Source: Flectonema sp. DT1601
Lineage: Eukaryota
Direction of reading: 5' to 3'
DNA: 64,000 bases
Assembly (NCBI GenBank): GCA_964019425.1
Contig: OZ025785.1
Span: 496,001 to 560,000 of the forward strand
Positions 1 through 64,000 of the stretch are shown here, in pieces. Numbering within the stretch: the stretch's first letter is position 1; each line of letters begins with the position of its first letter. Below the pieces are notes generated by a model. It was given only the letters and a program-made list of their open reading frames with translations, did not search any database and was not told where the DNA came from. The position numbers were made by a program, and so were the translations under genes.

Positions 1-9
1 GATGCAGAC

Positions 10-1977
10 ATGCGAGGAACTATATCAAAGTTCATAAAATCAGATGATGAATTACTTAACTGTGATGACAGTCCTGAATTAGTTGTCTCGACTGTCGAAT
101 CAAATTCTGTCGTGAGGTCCAGATGTCCGCTAGCACCTAAAAAACCACATCCACCATCACCACCACCGAAATCATTGTCACGGTCACCTCTTGCAAAGAT
201 TGCGAGTAATCAGGTTAACTTTAATTCTGATTCTATTCCTGAAAAAGATTTAATTTTTGGAGGAGGAAGTCCGTCGATGTCACTACTAGCTCAGAAGGTT
301 AGAGAACAAATCGTGTCGAAGATAATTGTAGTGTTAGGTCCTTATGCTGCAGTTGGACCTCAGCATATGCAGAGATACGCACCGAGTAGCGAGACGGGTG
401 TTGGTGGTGTTCAAAATACTCAACCTCTATTGTCACTTGAGTTGGTAAATACGACGTTGCCAGGTTTGAAAGATCGATTGTTAAATTTAGGATTCTCGTC
501 TTTAGAAGAAGCTAATAATGAAAAATTATATAAATCAGATCCTACTTTGCTTTGTGATGTTTGGAGAGATTTGTGGCCGACATCATCGAAGCCACTTCTT
601 CCACACATTCTTTGTAAAATTTTATCAGAGAAAGGACTGCTACTTAGGGTATATTCCTACAACATGGAAAGTCTTGAACGTGCCATTGGTATCCCCAGAT
701 CCAAAGTAATAGAGCTTAACGGAACTTTTGGAGCTGCCCACTGCATTGAATGTGATAGAGAACACATGTCGACGTATTTAAAAGAAAAATTACATAAAAA
801 TCAAAGACCAAAATGTACATTCAAATCATGTAAAGGATTAGTAAGGCCTAGTATATATATGAAAGGACAGAAGAAAGAACCTCCTCATTCAAGGATTATT
901 GAAACAGACATGAACCAGTGTGATCTAGTGATTAGCATCGGAACTATTGGATCAAATGTATCAGATTTAGTTGATGTGTTAGCACCAAGACTAATCGTTA
1001 ATACGTTGAAGGCTTCATTCACAAATCAAGTCATCGACAGTGATAATGCCCATCGAGATGTGGTAAGACACTGCATCTCAGATGGGTTGATAGAATTTAT
1101 CAAAGAGTGTAACTATGAAACACATGTGAGAGAACTACTACCAACATCATTGTGTAGATCTTTACAAGTTAAGATGGATGAGTTTGATTGTGAAAGTATT
1201 GTACGTAGCCACCCTGTTCTTACTGATAACGGTGGTATCTTAAAAAGGACAATTGTCTCAACCACATCATTACTAAACTTTCCTCATCATAACCGAAAAA
1301 ATCGACAGGTACGGAGACGTGCTCCAGCACCTCCAATTCGTTCGTTTAATCAAGTTATAGATTTTAATAAAACAATCTGTCGATCTGCTACTCGATCTGC
1401 TTCAGCCGGACCGAATATTCCCATGACGGGGAATCGAACTCCACAGGTAAAACCTCTTAGCGCTCCGTCAACTCAATTTGTAAAGGATAAAACAGTTCAA
1501 TTTGACCCATGTATAAAGTATATATCTGAAGATCAAGAAATCTCAACAGGAAGTGGAATCCTAAACTCCGGAGGAGACTTTTTAAGAACACCAAATGTGT
1601 CTCCTCTTGCAGGATCGTTGGTGTCAAGTCCAAGTATGTACAGCAGCAATGTGAGTAACGGTTCAATGTCTCCGTTTGCGTTATTACCGCTTGTTTCAGT
1701 TGATGTGTTGTCACCGTTATTGTCACCAACACCACCACCACTTGATGTTGGTAGGCTCCCGTTACAGATATCGAGTGTGACTGAGAGTTCTTTGGATGAA
1801 ACGGTCCCCGTTGGACATCTACCTCCGCCTATTAAGTGTCGTTCTAGGCCTGTGAATCCTCTTTCGGATGTTGAAGGGGTCAGATTACTGTCGGAAACAA
1901 TAAGTTTATCTCCTCCTAAGAGAAATGTCGTGAGAGGAACTCCTAAAGTAATGCCGCTTGTTAAGCCATTTCGGTGA
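10..1977 (+). CDS. Sir2/sirtuin-like protein with degenerate catalytic motifs and low-complexity Pro/Ser-rich termini
   Basis: Sirtuin motif order is recognisable: IIVVLGPYAA (cf. GAGIS), RVYSYNMESLER (cf. YTQNIDxLE), IELNGTF (cf. EAHGSF), Zn ribbon CIEC...CTFKSC, GLVRPSI (cf. GxVKPDI), CDLVISIGT. Confidence 0.85.
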   Translation: MRGTISKFIKSDDELLNCDDSPELVVSTVESNSVVRSRCPLAPKKPHPPSPPPKSLSRSPLAKIASNQVNFNSDSIPEKDLIFGGGSPSMSLLAQKVREQIVSKIIVVLGPYAAVGPQHMQRYAPSSETGVGGVQNTQPLLSLELVNTTLPGLKDRLLNLGFSSLEEANNEKLYKSDPTLLCDVWRDLWPTSSKPLLPHILCKILSEKGLLLRVYSYNMESLERAIGIPRSKVIELNGTFGAAHCIECDREHMSTYLKEKLHKNQRPKCTFKSCKGLVRPSIYMKGQKKEPPHSRIIETDMNQCDLVISIGTIGSNVSDLVDVLAPRLIVNTLKASFTNQVIDSDNAHRDVVRHCISDGLIEFIKECNYETHVRELLPTSLCRSLQVKMDEFDCESIVRSHPVLTDNGGILKRTIVSTTSLLNFPHHNRKNRQVRRRAPAPPIRSFNQVIDFNKTICRSATRSASAGPNIPMTGNRTPQVKPLSAPSTQFVKDKTVQFDPCIKYISEDQEISTGSGILNSGGDFLRTPNVSPLAGSLVSSPSMYSSNVSNGSMSPFALLPLVSVDVLSPLLSPTPPPLDVGRLPLQISSVTESSLDETVPVGHLPPPIKCRSRPVNPLSDVEGVRLLSETISLSPPKRNVVRGTPKVMPLVKPFR

Positions 1978-2605
1978 AAAAGTCGTATCGATACTAATTT
2001 TTTAGTCAAAAGTTGCTTTATAGTTAATTATAGTATCAGGTTACACCCTCCTTTTTCTTTTTTTTTCTCTTCTTTTTTTATTCTTTCGTACTTTGTATTT
2101 TTTATATCATGTTTAACAACAATGGTATTGTAATTCGTGAGATGGCGGTCAGAGTTAATTCATTCAGGGAGGTCGACAGTTATCCTTCTTGGTCTCTGTA
2201 CTTCGTTATTTTTATTATTATTTTTTTTTTTATTAATAGTTACGAAATAATTGTTTACTTGCTTTGTGTTTTTATTGTGTTCATGAGGATAGAAAAAAGA
2301 GACTTTGGAAAAGTAGTCCTATTCTGAGATGGATAGTCGATTTATTTTATTTATTATTACTTTTTTTAAATTCGTGCCTTGATTTGCTTTTGTCTTAAGC
2401 TCTTTTTTTTTTTTTTTTTGCTACCGAACTTTTTCGCACTGTTAGCTGTTAACTTGTTTCTTTACTTTTACCTGCGTTTTTTTTGATGTGTTGAAAAAAA
2501 AAAAAAAAATTAGTTGTTTTTGCGTCTGTTGTCAAGGTTAGTATGATTTGAGAAAAGAAATTATTATTTTTTTTCCAAAACCAGTTATATCCTAAAAAAA
2601 CAAAC

Positions 2606-3650
2606 ATGACTTCAGCTTCACATCAGCAGCAGCAACAGCAGCAACCTGCTGCGTACACCTACTTGAAGGCAGGTACTCACTTTGCGAAAACAAACTACCT
2701 TCCTTTTACTATTAAAGTAGTAGCGTATCCAAGTATGTGATCGTCATAAATGAGATTTTTTTTGAGAATATAATTTTTTTAAATTAAAAAAAAAAAAAAA
2801 AAAAAACAGTGGAGCGTATTCGTCTTTTGATGCAGACTCAGCACACCAACAGATCTTTAAATGGTTCTTCGATGAAGGTTTGTATTTATTTTTTAATTGT
2901 GATTGATGGCGATGAAACATAAAAAAAAAAAAAAACTAAAACCAGTCATTATTCACAACCATCGCCCACATAAAAACCGAAAGCTCTATGCTCTCACCAT
3001 GGAGAGGAGTGACACCAACTTTAGTCAGATGGTTGCCTTCACAGTATTTGGTTTTATTCTTAAAAGACATGCTGTCTGGATGGCTACCAAACTACTCTAA
3101 AGAAGACTCTTATGGTAAATATATCGCTGGGAAATTAGGATCTGGTGCAGCAACTGGTATTATTTCAGCTTTAGTTTGGGCATACCCACTTGATGTGATG
3201 AGGCAGCAGCTTGCGACGAAGAACTCTGGTTCGTGGAGAAGTGCTGCATCGCAGATTTATGCAGCGAATGGTCTTCAAGGATTCTACAGAGGATTCATGA
3301 TTGACGCTCCTGGTTTAATGATCTTCAGAGGAGTTCAGTTGGGAGGTTGGGATTTGGTTAAAGACCACCACGGAGAGGAATGGGACAAAAAATCTCGTGC
3401 ATCGAAATTCCTCCATGGGCAGACGATATCTCTCATGGGCTCTGTTTGCAGCTACCCGTACGACACTCTTCGCAGAAACTTAATCTGCATCGAAAACGCC
3501 ACATCATACAGAGAGGTTCTTAAGGCTGGAATCCTGGGATCTGGTGGAGTTCGCGCGTTCTTTTACGCTGGTTTTTCTGCGAGAGTTCTTAGCAGCTTTG
3601 TTAATGGAGGGCTACTTGAAGGGTTTGATGAGTGGAAGAAGACCAAATAA
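2606..3650 (+). CDS. Mitochondrial carrier family protein (ADP/ATP carrier-like); exons 2606-2732, 2810-2877, 2946-3650
   Basis: Splicing GT..CAG introns 2733-2809 and 2878-2945 gives a continuous frame with three carrier motifs: YPMERIR, YPLDVMR, YPYDTLR. Also WRG and GFYRG motifs. Confidence 0.85.
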
Positions 3651-4054
3651 AAACATGAAAATAAAAATAAAAAAAGAAATCTCAAGGGATGACCCCCCTG
3701 GATAACTGATTCCTTATGACAGTACTCCCTCTGGAGGGTAATAACCACTTACGTGTGTAACGTAACGGGATTCTAGCAGAGATTGTTGTCTACTAATTGC
3801 TTGAGTCCTCCGATGCTTGCTGTCGGAAAGAAAAAAAGAAGAAAAAAAAAGGAAATGTTTTTCCTGATTATGGAAAGTTCTATTTCGGTAGAGTTTTTTC
3901 TCTTTTTTTTCTTTTTTTTGGATGTCGTGGGGCAAAATAATACAGCAACCCTCATTTTTTGAGTGGTTTTTTTTTAGTATTGTGGCTGCTATTTTTTAAA
4001 TAAAATAAAAAAAACTTCTTGAGCGAAATTATTTACCAAGTTGTTTTTTTTTTT

Positions 4055-4190
4055 TTTGCACCGACGAAGTCGGAGAAGAAGCTATTCAGATTAAGAACCG
4101 TTATTTATTATTGTCATGTTATCTATTTCCCTGTGCGCCAGTAAAACTAGCTGACGATCAACAAAATATAAGGCTGCTTATCTGAATGGT
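4055..4190 (+). repeat. Dispersed intergenic repeat family, copy with CCGAC-GAA-GTCGG hairpin
   Basis: Similar blocks at about 14410-14760, 52975-53490 and 61475-61595, all in the same orientation. Partial copies at about 1995-2050 and 56774-56812. Confidence 0.7.
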
Positions 4191-4985
4191 TATTTTTTTT
4201 TTTTTTTTGAAAATATTTTCCCCTCAAATATGTTTTTTATCAAACGCACCTATTTATTGCTTTCTCAGAAAACTCCTTGAGAGTTGTTTTCTGGTGGAAA
4301 CAGTTCGCTTTTTGTGTTCCTCTCTTAGAGCCCTCTTTCTTTAGACCACAGACTTAATTCATTCTCTTCTCACCTTTTTTAGATCTTATGATTATTTCTT
4401 ATGAGAATAATATTTTTTTTTTAAAAAAATTGTTGGTAGGCAACCAATAAAATTCATTTATTTTCTTTCCTTCGCAGATTTTTGGATTTTTTTTTTGGTT
4501 CACATTTTTAAAGCAGTAGGGGAGGAGAGACTCTCTGGTAAATGCTGTGCATGTGTTCCTTTTATTTCCCGTTTCAACCGCATCTAAAAAAAGGGAAAAA
4601 AAAAAAAAAAAAAAAAAAGGAAAACAGCGAATGCAAAATTAATACCTCTTATGTGTTATTCGCTGTTGAGGGTTTTTAACCAAAAAAAAAAAAAAAAAAA
4701 AAAAGTTTTTTTTTTTGGATTTGCCTGCAAAACAATAGTAGATTTATAGCAAAAAAAAAAAAAAAAATTCAAACAGACACGAACCGACAAACCACATGTT
4801 TTGTTAATGTGTAAAAGTAGTCTTATCATTCTTTACTTAATTTATCTTTTCACGTCAGTCACATTACTCATATGCCTGCTGTGGGTAGGGCCTATTATCC
4901 CCCACCTTTTTTAGGCGACGAACATCTTCAAACAGCTTCTAACCAACCTAACGAGGACGGTTGATTTTTTAGTTCGTTTTGAGTG

Positions 4986-5035
4986 GAAATCCATGTTTGA
5001 GAACCAACAGGGAGTCGGCAAATTTCAAAATTACC
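4986..5035 (+). repeat. 50-bp direct repeat, left boundary of composite insertion (partner 11766-11815)
   Basis: gaaatccatgtttgagaacc(a/g)acagggagtcggcaaatttcaaaattacc occurs at both positions with 1 mismatch. Confidence 0.9.
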
Positions 5036-5411
5036 ATTGCTATTGTATGGCAGATCGATAATATAACCACCGTTTTCTTATCTTTACTAAAGTTAATTTG
5101 AGTTTTATTTTATTATACTGATGGATATTTGTACTCCTTTATCAGTTCTCACTCTCCTGTACTCATGTACAACTCAATCGAACCCTGTCTGAAAGTGGAT
5201 AAGAATATTTGTGAAATGATATTTTTAACGTGACAATCATTATAAATTCTTAACACTTGTGTTCTACTTTTTTGAGTTTCCTTTTCGTGTTTCACATTCA
5301 GATCGCGAGATCTCTGAGTGGAACTCTCAGAAGAGCTACCGTCAGGACAATTCTTGCCATCGTGATTTGGACCCCCACGTGTCCAAGTCCAACATGCTCG
5401 TTTTTCTTTCG

Positions 5412-5561
5412 GTAATGACTCACTTTATTGTTGCTCTATTCTCATTCCAATCTAACAGCCATTGTTTTGAGACATTCTTAAAGACAGTAATGACTCACTT
5501 TATTGTTGCTCTATTCTCATTCCAATCTAACAGCCATTGTTTTGAGACATTCTTAAAGGAC
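5412..5561 (+). repeat. 75-bp tandem repeat, 2 copies
   Basis: Unit gtaatgactcac...cattcttaaagaca starts at 5412 and 5487. Confidence 0.95.
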
Positions 5562-5768
5562 AAAAAGCAAATCGAAGAATTTCATTCGATCACTTTTGAT
5601 GAGATCTACCGAACCACATAATTTAGTTTCCATGTGATCACAATAAAACCTCAGACAACTAATGTGAGCGTTGTTATGACATCTGAGAATAAAAGGAACC
5701 ATTGATGGTCTGCGAAGAGAAAATTAAACGTAAGATGGATGGAATGTGGTTGCGACTCACTTCTTACC

Positions 5769-5826
5769 GACCTCAGCAGTTGAAGATCTACGTGCTGAAC
5801 TTAAGCATATCACTCAGCACAGGAAA
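5769..5826 (+). rRNA. Short fragment resembling the 5' end of nuclear LSU (28S) rRNA; not a full gene
   Basis: gacctcag...gctgaacttaagcatatcactcagcacaggaaa matches the universal LSU 5' motif GACCTCAG...CCGCTGAACTTAAGCATATCAxTxAGCGGAGGAAA. GTGCTGA/TCAGCAC preserves the helix. Confidence 0.75.
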
Positions 5827-6336
5827 TGGGAATTTTGGTAGTTAAATATATTCTAAAAAATGAGATCACTACCTTCAGCCAGTTGGTAAGTAATTAGCTC
5901 CCGTCACTGTACTCACTTGGGAAAGTAATTATTCGAATTGGAAACACCGTATTCGGAACTCCTGCCGATACATTGATGACTTCCTTAACTGGAGTTGCAG
6001 CCCTCCTTTGGAAGAATCTGATACATTGTACTCGAAGTGGGACGCACAACATTCAAATTACTCAACTGCAGCAATATCAGGACAGTTTGTCTCCCTTCAT
6101 TAACTCTCACATTAATAATTGGTAGCATTGCAGCAATGCGTCGGCGTATCTAGATGGTGTCTCTTGCGTACAATAGTATCGAAGTCGGAGTTTTAATTCA
6201 TCACACGCTGATTTTCTTCAGGTGGTTTCCAGACAAGTGGGAAGTTGACTCACAGCAGTTTCCTTCATTCTTGAATTGAAGTTACGTATCCTTTGATTTA
6301 ATTCTTCATCACCAGAAACTCATCCAGTTTAAAATA

Positions 6337-8712
6337 ATGGCAACTGTCGATTCCCTGTCCTCTGTTTTGCGGAGCCATCAGAGGTTCATGGCGAAGCTGC
6401 TGGTGGAAGTGGTGAGTCGGAAGGAGGAGTCGGGGGCGCTGATGGACAGCTTTTCCGAAGTTCTCAGATCGTCGGAGGAGATCATGGTTGGAATGACGGA
6501 TGCTGAGGCTGCTACTGAATTGACGACGTACAAGGAAGTACACCGGGTGGCGAGGGAGAAGGAGTCGGCGAAGTTGGTGGAAGGAAGCTCGCGATTACTG
6601 GGAACCCTTTCCTTGCATCCTGACATGAAGTGTGCCGATATCGGGTTTGTTAAAGCTGATCTCAAGGGGGACGGGAAGTTGGAGTTGGTCGAAGATGACC
6701 TGAGGAATGTATTCTCGTCCACCTGCTTCCCTCGGCTGCTGAACGAGGATGAGTATTTCAACACACTTCAAATTGGTTACTTGGGCATGGATGAAACAGA
6801 GGAGGGTGTCCCAGCCCAACTCAGGAAGGAACTCTTCCTGCTGCTGGACTGGCCGAGACTCTCCCACTCGTCGAAGGAAGAAGTCAAATCCCAATTTGAC
6901 AACACCTCATGGGGTGACGAGATCCTCCGTGAGCTGGAAGATTCGAACAACTGGAGTACTGTGAAAAGAACATACAAATGGCCTGAACGTGTTGTGACTG
7001 CGGATGAATTGAGAACTTCACATCTTCGTACTCGAATTGACATTTTGTTCGCACAAAATCCCAACATGTTGTGTGTCTTCGATGCCTCAGAATATATCGA
7101 CGATGAAGGCACCCTTTCTAGTGATTGTGTTGAGATGCTTCCGTCTTGCATCCGTCGGTTGTCATTCACCAACTGCAGCCGTTGCATCGCATTTGAAAAG
7201 CATTTCCCGTGGGACAGTTGTGACTCGCTGACGTCAATCGATTTCACTGCTTTTCACAATGTGACGGCCATCCCCAGCAAGTGCTTGAACAACTTGAAGT
7301 CTCTGACTCACATTAATTTGTGTTCCTTGAGTGAAGTTACGAGTATTGGCGATGACTTTATTAGTAACTGTGAGTCCCTCACCTCCATCGATGTGTCCGG
7401 TTTGAAGAAACTGACTACAATAGGAGGTGGATTCTTGAATAATTCGAAGTCTCTGACTAGCGTTGACTTGTCTTCCTTGAGTGAAGTTACGAGTATTGGC
7501 GATGACTTTATTTATCACTGTGAGTCCCTCACCTCCATCGATGTTTCCGGTTTTCAGAAGCTGACTGCAATAGGAAATGGTTTCTTGCATAATTCAAAGT
7601 CTCTGACTAGCGTGGACTTGTCTTCCTTGAATGGAGTTACGAGTATTGGCGATGACTTTATTCGTCACTGTAAGTCCCTCACCTCCATCGATGTTTCCGG
7701 ATTTCAGAAACTGACTAAAATAGGAAAAGGATTCTTATATATGTCAACGTCTCTGACTCACGTGGATATATCTTCCTTTAGTGAAGTTACGAGTGTTAGC
7801 TATTGCCTTATTAGTGACTGTGAGTCCCTCACCTCCATCGGTGTTTTTGTTTGTCAGATAGGGAGTGGATTCTTGAATAATTCAAAGTCTCTGACTAGAG
7901 TGGACTTGTCTTCCTTGAGTGAAGTAACGAGTATTGGCGATGGCTTTATTAGTTTCTGTGAGTCCCTCACCTCCATCGATGTGTCCGGTTTGAAGAAACT
8001 GACTACAATAGGAAGTGGATTCTTGAGTAATTCAAGGTCTCTGACTAGCGTGGACTTGTCTTCCTTGTGCGAAGTTACGAGTATTGACGATGACTTTATT
8101 CGTCACTGTAAGTCCCTCACCTCCATCGATGTTTCCGGATTTCAGAAACTGACTAAAATAGGAAAAGGATTCTTATATATGTCAACGTCTCTGACTCACG
8201 TGGATATATCTTCCTTTAGTGAAGTTACGAGTGTTGGCAATGGCTTTATTAGTGACTGTGGGTCCCTCACCTCCATCGATGTTTCAGGTTTTAAGAAACT
8301 GACTACGATAGGGGATGGATTCTTAAGTTTTTCGTGGTCTCTGACTAGCGTGGACTTGTCTTCTTTGAATGAAGTTACGAGCATTGCCGGTGACTTTATT
8401 AGTTACTGTGAGTCCCTCACCTCCATCGATGTTTCAGGTTTGAAGAAACTGACTACGATAGGGGATGGATTCTTAGATCATTCAAAGTCTCTGACTAGCG
8501 TGGACTTGTCTTCCTTGAATGAAGTTACGAGCACTGACAATTACTTTATTAGTAACTGTGAATCCCTCACCTCCGTCAATGTTTCCGGTTTGAAGAAGCT
8601 AACCAAAATGGGACGAATTTTCCTGAAGGAAACAAAACTGACTAAGAAAGATGTCAGGGGATTGGAGAAGTGCAGTGTTGTCGTTAAAAGGGAATTTCAG
8701 AAGTTAAAATAA
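6337..8712 (+). CDS. BspA-type leucine-rich repeat protein, paralog 1 (791 aa)
   Basis: Family N-terminal region of about 280 aa, then alternating 25-aa repeats SLTSVDLSSLSEVTSIGxxFIxxC / ESLTSIDVSGLKKLTTIGxGFLxxS. Confidence 0.9.
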   Translation: MATVDSLSSVLRSHQRFMAKLLVEVVSRKEESGALMDSFSEVLRSSEEIMVGMTDAEAATELTTYKEVHRVAREKESAKLVEGSSRLLGTLSLHPDMKCADIGFVKADLKGDGKLELVEDDLRNVFSSTCFPRLLNEDEYFNTLQIGYLGMDETEEGVPAQLRKELFLLLDWPRLSHSSKEEVKSQFDNTSWGDEILRELEDSNNWSTVKRTYKWPERVVTADELRTSHLRTRIDILFAQNPNMLCVFDASEYIDDEGTLSSDCVEMLPSCIRRLSFTNCSRCIAFEKHFPWDSCDSLTSIDFTAFHNVTAIPSKCLNNLKSLTHINLCSLSEVTSIGDDFISNCESLTSIDVSGLKKLTTIGGGFLNNSKSLTSVDLSSLSEVTSIGDDFIYHCESLTSIDVSGFQKLTAIGNGFLHNSKSLTSVDLSSLNGVTSIGDDFIRHCKSLTSIDVSGFQKLTKIGKGFLYMSTSLTHVDISSFSEVTSVSYCLISDCESLTSIGVFVCQIGSGFLNNSKSLTRVDLSSLSEVTSIGDGFISFCESLTSIDVSGLKKLTTIGSGFLSNSRSLTSVDLSSLCEVTSIDDDFIRHCKSLTSIDVSGFQKLTKIGKGFLYMSTSLTHVDISSFSEVTSVGNGFISDCGSLTSIDVSGFKKLTTIGDGFLSFSWSLTSVDLSSLNEVTSIAGDFISYCESLTSIDVSGLKKLTTIGDGFLDHSKSLTSVDLSSLNEVTSTDNYFISNCESLTSVNVSGLKKLTKMGRIFLKETKLTKKDVRGLEKCSVVVKREFQKLK

Positions 8713-9160
8713 TTCTAAAATATGAGATGACCACCTTCAGCCAGTTGGTAAGTAATTAGGTCCCGTCACTGTACTCACTTGGGAAAGTAATTATTCGAAT
8801 TGAAAACACCGTATTCGGAACTCCTGCCGATACATTGATGACTTCCTTAACTGGTTCTGTTGCATACAGCATAAGAAATGCTAGTTGCCCTGAAAAGTCT
8901 GGGGAGCACCCCCAACCGTTTTTGATTTTGTAATAACCGCCCCGTTCTGAAGCTATTTGTGTAGTAAACGCTAGTTTGCCGTATTGGGTTTATTGACCGA
9001 TTGTTATGCAACTGTACGCAGAAAGGTATTTTCCGTGTGTTTGCTTTTTGGTCATTGGTTGTCTTTTCGTACGTCTCGTTAAGTGTTTCAGCTATTTGTG
9101 TTTCGGAACTGTTTTGATGAAAATAATTGATTCTCTCATTTATTCTTTTCAGGTTTCCAA

Positions 9161-10717
9161 ATGGAGGAATCACAAAACCACATATGCACCGGTAGCAACG
9201 CCCAAGATAAATATTGGAAACAAGTATTCCATCCTCTTTTTAAAAGTGAGGGGGATTCTTCAATAATTTCCGAAAGTAAAAAACTGATATCTGAATTCTA
9301 TCCGGAAGTGAAGAGGGGTCCAGTGGGTGAAACTCTTCTTCACAGATTGATATTAGGTCATCCTGATAAGGGGAAAGAGAATAAGTTGAGAAAGGTATTG
9401 GATTTACTACTCAAACTAGATGACCCAGTGTTATTAAAGGAAATAGTATGTCACGCCTACAACAGGAGAGATCCGAAAGTTGCGCAAGTAAAATCAGGAA
9501 CAGAGAGATCAACCAAATCACTTCGATATAAAGAATTAGTTTTTGATGGAGAAACAGGATTACACCTTGCTATTGCTTTTGGTGACATGGAATTGGTTGA
9601 AAAACTACTGTCGCTGGGGGCAGACTTGTGCTCTAGAGCATACGGTTCTACCTTTGCTCCTGGAGTATCCAGAACGTACTTTGGTGAATATCCCTTGTCC
9701 TTGGCAGCTGCGATGGGTTCTATGGAAGTCGCTGAAATAATGCTGCGTCACTACTCTAAACAAACACCTGCTGTTTTAGACAATGAACAAGATATTGTTT
9801 CAATGAATGACGAGGCGAAAGCTTTGGAAAAAACTAAGGATGCTTTATACAGAAAGATGGACACTTTTGATAATAACGCGTTTCATATCGCAATCATAAA
9901 CCATCGAATTGATTTTTATATCTTTCTCTTGAAAGAAGCAGTTAGAGACGGATTAACTGCCGTTCAAGTTAGTGAGTTTTATGGGGCTTATGGACTCACT
10001 CCGCTGACTTTAGCTGTTTTGTGGTATCCTGATGGCAGTGGATTTCAAAAAGTACTTGACACTTTTAAGGGAAAAGTTCTTTGGGTGTTTTCAGGAATAG
10101 AAGCAAGACTATATCCCCTTCAACAGATTGATAGTGTTCCATCTGAGGGAAGTGAGTTTATCTCTGTGATATATCTGGTGACTCGATATAATATTTTGGG
10201 GTTAGCAGAAAACCATTTACTTCAATCAATTTTAAAGGAGAAGTGGAACGATCATTTGGCGATACCCGCATACGTTGCTATGATTATTCATGTCTGGTTT
10301 CTTGGAGTAATAACTGCGTACACTGTTATGCTACACCCTCATGGAAGACTCGATGATGAACGAGCTAAGTCTCTGCAACAGATGTCGTTGGGAGTGAGTA
10401 TTTTTTATTTCGTTGGAATCTTTTATGATATCGTAGTTTGTTTGAATTATCGATCTGATTTACAATCTGTTAAGAATGTTCCTGGCGATGATACCATGAG
10501 AAGGGAACTTGACCTTCCACAAGATATCCTATCTGCATACAAATCACTAAAACACAAAGCAGCATATCCAAATTACCCCATTGAGATGCCAACTATGATG
10601 TGCTATTTTGGTGTACCGTTGACATGCTGGGATGTCATTGGTTGTCTTGGTACTATTTTTATGTTTTTGCATGTAGCTACGCGATCAGAGATTACTCGAC
10701 AACACGATTGTTATTAG
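9161..10717 (+). pseudogene. 3'-truncated duplicate of the TRPV-like channel gene; lacks the pore-forming region
   Basis: Essentially identical to 26472-28000 up to position 10689, then switches into UBL-gene sequence and stops at 10717. Confidence 0.9.
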
Positions 10718-11421
10718 TGATGTACACCACAACACGACAGTTAATTCATTAAAAGAAGACATAGCCGATCAATGTAATCTAAATGTCAATAAATTTAATC
10801 TGCTATTGGAAGGCGATGAACTGATTGACACAAAGTTGGTATGTTATTTGTATAAAATATTATTTTCTATCTTCGATAAACAACCTCTTTAGACACTAAT
10901 ACTCATCAGGTCATGTCGTATCCAGTCTCTGGTGATAGTGAACTTGTCCTTGAAGTAGCTAAAGAACTGAATATTGAAAGTAAATACCTGCGTTCGGGTT
11001 GCAGTTGGTGGTCAGGTCATTATATAAAACTGTCGTCTGAAGAAGTCACTGCGACTTATGAAATTTGTTGTGAACGAAAATCTGAGTTTATTGGTGCTTT
11101 TTCCAACAGTAGGAAACCATGGGGTCATTCACAAGCTGATGCTTTGACTTGGTATGGATCTCCTAGTAGGAAAGATTTCACATTTAGATGCCGAGTATTT
11201 AAAACTTTTCTACGTTGTCAGAACTACCAACCAATGCTACTCACTGCTGGTAAGTGGCATCGAATTGAGGTTCGCATTTCACAAGATTACTGTAAATATT
11301 TCATTGACGATTCTTTAGTCGCTTCAATGTCTCCAGCGAACACTTCAGATTGTCCTCAAGAAGGTTACTTTGGATTTACGACTTATACGACAGGATATTC
11401 TTTTAGGAATTTTGAAATACA
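10688..11421 (+). pseudogene. Internal duplicate of the UBL-lectin gene, intron retained
   Basis: Near-identical to 11904-12637, including the intron copy at 10839-10909. Lacks the start codon and the CaaX end. Confidence 0.9.
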
Positions 11422-11766
11422 GGTAAATATATCGCTGGGAAATTAGGATCTGGTGCGGCAACTGGTATTATTTCAGCTTTAGTTTGGGCATACCCACTCG
11501 ATGTGATGAGGCAGCAGCTTGCGACGAAGAACTCTGGTTCGTGGAGAAGTGCTGCATCGCAGATTTATGCAGCGAATGGTCTTCAAGGATTCTACAGAGG
11601 ATTCATGATTGACGCTCCTGGTTTAATGATCTTCAGAGGAGTTCAGTTGGGAGGTTGGGATTTGGTTAAAGACCACCACGGAGAGGAATGGGACAAAAAA
11701 TCTCGTGCATCGAAATTCCTCCATGGGCAGACGATATCCCTCATGGGCTCTGTTTGCAGCTACCCG
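11422..11766 (+). pseudogene. Internal duplicate fragment of the mitochondrial carrier gene
   Basis: Near-identical to 3114-3458. Confidence 0.9.
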
Positions 11767-11815
11767 AAATCCATGTTTGAGAACCGACAGGGAGTCGGCA
11801 AATTTCAAAATTACC
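11766..11815 (+). repeat. 50-bp direct repeat, right boundary of composite insertion (partner 4986-5035)
   Basis: Direct sequence comparison with 4986-5035. Confidence 0.9.
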
Positions 11816-11883
11816 CAACTCGAATGCTGATGATAAAATAAAATCATTTCATTTATTCGAACACAAGGTCTCAACAAAAAAAA

Positions 11884-12746
11884 ATGTCACTTTCAGTCTC
11901 TACGAGATTACTCGACAATACGATTGTTATTAGTGATGTACACCACAACACGACAGTTAATTCATTAAAAGAAGACATAGCCGATCAATGTAATCTAAAT
12001 GTCAATAAATTTAATCTGCTATTGGAAGGCGATGAACTGATTGACACAAAGTTGGTATGTTATTTGTATAAAATATTATTTTCTATCTTCGATAAACAAC
12101 CTCTTTAGACACTAATACTCATCAGGTCATGTCGTATCCAGTCTCTGGTGATAGTGAACTTGTCCTTGAAGTAGCTAAAGAACTGAATATTGAAAGTAAA
12201 TACCTGCGTTCGGGTTGCAGTTGGTGGTCAGGTCATTATATAAAACTGTCGTCTGAAGAAGTCACTGCGACTTATGAAATTTGTTGTGAACGAAAATCTG
12301 AGTTTATTGGTGCTTTTTCCAACAGTAGGAAACCATGGGGTCATTCACAAGCTGATGCTTTGACTTGGTATGGATCTCCTAGTAGGAAAGATTTCACATT
12401 TAGATGCCGAGTATTTAAAACTTTTCCACGTTGTCAGAACTACCAACCAATGCTACTCACTGCTGGTAAGTGGCATCGAATTGAGGTTCGCATCTCACAA
12501 GATTACTGTAAATATTTCATTGACGATTCTTTAGTCGCTTCAATGTCTCCAGCGAACACTTCAGATTGTCCTCAAGAAGGTTACTTTGGATTTACGACTT
12601 ATACGACAGGATATTCTTTTAGGAATTTTGAAATACACCTTCCTGAAGGATTGCCTTTCAGAGATGATGTTGACTATTTAGCTGATCATTACAGAGCTCT
12701 TAGGTCAGGTTCATCAAGTAAGGGTTGTTGTTGTCTTGTTCAGTAA
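11884..12746 (+). CDS. Ubiquitin-like domain + ConA/lectin-like beta-sandwich + C-terminal CaaX; exons 11884-12054, 12126-12746
   Basis: Intron 12055-12125 (GTATGT..CAG) joins the two ORFs in frame. UBL pattern TTVNSLKEDIA...LLLEGDELID; GKWHRIEVRI...YFIDD...GYFGF beta-sandwich; ends CCCLVQ. Confidence 0.8.
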
Positions 12747-12858
12747 TCCTTTATTTTTTATTTTTTTAGTTTTTTAATTTTTATTTTTTTTTCTGTATTC
12801 GTATCGACAATAGTAATCGACTCGGCGATAAACTCTTACCAAAATACAAGTAGAGTGA

Positions 12859-13360
12859 ACCATTATTCTCAAAAAGTGAAAAAAGAAATAACAGCCGTAG
12901 CGAAACTCATCTATGAAAACAGATGCTACGAAAGACATCAAAAGAAAAGAGAAAAAGTGATGTTGTTCTGTTCAGTTATTACACTTCTTGTTTGATAGTA
13001 ATGTTCTCTTTTTTTGTCACCACACCGTTGTGTTCTCTACGCTATCCACACACACTCTGGTCGACTTGGATGAATTATTTCTTTTTAACCATTATTCTCA
13101 AAAGTGAAAAAACAGCCGTAGCGAAACTCATCTACGAAATGCGACTTTTTGCGAGTTCGCCATGCGACGAAAAGACATCAAAAGTAAAGAGAAAAAATGA
13201 TGTTGTTCTGTTCAGTTATTACACTTCTTGTTTGATAGTAATGTTCTCTTTTTTGTCACCACACCGTTGTGTTCTCTACGCTATCCACACACACTCTCTG
13301 GTAGACTTGGATGGTGATAATGTAAATTTAATTATTTTCTTTTTAACAATTATTTCTCAA
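12859..13360 (+). repeat. Imperfect tandem duplication of about 230-260 bp (2 copies plus start of a third)
   Basis: accattattctcaaaa...acagccgtagcgaaactcatcta...gatgttgttctgttcagttattacac recurs at about 12859 and 13088, with a partial start at about 13345. Confidence 0.85.
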
Positions 13361-13382
13361 AATAAAAAAAAGGTTAATAAAG

Positions 13383-14261
13383 ATGACGAAGTCGAATCAC
13401 ATAACTATTCCGTCGACGAAATCAGATGCAACGAAAGACATCATAAAAGAAACGGAAAGGATGCTGTTTCACTGTCGAACTAAATATTCTGCAGTCCTTG
13501 ATAAAGTGGCAATCAAACCAATATCAGAAGTCGATATTAATAATTTTGCGGCATCGTTTGCGAATTTACAGTCCAGTAATCCACTTTTCGACGGTAAAAG
13601 TAACGACGAAGACCGAAAATCATATGGGTGTTACTTATGGGAAAGAGCTGTAGCGTTAAGCCCTTGGTGTCCAATTGCTGTTGAAAAAGACAGTGGAAAG
13701 TGTGTTGGTATGATAATTTCATATCCGGCTCAGGCAAAACTATCAAACAGCGAATACGAATCACGTCTACCTACTGTCTGTAGTACTCATTGGAATGCTA
13801 CTCTGGATGTTGAAAGAGAAGTTGTAAAACGATGGAATGCCAACAGTTCTCATTCAGATTCTGATATATCAAATATCCTTTTAAGAATAGCTTACGGTGG
13901 TATTGATCCATTATACAGAGGGTCTGTTGGCCTGTATCAGTTACTTGCTGCTGAGACTCAAGACAGTGCTTGTAAGGCAGGCTTTACTAATGTTTGGTCA
14001 TTTACATTTAACCCTGCGTTCTATAAAAAAATAATAAACAAATCGATTCCGTTCAGTTCATTGTCGGGGATTGTGTTGTCAATGGTAACTTATTCATTAA
14101 ATAATTTAAACACGTCAATACTTGAGAATATCGCCTTGCCAACTGCTCTTCGGATTTTAGGAATGCAGAGCGTACCTTTATACTGTATCCGAACACCAAC
14201 AGCAAGTTTATTAACTTGCGTATGGACCTGTGGACAAGATCCTATGCTTGCAAAGATGTAG
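13383..14261 (+). CDS. GNAT-family N-acetyltransferase-like protein
   Basis: LRIAYGGIDPLYRGSVGLYQLL...ACKAGF resembles the acetyl-CoA-binding motif A. Upstream IAVEKDSGKCVG hairpin. Confidence 0.65.
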   Translation: MTKSNHITIPSTKSDATKDIIKETERMLFHCRTKYSAVLDKVAIKPISEVDINNFAASFANLQSSNPLFDGKSNDEDRKSYGCYLWERAVALSPWCPIAVEKDSGKCVGMIISYPAQAKLSNSEYESRLPTVCSTHWNATLDVEREVVKRWNANSSHSDSDISNILLRIAYGGIDPLYRGSVGLYQLLAAETQDSACKAGFTNVWSFTFNPAFYKKIINKSIPFSSLSGIVLSMVTYSLNNLNTSILENIALPTALRILGMQSVPLYCIRTPTASLLTCVWTCGQDPMLAKM

Positions 14262-14409
14262 GATGCTTTGTTTTTTTATAAATTTCATACCTGGGGAGAA
14301 GAATATACCATGTAATCAACATGGTTGGCTTCGAAATTAATATCAAATTCACTTTTTTCCCTTTGCCCCGAATCCCTATATTCGACAGCACATATGGGAT
14401 TTTTTATAG

Positions 14410-14760
14410 ATACCAATTGTTGATTTTCTTATATTGCAATCAGGTTTTTGACCGAAATCTTATTTTCGTTTTAGCCAGTTTTCAAGTTGCTTTATATTTT
14501 TAATCATAGTATCAAGTTACCCCCCTTTTTTCTTTTTTGTACCAACGTAGATTGAAAAGCCGTTATTTCTTATGGTCATGATTTATTTTCCCTTTCAACG
14601 AAATATAAGGCTAATCTGAATGTTTTTTTTTTTTTCACCGACGAAGTCGGAAGAAAAGAAATTTTTTCATATCGGAAACAGTTTTTTTATTAATTATGGA
14701 TCATCGGTAGAAGTACCGTCTGTGATACAATAAAATATAAGAAACTGTTGTGTCTGAATG
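14410..14760 (+). repeat. Dispersed intergenic repeat family copy
   Basis: taccaattgttgattttcttatattgca...tagtatcaagttaccc...ccgacgaagtcgg, shared with about 53020-53490. Confidence 0.75.
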
Positions 14761-15455
14761 TTTTTTTCTCTTTTTTTTTTTTCTTCCCCCTACAAACTTA
14801 ATAAGGCGGAATCATTTCGAAGCTATAACAAAACAATCCTAATAAGAATGGGAGTCTAATTACGTTGATGTTGTCCTCGTAGCTCTGGAGAGTTAACCCG
14901 ATGCTCTTTAGTTTACTGGCGATGCACAGTACGCAATGTATTGGACTTCCTTATCTATCTATCTAATCATTTAGGTTACACGATTTGATTGTGTTATGTC
15001 TTATAATACCGATACTAACACTGATTGATGAAAGAAAATAAAACAAAAAAAAAAATGATTCCTCTGATATCTATTTATTGTATGGTTAGCTTATGTTGAT
15101 TTACTGAGCTGGTTGGGTCTTCCTTACTAAGTTGATGTTTCGTGATGGACGATTTACTTCTAAGTTAAGATATAGACAACTCGAAAACCTGATCATTAGT
15201 TATTTTATTTTATTTTTTCTGATAACTGTTGTGCCTCTTTGGCACTTCATTGTGCGCTCCGTGTGTGTGCGTTAACCATTATCATGTTTATGGTGTGCCT
15301 TTGGTATTCATTATTGTTGTTGAGTTGTAGAAGATAGTCACATTGCGTTGTGTGTGATTTGATCTTATTGAGTTGGTTGTTTTTTTTCTTTTTAAAAATC
15401 TATTCTATGGGGGTCAGTTTTTCTTAACAAAAAAAAGAAAAAAAAAAAAAAAAAT

Positions 15456-16448
15456 ATGAAAAAACGATTTCGAAAACCTTCAAAACTCAACACCGAGCCA
15501 TCTCTCATAACAAGACCAGTCATGTGGCCTGAGAAATCTATATCAGGAGGAGTCACATACGGACCCGTTCCTTTTGTTCAACCGTATACTGGATACCCAG
15601 CCATACCTATTGATAAAGGCATTAAAATAGTTTCATGGAACGTTAATGGTATTGACAGAATGATGAGATTAAATGCAAGTTTGATTGAGCAAATATCGAT
15701 TAGAGAACATCCTCAAGTTATTTGCATTCAAAAAACTAAATTAGAAGAAAACAACGATCTCTTAGATGAGATGATGTCTCGTAAATATGTTCCACATTAT
15801 AATTGCTCAAAAATAAGGAAAAAATACGGAGGTGTAGTCACGTTTTTATCAAAGAATATTGAAGTAGAAGAAATAATTCACGGCATACCTGGGGCACCTG
15901 AATTCTCCAATGAGGGAAGGTTGACTACTGTTATTTTACCTAAAATGATGATTTTAAATGTGTTATTTCCTTCTTCTGGTAAGAACCTAAATAGGCATAG
16001 TGATAGAATAAATATTTGGGATGTCGCTTTCAAAAATTATGCATCAAAACTACTTGAAATCTGTCGAGAACAAGACAAACATTTAGTTATAGCGGGTGAC
16101 TTCGCGGTGGCAGCAGAGTTGCGAGACATGTCTCCAATTCGTCAAAAACCAAACTCATCCGGTTGTACAATTGAAGAAAGAAATAATTTCACTTCCCTAC
16201 TAAACATCGGACTTAGTGATACATTTCGGAAATACGTTTACGAAACAGACTGGTACACATACTGGCCCTCAACAGATGCCTCAAGGGAAAGAAATATGGG
16301 AATGCGTCATGACTACATACTTGCTTCTCCTTCTTGTTATGACTTGTGTATACACAGTTGTGTACTGAATGCTTATCACGGATCAAATCATTGCCCTGTT
16401 GTCGCTTCGTTCTCATGGAAGCTTCCAAAGGTCTTATCATCATGTTAG
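15456..16448 (+). CDS. ExoIII/APE1-family AP endonuclease-like protein with several catalytic substitutions
   Basis: Motifs IVSWNVNG, CIQKTK, YGGV, EGR, GDFAVA, DTFR, YTYW, RHDYIL, GSNHCPV in ExoIII order. Confidence 0.9.
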   Translation: MKKRFRKPSKLNTEPSLITRPVMWPEKSISGGVTYGPVPFVQPYTGYPAIPIDKGIKIVSWNVNGIDRMMRLNASLIEQISIREHPQVICIQKTKLEENNDLLDEMMSRKYVPHYNCSKIRKKYGGVVTFLSKNIEVEEIIHGIPGAPEFSNEGRLTTVILPKMMILNVLFPSSGKNLNRHSDRINIWDVAFKNYASKLLEICREQDKHLVIAGDFAVAAELRDMSPIRQKPNSSGCTIEERNNFTSLLNIGLSDTFRKYVYETDWYTYWPSTDASRERNMGMRHDYILASPSCYDLCIHSCVLNAYHGSNHCPVVASFSWKLPKVLSSC

Positions 16449-16484
16449 TTCAGTAATCGTATCGAAGATGTTTGATTTGTTATA

Positions 16485-16515
<31 letters not shown>

Positions 16516-16561
16516 TTATGCAGTTCCTCTGTTTTAGCGCCGTCGGCGCACACAATCGAAT

Positions 16562-16761
16562 GGTAGCAACGCCCATTGGAAACAAGTATTCCATCCTCTT
16601 TTTAAAAGTGAGGGGGATTCTTCAATAATTTCCGAAAGTAAAAAACTGATATGTGAATTCTATCCGGAAGTGAAGAGGGGTCCAGTGGGTGAAACTCTTC
16701 TTCACAGATTGATATTAGGTCATCCTGATAAGGGGAAAGAGAATAAGTTGAGAAAGGTATT
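16562..16761 (+). pseudogene. Fragment of the TRP channel 5' coding region fused to the LRR-2 upstream region
   Basis: Matches about 9192-9400 with a short deletion. Confidence 0.85.
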
Positions 16762-16815
16762 TATGTATCCTTTTAATTAATTCTTCATCACTAGAAACTC
16801 ATCCAGTTAAAAATA

Positions 16816-18783
16816 ATGGCAACTGTCGATTCCCTGTCCTCTGTTTTGAGGAGCCATCAGAGGTTCATGGCGAAGCTGCTGGTGGAAGTGGTGAGTCGGA
16901 AGGAGGAGTCGGGGGCGCTGATGGACAGCTTTTCAGAAGTTCTCAGATCGTCGGAGGAGATCATGGTTGGAATGACGGATGCTGAGGCTGCGACTGAATT
17001 GACGACGTACAAGGAAGTACACCGGGTGGCGAGGGAGAAGGAGTCGGCGAAGTTGGTGGAAGGAAGCTCGCGATTACTGGGAACCCTTTCCTTGCATCCT
17101 GACATGAAGTGTGCCGATATCGGGTTTGTTAAAGCTGATCTCAAGGGGGACGGGAAGTTGGAGTTGGTCGAAGATGACCTGAGGAATGTATTCTCGTCCA
17201 CCTGCTTCCCTCGGCTGCTGAACGAGGATGAGTATTTCAACACACTTCAAATTGGTTACTTGGGCATGGGTGAAACAGAAGAGGGTGTCCCAGCCCAACT
17301 CAGGAAGGAACTCTTCCTGCTGCTGGACTGGCCGAGACTCTCCCACTCGTCGAAGGAAGAAGTCAGATCCCAATTTGACAACACCTCATGGGGTGCTGAG
17401 ATCCTCCGTGAGCTGGAAGATTCGAACAACTGGGGTACTGTGAAAAGAACATACAAATGGCCTGAACGTGTTGTGACTGCAGAAAAGTTGAGAACTTCAC
17501 ATCTTCGTACTCGAATTGACATTTTATTCTCACAAAATCCCGACATGTTGTGTGTCCTCGATGCCTCAGAATATATCGACGATGAAGGCACCCTTTCCAG
17601 TGATTGTGTTGAGATGCTTCCGTCTTGCATCCGTCGGTTGTCATTCACCAACTGCGGCCGTTGCACTGCATTTGAAAAGCATTTCCTGTCAGGCAGTTGT
17701 GACTCGCTGACGTCAATCGATTTCACTTCTTTTCACAATGTGACGGCCATCCCCAGCAAGTGCTTGAGCAACTTGAAGTCTCTGACTCACATTAATTTGT
17801 GTTCCTTGAGTGAAGTTACGATCGTTGGCAATGACTTTATGAGTAACTGTGAGTCCCTCACCTCCATCGATGTTTCTGGTTTGAAGAAGCTGACTGAAAT
17901 AGGAAATGGATTCTTGCGTAATTCAAATTCCCTGACTAGCGTGGATTTGTCTTCCTTCAGTGAAGTTACGAGCATTGGCTATTACTTTATTTGTCACTGT
18001 GAGTCCCTCACCTCCATCGATGTTTCCGGTTTTCAGAAGCTGACTACAATAGGAAATGGTTTCTTGCTTAATTCAAAGTCTCTGACTAGCGTAGACTTGT
18101 CTTCCTTGAGTGAAGTTACGAGCATTGGCTATTACTTTATTAGTAACTGTAAGTCCCTCACCTCCATCGATGTTTCCGGTTTTCAGAAGCTGACTACAAT
18201 AGGAAATGGTTTCTTGCATAATTCAAAGTCTCTGACTAGCGTAGACTTGTCTTCCTTGAGTGAAGTTACGAGCATTGGCTATTACTTTATTAGTAACTGT
18301 AAGTCCCTCACCTCCATCGATGTTTCCGGTTTTCAGAAGCTGACTACAATAGGAAATGGTTTCTTGCATAATTCAAAGTCTCTGACTAGCGTAGACTTGT
18401 CTTCCTTGAGTGAAGTTACGAGCATTGGCGATAACTTTGTTAAAAACTGTGAGTCCCTCACCTCCATCGATGTTTCCGGTTTTCAGAAGCTGACTAAAAT
18501 AAGAAATGGATTCTTAAGTTATTCGAAGTCTCTGACTAGCGTGGATTTGTCTTCCTTTAGTGAAGTTTCGAGTATTGACTGTAACTTTTTTAGTAACTGT
18601 GAATCCCTCACCTCCATCGATGTTTCTGGTTTGAAGAAACTGCCGGCAATTAAATATAGATCTACGCCAATAATAAAAAAAGGTTTCCTGAAGGAAACAA
18701 AACTGACTAAGAAAAATGTCAAGGGATTGGAGGAGTGCTGCAAAGACGTTAAATGGGAATTTCGGAAGTTAAATATATTCTAA
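16816..18783 (+). CDS. BspA-type LRR protein, paralog 2 (655 aa)
   Basis: Same N-terminus as 6337 with a different repeat array. Confidence 0.9.
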   Translation: MATVDSLSSVLRSHQRFMAKLLVEVVSRKEESGALMDSFSEVLRSSEEIMVGMTDAEAATELTTYKEVHRVAREKESAKLVEGSSRLLGTLSLHPDMKCADIGFVKADLKGDGKLELVEDDLRNVFSSTCFPRLLNEDEYFNTLQIGYLGMGETEEGVPAQLRKELFLLLDWPRLSHSSKEEVRSQFDNTSWGAEILRELEDSNNWGTVKRTYKWPERVVTAEKLRTSHLRTRIDILFSQNPDMLCVLDASEYIDDEGTLSSDCVEMLPSCIRRLSFTNCGRCTAFEKHFLSGSCDSLTSIDFTSFHNVTAIPSKCLSNLKSLTHINLCSLSEVTIVGNDFMSNCESLTSIDVSGLKKLTEIGNGFLRNSNSLTSVDLSSFSEVTSIGYYFICHCESLTSIDVSGFQKLTTIGNGFLLNSKSLTSVDLSSLSEVTSIGYYFISNCKSLTSIDVSGFQKLTTIGNGFLHNSKSLTSVDLSSLSEVTSIGYYFISNCKSLTSIDVSGFQKLTTIGNGFLHNSKSLTSVDLSSLSEVTSIGDNFVKNCESLTSIDVSGFQKLTKIRNGFLSYSKSLTSVDLSSFSEVSSIDCNFFSNCESLTSIDVSGLKKLPAIKYRSTPIIKKGFLKETKLTKKNVKGLEECCKDVKWEFRKLNIF

Positions 18784-21164
18784 AATATGAGATGACCACC
18801 TTCAGCCAGTTGGTAAGTAATTAGCTCCCGTCACTGTACTCACTTGGGAAAGTAATTATTCGAATTGAAAACACCGTATTCGGAACTCCTGCTGATACAT
18901 TGATGACTTCTGTTGCATACAGCATAAGAAAAGCTAGTTACCCTGGAGCACCCCCAACCATTTTTGATTTTGTAATAACCGCCCCGTTCTGAAGCTATTT
19001 GTGTAGTAAACGCTAGTTTGCCGTATTGGGTTTTATTGACCGATTGTTATGCAACTGAACGCAGAAAGGTATTTTCCGTGTGTTTGCTTTTTGGTCATTG
19101 GTTGTCTTTTCGTACGTCTCGTTAAATATTTCAGCTATTTGTGTTTCGGAACTGTTTTGATGAAAATAATTTGATTCTCTCATTTATTCTTTTCAGGTTT
19201 CCAAATGGAGGAATCACAAAACCACATATTATTGGATTTACCTCTCAAATTAGATGACCAGTGTTATTAAAGGAAATAGTATGTCACGCCTACAGTCAGG
19301 GACTCACAGTGAATTATAAAAGAAATTGTCAATCATAATCGTAACTTCACTAAAGGAAGTCAAATCAACATGAGTCAGAGACTACAAGTTGTTCAAGAAC
19401 TTGACGGAGGGAAGTCCGTCACATTGTGAAAAGTTACCATTGAAACAATATCTTGTTGATCGTCTAAAACAGCAGGTGTTTGTTTAGAGTAGTGACGCAG
19501 CATTATTTCAGCGACTTCCATAGAACCCATCGCAGCTGCCAAGGACAAGGGATATTCACCAAAGTACGTTCTGGATACTCCAGGAGCAAAGGTAGAACCG
19601 TATGCTCTAGAGCACAAGTCTGCCCCCAGCGACAGTAGTTTTTGGAGGAAGAGAAGTGGGAGCAAAGTCTGATAAAGGGAAAAACTTGATATCGCGAGAT
19701 ATTCACATGCTGGATAATTGGTAGAAGAACAGCCGATTAGCAAAGTAGGATATGGTACCCGTCGGAGATATCGTTCGCTACCCGCCGACGGCGACTTCTA
19801 AATTATTTCTCTCGGTGCAGTGTTGGTGGCAAATTACCTAAATTAAACATCGGATCCCTCCTGTCTCTATCGATGTTTCCAGAAAAATTACTGTCGCTGG
19901 GGGCAGTATTGACAATTTCTTTTTATAATTCACTGTGAGTCCCTGACCTCTATCGATGTTTCCAGACTTGAGAAGGTGACTACAATAGGAAGAGGTTTCG
20001 TTGGGTATTGAAAACTGACCATAAGAGATGTCAAGCTTAACTTTAGGAACTTGATATTTTGGAAGTTAGGTTTATTTTAAAGTAAACGTGAATATGAGAA
20101 TACTCTTGAAATCGAACCCAACAATCAAAATTCCATTCAGGTAATTTGCCACCGATAAAACTTATGTCTGCGGTATCGAATCCTTAAAAGTCTATCGCAT
20201 TGCTATTGTATTGCAGATCGATAATATAACCACCGTTTTCTTATTTTACTAAAGTTAATTTGAGTTTTATTTTATTATACTGATGGATATTTGTACTCCT
20301 TTATCAGTTCTCACTCTCCTGTACTCATGTACAACTCAATCGAACCCTGTCTGAAAGTGGATAAGAATATTTGTGAAATCATATTTTTAACGTGACAATC
20401 ATTATAAATTCTTAACACTTGTGTTCTACTTTTTTGAGTTTCCTTTTCGTGTTTCACATTCAGATCGCGAGATCTCTGAGTGGAACTCTCAGAAGAGCTA
20501 CCGTCAGGACAATTCTTGCCATCGTGATTTGGACCCCCACGTGTGATAATCCTTGGTCTCCCTGCACCCACACGGTATATCGTTTTTAGCATCTCAGGCC
20601 TTTCTGTCTATTTTTTCACTGCTTTTCACAATGTGACGGCCATCCCCATCAAATTCATGAACAACTTGAAGTCTCTGACTCACATTAATTTGTGTTCCTT
20701 GAGTGAAGTTACGATCGTTGGCAATGACTTTATGAGTAACTGTGAGTCCCTCACCTCCATCGATGTTTCTGGTTTTCAGAAACTGACTACAATAGGAGAT
20801 AGGTTCTTGTATAATTTAAAGTCTCTGACTAGCGTGGACTTGTCTTCCTTGAGTGAAGTAACGAGCATTAGCGATGACTTTATTAGTGACTGTGAGTCCC
20901 TCACCTCCATCGATGTTTCTGGTTTGAAGAAGCTGACTGCAATAGGAAATGGATTCTTAAGTTATGCTCGCTGAAATAATGCTGCGTCACTACTCTAAAC
21001 AAACAACTGCTGTTTTAGACGATCAACAAGATATCATTTCGATAGTTACTTTTCACAATGTGACGGCCATCCCCAACAAGTTCTTGAACAACTTGTGGTC
21101 TCTGACTCACGTTAATTGACTTCCTTTGTGAAGTTACGATTATGATGACAATTTCTTTTATAAT

Positions 21165-21184
21165 TGACTGTGAGTCCCTGACCT
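21165..21184 (+). repeat. 20-bp target-site duplication tgactgtgagtccctgacct (further copies 21246-21265 and 21963-21982)
   Basis: Three exact copies. An uninterrupted empty site with matching flanks lies at 19930-19949 (1 mismatch). Confidence 0.92.
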
Positions 21185-21245
21185 GTGCCTCGTCATCTCA
21201 CCGTGCTAGCAAGCCTGAATGACAGCACTCAAAATGGTACATATA
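21185..21245 (+). mobile_element. 61-bp insertion between target copies, possibly a 5'-truncated retroelement 3' end
   Basis: Absent from the empty site. Can fold gtgc/gcac, gtcat/atgac, tca/tga. Confidence 0.6.
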
Positions 21246-21265
21246 TGACTGTGAGTCCCTGACCT

Positions 21266-21338
21266 GGGTAACGAAACTCGGATAGCGCGCCTCCTCGTGG
21301 TGTTACCTGGATGCACCTTGTGTGTAACTAGAGTGCTG
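21266..21338 (+). ncRNA. HDV-like self-cleaving ribozyme
   Basis: P1 GGGUAAC (21266-72)/GUUACCU (21302-08) with G1-U wobble; P2 UAGCGC (21283-88)/GUGCUG (21333-38); P3 GCC/GGU with L3 UCCUCGU; GG (21309-10) for P1.1; P4 UGCAC/GUGUA; J4/2 ACUAGA with catalytic-position C21328. Confidence 0.85.
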
Positions 21339-21962
21339 ACGTATTGTTGTTGTTGCTGTGTATTCTTTTACCCCCGTTTTATTTTCCGGTAGCCTAACCT
21401 TTAAAAAAAAAGGACAACATAGCAGAAGGTCAGGTGATCCGGCCCGGGATACTCAGGCACCCGGAGCTCACAGGGGCCACCGGGTTTTTATTTTTTCCTT
21501 AGTGGCATGATTTCCCTTTACCCCCATTTCCTTCAAACTTCCCCCGTTTAGTCTTTTCACGCATGGGGGGATTATAAGTTCAGGTCGCCTGAAATGTATT
21601 AACAGTATCAGCCCCGCGAGTTACTCGGGGAGCTCCCATGCAATGTGTGGAGAAAGAGGCCATCCCTCCCCCTACCTCTCTGCTTTACTACGTCGTTTTT
21701 TGTGTGTGGCATTTCTTTTCTTATATTCTTTTCTTTTCAATCTTGTTCCTTCACACGCGGTTGTTCGAGCGGTTGTGAACCACCTTGGGTCTCTTACGGT
21801 CTCCAAGCTACTGTTGTGCGAAGAAACAAATCTGTTGGTGCGGTGGCCTTCCGACGCCACCTGGACCGCAACTCGTTCACAGTGCCCTACCCGGTTCTCC
21901 ACCGGACCGCCTGAGCGACGGGATCCATGGGATTCAAACCCCTAAACACTGGTTAATTTTTT
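21266..21962 (+). mobile_element. 697-bp non-autonomous non-LTR-type retroelement (SINE/SIDE-like) with 5' HDV-like ribozyme
   Basis: Flanked by the exact 20-bp duplication and absent from the empty site. No credible ORF. Starts at ribozyme G1 and ends in an oligo-T run. Confidence 0.8.
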
Positions 21963-22993
21963 TGACTGTGAGTCCCTGACCTCTATCGATGTTTCCAGAC
22001 TTGAGAAGGTGACTACAATAGGAAGAGGTTTCGTTGGGTATTGAAAACTGACCATAAGAGATGTCAAGGTTAACTTTAGGAACTTGATATTTAGGAATTA
22101 AACGTAATTAGCTTCCATCACTTTATTGCAAGTGAGATAGAAAATGATGATAACGTACTGAAGAGAACTTTTAAATTGTTATGGAAAACACTACCTTTTT
22201 GTTGTGAGCATGTAATCGAGTTGACAAAACAATGAATTGAATCCTCTACTGGTGCGGGTCAACTACTAAACTTACTGATGAAGACCTAAGAAGGACAAGT
22301 AGTATAAGATTAAGGCTCCTGAAACTACGTATTCCACAAGTGATTTATGGATTAGCAGATCTATTGTGTTTTTTTTTAATAACGTTTTCTTCTTTTTATA
22401 TTTTTTTGATTTGGTACAACTATTTCATAATAAACTAATATTCTAATTGAGAAATACTTCTTTATATGCTGATGGAAATAACTTAAGTTTTCTGCAAACC
22501 TCCAAAAATAATATGAGAATACTCTTGAAATCGAACCCAACAATCAAAATTCCATTCAGGTAATTTGCCACCGATAAAACTTATGTCTGCGGGTATCGAA
22601 TCCTTAAAAGTCTATCGCATTGCTATTGTATTGCAGATCGATAATATAACCACCGTTTTCTTGTTTTACTTGAGTTAATTTGAGTTTTATTTTATTATAC
22701 TGATGGATATTTGTACTCCTTTATCAGTTCTCACTCTCCTGTACTCATGTACAACTCAATCGAACCCTGTCTGAAAGTGGATAAGAATATTTGTGAAATC
22801 ATATTTTTAACGTGACAATCATTATAAATTCTTAACACTTGTGTTCTACTTTTTTGAGTTTCCTTTTCGTGTTTCACATTCAGATCGCGAGATCTCTGAG
22901 TGGAACTCTCAGAAGAGCTACCGTCAGGACAATTCTTGCCATCGTGATTTGGACCCCCACGTGTCCAAGTCCAACATGCTCGTTTTTCTTTCG

Positions 22994-23293
22994 GTAATGA
23001 CTCACTTTATTGTTGCTCTATTCTCATTCCAATCTAACAGCCATTGTTTTGAGACATTCTTAAAGACAGTAATGACTCACTTTATTGTTGCTCTATTCTC
23101 ATTCCAATCTAACAGCCATTGTTTTGAGACATTCTTAAAGACAGTAATGACTCACTTTATTGTTGCTCTATTCTCATTCCAATCTAACAGCCATTGTTTT
23201 GAGACATTCTTAAAGACAGTAATGACTCACTTTATTGTTGCTCTATTCTCATTCCAATCTAACAGCCATTGTTTTGAGACATTCTTAAAGACA
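22994..23293 (+). repeat. 75-bp tandem repeat, 4 copies
   Basis: Same unit as 5412-5561. Confidence 0.95.
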
Positions 23294-23498
23294 AAAAGCA
23301 AATCGAAGACTTCCATTCGATCACTTTGATGAGATCTACCGAACCACATAATTTAGTTTCCATGTGATCACAATAAAACCTCAGACAACTAATGTGAGCG
23401 TTGCTATGACATCTGAGAATAAAAGGAACCATTGATGGTCTGCGAAGAGAAAATTAAACGTAAGATGGATGGAATGTGGTTGCGACTCACTTCTTACC

Positions 23499-23556
23499 GA
23501 CCTCAGCAGTTGAAGATCTACGTGCTGAACTTAAGCATATCGGTCTACACAGGAAA
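23499..23556 (+). rRNA. Second, more degraded copy of the LSU rRNA 5'-end fragment
   Basis: As 5769-5826, but the 3' helix strand is changed to ggtctacac. Confidence 0.65.
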
Positions 23557-24066
23557 TGGGAATTTTGGTAGTTAAATATATTCTAAAAAATGAGATCACT
23601 ACCTCCTGCCATTAGTAAGTAATTAGGTCCCGTCACTGTACTCACTTGGGAAAGTAATTATTCGAATTGAAAACACCGTATTCGGAACTCCTGCCGATAC
23701 ATTGATGACTTCCTTAACTGGAGTTGCAACCCTCCTTTGGAAGAATCTGATACATAGTACTCGAAGTGGGACGCACAACATTCAAATTACTCAACTGCAG
23801 CAATATCAGGACAGTTTGTCTCCCCTTCATTAACTCTCACATTAATAATTGGTAGCATTGCAGCAATGCGTCGGCGTATCTAGATGGTGTCTCTTGCGTA
23901 CAATAGTATCGAAGTCGGAGTTTTAATTCATCACACGCTGATATTCTTCAGGTGGTTTCCAGACAAGTGGGAACTTGACTCACAGCAGTTTCCTTCATTC
24001 TTGAATTGAAGTTACGTATCCTTTGACTTAATTCTTCATCACCAGAAACTCATCCAGTTAAAAATA

Positions 24067-26037
24067 ATGGCAACTATCGATTCCCTGTCCTCTGTTTTGC
24101 GGAGCCATCAGAGGTTCATGGCGAAGCTGCTGGTGGAAGTGGTGAGTCGGAAGGAGGAGTCGGGGGCGCTGATGGACAGCTTTTCAGAAGTTCTCAGATC
24201 GTCGGAGGAGATCATGGTTGGAATGACGGATGCTGAGGCTGCGACTGAATTGACGACGTACAAGGAAGTACACCGGGTGGCGAGGGAGAAGGAGTCGGCG
24301 AAGTTGGTGGAAGGAAGCTCGCGATTACTGGGAACCCTTTCCTTGCATCCTGACATGAAGTGTGCCGATATCGGGTTTGTTAAAGCTGATCTCAAGGGGG
24401 AGGGGAAGTTGGAGTTGGTCGAAGATGACCTGAGGAATGTATTCTCGTCCACCTGCTTCCCTCGGATGCTGAACGAGGATGAGTATTTCAACACACTTCA
24501 AATTGGTTACTTGGGCATGGGTGAAACAGAGGAGGGTGTCCCAGCCCAACTCAGGAAGGAACTCTTCCTGCTGCTGGACTGGCCGAGACTCTCCCACTCG
24601 TCGAAGGAAGAAGTCAGATCCCAATTTGACAACACCTCATGGGGTGCTGAGATCCTCCGTGAGCTGGAAGATTCGAACAACTGGGGTACTGTGAAAAGAA
24701 CATACAAATGGTCTGAACGTGTTGTGACTGCGGAGGAGTTGAGAACTTCACATCTTCGTACTCGAATTGACATTTTGTTCGCACAAAATCCCGACATGTT
24801 GTGTGTCTTCGATGCCTCAGAATATATCGACGATGAAGGCACCCTTTCTAGTGATTGTGTTGAGATACTTCCGTCTTGCATCCGTCGGTTGTCATTCACC
24901 AACTGCGGCCGTTGCATTAAACTTCAGCAGCATTTCCCGTGGGACAGTTGTGACTCGCTGACGTCAATCGATTTCACTGCTTTGTACAATGTGACGGCCA
25001 TCCCCAACAAGTTCTTGAACAACTTGAAGTCTCTGACTCACGTTAATCTATCTTCCATGAATGAAGTGACGAGTGTTGGCGATGACTTTATGAGTAACTG
25101 TGAGTCCCTCACCTCCATCGATATTTCCGGTTTAAAGAAACTGCCCAGAATAGGAGATGGATTCTTGCATGATTCGAAGTCTCTGACTAGTGTAGATTTG
25201 TGTTCTTTAAGTGAAGTTAAGATCATTGGCTATTACTTTATTAGTAACTGTGAGTCCCTCACCTCCATCGATGTTTCTGGTTTCAAGAAACTGAATAGAA
25301 CAGGACATACGTTCTTGCATAATTCAAAGTCTCTGACTAGCGTGGATTTGTCTTCCTTTAGTAGAGTTATGAGTATTGGCGAATACTTCCTTAGTAACTG
25401 TGAGTCCCTCACCTCCATCGATGTTTCTGGTTTCAAGAAACTGAATAGAACAGGACATACGTTCTTGCATAATTCAAAGTCTCTGACTAGCGTGGATTTG
25501 TCTTCCTTTAGTAGAGTTATGAGTATTGGCGAATACTTCCTTAGTAACTGTGAGTCCCTCACCTCCATCGATGTTTCTGGTTTCAAGAAACTGAATAGAA
25601 CAGGACATACGTTCTTGCATAATTCAAAGTCTCTGACTAGCGTGGATTTGTCTTCCTTTAGTAGAGTTATGAGTATTGGCGAATACTTCCTTAGTAACTG
25701 TGAGTCCCTCACCTCCATCGATGTTTCTGGTTTCAAGAAACTGAATAGAACAGGACATACGTTCTTGCATAATTCAAAGTCTCTGACTAGCGTGGATTTG
25801 TCTTCCTTTAGTAGAGTTATGAGTATTGGCGAATACTTCCTTAGTAACTGTGAGTCCCTCACCTCAATCGATGTTTCTGGTTTGCAGCATCTGAGTACAA
25901 TCAGATTTAGATCTGCAAAACGTGGCTTCCAAGGTGGTTTCCTGAAGGAAACAAAACTGACTAAGAAAGATGTCAGGGGATTGGAGAAGTGCAGTGATGT
26001 TGTTAAAGGGGTATTTTGGCAGTTAAATATATTCTAA
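24067..26037 (+). CDS. BspA-type LRR protein, paralog 3 (656 aa)
   Basis: Family N-terminus. Four identical 150-bp repeat units at about 25241-25840. Confidence 0.9.
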   Translation: MATIDSLSSVLRSHQRFMAKLLVEVVSRKEESGALMDSFSEVLRSSEEIMVGMTDAEAATELTTYKEVHRVAREKESAKLVEGSSRLLGTLSLHPDMKCADIGFVKADLKGEGKLELVEDDLRNVFSSTCFPRMLNEDEYFNTLQIGYLGMGETEEGVPAQLRKELFLLLDWPRLSHSSKEEVRSQFDNTSWGAEILRELEDSNNWGTVKRTYKWSERVVTAEELRTSHLRTRIDILFAQNPDMLCVFDASEYIDDEGTLSSDCVEILPSCIRRLSFTNCGRCIKLQQHFPWDSCDSLTSIDFTALYNVTAIPNKFLNNLKSLTHVNLSSMNEVTSVGDDFMSNCESLTSIDISGLKKLPRIGDGFLHDSKSLTSVDLCSLSEVKIIGYYFISNCESLTSIDVSGFKKLNRTGHTFLHNSKSLTSVDLSSFSRVMSIGEYFLSNCESLTSIDVSGFKKLNRTGHTFLHNSKSLTSVDLSSFSRVMSIGEYFLSNCESLTSIDVSGFKKLNRTGHTFLHNSKSLTSVDLSSFSRVMSIGEYFLSNCESLTSIDVSGFKKLNRTGHTFLHNSKSLTSVDLSSFSRVMSIGEYFLSNCESLTSIDVSGLQHLSTIRFRSAKRGFQGGFLKETKLTKKDVRGLEKCSDVVKGVFWQLNIF

Positions 26038-26471
26038 AATATGAGATGACCACCTTCAGCCAGTTGGTAAGTAATTAGGTCCCGTCACTGTACTCACTTG
26101 GGAAAGTAATTATTCGAATTGGAAACACCGTATTCGGAACTCCTGCCGATACATTGATGACTTGTGGTGCATACAACAGCATAAGAAAAGCTAATTACCC
26201 TGTAAAGTCTGGGGAGCACCCCCAACCATTTTTGATTTTGTAATAACCGCCCCGTTCTGAAGCTATTTGTGTAGTAAACGCTAGTTTGCCGTATTGGGTT
26301 TTATTGACCGATTGTTATGCAACTGAACGCAGAAAGGTATTTTCCGTGTGTTTGCTTTTTGGTCGTTGGTTGTCTTTTCGTACGTCTCGTTAAGTGTTTC
26401 AGCTATTTGTGTTTCGGAACTGTTTTGATGAAAATAATTGATTCTCTCATTTATTCTTTTCAGGTTTCCAA

Positions 26472-28628
26472 ATGGAGGAATCACAAAACCACATATGCAC
26501 CGGTAGCAACGCCCAAGATAAATATTGGAAACAAGTATTCCATCCTCTTTTTAAAAGTGAGGGGGATTCTTCAATAATTTCCGAAAGTAAAAAACTGATA
26601 TCTGAATTCTATCCGGAAGTGAAGAGGGGTCCAGTGGGTGAAACTCTTCTTCACAGATTGATATTAGGTCATCCTGATAAGGGGAAAGAGAATAAGTTAA
26701 GAAAGGTATTGGATTTACTACTCAAACTAGATGACCCAGTGTTATTAAAGGAAATAGTATGTCACGCCTACAACAGGAGAGATCCGAAAGTTGCGCAAGT
26801 AAAATCAGGAACAGAGAGATCAACCAAATCACTTCGATATAAAGAATTAGTTTTTGATGGAGAAACAGGATTACACCTTGCTATTGCTTTTGGTGACATG
26901 GAATTGGTTGAAAAACTACTGTCGCTGGGGGCAGACTTGTGCTCTAGAGCATACGGTTCTACCTTTGCTCCTGGAGTATCCAGAACGTACTTTGGTGAAT
27001 ATCCCTTGTCCTTGGCAGCTGCGATGGGTTCTATGGAAGTCGCTGAAATAATGCTGCGTCACTACTCTAAACAAACACCTGCTGTTTTAGACAATGAACA
27101 AGATATTGTTTCAATGAATGACGAGGCGAAAGCTTTGGAAAAAACTAAGGATGCTTTATACAGAAAGATGGACACTTTTGATAATAACGCGTTTCATATC
27201 GCAATCATAAACCATCGAATTGATTTTTATATCTTTCTCTTGAAAGAAGCAGTTAGAGACGGATTAACTGCCGTTCAAGTTAGTGAGTTTTATGGGGCTT
27301 ATGGACTCACTCCGCTGACTTTAGCTGTTTTGTGGTATCCTGATGGCAGTGGATTTCAAAAAGTACTTGACACTTTTAAGGGAAAAGTTCTTTGGGTGTT
27401 TTCAGGAATAGAAGCAAGACTATATCCCCTTCAACAGATTGATAGTGTTCCATCTGAGGGAAGTGAGTTTATCTCTGTGATATATCTGGTGACTCGATAT
27501 AATATTTTAGGGTTAGCAGAAAACCATTTACTTCAATCAATTTTAAAGGAGAAGTGGAACGATCATTTGGCGATACCCGCATACGTTGCTATGATTATTC
27601 ATGTCTGGTTTCTTGGAGTAATAACTGCGTACACTGTTATGCTACACCCTCATGGAAGACTCGATGATGAACGAGCTAAGTCTCTGCAACAGATGTCGTT
27701 GGGAGTGAGTATTTTTTATTTCGTTGGAATCTTTTATGATATCGTAGTTTGTTTGAATTATCGATCTGATTTACAATCTGTTAAGAATGTTCCTGGCGAT
27801 GATACCATGAGAAGGGAACTTGACCTTCCACAAGATATCCTATCTGCATACAAATCACTAAAACACAAAGCAGCATATCCAAATTACCCCATTGAGATGC
27901 CAACTATGATGTGCTATTTTGGTGTACCGTTGACATGCTGGGATGTCATTGGTTGTCTTGGTACTATTTTTATGTTTTTGCATGTAGCTACGCGATCAGA
28001 AACTGAATTTACTGCAGGTGTTCCTACGTCTTTGGTTCTATTGGGAATAGCTGATTTATGTATTTGGGTCTCGACCCTAGCATACATGACCATGTATGAG
28101 AGAACTGGTCTTCTAGTGTCGATGATTAGCCGGACTTTGGTTAGAGATTTCATGCCTTTTGTTTGTGTTTTTACAGCTATTATTTGCGGAGTATCTGTCG
28201 CTGTGTTTTCAATTCAAAGAAGTGGAATGACACTACCACAAGTAATAGATTTATTAAAGCGTCTGAGCATCGGAGTCTACCAACACGAGACGTTCGAACC
28301 ACAGGGTCATGGTGAAACACTTCGTGTTGTTAGTTATGTGTTTTTGTTGATATTTACATTGCTTTCTTTATTATTACTTTTAAATCTTCTTATCGCAACA
28401 CTATCGACAACATATCAACAGTACATTAATACCGTTCATCAGACCTGGAGTCTTGATAGAGCATCAAGAATACTGTTGTGGGAATGTCGTCTTCGATTCT
28501 TTAGAAGGATTGTATTGCAATCTAATAAAGGTGATTACCTTCACCTCGGTGAAACATCTGAAAGTGGTCCAGAGGGATCCTTTGGAAGGGTTGAGTCGAG
28601 AAAGAAGAAAAGATTTTCCACCTGGTGA
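26472..28628 (+). CDS. TRPV-like cation channel (ankyrin repeats + transmembrane domain)
   Basis: Ankyrin motifs GETLLH, GETGLHLAI, YFGEYPLSLAA, GLTPLTLA; multiple TM helices; S6 LLLNLLIATLSTTY; TRP-box-like WSLDRA. Confidence 0.9.
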   Translation: MEESQNHICTGSNAQDKYWKQVFHPLFKSEGDSSIISESKKLISEFYPEVKRGPVGETLLHRLILGHPDKGKENKLRKVLDLLLKLDDPVLLKEIVCHAYNRRDPKVAQVKSGTERSTKSLRYKELVFDGETGLHLAIAFGDMELVEKLLSLGADLCSRAYGSTFAPGVSRTYFGEYPLSLAAAMGSMEVAEIMLRHYSKQTPAVLDNEQDIVSMNDEAKALEKTKDALYRKMDTFDNNAFHIAIINHRIDFYIFLLKEAVRDGLTAVQVSEFYGAYGLTPLTLAVLWYPDGSGFQKVLDTFKGKVLWVFSGIEARLYPLQQIDSVPSEGSEFISVIYLVTRYNILGLAENHLLQSILKEKWNDHLAIPAYVAMIIHVWFLGVITAYTVMLHPHGRLDDERAKSLQQMSLGVSIFYFVGIFYDIVVCLNYRSDLQSVKNVPGDDTMRRELDLPQDILSAYKSLKHKAAYPNYPIEMPTMMCYFGVPLTCWDVIGCLGTIFMFLHVATRSETEFTAGVPTSLVLLGIADLCIWVSTLAYMTMYERTGLLVSMISRTLVRDFMPFVCVFTAIICGVSVAVFSIQRSGMTLPQVIDLLKRLSIGVYQHETFEPQGHGETLRVVSYVFLLIFTLLSLLLLLNLLIATLSTTYQQYINTVHQTWSLDRASRILLWECRLRFFRRIVLQSNKGDYLHLGETSESGPEGSFGRVESRKKKRFSTW

Positions 28629-30035
28629 TCAATCTGCTGAAGTTACTTATACATTACTGGTAGCATTGTATCAATGATCAACAGGACTTTGGTTAGAGAT
28701 TTCATACATTTTTGTGTGTGTTTTTACAGCTGTTATTAGTCTGTTGTTGTGGGATCTTTTGGAAAAGAGTTGACGTCGAGAACCGACGATAAGATTTTCC
28801 ACTCGGTGGTGTCGATTTTTTTTTTTCTTTTTTTGATGATGCCTTTTGAGTCGATTTAATCTTTCAAAATATTTTGGCTAAATTGTTGTTCCTTTGCGCT
28901 TTTAATAATGCAATATCAAATTATCCCTCTTGTACTTCTTCTTCATTGGTGGGACTGTTTATCTTCTCATTTATTTTTTTTGATTCTCATCCATACCCTC
29001 GTAGGGGTTTTCAATATTGCGCTCGTGCTAATCTTTCTTCATGTCTTTTAATTTTTTTTTTTATATAAATTAAATTACATAATTAAAGTTAATTATTTTT
29101 TTTTTAAATTTATTTATTATTTGTCGATAGTGTCATTCCAACGATGAGCTACTCAAATAACGATGTCGCCATATTTTTGATTTTAGTTTGTAGTAATTCT
29201 TCTCTCAGTCAATGAACACTCAACCCGATCAAAATATTCAATTAAATCGCTGTTGTGGTATGCCTTTTTCAATAATACAACGGGAAAAAAAAAAAAATTG
29301 TGATGAGTTGGCGATTTCGCAAACTATTTTTGTGGAATTAGGTGTTTTCCCAAAAAAAAAAAAAAAAAGCCACATCATGCAAATAATTTCTCGATTCGCT
29401 TGCAACTACCTACTATTGTTATTCAACCGTGAGTGAAATTTTTGTTTTGTTTTTTTCTTAGAAATCTTCGTGTGAAGCTTAATTAGTGGTCAAGAAAAAA
29501 GCCAAAAAAAAAAAAAAAAAAAAAAGCAATTCGCTCTTTTTTTTAATAATCGACAATAACTTTTTTTTTTTTTTGTTATGCTTAGGTTTGGTTTTATTGT
29601 GCTAAGGTTTTACCGATAAGTTGCATCAAAAATTCAACAAAAAAAAAAAAAAAAATATCACTCAGTCGCTAGCAATAACGTGCTGCTGTCCGTCTTTTTT
29701 TTTTTTTTTTTTTTTTAATAATCGCGAGAACCTTAACCAATAGGTGTCTTCGCAGTGGTACAGTTTACCTATTTCATTGGTCTCAAGAGATCATGTGCTT
29801 TACCCTTCGGGAGAAGAGCTTTAGTTCAGTTTGAGATCGTTTTTTTTGTGTGGTTGTATTTAACTGAATTATTTAATCTCCCCCCTCAACAGTCGTCACA
29901 TGCAAAGTGTTTACCGATACTAACATTACCTTTAGTCAACGTGTATCATAACTAATTGTTTTATTTTAGTTCTTCCTTGTTTTATATTTCTTATTAATAA
30001 CTCAAATATTATCTCATTTACAGTACTATGGAGTG

Positions 30036-33000
30036 ATGTATTACTCTAATTCCAATCCTCGTTATGATGACGTCTCTTCATCAGTCAATTCTAGTTGGGA
30101 GGATGACGTCGATGGACCTGCTGAAATTCGAATTCAGTTGCAACATCTCCAGGGAATGATATTTAGAAAAGAAAGGGAATTTCAAGAGGCAGATCTTAAA
30201 ACACAACACACGATAAAAGAACAAGAAAGACTCATTGATCATGTTAAAGGTGAGTTAGAATTTGCTGAAGCTCAACGTGTAAGGCTTCAAGACGAGATCG
30301 CAAAGCTGCGAGTTCAGGTATGACAAAAAAAAAAAAAAAACTATTTTAATGAAAAAATCCAATGACAGTAGTTTTAAAAAAAAAAAAAAAACACTCTAAA
30401 CAGATTTGCAACGGTATTGATCCGAACTCAGATGATAAGGTTCACAAGGCAACTTTAAATATACAACGCGACTTCGAACGCGCCAGAGCACACGATGAAC
30501 TGATGAGAAAAAATGAACTAGAACGCGCTAAGCGAATGGAAGAATCCCAACTTGCTGAGATGAAGGCCAGAGAAGAAAGACTAAGCATCCTACTTTCAGA
30601 TGAGCAAGCAAGAAATAGAGAAAGAGAAGAGGGACTCAGGTCTCAAATTGAAGAAGAAAGACTACTCGGAGAAGAGCGATTAAAACAACGAGAAGACTCA
30701 CTTAGAGTTCAGATGCTCGATGAAGGTAAACGTTCTGATGAAAGGTTTCAGGAATATCAAAAACTCGCACAGGAAGAAAAGATTCGCGCCGATGAAAAGT
30801 CTAAAGTAGCCAGAGAGCTTCAACGAGACATTGAAAACATCAAAGCTGATCTTGAGAGAGAATATCGACTCAAAGAAGACAACCTTCGTGAACACGAACA
30901 ACAACAACTTCAGAAGGAACGCGATGCGGCAGCTAAAAGGGAACAACTGCTAAGAGACCAACTCGACGATCTTCACAATTCAAGTCACTCAAAGATCCTG
31001 AAGGCATCCGAAACTGAAAAGAATCTCCGCGATGAGTTAGCTGAAAATAGACGAGACTCTCTCGCAAGAGAATCAGAACTCCGACAGCAATTATCAGATT
31101 CATCCCATGGACTCGATAAGGCTAGAGCTGAACTGACTTCTTTATCAGATCAAATATCACTTGAGCAACAACGACATCTTTCTGAGAGAGAACAGTGGGA
31201 AGCTGAAACAAAATTAGAAAGAGAAACCAATCAAAAGATTCACAACCTAGAACTCGATAAACTACGTCAGGAACTTGAGGATGAGTACAAACAAAAATTG
31301 AATGACGTGAAGACTTCAGTAGCGCCGTCACCTCCGGGTGTCAGGAGACCTAATTTGAGTGTTCAACCCCGTGCGACTCGTCCACAGCCACAACCACCAT
31401 CCCAGGATTCTCCTGCGAGAAGGCCTTTTGTTGGATCACCAGCTCTTCCTTCACAACAACAACCGTTCACTTCATTTGGACATGATGATGATAGAATGAG
31501 AGCAATGCTAAAACAGATTGAATCTCAAAAAAGTCGTATCGAAGAGCTCGTTGAAGAACTGGACACCAGCAAACGAAAGGAAGAAAAACGACGACTGACC
31601 GACATCGAAGACGCCGAGAGAAAGATTGCCGAACTCAGAAACAGACGAGGATCCTTAGAGAACGCAAAGTGTGATATCGAAAGACAACTACGTGACGCTG
31701 TTATGCAATTAGAAGAAAAGAACCTCCTAATGCAGAAATCAGAAAGGATGTCTGCGGAGGAAATCGATGAGTTGAAACACAAGCTTCAACTTCTAAAGAA
31801 TTCCTCTGCAGACGACATCGATCGCTTGCAAAAACGAGCAAACGGGCTCGAGGAAGAACTTCACAATTCTCGTGAAACTCTTCGAAACACGGAACGTAAT
31901 CTTCAAGACGAGAGAAACAAAGTTCTGGGTGATCATCTAAACAGCGAGTCTCAACTACGAGCTGAACTACACACAATTAATGCTGAGGTTCAAACTTTAC
32001 GTAGTGATCTTGCACGTCGATCAGAAGAACTAGCATCTCGCTCTGTAGATTTAGCATCAGCTCAGGGAGAGCTGACTGCCAAGACGAGTGAAATTCTATC
32101 TCTTCAGTCACAACTGTCTGCCGCACAAGACGAAATTCAAGCTCTCTGCAACAACTTACAGGAACGTGATGCGCTTGTATGCGCACAAGCTGAACTATCA
32201 GCAGCAGAAGAAGAAAGACAAAAGGAAACCCTTCGTCTATTTGAGAATGAGTGCAACCAACACCAACAAAGATTAGAAGGATTACAAAACATGCTTCAGG
32301 AAAGACAAGATGAACTCGATAACAGGTATGAGTGAGTTGATATTGTCTTTATTTGATATTTATTAATCAGAAAAATTAAAAAAAAATAACAAACAACAGC
32401 ACCATGGAAGCCAGCAATGTCAAGAGAGATGTTGAAGTTCTCAGATCAGAGAACGCTCGTTTACGTGAAGAGCTTGCAGCAACAAGAGAGAACCTTCGAA
32501 GTGAACTTGAAAAGCTTCGCGATGACTCTCAAGAACTTGAGAGAAAATTATACGTTGCTGAACAAGACGCAACAATGCAAAGAGAAAGAGCTGATGATCT
32601 GCATCACATCTTAACTGAAAAAGGAAATCTTGAAGAACAAGGAAGAAAAGCCGCATCAGATGCAATGGCTGAAGCAGCAGAACGAGAATTGGACAGACTA
32701 CGAGAACAGTTGACTTCTAAAACTGACCAACTACTTGTAAAAGATAGAATTGAAGAGACTCTCAGATACAATCTAAACTTATTACTGAATGAGATCAGTC
32801 CTGACATCCCAGAAAACCCATCTGACGACGACGAAACAGATCCCACGTCCCTTTCTATTATGAAAATCCAACGAGGAAAAGCCTGGATTGATTCATTACT
32901 GCTACGAATCTCAGCTCTCAAATCCTCTCTTCAACATTGCGAATCAACCATAAATCAATTCGTTGCTGACAGTAAAGAAATTCGCAAGCTCAGACGTAAA

Positions 33001-33975
33001 CTCGCTCGAGTATTAAAAAGACAAGTCAGACTTCGCAGGCAATACAATAAACTGAGAAAGAAGAAACAAGCTAAACAAATAATATACAAAAATACTCCAC
33101 GTGAAGAGAGATACATTGAATCGAGTGTTAGTGAGCAGCAGTATCAGCCTCAGCAACAACAGGTTGCTGTTAGATATGAACCACCACAACAGCAGCAACC
33201 GCAACAACAACAATCACAACAACCACAACAACAGTTATATGTAAATGATAATGGTGAAGGTATTGAGAAGAGAGGTCGTAGAACAGAAGTATCTCCTCCA
33301 CCTCCAACGTCAGGTAGGATGCAATTCAATGAAAGATTATCACCAGGTCCTAATAGTGAAGGTGACGATCAAAGACCGAGTGTTGAACAAATCGAACAAC
33401 TACTTGAGAGTATGGAAAACTTAATTAACAAACCTCTTCCTGGAATCAACGCAACCACACCAGTTCTTCATCAACTGCGTTCAGTCTCACCAGTGCGTGA
33501 GAGAGGTGCTCGTGACATGTCACCTGCACCTCCTCCACCACATTGTTCTGTGGAGTACCAACCTGTCCCGACTAGAGAAGGTTCAATAGTAACAGCGAGA
33601 GCTTTGCTCTCAGCACATGAACAGAATAGGGCTCGGAGAGAATTTCGTATTTCCGACATCACAAACACCATTCTCAGAAAAGAAACCGAAATAGCTGCTC
33701 TCAAGGCGAAGGAATCGACTCTCAACGAACGTTTGTAAATTTTTATCAATTTTTGTTCTCCTAAAAATTCTTTTTTTTTTAAAAAAATGCAAAACAAAAC
33801 GTGACCTTGTGAGCTATCATGTACTTATCTTTTCTTCGCCTTGGCGACGGGTAATCGTGGGACCTATAAAATCAGCTTAAGACTGTTAATGCGGTTTATA
33901 TTTTTAGCACACATTCTTACATGATAAGGATCGCTGGTTCCGAGGCTTTGCTCTCCCACTTATCTGCCTCTCTAT

Positions 33976-34006
<31 letters not shown>

Positions 34007-34423
34007 AACACAGATCGAGAACGAACAATAATGACGATAGATGAACAGCAGGCCTCACTTATGGAAAACATGTCCTATTGGAAGCAGCAGGTCGTAAGAC
34101 ATCAAGCGAATAATCAAATCGCAGAGGCATCGTCGTGTGAAGAGAAAATAAAACAATGCGAGAGCGATCTACTTTGTTTGATGGGACAGAAACCAGATAT
34201 GTTGTCGAAGGCAGATCTCGCATCAGCCCATCTAAATAATGAAATTACGAGATTAATTGAACAAAGGACAACTTTTGAAATTGAACTCCGCCAACTGAAA
34301 GATGAATGTCGTGAAATTATTGATCAGGAAGCGGCTTTGTATTCTGCTACTTCAATGGCACCAATACCGGCCATGCTCCCTCCAGCTGTTCCACTACCAC
34401 TTCCTATGACTATGCTCGGCTGA
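30036..34423 (+). CDS. Large coiled-coil protein; exons 30036-30317, 30404-32325, 32400-33730, 34014-34423
   Basis: Three GT..CAG introns join four E/K/R/Q-rich ORFs with matching phases (0, 2, 1). An upstream exon cannot be excluded. Confidence 0.8.
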
Positions 34424-35342
34424 GGTTAGCCATCCATCTCCCTTCCTCCATTATATTTCCCCTCCAGCCTCCTTTTTGTTAATTGGCTTTCTTCGATTTT
34501 TTCTTGTTTGTAGTTTTTCTAACTTAGAAATTATATCGCTTTTTTTTTTTTTTTTTTTTTTTTGCTTCTTCTGTTTCAATGTTTGCTTAAAAGAAGTCAC
34601 CGTGAAGGGACCTTGTCTTAGATTTTTGTTTCCCTTTCTTTTTTTTACGCTGTAATTTCTTTTTTGGTTCCTAGCCCTTTGTAGCCTTGCAATGACTGTG
34701 TCAAGATTTGAATATAATGCTGTTATGTTCTCTGTATTTTACCCGAAAATTACCGTTTTTTTTAATTTTTTTTTTAAAAACTAGATAGTTTCCTTACCTG
34801 TATCAGTGTTATGATGTTGTTGTTTATATTGATTTCGGTAAAATTGTTGTTTCTTTCAAGTACCTTAATTCTTGACAGGAGGAGGATCGTTGCTTCCATT
34901 CGTCTGTTTTCATCTGCCAAAAGAATTTATTTTTCTACCGTCGTTGGCGTTAAGCCAAATAGATACGTGTGATGATTACGTTTAGATGTGATACTTTTAT
35001 TAGGGATCTTTATTTACATCTTAGTAATGACTTATCTATTATTCATCCTCTAGTGAGTTGTGTAATTGTTTGTTTACTTCAACAGCCAAGGACAGTATGA
35101 GTTGGGACACAAAGAAAGAAATATTAGAATCGAGTTGAGCATTCAATTCGAGTGCTGCAGCTGCCTGGTGTCTCTTGCGTACAATCGAAGTCGGAGTTTT
35201 AATTCATCACACGCTGATATTCTTCAGGTGGTTTCCAGACAAGTGGGAAGTTGACTCACAGCAGTTTCCTTCGTTCTTGAATTGAAGTTACGTATCCTTT
35301 GAATTAATTCTTCATCACCAGAAACTCATCCAGTTAAAAATA

Positions 35343-37526
35343 ATGACAACTATCGATTCCCTGTCCTCTGTTTTGAGGAGCCATCAGAGGTTCATGGCGA
35401 AGCTGCTGGTGGAAGTGGTGAGTCGGAAGGAGGAGTCGGGGGCGCTGATGGACAGCTTTTCAGAAGTTCTCAGATCGTCGGAGGAGATCATGAATGGAAT
35501 GACGGATGCTGAGGCTGCTACTGAATTGACGACGTACAAGGAAGTACACCGGGTGGCGAGGGAGAAGGAGTCGGCGAAGTTGGTGGAAGGAAGCTCGCGA
35601 TTACTGGGAACCCTTTCCTTGCATCCTGACATGAAGTGTGCCGATATCGGGTTTGTTAAAGCTGATCTCAAGGGGGACGGGAAGTTGGAGTTGGTCGAAG
35701 ATGACCTGAGGAATGTATTCTCGTCCACCTGCTTCCCTCGGCTGCTGAACGAGGATGAGTATTTCAACACACTTCAAATTGGTTACTTGGGCATGGGTGA
35801 AACAGAAGAGGGTGTCCCAGCCCAACTCAGGAAGGAACTCTTTCTGCTGCTGGACTGGCCGAGACTCTCCCACTCGTCGAAGGAAGAAGTCAGATCCCAA
35901 TTTGACAACACCTCATGGGGTGCTGAGATCCTCCGTGAGCTGGAAGATTCGAACAACTGGGGTACTATGAAAAGAACATACAAGTGGCCTCGGTCTGAAC
36001 GTGTTGTGACTGCGGAGGAGTTGAGAACTTCACATCTTCGTACTCGAATTGACATTTTGTTCGCACAAAATCCCGACATGTTGTGTGTCCTCGATGCCTC
36101 AGAATATATCGACTATGAAGGCACCTTTTCTAATGATTGTGTTAAGAAGCTTCCGTCTTGCATCCGTCGGTTGTCATTCACCAACTGCAGCCGTTGCACT
36201 GCTTTTGAGCAAGAGTTCCGGTCAGATAGTTGTGACTCGCTGACGTCAATAGATTTCACATCTTTTCACAACGTGACGGCCATCCCCAGCAAGTTCTTGA
36301 ACAACTTGAAGTCTCTGACTCACGTGGATTTATCATCCTTTAGTGAAGTTACGAATATTGGCGATGACTTTATTAGAAACTGTAAGTCCCTCGCCTCCAT
36401 CGATGTTTACGGTTTGTGGAAACTGACTACAATAGGAGATGGATTCTTGTATAATTCAAAGTCTCTGACTAGCGTGGATTTATCATCCTTTAGTGAAGTA
36501 ACGATCATTGGCGATAACTTTATTAGTAACTGTAAGTCCCTCGCCTCCATCGATGTTTCCGGTTTGTGGAAACTGACTACAATAGGAGATGGATTCTTGA
36601 ATAATTCAAAGTCTCTGACTAGCGTGGACTTGTCTTCCTTGAATGAAGTTACGAGCATTGGCTATTACTTTATTAGTAACTGTAAGTCCCTCACCTCCAT
36701 CGATTTTTACGGTTTGTGGAAACTGACTACAATAGGAATTGGATTTTTGTATAATTCAAAGTCTCTGACTCACGTGGATTTGTCTTCCTTGAATGAAGTT
36801 ACGATCATTGGCGAATACTTCCTTAGTAACTGTAAGTCCCTCGCCTCCATCGATGTTTCCGGTTTGTGGAAACTGACTACAATAGGAGATGGATTCTTGT
36901 ATAATTCAAAGTCTCTGACTAGCGTGGATTTGTCTTCCTTGAATGAAGTTACGATCATTGGCGATAACTTTATTAGTAACTGTAAGTCCCTCGCCTCCAT
37001 CGATTTTTACGGTTTGTGGGAACTGACTACAATAGGAATTGGATTTTTGTATAATTCAAAGTCTCTGACTCACGTGGATTTGTCTTCCTTGAGTGAAGTT
37101 ACGAGTGTTGGCTATGACTTTATTTGTAACTGTGAGTCCCTCACCTACATCGATGTTTCCAGTTTGAAGAAGATGATTAGAAAAAACAAACAAACAACGA
37201 ACAATAACAACCCACAGACTCCAAATGCTGGCATCCTATTCTTCCTTTTTAAAGTGTGTGACAACAACAAAGACTACATGTCTGCTTTGAGTGTTATTAC
37301 GAGGTATCCACAGGCTTGTACTGAGAAGTTGCAGTTGTTCTTTTTTCAAATATTAAATAAATCGAAAGCGACTACTGCAGAGAAGCAAAAATGTGATTCT
37401 CAACTGCAGACGAGTTTTGGAAAAAGTTTGGCGGATTTGGCGTCGATTGTCAACAGGTTCGTGAGAGAAACAGCTGATGCGGCTCCAGAAGTCGTCAGCG
37501 AACCCATCGATACGTCACATTGTTAG
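35343..37526 (+). CDS. BspA-type LRR protein, paralog 4, with an unrelated captured C-terminal tail (727 aa)
   Basis: Family sequence to about 37172, then non-family sequence in frame. Confidence 0.85.
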   Translation: MTTIDSLSSVLRSHQRFMAKLLVEVVSRKEESGALMDSFSEVLRSSEEIMNGMTDAEAATELTTYKEVHRVAREKESAKLVEGSSRLLGTLSLHPDMKCADIGFVKADLKGDGKLELVEDDLRNVFSSTCFPRLLNEDEYFNTLQIGYLGMGETEEGVPAQLRKELFLLLDWPRLSHSSKEEVRSQFDNTSWGAEILRELEDSNNWGTMKRTYKWPRSERVVTAEELRTSHLRTRIDILFAQNPDMLCVLDASEYIDYEGTFSNDCVKKLPSCIRRLSFTNCSRCTAFEQEFRSDSCDSLTSIDFTSFHNVTAIPSKFLNNLKSLTHVDLSSFSEVTNIGDDFIRNCKSLASIDVYGLWKLTTIGDGFLYNSKSLTSVDLSSFSEVTIIGDNFISNCKSLASIDVSGLWKLTTIGDGFLNNSKSLTSVDLSSLNEVTSIGYYFISNCKSLTSIDFYGLWKLTTIGIGFLYNSKSLTHVDLSSLNEVTIIGEYFLSNCKSLASIDVSGLWKLTTIGDGFLYNSKSLTSVDLSSLNEVTIIGDNFISNCKSLASIDFYGLWELTTIGIGFLYNSKSLTHVDLSSLSEVTSVGYDFICNCESLTYIDVSSLKKMIRKNKQTTNNNNPQTPNAGILFFLFKVCDNNKDYMSALSVITRYPQACTEKLQLFFFQILNKSKATTAEKQKCDSQLQTSFGKSLADLASIVNRFVRETADAAPEVVSEPIDTSHC

Positions 37527-38281
37527 TAGCTGATTGCACACCAGGATGAATGGAATGTCGAAAATTCTAAAAGCCGAGCGGAGTGCAGCTTCGGTGGTGC
37601 TGGTGATGCAGTCTAGACGAGGATCAACTACAACTAAGGAGTTCCCTTCTCCAATCGTTGTAACAGCCAGTGTGACCCTCAAAATTCCATTCAGGTAATT
37701 TGCCTCCGAAACTGAGCACCGATAAAACTTACGTCTGCGGGTATCGAATACTTAAGAGTCGATATTGTAGATCGATAATATAACAACCATATCTTATTTT
37801 ACGTAAATTAATTTGAATCTTCTTATGCTGAAGATATTTCTACTCCTTTATCAGTTCTCACTCCCGTGTACTCATCCTCACACCAAGAAAGCTTAATCCC
37901 ACTCTGTGTCCTGTCGAATCGAAACGGTCCCGGTCCAACCCCTGCGCAGAAGTAATCTGCACCACAGTGTTGATGCTTCTAAGTTAGTGATGTTTACTTC
38001 AACAGCCAAGGATAGTACAGCTGCCTTCATATTAGTTGAGACACAAAGAAAGAAATATTAGAATCGAGTTGAGCATTCAATTCGAGTGCTGCAGCTGCCT
38101 GGTGTCTCTTGCGTACAATGGTATCGAAGTCGGAGTTTTAATTCATCACACGCTGATATTCTTCAGGTGGTTTCCAGACAAGTTGGAAGTTGACTCACAG
38201 CAGTTTCCTTCATTCTTGAATTGAAGTTACGTATCCTTTGAATTAATTCTTCATCACCAGAAACTCATCCAGTTTAAAATA

Positions 38282-39625
38282 ATGACAACTGTCGATTCCC
38301 TGTCCTCTGTTTTGCGGAGCCATCAGAGGTTCATGGCGAAGCTGCTGGTGGAAGTGGTGAGTCGGAAGGAGGAGTCGGGGGCGCTGATGGACAGCTTTTC
38401 CGAAGTTCTCAGATCGTCGGAGGAGATCATGGTTGGAATGACGGATGCTGAGGCTGCTACTGAATTGACGACGTACAAGGAAGTACACCGGGTGGCGAGG
38501 GAGAAGGAGTCGGCGAAGTTGGTGGAAGGAAGCTCGCGATTACTGGGAGCCCTTTCCTTGCATCCTGACATGAAGTGTGCCGATATCGGGTTTGTTAAAG
38601 CTGATCTCAAGGGGGACGGGAAGTTGGAGTTGGTCGAAGATGACCTGAGGAATGTATTCTCGTCCACCTGCTTCCCTCGGCTGCTGAACGAGGATGAGTA
38701 TTTCAGCACACTTCAAATTGGTTACTTGGGCATGGGTGAAACAGAGGAGGGTGTCCCAGCCCAACTCAGGAAGGAACTCTTCCTGCTGCTGGACTGGCCG
38801 AGACTCTCCCACTCGTCGAAGGAAGAAGTCAGATCCCAATTTGACAACACTTCATGGGGTGCTGAGATCCTCCGTGAGCTGGAAGATTCGAACAACTGGG
38901 GTACTGTGAAAAGAACATACAAATGGTCTGAACGTGTTGTGACTGCGGATGAGTTGAGAACTTCACATCTTCGTACTGGAATTGACATTTTGTTCACACA
39001 AAATCCCGACAAGTTGTGTGTCCTCGATGCCTCAGAATATATCGACTATGAAGGCACCCTTTCTAGTGATTGTATTGAGATGCTTCCGTCTTGCATCCGT
39101 CGGTTGTCATTCACCAACTGCGGCCGTTGTATTAAATTCCAGCAGAATTTCCTGTCAGACAATTGTGACTCGCTGACGTCAATAGATTTCACATCTTTTC
39201 ACAACGTGACGGCCATCCCCAGCTACTTCTTGAACAACTTGAAGTCTCTGACTCACATTAATTTGTCTTCCTTTCGCAAAGTGACGATCATTGGAGATGA
39301 CTTTATTAGTAATTGTGGGTCCCTCACCTCCATCGATGTTTCCGTTTTTCGGAAACTGACTACAATAGGAGATGGATTCTTGCATAATTCGAAGTCTCTG
39401 ACTAGCGTGGATTTATCTTCTTTTGGTGAAGTAACGAGCATTGGCAATCACTTTATTAGTTTCTCTGCGTCCCTCACCTCCATCGATGTTTCCGGTTTGA
39501 AGAAACTGACTACAATTGGAAGAAATTTCTTACCGCATACGAAACTGACTAAGAATGATGTCAGGGGATTGGATGAGTGCAGTGATATCGTTAAAAATTC
39601 TTTTCGAAATTTAAATATATTTTGA
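38282..39625 (+). CDS. BspA-type LRR protein, paralog 5 (447 aa, shortest array)
   Basis: Family N-terminus and C-cap with few repeats. Confidence 0.9.
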   Translation: MTTVDSLSSVLRSHQRFMAKLLVEVVSRKEESGALMDSFSEVLRSSEEIMVGMTDAEAATELTTYKEVHRVAREKESAKLVEGSSRLLGALSLHPDMKCADIGFVKADLKGDGKLELVEDDLRNVFSSTCFPRLLNEDEYFSTLQIGYLGMGETEEGVPAQLRKELFLLLDWPRLSHSSKEEVRSQFDNTSWGAEILRELEDSNNWGTVKRTYKWSERVVTADELRTSHLRTGIDILFTQNPDKLCVLDASEYIDYEGTLSSDCIEMLPSCIRRLSFTNCGRCIKFQQNFLSDNCDSLTSIDFTSFHNVTAIPSYFLNNLKSLTHINLSSFRKVTIIGDDFISNCGSLTSIDVSVFRKLTTIGDGFLHNSKSLTSVDLSSFGEVTSIGNHFISFSASLTSIDVSGLKKLTTIGRNFLPHTKLTKNDVRGLDECSDIVKNSFRNLNIF

Positions 39626-40066
39626 AATATGAGATATTCGAATTGAAAACACCGTATTCAGTACGCCTGCTGATACTGATACGTAGTGTTCTAATGCATA
39701 GCATGAGGAAATATCAAAGAGTGACCTCTGATGAGGAGGAGTCAATCTAGTAGCTCAACTGAATCAGTAAAAGTTGACTCTACTACTCGGAGGAGGAAGG
39801 GAACCAAAGCTGGCAGTCGTGAAACGTCCAAACGCAAAAAGTCTGGAAATGATACTAAATTCGACCAAATTGGGGGAGTTCAATTATCAAATCAAACCTT
39901 GTAATGTTGCTACAAGAGAAGACTCATGTTCCCGTAACCCTCCTCATCCGAATTGTGGGGGGAAATTTTATCAAATTTTCTACGACGTCGAGTTAACATA
40001 TTACGGGGTTGATTTTTTTTTTTTTTTTTTTTTTTTGCATTTAACAGAATATTTAATAGATGGAAG

Positions 40067-40840
40067 TGCCCTACAATTTGGAGGGCGTGTAGGGCGCTTG
40101 TAGGGCGCATTTAATATAAATATTATTTTGGAGGGCGCTTTTTTTTACCTTTTTTATTACTGTAAGACAGCTAAATTGACGGGGACTTACACTGACACAC
40201 AAGTATTTTGACGCAGAAGCCGAATTTTTTTTTTTGACATGCTTGGCAGTCTTTCGAACAAGAGAAAAAAAGGTGTCACGGGGTTCGAAGCCGAGACCTC
40301 CAGGTCATGGTTCGGCGGTCAACAATGGCAAAAACAATGGGCCACCCCTTGAGAGCTTCCGGAGCCTGCTGAAGCTGAAACTCATTTCAGTGGACGATGC
40401 ATCCCAGATCTACAAGGAGCTGATTAGCCCGCAGAATGCACCGAGTCGAATATAGAGGGATTCGAGGAGGGAGAGTGCGTTCCTGCTAACCTGTTAATAA
40501 CTAGTGAGAAAAAAAAAGAAGTTTACTGGTGGCAAGTAAACTGATATCCCAGAGACGCATTTGATCGGGCGAACCGGAGAAAAGTCAAATAAGATACGAT
40601 TCGACCCTCGCTGAGGACAGGGGTGTGTCAAAATGAGCTCGGCATTATATTAAATTTAATTAAAAAAGCGCCCTACGCGCCCTCCAGCGCCCTATTTTGG
40701 CCCTACAATGGCCCTATTTTGGCCCTACAATGGCCCTATTTTGGCCCTACAATGGCCCTATTTTGGCCCTACAATGGCCCTATTTTGGCCCTACAATGGC
40801 CCTATTTTGGCCCTACAATGGCCCTATTTTGGCCCTACAA
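40067..40840. mobile_element. Probable DNA-transposon/MITE remnant with inverted GCCCTAC-type repeats
   Basis: tggagggcgtgtagggcgctt (40079-40099) is the inverse of 40666-40686 (20/21). GC-richer interior. No target-site duplication identified. Confidence 0.5.
40689..40840 (+). repeat. 22-bp tandem repeat (ggccctattttggccctacaat), about 7 copies
   Basis: Read directly from the sequence. Confidence 0.95.
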
Positions 40841-41326
40841 AATTTTGTGGCTGATTTTCACTTCCATCTATGAATGTTTTAACAAGTATTGTAAGAACGA
40901 AAAAGGATGTTAGCAGCACACGTAAACCTCCTTTAGCTTTATCAGTTTAAGTCGGTTCACGGTTTCGTGCACAAACAAAATTTATATTTGCACTTCAATG
41001 TGCTGCTAGGTAGAATAGGCATGGCTCTTTCACTTGGCTGACATCTGGTTCGTCAACCTTTGGAAAATGACTTTTATTCTTCTGAGAGCAGTTTTTTTTC
41101 TTGCTGTGACAACCGACGAAGACGCCGAAAAAAAAAAATAAATAAACGTATGAAACAAACAGGAAGTACAAATGTATTACGTTAGAGTTATATTTTCCTT
41201 CCACCAGCAGCATTGTACTGATGTGGTAAATGGAGATGAGATACATTACAAATTTCTGAAGTGTTTAGCCTAATAATAATTTTACTTTTCCTATTTTCTT
41301 AATAAAAAGGTACGCAAAGTTCTAAA

Positions 41327-42316
41327 ATGGGTCCGGCTCAGGGGAAGGAGGAAAGGGCCAGCAGGGCTGGTCAACAACAACAGCAACAGCAGCAACAACA
41401 ACAACAGCAACAGCAAACTGGAGGACAACAAGAAGTGAGATCGCCAGACCCTAGTGGAAGACCCCCAGCATCACCAAAGAAACCGAATGAAGGCGGAGGC
41501 AGTGGTGGTGGTCCAGGCAATAATACGGGAACTCAATCGTATAGTCTAAGAGCCGTGCAAGCAACATGTGCAAAAGGACAGGGAACACCTTCGATAATAA
41601 AATGGCCTGATGGACATGCGAAAAATGTCAGCGTTGAAGGCACCTTCACTAATTGGAGCAAGGGAGCTGTTGATATGAAGAGAACCGACAGTGAGTTTAT
41701 GGCTCTTGTATACTTGCAACCTGGTGTTCACACCTACAGGTTTATAGTTGATGGGCAAGTAATGACTGATAAAGATCAACCAAGAATCGTACATGAGAAA
41801 GGTCATTTTAACACTATCTCAGTTACTGATCAATCTGTGTTGGCCGAGTCTGATGATGAAGAAATAAATGATCCGGAAAGCAACTCTCTTAAAAACTATA
41901 ACACTGCTAAATCACATGAAAAGATTAGTTATTCTCAGACTAAGTGGGTTTTTGAAGAAACTAGAAAACTACCGCCGTTGTTTCCTCCTCATCTTCGATA
42001 CACTCCTCTGACGTCTCAGAGTGACGCTCGTGCTACTCAAGAAAAAATACTTCCAACTCCATACCGAGCAACCATCAATCATACGTACTTTCAAGCACGT
42101 GAAGGCTACAATGTAATTGGTTCGACATTTCGTGTTAACGACAAGTACAGTACTGTTGTTTACTACAGGACACAAGAAGAACAGGTGTGTAGCTCTGATT
42201 TAATTTATGTAGTTCGTTCTAAAAATTATTCTGGTAAAAAGAAAAAAAAGAAATCAACACAGGACACAACAATAGCTGAACATCAAGATCCTAACACTAG
42301 CATTGAGATGTTTTAA
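41327..42316 (+). CDS. PRKAB: AMP-activated protein kinase beta subunit; probable intron 42185-42262
   Basis: N-terminal MG; carbohydrate-binding module (VEGTFTNW, LQPGVHTYRFIVDG); ASC domain PPLFPPHL...LPTP...NH...KYSTVVYY. Confidence 0.9.
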   Translation: MGPAQGKEERASRAGQQQQQQQQQQQQQQQTGGQQEVRSPDPSGRPPASPKKPNEGGGSGGGPGNNTGTQSYSLRAVQATCAKGQGTPSIIKWPDGHAKNVSVEGTFTNWSKGAVDMKRTDSEFMALVYLQPGVHTYRFIVDGQVMTDKDQPRIVHEKGHFNTISVTDQSVLAESDDEEINDPESNSLKNYNTAKSHEKISYSQTKWVFEETRKLPPLFPPHLRYTPLTSQSDARATQEKILPTPYRATINHTYFQAREGYNVIGSTFRVNDKYSTVVYYRTQEEQVCSSDLIYVVRSKNYSGKKKKKKSTQDTTIAEHQDPNTSIEMF

Positions 42317-42653
42317 GTGATCTTTTTTTTTAGTGTTTTTTTTTTTATTTGTTTAGTCTGTCTCTTCTGTTTTTTTTCTTCTTCTTCTTTTTCATTGACA
42401 GGCGGCGTGTTCCATATCTCTCACGAATCGATTGTGTTTACAAAAAAAAAAAAATATTTATCATATTTTTATATATTATTTCAGAGATGCTACAAATGAC
42501 CGATGTTTGCTTTACTATGAAATTACGAACGATAAATAATGTATGCAAGGTGAGTCTCTAAACAGGGTTGAAATAAGGCGGAACAGTCTTGTTGTTTTAT
42601 TTATTATGGTCATATTTATAAAGAAAAAAAAAGCAAATCGACAATAAATAATA

Positions 42654-43952
42654 ATGAAAACTACGGTACTTCCGTATGCTGCGAGTGTGATAACCGGAAG
42701 CAGGTTTAACAATGCGCTTGATTGGGGATTTGACTTTACAAGATATATTAAAATGCAGACTCCTACGATTTATTTTTATCATGCTCCTGAATGTGCTGTT
42801 TCTGATTTAATGCTTCAGATTATTGAACGTCTCGAAACCAGGTATCCGATGGTTAAATTTATTGGGAAAACAGTAGCGACATGCAATACGGATGATTTAG
42901 TTCCTAAGAAGAAGGAATTGAAAGCGTACAATGAGAGAGATGCTGGAATGCTCGTTGAAAATTTTGGATTTGACTCGTTTAAGTCATTGGAAGATGATGA
43001 ATTAATTTCAGTAAGAAAACAACTTTTAGAAATTGAAAAAAAGAATCCAACCAACTACATCACTACGGCAATGCAATTGAGAACGACACGCAACACGACG
43101 AACGCTATTCTGTCAGACTCGGAAACTGATAAACTCATTGAAAAGAATTCAGCTGAACTTTCATCTACTGGACATTGGCTTCCAGGAACGGTTTACTTCC
43201 TTGGAAGAATATACAACATTGATAGAGTGAAGATGCTTGAAGAGAAATTACAGTCAATGGAACTTCAGGGAGAAGGTGTTAGTGGATGTTGTTTAACAAG
43301 TGTAAAACCAACAAAATCACCAAAACTTTCTTCAATGGACGTCTGGATTTCACCAAGGAGCCCTTACAGCTACATCGCAATCTACCGATTAGCTCAGGAG
43401 TGGGACATCCGAGATGATGGTGTCTACTGGTGTGAGACAAAACTTAATTTAAGACCAACCATGCCAAGTGTCATGAGAGGGATTCCAATACCTCAAACGA
43501 AGAAGAGATTTATTCTGTTGGACTCGGCTAGAGTTTGCAGATACTTAGACATTCCATTCGGATTCATAGTCGATCCTGTAGGTGATTCTTCTAGTAATGT
43601 TCTTAAGATTTGTGCTCATCTTCAGAGAAATCCTGAAAAATACAATCCAGGAACGGATTTTAAATTCCTACTTGAAACAATGAAAGGTTGTTGGAGTCAG
43701 GGAGTTGACCTGACAAACGTTGCGAATCTCGTTAGAATTGGAGCTCCTTTAGGAATAAAATCAATACCAGAAATCCTTTCTGCTGATTCTGATTGGAAAA
43801 CAGATATCACAGCATGCACATCTGAATTAGCATCTGTCTCTCTATGGGGAGTTCCAAGTTTCAGCTATGGAGACAAAAGCTGTTGGGGTCAGGACAGAAT
43901 GTGGCTTGTTAAGCAATGGTGTGGGGTGGACACCCCTGGTCCTGAGATGTAG
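42654..43952 (+). CDS. Two-domain DsbA / HCCA-isomerase (GST-kappa)-like protein
   Basis: WISPRSPYSY, LWGVPSF, WGQDR motifs, preceded by a degenerate first thioredoxin-like domain. Confidence 0.8.
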   Translation: MKTTVLPYAASVITGSRFNNALDWGFDFTRYIKMQTPTIYFYHAPECAVSDLMLQIIERLETRYPMVKFIGKTVATCNTDDLVPKKKELKAYNERDAGMLVENFGFDSFKSLEDDELISVRKQLLEIEKKNPTNYITTAMQLRTTRNTTNAILSDSETDKLIEKNSAELSSTGHWLPGTVYFLGRIYNIDRVKMLEEKLQSMELQGEGVSGCCLTSVKPTKSPKLSSMDVWISPRSPYSYIAIYRLAQEWDIRDDGVYWCETKLNLRPTMPSVMRGIPIPQTKKRFILLDSARVCRYLDIPFGFIVDPVGDSSSNVLKICAHLQRNPEKYNPGTDFKFLLETMKGCWSQGVDLTNVANLVRIGAPLGIKSIPEILSADSDWKTDITACTSELASVSLWGVPSFSYGDKSCWGQDRMWLVKQWCGVDTPGPEM

Positions 43953-44600
43953 TTTTTTTTGTTTTTTAAAAAAACAAAGTCTTATTAAAACTGACAATAA
44001 TAGTTAGGCAACACACCTGAGCCTCCTTTTAGCTTCTGTCAGTTTAAGTCGGTTCACCGGGGTTTTCGTTTGACACAAACAAAACAAACATTATCAAGTG
44101 TTATATTACTATTTTCAGTTTAGTTTTTTTTGAGTTGAATCCAAAAAAAAAAAAAAAAAAAAAAAATTTCCCCCTTGTTTCCTCGAGTTTCCTGCTACCC
44201 GAAAAAGGTTCAGGTACAGCTTACCAACGCGAGCATCCTACACGAGGATGGCCGTGTATTACTATTTTTCTATAATATTTTGTGTGATTTTTTTGAAATA
44301 CTATTTCCCTTACTCCACACAGAATCTCTTCATGGATGTTGACTCTAATTTTGAAAATATTTACGAAGACGGTCTCTGTTCTGTTACTCATTTCTAATTG
44401 GACTCTCCTATAAAGATAAATAACTTGTCACATATAAACCAATAGTGGAGTTTTTTTTTTTTTTTTTCATTGCCACTGATCATCTGTTCATTCACTTTTT
44501 CGATAGGAATTGCTCTTGATCAAAGTATTAAAGGGGAGTTTTTGTTATTTATTGTTACTCCTCGCAGGAAATTAATTTTTTAAAGTTTTTTAATAAAAAC

Positions 44601-44819
44601 ATGGCGTCTGTTGATGATATAAAATATCTCGATGGTCATGAGGTTTGTGTATTCTTATTGCTACTGAGAAGGGGGGATATCTTTATACTGTATTACATCA
44701 CTTTAAAACAGATACCGAAGTTATATAATTCCTTATTGAAAGACTTATTAAAAGCAAAACCCATTGATGCAAATTTATGGATGCTGACTTGGTTTCAGAA
44801 TAGGATACCAGTTCAGTGA
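44601..44819 (+). CDS. 49-aa RIIa/Dpy-30-type docking-dimerisation microprotein; exons 44601-44642, 44712-44819
   Basis: Removing the GTTTGT..CAG intron 44643-44711 gives YLDGHEIPKLYNSLLKDLLKAKPIDANLWM. Confidence 0.65.
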   Translation: MASVDDIKYLDGHEVCVFLLLLRRGDIFILYYITLKQIPKLYNSLLKDLLKAKPIDANLWMLTWFQNRIPVQ

Positions 44820-44988
44820 GTCTTTGTTTTGATTAAATATTTACACTTGTTGAGGTACATGTATTTGTGTTGTTTTTTTTTTTTTTTTTTTTGGTTTTTT
44901 GTTGTGTTTGATTTCGTGTCATTTTTTTTTTTTTTTATAGAACCCCCCCCCTCTCCCCCTCTCCCCTCATCTCACTCCCTCCCTTAAT

Positions 44989-46830
44989 ATGAATCGGCCA
45001 TTGAACTATCATAAGGCAAAGAGATTATTGTTCCTGTCAAGAAGATGTTATGTAGGAATGCCGCCACCTCCTCCACCTCCACTTCCACCAATGCAACCAT
45101 CTGGTTATTATCAAAGCAGTGGAGCAGGACAACCATTAAATAATGGAGAACCACTTGTCGTTCAGGTTAAGGCAACTCGATTAGAAGTTGCTAGACAGCT
45201 TCTCTGGTTAGGTCTCACTGGTGGAGTTCTCGGTTATGCCTATTGGACATTAAGTACGACATGGGATCCGCAGAGCATGGCAAATGGTAAAACAGGTGCC
45301 TTTAAAAACGGAGAAGTCAAACCAACCGACCTAACAAACTTCACCGTCACATTCTCAGAAGTCTTAGGATGCGATGAGGCGAAGGAAGAACTTGAGGAAG
45401 TTGTTGATTTTCTTAAGAATCCTTCTAAGTACACAAGACTTGGCGGCAAACTCCCTAAAGGAGCACTCCTAGTAGGACCCCCAGGAACTGGTAAAACAAT
45501 GTTAGCCAAGGCAATTGCCAAAGAAGCAGGAGTTCCATTCTTTTATATGTCTGGAGCTGAATTTGATGAAGTATTTGTGGGAGTTGGGAGTAGGAGAGTG
45601 AGAGAACTGTTTGAGGCGGCTAAAAAAAATACCCCTTCACTTATCTTTATAGATGAATTGGATGCAATAGGAAGTAAAAGATCAACAAAAGACAGCTCAT
45701 ACCACCGTATGACACTTAATCAAATGTTGAGTGAAATGGACGGGTTTCTATCGTCGGATGAAGTGATCGTAATCGGTGCAACAAATACACCAAAAACACT
45801 TGATCCTGCCTTGACCAGACCTGGTAGACTCGACAGGATTATAACTGTAGACCCTCCAGACATAAAAGGACGAGAGGCGATCATAAAAATGTATTTAGAC
45901 AAAGTTAAAAAATCACCTGATATCTCAGCATTTACAATAGCAAAGGGTCTTCCTGGATTCTGTGGAGCTGATTTAAAGAACGTCGTTAACATAGCAGCTT
46001 TGAGAGCCGCGATGCAAAATAAAAAACAAGTCTCTGAAGAAGACTTGGAATACGCGAGAGACAGAGTCTCAATGGGTGCTGAAAATAGATCTAAAATAAT
46101 ACCTGAAAAAGAACGTAGGATTACAGCATGGCATGAAGCAGGACATGCCCTAACTGCCTTACTAAGTAAGGGTTCTGATCCAGTACATAAAGCAACTATA
46201 GTACCAAGAGGTGGTGGTATTCTTGGACTCGTCCTTCAATATCCAGAAGAAGACAGATATTCTCAGTCTCGTGAAATGATGGAAGCCAGACTAAAGGTTT
46301 GCTTAGCTGGTCGGGCTGCTGAAGAGCTTCTTTTAGGACACTCAGACGTTACTTCAGGAGCAGCAAGTGATTTTCAACAAGCAACATCACTAGCAAGAAC
46401 TATGGTTAGACAGTACGGCATGGATGAAAAGGGTGTCGGGGTAGTTGATTACTCAACAACCATGACATTGGAAGGAAGATATTTATCAGAAGAGACAAAG
46501 CAAAAGATTGAGGTATGAATTCCTTCCTTTCTTTATCATTTTCACTCTTTTATTTAATAACAATCAACACAGGCTGCAACCAGACATCTTTTAGACGATA
46601 GCTATGAATATTGTACTAAACTACTACTAAACAATAAACCAACACTGAAAGCTATTGCTGAAGCACTTCTATTACACGAGACTCTTGACTCAGTTCAATT
46701 AGCAACTCTACTTAAAGGTGGTACTTTAGGACCTCCAAAACCAACCATCTCAACAGCGAGTGGAAAGTCAAAGCAATCAGCGACACAGTCACGTACTTCT
46801 GGTTCAGATAAAAATAGTTCGTTTGTTTAG
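44989..46830 (+). CDS. YME1: FtsH/YME1-like ATP-dependent zinc metalloprotease; exons 44989-46512, 46573-46830
   Basis: Walker A GPPGTGKT, Walker B IFIDE, TNTP..LDPALTRPGRLD, HEAGH. Second exon AIAEALLLHETL is in frame. Confidence 0.93.
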
Positions 46831-47659
46831 ATGTTTGTTGTTTTACTTGATGATTGCTTGTTTGAATAAGTACCCGTGTGGTAACATAGACAGGAGAGAG
46901 AGGGAAAAAAAAAAATGAATTACAGTAATCTCATAGAGAAGTAGTTCTTTGATTTTTTTTTTTTTTTTTTGTATATTTAAACCTCTCGTTTACGCAATGC
47001 GTTTTTTTTTTTTTTTTTTAAATTTTTTTTTTAATCCGCTGTTTCCCGTCGGGAAATTGCTGAGACGAAGGGCAGTGATGTGTCTTCTCCAAACTTTTGG
47101 GTGGACTCCCTTATTTTTATTTTAATGTGTCTCATTGAGAAGGGATTTTAAAAAAAAAAAAAAAAAAATTGGATGTTGACAAGAACACAGATAATCCTTT
47201 ATATGTTTTTACGATCTGACGGGTCTGACATGGATGGTTCGGCGCACTTCTTTTTTTTTTTTGCTGAATATAATTTAGATTTTATCAAGGAAGAATTTCG
47301 ATTTTCAAAAAAAAAAAAAAAAAAAAAATTAACTGTTTGTTAGTTTTCTTCACATCACGCTGTGGGGCCTGGGCAAGCTCATGGCACCTGTTGAAAAATC
47401 ACAACATCCCTTGTGCCTGTTGGTACTTCCCAAGCTAGGTGTGTTATATGAGACAGGAAGTTTTTTTTTTTTTTTTTTTTTGTTGGTTTCATTGGTTCTA
47501 TTAGTTTGTGTGTTTGTTGTTCTACTATCGCAGCTGATGGTGAAGGACGTTATTGTGTCGTGGATGACACACCCTCTATTTTTAAAAAAACAATTTTTCT
47601 TACATTTAGTTAGAATCAATAATTCGTTCCCCACCTGCTTGGGCTATCCCACAAGTAAA

Positions 47660-47692
<33 letters not shown>

Positions 47693-48030
47693 TTTGTTTT
47701 TGTTTCTGTGTTCTAGAATTGCGGTGAAATCGCTATCAGACGAAAAAAAAAAAAAAAAAAAAGGTAGTGCAAAAAATTGTTACAAGAAAAAAAAAAAAAA
47801 GAGCAAGAAAAAAAAACAAAACAAAAAAGAACGAGAGAATAATCCTTTCTGCTTATACTTATTCCGTTCGACTGCGATTGTTATTCTGTTTTTTCATGAT
47901 ACTTGTTATCATCCTGACAGGTAGGAGGGTTTACACATTTAATGAAACTGCAACATTCTAAATCATTTATTATTATTGTAATCAATTACCAAAAAAAAAA
48001 AGAGAAAACAGGGAAAAAAAAAAAAAAAAG

Positions 48031-48624
48031 ATGCCACAGCATGAAGAACTTCCTCAGAGAGAAAGAAAGTCTCGCAGGCCTTTAAAAGAAACGAAATCGG
48101 TCCAACCAGCAGTAGAAGAAGAGAGAGATGATGATATAAATAATTACACAGAGGAATGTCCGATTAATAGAATTTCAAAATTTGAATATTTAGATCACAC
48201 GGCAGATATCCAAGTTCATAGTTGGGGAGATAGTCTGATTGAAGCATTTGAAAATCAATGTCTGGGAATGTACGACTACATGACTGACAGAGCTCTTGTT
48301 AATCCTTCTCAGTCTCGTCAATTTTCTGTTGAGGGTGCTCATGATATTTCATCATTACTATTCAGGTTTATGGATGAAATGCTTTTCGTATTCTCAGCTG
48401 ATCTATTCACTGTTCACGACTGTAAGATAACTTCAATAGACTTAGTTAATTGGTCACTCTCAGGAATGGTTTGGGGTGAACAGTGGGATTCAAAAAAACA
48501 CACAATCGGAACAGAAATCAAAGCAATCACATTCGGTTCTCTTGAAGTCCTCCAACCTGGTGATTCTGTTAATCCTGTTGAACATAAAGATGAATGGAAC
48601 GCGTATATCATTCTCGATATTTGA
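48031..48624 (+). CDS. Archease
   Basis: FEYLDHTADIQVHSWG...GTEIKAIT...IILDI. Confidence 0.93.
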   Translation: MPQHEELPQRERKSRRPLKETKSVQPAVEEERDDDINNYTEECPINRISKFEYLDHTADIQVHSWGDSLIEAFENQCLGMYDYMTDRALVNPSQSRQFSVEGAHDISSLLFRFMDEMLFVFSADLFTVHDCKITSIDLVNWSLSGMVWGEQWDSKKHTIGTEIKAITFGSLEVLQPGDSVNPVEHKDEWNAYIILDI

Positions 48625-48889
48625 ATAATCGGAGAATAAATTATTTAAGAACGTTGATTTTCTCTTCTAACCCGCATGCGCAACTGCGCCTTTCTTTTTT
48701 TTAAAAAAGTTATTTCCTATTTTATAATTATTTACTTAATTCACAGTCTCTGTACACCCACTTAGTAGTGTATAATGCAATTGATGGGATAGAACATAAG
48801 TAAAGTACGACATCATTCTAATAAAACTTTGGAAAAAAAAAAAAAAAAAAAAAAAAAAAGTGGCGAAAACGTTAACCAAAGAGTTGCTA

Positions 48890-50491
48890 ATGACTCCAAA
48901 ATTTATGGAGGGAAGTGATAATGAAGAAACGCTGCCGGATAGTCCGACTACTGTAGATTCAGGTAGTAGATTACCGAGTCAGGAAAGTTCAGTGAATGGA
49001 AAGAGTACGAAAAGTGGATCACCCAAACACAGACGAGAAGGAGAATACCCTGCTGGAGAGCAATCCAACGTTGCTAAACTGCTATGCGACAACAGCCTTG
49101 AAGAGTACTGTGAGATTATGGAGAAAGAAGGTTACGACGATATTGAGGATCTAATGGCACTCAGTGTTGATGATGCTAATGGTTTTAACTGTCTTATACC
49201 AAAAGCAGGTCATAGACGTAAACTAGCGAGACTGTTACAGGCTACTTCGAAGTCGAAAAGTCCAGCACCTCAACAACTACCACCAATGGTTCCAATACGG
49301 CAATCAGCAAGTCCAACAAATAGCATCGATGGTGAGAGATTAATTCCTCGACGATCTAGGACTACATCACCACCAAAACATAGAGACATATCACCACTGA
49401 CAGTCTCTCCTCCTCTTAGTAGGAACTCTCCTCCTCTTAGTAGGAACGCTTCTCCATCTTCAGTAGTCATTCAGCTTGATCAGACACAGTTAATGAATTT
49501 AGCTGGTCAGAATGGTACTGTTTTAATGCATAATGGTGGTAATAGATATATCTTTCAACCAATTCCTCAGGTGCCGGCGTATCAGCAGCCGACTGCAGCA
49601 ATGGAAGTGCTGTCTGAAAAGAGCTCAACCTTAGCGATTAGCGCTGATTCTGATACTGGTGAATCTCTATTGATTACTGGTGTTCCAGAGAAGAAACCAT
49701 CTCGACATCATAAAAGGCCTAGCTCTCCTTTAGAGGTAAGCGATTCACCCAACTCGTCACTCGCGGCAAGTCAATCTGCTCAAAGCGGAACATCATCCCC
49801 GCTATCATATTTAAATATGCAAGAACAAGGTAGATTTAAGGTAATTGTTGTTGGTGATGCTGGTACTGGAAAAACTTCATTTATTCATCAACTTGTTCAT
49901 CAAAAATTCGCTCCGAACACTAAAGCAACAATTGGATTAGATTGGAGAGAAAAACAATTTAAAATTCAAGGAGGATACGTGACCATACAATTTTGGGATA
50001 TAAGTGGACAAGAACGTTTCGCAAACGTTACGAGAGCGTATTACCAAGGAGCTCATGGGGCTATTGTTTGTTTTGATAGAAGTAATTTAAAGTCACTCGA
50101 AACAGTCTCTAAATGGAAGAAAGACATCGACAGTAAAGTATTCGTCGGTGGTGGTACAGACGGATATGTAATCCCATGTTTGTTATTGGCAAATAAATGT
50201 GATCTTCACAACAAGGGAGGGATAAGTCCTGATGATTTACAAGCTGTTTGTAGAAAGCATCGATTCATCTCATCATTTGAGACCAGTGCTAAATTAAACT
50301 ATAATGTGCAACCTGCAGCTGAATTTCTAATGCAGGCGATGATGAAAAATTCTGATGCTCCGCCTCCAACACATAACATCCCTATTTCTGGTGGTATTAA
50401 TTACATTCCACATGCTGTAGGTCCACAGTCAACTGCTACAACCCTTCGACCACCTCGAAAACAACGAAAAAGTGGAGGATGTTGTCAATAG
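48890..50491 (+). CDS. SAM domain + Rab GTPase (Rab32/38-like) fusion
   Basis: SAM-like LEEYCEIMEKEGYDDIEDL...KAGHRRKL; GDAGTGKT, TIG, WDISGQERF, NKCD, ETSAK; C-terminal GCCQ. Confidence 0.88.
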   Translation: MTPKFMEGSDNEETLPDSPTTVDSGSRLPSQESSVNGKSTKSGSPKHRREGEYPAGEQSNVAKLLCDNSLEEYCEIMEKEGYDDIEDLMALSVDDANGFNCLIPKAGHRRKLARLLQATSKSKSPAPQQLPPMVPIRQSASPTNSIDGERLIPRRSRTTSPPKHRDISPLTVSPPLSRNSPPLSRNASPSSVVIQLDQTQLMNLAGQNGTVLMHNGGNRYIFQPIPQVPAYQQPTAAMEVLSEKSSTLAISADSDTGESLLITGVPEKKPSRHHKRPSSPLEVSDSPNSSLAASQSAQSGTSSPLSYLNMQEQGRFKVIVVGDAGTGKTSFIHQLVHQKFAPNTKATIGLDWREKQFKIQGGYVTIQFWDISGQERFANVTRAYYQGAHGAIVCFDRSNLKSLETVSKWKKDIDSKVFVGGGTDGYVIPCLLLANKCDLHNKGGISPDDLQAVCRKHRFISSFETSAKLNYNVQPAAEFLMQAMMKNSDAPPPTHNIPISGGINYIPHAVGPQSTATTLRPPRKQRKSGGCCQ

Positions 50492-50730
50492 TAATCGCTG
50501 ACTGTCATTTGGGGGTTTTGACCATTTTTTCATGCGTCTCGTATTGTCATCCAAGTAGGGGGGGTGACACCAGAGATTTTTTTTTTTTTTTTTTTGTACT
50601 TACTACTAATTACTGTTTTTTTTAAAAAAAAAAAATTGACGAAAAAAGACTTTTAACAACACGAAACTCAATAATGCAGTTCGTTTTTAAATATTGAGGG
50701 TCGTCTGTCTCCTCTGTGAGAAGGCTATCA

Positions 50731-50769
<39 letters not shown>

Positions 50770-52974
50770 ACTTGAAGTCGCTACCTGTTGTTTTAGAGGT
50801 AAGCGGCACATTACCTTTAGTAGAAATTAAATTCTTAAGTTATTCTCCGGATTAAATTTTGTTTTTTATTTTTTTACTTTTCTTTCTTGATCGTTGCATC
50901 TTTCCTGTATAATTTGCCCACCACACGTTTTATTTATTTAAGTTTTTTTTTTTTCAAACCATCAATTAGGTTATTACCTCTGAGCCCTCATCAAGTTTTC
51001 TTTGAGAGACCACAACTGGAACTCGGTGTGGCATAAAAAAGGGAGAGACGTGGAAGAAGGGAAGAAAAATGACGTGGGTGTCCGTTGTGCGTGATTTTTT
51101 TTGTGTTTCAATGCCATTCGAAAAATGTGTAGAAGCCGATCGGGGGATTAATTTTCTATATCCCGTTTCTTTTTTCATTTTATGCGCAATGTCCTGCACG
51201 GTATTTTTTTGTCGTACTTTTTTTCTCAGTTTAGCCTTTTTACTTATCCTTGAGTATCTTAAATGTTTATTACTGACTTTTTTTTTTCCCTACGTTGTCA
51301 AACTACCACCCCTCTCGTGTGTTTTGTTTTTGTTTATATGGCTTATGCAGCATTTGTGCCCGAGTTCTTTTTTTTTTTTTCCCTTCCTGCGAGCTTTAAG
51401 ATTGTTCGCATGTACTCCAGTTCTCTAATTCTAATGTAGCGCCGTATAATTGCAATGCTTATTAATGAAGCCCAGGGAATTTTAACTGCCTCTCAATAAG
51501 CATGCAGTGCTCACAACCAATTTTTTTTTCTCCCTTTTTTTTTTTTTAAAAATGCGCAAACCGGAAAACAAAACCTACAAACTGTAACGTTGCTACTAAC
51601 TGGTTTCGGGGAAGAGATGCGTGTGGAACACGTCGGGTGGTTTTTTTTATTTAGTTTATCTGTCATAAAAATGATACACTCATGTGTGTAGTCATTGGAA
51701 CGTATTCTTATGTTATAACGTGTGCAGTATATAGCCGGGTGTGTTTTTTTTTTTTTTTTTTTGTTGTTGCGTGATTGCTGTGCTGGTAGTTAACAAGGAG
51801 CCTTACACATATCCGGTACAGAGATCGTGAAAGCACTTGACACAACCTATCTGAAGCAAGGATAAATAACAGTTTATTTCGTAATACGTTATATCTTCCT
51901 CCCTTTTCCATCATGAACGGTAAGCGCATCTGGAGAATGCACGTTGGCATTTCCTTCTACTCAATGCAAGTGTTTTTTTCTTTTTTTTTTTTTTGTTATG
52001 TCCCTATTTTGAAGTTCAAAGTGTGTCCTCTCATGTAGAAGGTTGTTCCCTTTTGTCGTTTCATATTTGGTATTCAACTACGATTTTTTATTTTCTTTTT
52101 TTTCCATCCCACTGTTTTGTTCCCTAAACGACAACAAAGATGTTGAAGGTGAGGAGCGTGTGCTTCATTGGTATACTTATTGAATTCTTTTTTAATAAAA
52201 AGAAAGGAATTAGAAAAAAAAAAAAACTTTAAACTCCGCGTGCAAGAAATTTAAAAAAAAAAAAAAAACTTAGAAAAATTCCTAACGAGAAAAGAAAAAA
52301 ATAAAAAAAATGTGTGTATCTTACCGAAAGGTTTTTGTTGTTCGTTTCCTTTTTCCTTCTCTTCCTGTGCCCCTTCTTATTACTTCTATTGTGATGGATG
52401 CCTGTTTGAGATGGTTTTGTGCGCAGTGCATCGACGTTTTGAAAATCTTCTCCTTTTAAAAAAAAAAAAAAAAATAGGGAAGGAATTCATTTTTTTTGTT
52501 CCGATTATGATGAACTTTTCCCAGTGAGTTTACGTTTACATTGGAATAGTCTCCTGTGTAGAAATCACTACCTAGAATCATTTTTTTTAAGCTGTTTTTA
52601 GCCTAACACTCTCAATTTGACCCAAAAATCGACTCTTTTACGAAGCAACACAGATGGGTTGATTGGTCAGCAATGAGAGACCTTTTTTTTTTTTTTTTTT
52701 TTTGACAGACATGCACAAAAATTAGGCAAAAAAAAAAAAAAAAAAAAAAAAGGGGAATCTATGCTACCACCCTCTCTTGTTCTGGTTCTGTACCTTTTTT
52801 TTTTTTTTTTTTTTTTTTTTTTCCCCTTCAAAAAAAAGAAATAGTTTTATTTCAAATCAGGTACTTTATGTTTTGAGAAGAAGTGTCCCTATTAAACTCG
52901 CTTCCCTCCTTTTTTTTTTTTTTTTTTTTAATTTTTTCTTTGATTAACAACTACAAATATTCTTGATGAACTAA

Positions 52975-53490
52975 ACGTTGTTACTGTATTTACAATTGTC
53001 AAAGTTTTCACCCCCCTTTCGGTACCAATTGTTGATTTTCTTATATTGCAACCAGGTTTGGCAGAACCCTATTCTCGTTTTTTAGTCAGTTTTTCAAGTT
53101 GCTTTCCATTTAATATTAGTTATCAAGTTACTCCCCTTTTTTTTTTAAAAAAATTTTTTTATTGGGTTTAAAAAAGAAATCTTTACTATCAGTCAAACAC
53201 GTTATTTCTTTTCGCGTAGCGGTTTTATTTTTTTTCACCGAACGAAGTCGGGAGAGAGAGAAAGAGAGAAAGAGGGAGAGAAACACATTCAGATTTAGAT
53301 ATGTCAGTCTCACTGTTTGCGATACAATAAGAATAATTTATTTATATAAAAGGCTTTTTCTGAAAAGAAACTATTTATGTCAAGGTGTGTATTTCCCCCC
53401 CTTCCATTTAATATTAGTATCAAGTTACCCCCCGTGCACCAGTAATGCTGTCTGCGATCGACAAAAACATAACGCTTATCTGAAATGGTT
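52975..53490 (+). repeat. Dispersed intergenic repeat family copy (longest in window)
   Basis: Shares blocks with 14410-14760, 4055-4190, 61475-61595 and 56774-56812. Confidence 0.7.
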
Positions 53491-53875
53491 TTAAAGGCTT
53501 TTTCTTCCTTGTTTTATGTAAACAGTAATTAGATGCTCTTGGGTTTTGAAAAAAAAAAAATAGAAAAAAATGGAAATATGAGAGAAACAAAGTCCTATAC
53601 TATATTATCACTTATGTTATTCTACGTCTCTTATCGTCTGTGAGAGTCTCACAGTTGCTGGTAGCGATATAACTGTTACCCTGTTGAGCTTTTCCTGACT
53701 TTTGGCTTCCTAGGCTTCGTAAATATATAAATGTAAGTCTGTGGAACTGCGTTTTTGCAAAATAGATCACCTCTCTTTTTTTTTTAAAAAAACAAAATAA
53801 AAAAAAAAAAAAACTCATATGCTACTGCTTTTGGTGGCCGTGTGTATGTTGTATTTTTATTTATTATTATTATTA

Positions 53876-55879
53876 GAGATTTTCGCTATTGGGGGGTCCA
53901 ATAATTCCATTTTCGCTATTCAGTAAAAGAATTTTTTTTTTTTTCGCTGTTCACTGAATATGATATTTTTTTTTCGCTATTCACTGAAAGTGATAATTTT
54001 TTTTCTCCATTCAGTAACAAAAAAAAAAAAATTTTCGCTGTTCATGAAAAAAAAAAAAAATTCAAAAAAAAAAAAAAAAAATTGACACTTTTTTTGCCAC
54101 CAAAATGACAAAATCGTCCGTCCTTGTCCGCAATGTGCCACTTAGTCCCAGGGTTTGCCACCTCCGCTGCGCGGCACCACGACTCTAAGAATTTGTACCC
54201 GTCGTGGGGATCCCCGTTGATCTCCCTATCCGCCTTCTGCAGCGCGCGATAGGCGGTGTCCACCCCCTTCTCCTTCATGTCTGCGATTAAACACGCCGCG
54301 GTGTATTTCTCCTAGAGACCTATGTTTAGTGTTGTGGCAAAAACTAATAGTAACCAACCAGAATACAATTATGAGGCAGGCAGGCATACCTACACTTTTC
54401 AGCAGCAAGGTATGAGACAGTATTCTTCATACCGTAGGAGCTGCTTTCTCCAGCAGCACACGTGCTGTCGTGCCGGAGAACCACACGCGTTATGTGGTAG
54501 CAACCTTCGTCTGTTGCTGTGGCACATACTTTCCACCCACATGCGTTTGTGCACGTGAATGTTCACCCTTTTCCCCACTACGTGGCTTGTCTTAAACCCC
54601 CTTCCCGAAGAACAACAAGCGAGGGTTACCCTCGCGCGAAGTGCATCAAAGGATTGAAAGGTTCCCTCAATACTAGGTCTTGTGTCAGCCAAAGCTGAGG
54701 CAGGCTGAGTTTCAGTGGCAGCAGGTTGAGTTTCAACTATGTTTCCGGGCATCTTAGAGATTGAGAATAAGAGTTCGTAGTAAAAGAGTAAAAGCCTAGA
54801 GAGAAAGAAAAACGTTTATGATTAGGAACTTGTACGTTTTACCGAACGAAGCATCGTAGCCGACCAGTTTCCTTCGAGAATCCGCAGATGGTGCAGGGCT
54901 AAACCGAGATGAGGAAGATAACACCCGCACACGGATGTTGAGATAACGTTTGTATGATGTTCATCTGGCTTGACGAGATTAGCAAAGACAAGTACTCACG
55001 GAAAGGTTGGGTTGTTCGTCAGGTCCTGATAGTGTGCTCAGCCTCTGAAAAATTTACTGAGTGCATGCAAAGAACGGTATGTGTGCAGGGCTGGGTCACC
55101 TTACAGAGAACTGTTGTCCTCTTACACGTCATTCCAACCGAATTTCAAAGTCAAGACACCTGCGAGTTACAGACAGCCTGGTCGCAAGCGACACTCCTGT
55201 TTCTGACCGGGTTATCAGGGTATCTAACTCATGCAAGCATGAGAGCTTTTTTAAGGCTACTTTGAATTATCAAGAGCGCAGTACTGCCCGAAGGGTTCCC
55301 GCGTGTCAAGATGCATTTGCATGTACTGAGCAGAAGTTCCAGAAAGATTACTTTTATCATTTCCCAAGTCATCACATCTTTGACCGTTTGTGTTGGCTTT
55401 CAATCAATCCATTATCATAAATCCACAGATGAGTGTGCTGAATAGAAAGTAAAACGGCACAAAGCTTTTGTCCAAGTGACAAAAAAAATTGTTCAAGGTA
55501 CCAGCATGTTCCCAGCAAAGAAGAAAAAGAAAAAAAAAAAAAAAAAAAAAAAAAAGGAAAAAAAAAAGGGGGGAAAAAAAAATTTTTTTTTGGCAGTGGA
55601 AAAAGTTGTAACTTGTAGTGAACAGCGAAAAAAAATTTGTAACTTGTAGTGAACAGCGAAAAAAAAATTTCAACTTGTAGTGAATAGCGAAAAAAAATTT
55701 CAACTTCTAGCGAATAGCGAAAAAAAAATTGTAACTTGTAGTGAACAGCGAAAAAAAAAATTTTCTTTTACTGAACGGCGAAAAAAAATTATCACTTCTA
55801 GTGAACAGCGAAAAAAAAGTTACTGCTTTTAGTGAATAGCGAAAATGACATTATCAGGCACCCCAATAGCGAAAATCTC
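53876..55879 (-). mobile_element. Internally deleted Mutator-like (MULE) DNA transposon
   Basis: TIR gagattttcgctattgggg / ccccaatagcgaaaatctc; long subterminal arrays of ttttcgct(a/g)ttcact; ttattatta on both flanks (9 bp, inside a TTA microsatellite); MuDR remnant inside. Confidence 0.88.
54082..54752 (-). pseudogene. Frameshifted MuDR/MULE transposase N-terminal remnant
   Basis: GTFQSFDALRARV...GFK; another frame CTNACGWKVCA...HITRVVLRHDSTC (MuDR/WRKY-type Zn finger); then GYKFLESWCRAAEVANPGT. Ends before the DDE domain. Confidence 0.8.
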
Positions 55880-56112
55880 TTATTATTATTATTATTATTT
55901 TTTTTTAAAATGCAAATTAGCACGGAATCCTTACAGAGGAAGACTTGCATTTTTTTTTTTTTGAAAAATCGCAGGCAGGGGAACATATAATGGAAACACC
56001 AGTCAATATGAGAGCTTTGGCATTTCCCCTTGACACCATCGTTTTAAAACATACTTTACGAAAATGTACGTGAAAAAAACTGTACCTTTTTCTTGTTAGT
56101 CTAAGACGGTTG

Positions 56113-56260
56113 TTTTTCGCTATGGGGACGCCGTGATAATGTCATTTTCGCTATTCAATAGAAGTGATAACCTCTTTTTTTTTCTTTTTTTTTTTTTTCG
56201 CCGTTCAGTAAAGAGGAATTTTTAATGTTTTATTTCGCTTTTCACTAGAAGTAACTTTTT
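56113..56260. mobile_element. Solo degraded end of the same MULE family
   Basis: ttttcgctatgggg...tgataatgtcattttcgctattca is an inverted relative of 55830-55875. Confidence 0.7.
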
Positions 56261-56966
56261 TCTCTTGGCAATTTTTCCTTTCGAAAAAAAAAAAAAAAAA
56301 AAAAAAAAAATTCATTTACTGAGCTACGGAAACTAAATTCTTGGACTCCCCCCAATCCTAGTCTTGCTAACTAAGATGCTTCAGTCACAACAGATGATTG
56401 ACTTACTTCTACACCATACTGATGATGAGAGAATAGAGGTAAGAGGTATATGGATTACTCTCGAAACCTAATAGTTACTTTAAAAGGCTAAGTTAAGCAT
56501 CACACCTAGTCACTGTATCTCAGAACTAATGTTAAATTATCGTTATGTTTTTTATGATACAAAACATTTGTATTTTACGTACAAAATCAAACAGTTATCC
56601 CCCCAATCGCGAAAATCTCAAAAAACACAAAAGAAACTATCTGCGCGTTTCCTCTTTCTTTTTTTTTCTTTTCTATGTCATTTTTAGCATGGTCAAACGA
56701 CAATTCTTTTTTTTTTTTTTTTTTTCCCTCCCTTCTGACTGGGTCTACAACTGGCCTGTTTTTAATACCTGAAGTTGTTACTGTTTTTACATTGTCAAGG
56801 TTTCACCCCTTCTGACAGGGTCAACAATTGGTGTGAGAAAGGGGTGTGGAAAAAAAACGAAGAAAATTAAATAAAATTAAGATAAGGGTGAACGAAAAGG
56901 GAATGCAGTTTTTTTTTAAATTTTTTTTTAAAATAATAAATCTAACGTTCGATGCGAAAAATTTGC

Positions 56967-56997
<31 letters not shown>

Positions 56998-57421
56998 GTT
57001 TCTCAAACTTTTCCCGTATTCTAGAAATAATCAAAAAAAAGAAACGAAAGAAAAAAGAAACCCCCTTCTTGATGTTGACCCAAGGGTTCCGCCTGAGAAA
57101 AAAAAAACTGGCTTTTTGCTCATCACGGTGGTCCAATTTAGAATAGGAAAAAGAACAAAAACATTATAATTCTTTTTTTTTTTCCCCCCGATCTTCTTCC
57201 CATCTTTTCCCCCCTCTAATTTCCAATATTTTCTCATATCCCCTACAACGAAAAAAAATAAAATAAATAACAATAAATAAATAAAAAAAACGTCAGCAAA
57301 TCGGCTGCGAGTTAGTGACAAAAACTTTTTAGTTGTTAAGCAACATTGTTTAAACTTTTTATTTTTTAAAAAAAAAAAAAGAGAAACATATTTATTTTTA
57401 TACCAGGTCCTCTACGTCAGC

Positions 57422-60379
57422 ATGTTGGTATATATCATAACTACAGCTGCAATGGCTATTGTAGACGTTGGAATATTATGGGGAGAGGCTGAGCAACCAG
57501 GGATGACAACTGCTGTTCGACAAGCTGTTGTTGATTTCAAGAATGCGGAAAGCCCGCCGTGGGATGTGAATTTACGTTTTGCCGATCCCTCAACAGGAGG
57601 AATACGTCAACAGGAGCTATTAAAATGGACATGTGAATCAATAACCTCAGGTAACGGTATTCATGGGTTTATAGGTCCTAGAGGAAGTACTGAAGCCTAT
57701 CACCACAGTTGGATTTGGGAAGAACATGGCATTCCGACCATATCACCGAGTGCTACGTCCCCATCTCTGGAAAATCAAAAATTCTTCTCCAGAACAGTTC
57801 CAAACGATGTTTATCAAGCTCGTTCACTTATATCAATTGCAACCAAGTTAGGATGGGATACTGCAGTTATTCTCTATGAAGACAGTACTTATGGAACTGA
57901 TTTGATGCTTCAGTTGCTCTCATCTGGAAGTTCTATGGGGATGTTATCTTTTCCTTTGTATGAAAACAAGACTTCAATGTCTCAGTTACTATACACATTA
58001 GAAGAATCAGTTTATCATCAGGTTGTTATTGTCGTAGCACAGGCTAGTTTGACAATTCAATTTTTAACATTAGCAGCGGAGAGACAGGTTTTTAATTCTG
58101 GTAGACTGTGGATAGCATCTGAGTCATTGGTATCAACCGACGCTAATTACAGTCAGTTACAACCACTAAAGGGACTTTTATCTGTTCAACCGATATCACT
58201 GTCTCCTTATGAAGGTCCTCTCTTTGACAGAACTTCATATGCAGCAATGTATTCGATGTTAATGGGACTCTACAACACATCACAAATCCTGGGAATTGCC
58301 TTAGATGGAAGTAACAGATACACGTCAGCTAATGGCTGTTGGAAAGTTTCAAGTTCTGGTCAGTACAGACTTGGTCAGACATTGATGGATTTAGTTCAAA
58401 ATTCAATCAAAGAAACTGAGGTTTTGGGATATGAAATAACGAATCTTCAGCAGAATCGAGATAGCAGTAAATGGTCGACGGTTGGGAATTGGTTGCCGAA
58501 CAGTGGAATCTCACTTGATCTGTTGCGAATTCAATGGCCGAGAGGAGTACGACCACTCCCTCAAGACATCCTAAGTGGTAGACAATTAAGTATAATATTC
58601 CCATGTAATGAAGAAGGTTTATCATTCGGAACAGAGTACGCAAACAGCGGTGGTGCCTACGGAAAAGGAGTCCTGTGGGACATCGTTGAAGAACTCCGTG
58701 TTCTCCTTGGATTTCAATACACCGTTAATATAAGCTGTTACAATTGTAATCATGAGAATTGTGTTTCAGGAAATACTTTACAGCAGATTGGTAAGGGTGA
58801 ATTTAATTTATTCGCAAGTGCTCTTGGAGTCATCCCAAGTAGAGAGGAATACTTGGATTTCCCGATCCCATGGACGGTTGATACAAAAAGACTTTTAATA
58901 AAAACACCAAAACTCGACACTGTCGGTATTTGGAGATTCTTATCTCCTATGCAACCGGAGGTTTACTTTGCTACTTTTGGTGTTGTTGTTGTCAGTGCTG
59001 TTGGTCTTTGGTTGACTGACTTTCATGTAGATCCTCTACTACCAAGAAACTTATACAGTTCTTTTGCAGAACAAGCGTATCTCGCATACACGACTCTCTT
59101 TGGAGTTCCTGTAGCGTTTCCTTATTCTCAATCAGGAAGAGTATTAATGGCTGGGTTGATTGTTTATTCTGTATTGTTCTTAGCAACCTACACTGCTGAG
59201 ATGACGACGTTTCTAACACAAAGAATTCCAGAATATCCCTTGGATGGGTTTACAGATTTCATTTCAGGAGATGTTGAGATTCGTCAACTAGGTGTTGAAA
59301 AAGATTCAGCGACTGATCACCTGCTTCAAAACTTAGGTTACTCTGGCTACAGCTATGTTGATATCTATACTGACGGTTACATTAAGGTTAAAAGTGGATC
59401 TCTCATTGCCTACCTAGACAGTACTTTATACAGCCCCTACAGCAAAGAGTTAACCAGTGAATGTTCTTTGCAGTTTAGAGGCCCAGAAATTCAGTCGTTG
59501 CAATTATTTAAAGCATTTGCGCTTCCTAAAAACAGTCCTTATACGACAACGATAAATGATGCGTTTACGACTCTGTTGGATACAAGGAAAATAAATGAAA
59601 TTAAGGATCGGTATGTTCTACCTTCATGTTCAACTGCGAGAGAGTCGCATAATCAGATGACTTTGGAGGCTATGTTGGGTCCGATTTATATTTTTGTTGC
59701 GGCGTTGTCGTTGGCACTCGTTCTAAGGTTTTATGTGACGGTCAGGAGAAGAGTTGTATCGTGTCGAGAATCTGTCTGTGAGATGCAAGATAAAATTGAA
59801 GCTCACTTACGAACTCTTTCCAGCGGTAGTTTGGAACAGATTGCCGATATTGTCGTCCCAAACGCAAATGCGCATTTCGGCTACGAACGACGAATCGAAG
59901 TCACAAGTCGAATTCTAAGCGACGTATTTGGTGGTCGGTCAGACCTACCAGCAGCTTCATGTGTTGAAGTAGCTCAGTCGATGAATCTAAAAGACATCGA
60001 TTCTATAAATGAGAAGTCAGAGTTTATTGAAAGAATTCAAAACTGGTTGTGTGAAAAAGAAGAAGATTTGGAAGAACAAAACAAAGTATTCGACATACCC
60101 GTGGTAACAATACCGAATAGGTCTCTCAGTTTGACTGGTAAATTCAGTAAAGGTGACAGCACGCATAGAACTCGTCAATCTCTTAATTCAACTCATCGAT
60201 CACTAAATACAACAAGAAGAAGATACTCAGCTGGAACACCTGGAAGGCACACTCCTAGAATAGGAACACCTGGAAGGCACACACCAAGAATAGGAACTCC
60301 GGGGCGACACACTCCAAGAATTGCAACCCCAAGGCTTTCACTCAATACCGTACAACATAATTGCCCTGATCAAGTTTAG
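57422..60379 (+). CDS. Ionotropic glutamate receptor-like (GLR) channel
   Basis: LIVBP domain (FIGPRGS, ISPSATSPSL, FFSRTVPND), S1 SREEYLDF, FLSP, M3 ATYTAEMTTFLT, S2 FALPKNSPY, M4. Tail repeat GTPGRHTPRI. Confidence 0.92.
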   Translation: MLVYIITTAAMAIVDVGILWGEAEQPGMTTAVRQAVVDFKNAESPPWDVNLRFADPSTGGIRQQELLKWTCESITSGNGIHGFIGPRGSTEAYHHSWIWEEHGIPTISPSATSPSLENQKFFSRTVPNDVYQARSLISIATKLGWDTAVILYEDSTYGTDLMLQLLSSGSSMGMLSFPLYENKTSMSQLLYTLEESVYHQVVIVVAQASLTIQFLTLAAERQVFNSGRLWIASESLVSTDANYSQLQPLKGLLSVQPISLSPYEGPLFDRTSYAAMYSMLMGLYNTSQILGIALDGSNRYTSANGCWKVSSSGQYRLGQTLMDLVQNSIKETEVLGYEITNLQQNRDSSKWSTVGNWLPNSGISLDLLRIQWPRGVRPLPQDILSGRQLSIIFPCNEEGLSFGTEYANSGGAYGKGVLWDIVEELRVLLGFQYTVNISCYNCNHENCVSGNTLQQIGKGEFNLFASALGVIPSREEYLDFPIPWTVDTKRLLIKTPKLDTVGIWRFLSPMQPEVYFATFGVVVVSAVGLWLTDFHVDPLLPRNLYSSFAEQAYLAYTTLFGVPVAFPYSQSGRVLMAGLIVYSVLFLATYTAEMTTFLTQRIPEYPLDGFTDFISGDVEIRQLGVEKDSATDHLLQNLGYSGYSYVDIYTDGYIKVKSGSLIAYLDSTLYSPYSKELTSECSLQFRGPEIQSLQLFKAFALPKNSPYTTTINDAFTTLLDTRKINEIKDRYVLPSCSTARESHNQMTLEAMLGPIYIFVAALSLALVLRFYVTVRRRVVSCRESVCEMQDKIEAHLRTLSSGSLEQIADIVVPNANAHFGYERRIEVTSRILSDVFGGRSDLPAASCVEVAQSMNLKDIDSINEKSEFIERIQNWLCEKEEDLEEQNKVFDIPVVTIPNRSLSLTGKFSKGDSTHRTRQSLNSTHRSLNTTRRRYSAGTPGRHTPRIGTPGRHTPRIGTPGRHTPRIATPRLSLNTVQHNCPDQV

Positions 60380-61097
60380 TAGTGGTATACTTGTTTTTTT
60401 TTTTTTTTTTTTGTTCTTCTCTTGGGGGGTTTTCTTCCCCCCAAAGGGCGCAAACTCTACAAAAAGATTAGTAAAAAAGTTTTGTTACGTTTTAGCTCCT
60501 CTGATATATGTTTAGTTATGATATGGTTGTGGTGCCCATATTAAATATGGACTCTTTTTTTTTTTTTTTTTTTTTTGTTCTTTGCACCGAACCACCGAAC
60601 CAACCCCAATGTTGTTAAGTCTAACAAAAGAGCATGCCACGATGTAAATTCACGTACGCAATAATGACAGGTTGGTCAGCCCAAAATAAGCAGCTGTATT
60701 ATGGTTTTTTTTTTTGGTTATTTTTTTTATTTATTTTGGAATCAAAATATATTTTTACTCGGTAACGGCTGGAGTAGTTATTTTGAATAGAAGAAGGGTT
60801 CTTACTTTGATCACCTTAGGTGGTCAGCAACCAAAACAACGAGTCGCATCTTGCATGTTTACTCTTGACAGAATTTCTCTGCATGATTTATTGGCTTATG
60901 GTGTTGCGAGGTTTTTTTTAAATTTATTTTTTTTTATTCTTATTTCTTTTTTTAAAAAACAGGAAAAACTTTATGAAATGAATGTTTGTGTGATTTCTTT
61001 TTTTTTATATAAAAAAAAGAGAAGGCTATTCAAATAATCATAACTCAATCAACTGTATTATTTCTTACCTAGTATTATTAATCACAAAAGGAAACAA

Positions 61098-61286
61098 ATG
61101 CCTTCTTCGAACCCGCAAAGCTCATCAGCTTCACAGTCACCGAGAGGTTCCGAGACATCAGACTCATGTAACGATTGGATGATGGCAGAAGAGAGAGGAG
61201 GACCAGTCAGACAATCAGAAGAAGAAATTAAAGATCTTTACAAAAAGATTAAAGCCAATCATATTCATCTCCTCAATGAGACATAA
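61098..61286 (+). CDS. Possible small protein (62 aa)
   Basis: Coding-like composition on the gene strand, A-rich context before the ATG. No recognisable domain. Confidence 0.35.
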   Translation: MPSSNPQSSSASQSPRGSETSDSCNDWMMAEERGGPVRQSEEEIKDLYKKIKANHIHLLNET

Positions 61287-61474
61287 GATGAGCAGGGAGA
61301 GAGACATCAATTATTTTTATTTATGATGACTTCCTTTTCTTCACTATCCTTTTTTTTTTTTTTTTTTTTTTTTTCAAAAGGATAGTCGAAAGCATACCTA
61401 CCGTAGTCTTTACGGTTTTTTTTCTCTAAAAAAAAAAAAAAAAGCCATATTATTATTATTTATTTATTTATTTT

Positions 61475-61595
61475 TCTATCGACGAAATCGGAGAAGAAAC
61501 TATTCAGATTAAGAGCCTTTTATTTATTTATGTCAAATGGTTATCTGTTACTGTCTGCGATACAACGAAATATAAGGCTCGTCCGAATTGTTATC
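61475..61595 (+). repeat. Dispersed intergenic repeat family copy
   Basis: cgacgaaatcggagaagaaactattcagattaaga...aaatataaggct, similar to 4061-4175. Confidence 0.75.
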
Positions 61596-61930
61596 TTTTT
61601 AACTCTCTGGTTCCAACACAAAAAGTTTCCGAAATTACCAACTTTTGATGTTGTTGGTCGATGGATCGATCCTCACCCGGAGCAGTCGAAAATCCAAAAA
61701 TAAAGTGTGCATTGGTTTGATTTCGGGAGCTTTGCGTGTTGGAACTAACTAACGACTTTTTTGTAAAAAAAAAAAAAAAAACGTGTCAGCGGGTTACACT
61801 GCCTTTGCTAAATATCAAAAAAAAACATGCCTTGAGCACTATGGTTGCAATGCACGAAAAATATATTTTTTTTCCTCCTTAAAAAATTGAGTTCGTGATT
61901 TTTTCATTTTTTTCTTTTCACAGGTCGGCA

Positions 61931-64000
61931 ATGAAAACCTTGTCAATACTACTTCTACTGCTGACCCATTCAGTGCTAAGCAAAGATATCCTCGTACTCG
62001 TTGATGTCAGTTGGTACACAGGAATTTTAGAAACGTGGTTGAACTTACAATGGATCAATCCCGATGGCTTCAGTAAAGACAGATTGATGTTCATTCAGAT
62101 AGGGTATTTCCAATCGACGGTGACAAGTCTCCCAAACAGATCCTGGGTCAACTTCAATAGTGACATAGTTCTACAGGTTCACCTTTCAGAAAAGGATGTA
62201 CCAGTAAAGTCAACAGTAGTATTTAATCAAATTTCGAAAAACAGGACTCTCCTACCCGACAATATTTTAGTATTATCGAGCAGTCTGTTGTCAATCGACA
62301 AATTCCCTGAAATAATTCCGATGGATTCGTTTTTTGTAGTTCAAAAAAATTCTTTATTCAACCAAACTGCTCAAAAAATTGGTCCAGCGAGAACTCTATT
62401 CAGCCTACCATCTCCAACACTGTTTGACACAAGAGATGTGTCTATTTCAGATTGTAGCCACCCATTAGCCAGACCCTATTGCCTTAATGGTACAATATCT
62501 CATTGTGTTACTTCTACCATTGATAATTGTATTGGAGTTAACTGTGCTCTAAGCAATGGTGAGTGTATTAATAACCTTCCTCCTTGTTGGTATCCAACTG
62601 CGGAATCGTGTCTATCGCAGTCTGAAAAATGTCTTTGGAATAGAGATGATTCGCGTTGTGAAATCTTACAAACACCTAAACCTACCTTACCTCGCGTAGC
62701 CACTTGGTCGTATGATTTAGTGAAGAGAGATGTTGAATGTCGTAGTGAAGATGAGAACATCGCCAAAAACAGAGTTAATCTTTACGCATGTGCTGATGCT
62801 TGCTCTAATACTCCTGGCTGTGTTTTTTTTATTTTCGGAAAACAAGGAGCATCTGGAACAAAAACAGGCAATTGCTTTTGGGAAAAAACCGCTACTCGAT
62901 ACTGCACAGAAGGCTTCGCTGTCGACAGCTACGATTTTTATGAATTGGATTTCAACATAAGGGAAGAACTCATTCAAACAAGCATAACCTCAGTCGTTAT
63001 GGTTATTGTTTGCGCTGTCGTATGTGTTATTGCATATTATATTCAAGGGTATTTTCGAGTGTTTCCATTGCGAAACTACATTGACGGCCTTCACGTATCA
63101 CTGATAAATTTCAGACTGTCGGGAGAATACGTTCTTGAAGGCAGATCTGGAAACCGCCTTATTGGAACATACAAGGGAGTAGATTATGTCTTCAAGCAAG
63201 CCAATGAACAAGACGCCGAAAGAAAGGAATTGTTTAATGAAATGGAAATGCTTCAAAGATTTAAAAATGAGAGTGTAGTTGAATTCTACGGATGGATGAG
63301 GCACTCAGGTCCTGTGTGGACGATGTTAACCGTGAACTATGGTCCTACTCTACACGAGTACCTAACTCTAAGCCCAAACCGTTCAGAAGAGATTAAAGAA
63401 CAAGTAATTTGTGAGCTTCTTTCCATTGCAACTTTTGTTCATGAGACTCTCCATCAGCAGTGCATGGCTCATATGAATTTAACTTCTGAATCAGTCATAG
63501 TCGGATCTGATAGAACCGAACGAATAAAACTTCGTCTCGGTGGATTTCAATGCTGTACTAAAACTCTCCTTCATCCGAGAAGGACTCGAGCAGACAACAT
63601 TCGCAGGAAGAATTTAAATATAAAATGGTGTTGTTTAGACACCCTTAACGAAGGACCAAGTGTTCCTGGCAATACGTATAATGATATTTGGTCATTTGGT
63701 TGTTTATTGTGTGAAGTTTGGACAGGAAAGGCTCCATTCCGACATGTGTCGGTAGATGACGGGGGAGAGTTTCAAGACATTCACTCGAAACTAACAAATA
63801 TAGTATGTTATTGTTTTTTTATGTTTCTGCAAAGAGGGATGGCGACTATGAGCCGACAGGAAGTCCTTCCTCCTTGACATTAAAAGATCAAAGCCATTCA
63901 CAAATAACAAAAAACAGCTATCCCAAGACAAACGTGACCCTGCACAGATGACAAATAATGAACTGAGTGAAGCCCTAAACAGTGCTGTCTTTGTTGCGAT
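61931..64000 (+). CDS. Receptor-like pseudokinase (signal peptide, Cys-rich and PAN/apple-like ectodomain, TM, kinase-like domain); runs off the window end; intron 63803-63917
   Basis: Signal MKTLSILLLLL; CADACSNTPGCVFFIF PAN-like; TM VVMVIVCAVVCVIAYYI; kinase-like VFKQ, NEMEML, NDIWSFGCLLCEVWTGKAPF. Frame stays open after the 63917 acceptor. Confidence 0.82.

Follow-up and report, generated by a model that had tools for sequence, protein, structure and literature searches.

There is good reason to believe that a 697-bp insert in the 64-kb window (the whole stretch of DNA that was analysed) is a multicopy, non-coding element at a fixed codon position of LRR genes, and that it is likely a non-autonomous non-LTR retroelement, released by a predicted ribozyme and reinserted in trans into LRR units. 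Since its copies, wherever a junction could be read or deduced, share one LRR codon position although the DNA around them differs, a borrowed retrotransposon enzyme that recognises a protein-repeat motif is likely to be at work. The sequence-only reading of this DNA had proposed that retrotransposition machinery with sequence specificity acts in trans on a family of protein-coding repeats, and independent loci interrupted at the same LRR phase now support that proposal. The host is likely a diplonemid, to judge from the relatives of an AMPK-beta protein (best named relative from Diplonema papillatum at 59-61%; a EukProt protein at 74%), and an LRR protein of the window has close paralogues on other long ENA contigs. 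Exact matching of five host proteins, taken as stop-to-stop frames, returned no record.

The insert is part of a compound structure at 21165-21982, which runs target, 61-bp insert, target, 697-bp insert, target. Re-measurement confirmed the coordinates, the two insert lengths and the three exact 20-mers that had been read from the sequence. The parts of this structure, the host fragment that precedes it and an empty paralogous site are as follows.

21165-21184, plus strand: target copy 1, LRR codons D-C-E-S-L-T and the first base of a Ser codon
21185-21245, plus strand: 61-bp insert, single copy in the window
21246-21265, plus strand: target copy 2, exact 20-mer
21266-21962, plus strand: 697-bp non-coding element, probably a retroelement, sense to the LRR frame and multicopy outside the window
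21963-21982, plus strand: target copy 3, after which the native LRR continuation S-I-D-V-S comes next
20968-21164, plus strand: host fragment upstream of the insertions, a piece of an ankyrin gene (20968-21043) fused to a frameshifted LRR piece
19930-19949, plus strand: empty paralogous target with the full target pattern, including the TCT Ser codon

The empty site, already noted in the sequence-only reading, is a true paralogue. It differs by one base from the occupied 20-mer, its surroundings are 97.8% identical over 136 bp to 21962-22097, and the window minus both inserts and two target copies aligns to it without a break; it also lies within rearranged DNA. When up to three mismatches are allowed, the 20-mer has 30 matches in the 64-kb window and none in 100 shuffles, and codons of the NCESLTS type do recur, as had been stated, in the 150-bp units of five intact LRR_5/LRR genes. 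The idea that an LRR motif had been entered holds for the codons, but the occupied site is a frameshifted ankyrin/LRR chimeric fragment and belongs to none of the five intact genes. It is extremely improbable that faulty assembly or a fortuitous tandem duplication produced the triple repeat. Four public runs (X1-X4) aligned to 20900-22300 gave no coverage of the window's own flanks and no read support for the triple structure, so that none of the public runs examined spans its junctions; however, independent runs and contigs show the same two element ends elsewhere in LRR sequence, and the empty paralogue can be rebuilt without a seam.

Run X1 holds some 655 nt of the element with two substitutions and two gaps, parts of it are also found in X2, X3 and X4, and next to no element words occur in runs X5 and X6. 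The small shares in X2-X4 are not taken as an indication of habitat. A spurious minus-strand ORF inside the element is present exactly on four ENA contigs and as a variant on one. In X1, a duplication of up to 20 bp (extendable to exactly 20) is common to the loose end that precedes 21265 and the one that follows 21961, the two junctions lying on separate contigs at a depth of about 2. Translated by hand, with the slash marking the junction, these loose ends read G-F-L-S-Y-C-P-Q-L-T/S-L-D-L, and the 3' flank in X4, an RNA library from a different study, reads S-C-P-Q-I-T-S-L-D-L; the window junction is D-C-E-S-L-T/S-I-D-V. All three boundary loose ends among those listed (X1, X4) fall in LRR codons at one phase, x-C-x-x-(L, I or V)-T/S, the other listed loose ends being the 36-nt motif described below or short pieces treated as chance. 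On an LRR profile built from 206 units, the 10-mers of X1 and X4 score higher than every one of 102,584 non-LRR controls. The targets in the window and in X1 have 12 of 20 bases in common and differ at eight, and the X1 and X4 flanks differ at 4 of 30. An element that is nearly unchanged (two substitutions, two gaps) while its targets differ to this extent points to separate insertion events.

Further junctions come from predicted proteins, as one frame is open through the 3' end of the element and gene callers therefore sometimes translate the junction. A search with that 3'-junction frame gave three matches among 33 candidates, located on ENA contigs of 20, 493 and 421 kb, and all three of these junction-spanning proteins (designated P0131 to P0133) are at the LRR phase. 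In P0133 the element is in frame with S-C-P-Q-I-T-S-L-D-L and an LRR_5 domain follows; this may be the locus that is seen in X4. The P0132 and P0131 tails give LRR when the frame is shifted by one base, again at the same phase, with 0 and 37 of 6000 controls as good. P0132 joins the element at 21860 and has LRR on both sides, so that its protein frames suggest a 5'-truncated copy. The LRR upstream of this junction is off-frame, one unit lying 25 residues ahead of that at the junction; taken by itself, the left junction is modest, with 108 of 6000 controls equally good. Both reading frames of P0132 are satisfied by one 20-nt duplication and by none of 21-24 nt, but a further LRR unit in this gene would also suit the tail (2 of 79 windows in all; 0 of the 62 window units), which makes the phase firmer than the exact duplication. 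Because a protein search favours open frames, P0132 and P0133 are biased toward coding flanks and P0131 is not, and the sample is small, at five to six distinct sites. None of the 128 collected proteins ends in the 5'-junction peptide of the element, and P0097, which had been flagged for this peptide, is an unrelated protein. Copies at unrelated sequences with variable duplications, which the sequence-only reading had named as the observation that would speak against site specificity, were not encountered; a 20-bp duplication fits the two copies for which both junctions are available. Two features at the 3' end of the element bear on how these copies arose.

21860-21962, plus strand: 3' part of the element, retained in the putative 5'-truncated copy P0132
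21957-21962, plus strand: T tail, 6 T in the window copy

The first of these likely holds the reverse-transcription signal. The tail has three T in X1 and three in X4 and, given a 20-bp duplication, would have about four in P0133, eight in P0131 and eight in P0132. The new duplication in X1, the 5' truncation in P0132 and the variable T tails are all marks that fit target-primed reverse transcription. A single old insertion that duplication or gene conversion carried to other LRR paralogues, without ongoing site-specific retrotransposition, would be in keeping with the window, where LRR and ankyrin genes are heavily rearranged and segmentally duplicated. Yet the element is some 99% identical while its flanks come from different LRR families (the eight of 20 target bases given above), the X1 copy is bounded at either end by a fresh duplication of its own target, and a 5'-truncated copy and variable tails exist. 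Such a history is already largely refuted and must be rated very improbable.

As the flanks differ and are all LRR codons cut at one phase, the target is best described as a degenerate codon pattern. The site specificity claimed earlier thus stands for the LRR codon phase, which is the same at other copies, but not for the 20-mer itself, of which only 12 of 20 bases recur in X1. Sites that were read directly agree in the bases CTGT-N7-T-N-ACYT/CT-N-T-N-GA, that is, Cys, hydrophobic, Thr, Ser and Asp codons. The Ser codon is TCT at all directly read occupied sites, as against none of the 62 units of the five intact genes. The full pattern is found at three places in the window, namely the doubly occupied site, 19930 and a copy that is split by the inversion at 19295-19864.

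The LRR units could on another view be off-target look-alikes of a real target in a multicopy RNA gene or other repeat, such as U2 snRNA (as for Utopia), rRNA or SL RNA. The 3' flank of Utopia starts TCTGTTC, the CTGT of which is also found in the invariant core, close to the first-strand cut, and duplications of 20 bp occur in the Utopia families of reptiles (PMC4640811); moreover, rRNA, SL and snRNA arrays collapse in assemblies and are invisible to protein searches. Against this, non-LRR junctions number 0 of 3 among the DNA boundary loose ends and 0 of 3 among the protein junctions, the U2 flank as printed does not match the invariant T-N-ACYT/CT half beyond CTGT, and no RNA family in Rfam matches the target region. 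Resemblances of the target to 18S and 28S sites were given no weight. A hidden RNA-gene target is accordingly considered unlikely, and the degenerate LRR pattern is taken as the target in what follows.

Ingi elements make duplications of about 12 bp, and the usual tail is A. The 20-bp duplication and the T tail found here are difficult to reconcile with an ingi/L1Tc-like element that has a loose consensus and inserts widely, and for which LRR genes would be a hot spot in the manner of the trypanosome RHS genes. Euglenozoan ingi/L1Tc, NARTc and SIDER elements typically have an HDV-like head (PMC4035085), RHS genes carry one or more retroelements at their hot spot (PMC7563717), and four to five further contigs with the element ORF lie outside the junction counts. 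INGI tails are described in turn as poly(A) (PMC12278014), as opposed to T, and all six junctions observed outside the window have LRR at a single phase, so that a loosely targeting element of this kind seems quite improbable beside one that reads the LRR codon pattern.

The supply of targets is best appreciated from the LRR genes of the window and the inversion close to the empty site.

6280-8712, plus strand: intact LRR gene, unoccupied
16795-18783, plus strand: intact LRR gene, unoccupied
24010-26037, plus strand: intact LRR gene, unoccupied
35286-37526, plus strand: intact LRR gene, unoccupied
38225-39625, plus strand: intact LRR gene, unoccupied
19295-19864, minus strand: 570-bp inversion, with one breakpoint inside a further target copy, between -3 and -2 relative to the insertion point

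None of the 62 units in these five BspA-type genes is occupied, which could be explained by selection against disrupted genes. The inversion is clean and joins ankyrin-gene and LRR sequence; it shows short offset inverted microhomology, for which reason a nuclease cut at this place is a possibility and not a finding. The long genes of the window lie on the plus strand without evident introns. There are duplicated ankyrin-repeat genes at 9131-10717 (a truncated copy) and 26442-28628, each coming after an LRR gene, with predicted membrane segments and a TRP-channel-like appearance by eye. Elsewhere in the window, an exact 75-bp tandem repeat in four copies at 22994-23293 (and at 5412-5558) forms part of a duplicated intergenic block, a stand-alone Exo_endo_phos (AP-endonuclease-like) gene with no adjoining RT is found at 15396-16448, and 57281-60379 is an ionotropic-glutamate-receptor-like gene (ANF_receptor and Lig_chan), here in a protist.

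At its 5' end the element is predicted to carry an HDV-like ribozyme, and its interior contains a second short motif.

21266-21345, plus strand: predicted HDV-like ribozyme (P1 21266-72/21302-08, P3 21289-91/21299-301, L3 21292-98, P4 21311-25)
21766-21801, plus strand: 36-nt motif, common to many short marine metatranscriptome contigs

An HDV-like fold at the first base of the 697-bp insert had been suggested from the letters alone. A descriptor built for this analysis from P1, P2, P3, L3, P1.1 and the J4/2 C bears out that prediction, with one match in the window that starts at 21266, exactly the first base of the insert, and two matches in 3.84 million shuffled nt, or some 5e-7 per position. 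The Rfam family HDV-F-prausnitzii matches 21266-21346 below threshold (15.5 bits vs 44, E 1.2). There are two candidate catalytic cytosines, 21328 (with P2' at 21333-38) or 21336 (in the Rfam register). A change in P4 of the X2 copy retains pairing, and the X1 copy is missing 11 nt of the predicted ribozyme at 21322, with which one candidate catalytic C is gone. Minimum-energy folding, a model that leaves pseudoknots aside, gave no significant z-scores. Long inverted poly(T)/poly(A) tracts at 52660-52834 are a source of spurious Rfam matches in the window.

The element has short ORFs only, with no Pfam family in its longest frame, and among 1.84 billion protein representatives there were no true relatives beyond translations of its own copies, the search returning P0131 and two ambiguous matches. 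A protein on a 245-kb ENA contig (P0134) has a six-fold 42-residue tandem repeat that resembles the translation of 21593-21665 (41% identity, E 6e-12) and, on this likeness, may represent a satellite related to the element. Thirteen pieces of the 36-nt motif, at 83-94% or with small gaps, are among the matches listed in X2 and X4. Contigs with this motif are short and deep, come from two marine metatranscriptomes and match the element with limits at exactly 21766-21801; by appearance, their loose ends on one side are complementary to those on the other, and in one of them the central hairpin is longer. The motif is possibly an undescribed structured RNA. It has no match in Rfam, and twister, hairpin ribozyme and intron domains were set aside as poor fits by eye, again with no Rfam match. 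Pattern searches for it gave either no matches or 2 and 119 loci with dissimilar middles, all 121 of which were discarded as chance.

The 61-bp insert has no second copy in the window, the four public runs or a genome-contig pattern search. It had been proposed that two unrelated inserts share one duplication; the 697-bp insert is indeed multicopy, but for the 61-bp insert, given the outcome of these searches, independent mobility can only be deduced. It is likely the product of an earlier insertion into the same cut site, either short or 5'-truncated, and our preferred guess is that it represents the 5'-truncated end of an autonomous partner. It has no Rfam match and folds no better than shuffles (z -0.99). 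A likeness to the 5' part of U6 snRNA was considered, found no support in Rfam and was rejected.

The following mechanism can be proposed. A sense insertion in an LRR gene of a one-strand array would be co-transcribed without a promoter of its own, and cleavage by the predicted ribozyme before G21266 would then give an exact 5' end. The partner endonuclease would nick the bottom strand immediately ahead of the x-Cys codons and, 20 bp farther downstream, the top strand behind base one of the Ser codon; it would chiefly read CTGT-N7-T-N-ACYT/CT, positions that are conserved by the LRR protein motif. Judging from the duplication, the truncation and the tail, the RNA would be copied by target-primed reverse transcription from its U-rich 3' end, whose terminal U could pair with the A at the primer end. 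The right-hand duplicate would retain the whole downstream target and be open to repeat insertion. This would lead to tandem stacking, in which the 61-bp insert likely preceded the 697-bp insert.

The partner itself is rather probably of the RLE type (CRE/SLACS or R2 group), while an APE-type enzyme could quite conceivably serve. No autonomous RT/endonuclease element was found in the window or in the runs and the protein and contig searches, the 3'-end pattern of the element was absent from metagenome, genome and viral contigs, and the ribozyme core pattern was absent from viral contigs; a phage match was dismissed as chance (E 0.2). The Diplonema genome has about 2500 TE-derived gene models, for which rigorous TE identification is still due (PMC10161547), and the RT gene models in its supplement rows number 745 SLACS-like and 1178 LINE/R2-like (PMC10161547).

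We would put forward, as a tentative proposal, that a diplonemid retrotransposon endonuclease reads protein-conserved LRR codons, so that all LRR families form a renewable landing field, that its cuts break, invert and re-fuse LRR genes, and that a synonymous change in the Ser codon offers the host an escape. Pointers to such LRR gene turnover are the inversion, which breaks a target 2 bp away from the insertion point, and the P0133 junction, where element and LRR are in frame; as regards the escape, TCT is avoided in 62 of 62 intact units. If true, a selfish element would be an engine of LRR repertoire turnover, and the gain and loss of genes in the expanded LRR families of protists would have a driver that can be tested. 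A fixed-phase target in a protein repeat, among paralogues that are some 60% alike in bases, would be a different solution to the safe-site problem, in which protein conservation preserves the target, and would provide an example of a promoter-less element living in a polycistronic genome. The series of occupied and empty sites is also natural material on the tolerance of an endonuclease to degeneracy, which is relevant to the engineering of retrotransposon-based gene insertion.

The usual targets of elements of this kind are RNA genes and simple repeats, as opposed to LRR codons. A literature search over titles and the beginnings of abstracts, with most subscription journals and Repbase outside its scope, returned no LRR-targeting or diplonemid ribozyme-headed retroelement. 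From its sequence features, the element appears to behave like a SIDE mobilised by a site-specific non-LTR retrotransposon, and not like CRE, an ingi derivative or Utopia, from which target or tail would set it apart. The U2-targeting, RLE-type Utopia elements resemble it in the 20-bp duplication of the reptile families, CTGT near the first-strand cut and occasional tandem insertion, but their 3' flank is U2 snRNA from nucleotide 39 (PMC4640811). The flanks here are LRR codons, the second target half is mismatched, and CTGT alone is in common with the U2 flank. CRE, SLACS and CZAR are likewise euglenozoan site-specific non-LTR elements with duplications; SLACS-like RTs are expanded in Diplonema (PMC10161547). 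CRE targets the SL RNA gene and has a poly(A) end (PMC12278014), whereas all junctions here are LRR and the tail at 21957-21962 is T. No RT or RLE was seen with the element.

The short derivatives of ingi/L1Tc (RIME, NARTc, SIDER) are at odds with both the T tail and the 20-bp duplication. The RHS hot spot of ingi/RIME in Trypanosoma is similar in that a protein-coding multigene family of a euglenozoan is hit at one position, giving rise to pseudogenes (PMC7563717). Each RHS gene has one hot spot, used by elements of relative specificity (PMC7563717), whereas the target here recurs in every Cys-type LRR unit and in several LRR families, with a 20-bp duplication and no poly(A). Homing endonucleases offer a parallel in their long targets and their tolerance at poorly conserved host-gene bases (PMC13565253), but here an RNA copy would be inserted with a duplication, and there is no splicing and no gene-conversion homing.

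The closest likeness is to the R2/R1 SIDEs, which are described as having an HDV head and tandem inserts separated by the duplication (PMC3414825), and variability of the R2 ribozyme has been described (PMC3774820). The present element shares with them a short, non-coding sequence with no coding capacity for RT or endonuclease, an HDV-like fold at the exact 5' junction (sub-threshold in Rfam), a fixed target and duplication, tandem copies, probable mobilisation in trans and the marks of target-primed reverse transcription, of which the truncation and some tail lengths are deduced from protein frames. It differs from them in that their conserved 28S rRNA site and 14-bp duplication are replaced by degenerate LRR codons, a 20-bp duplication and a T tail, and in that the ribozyme is here a predicted one.
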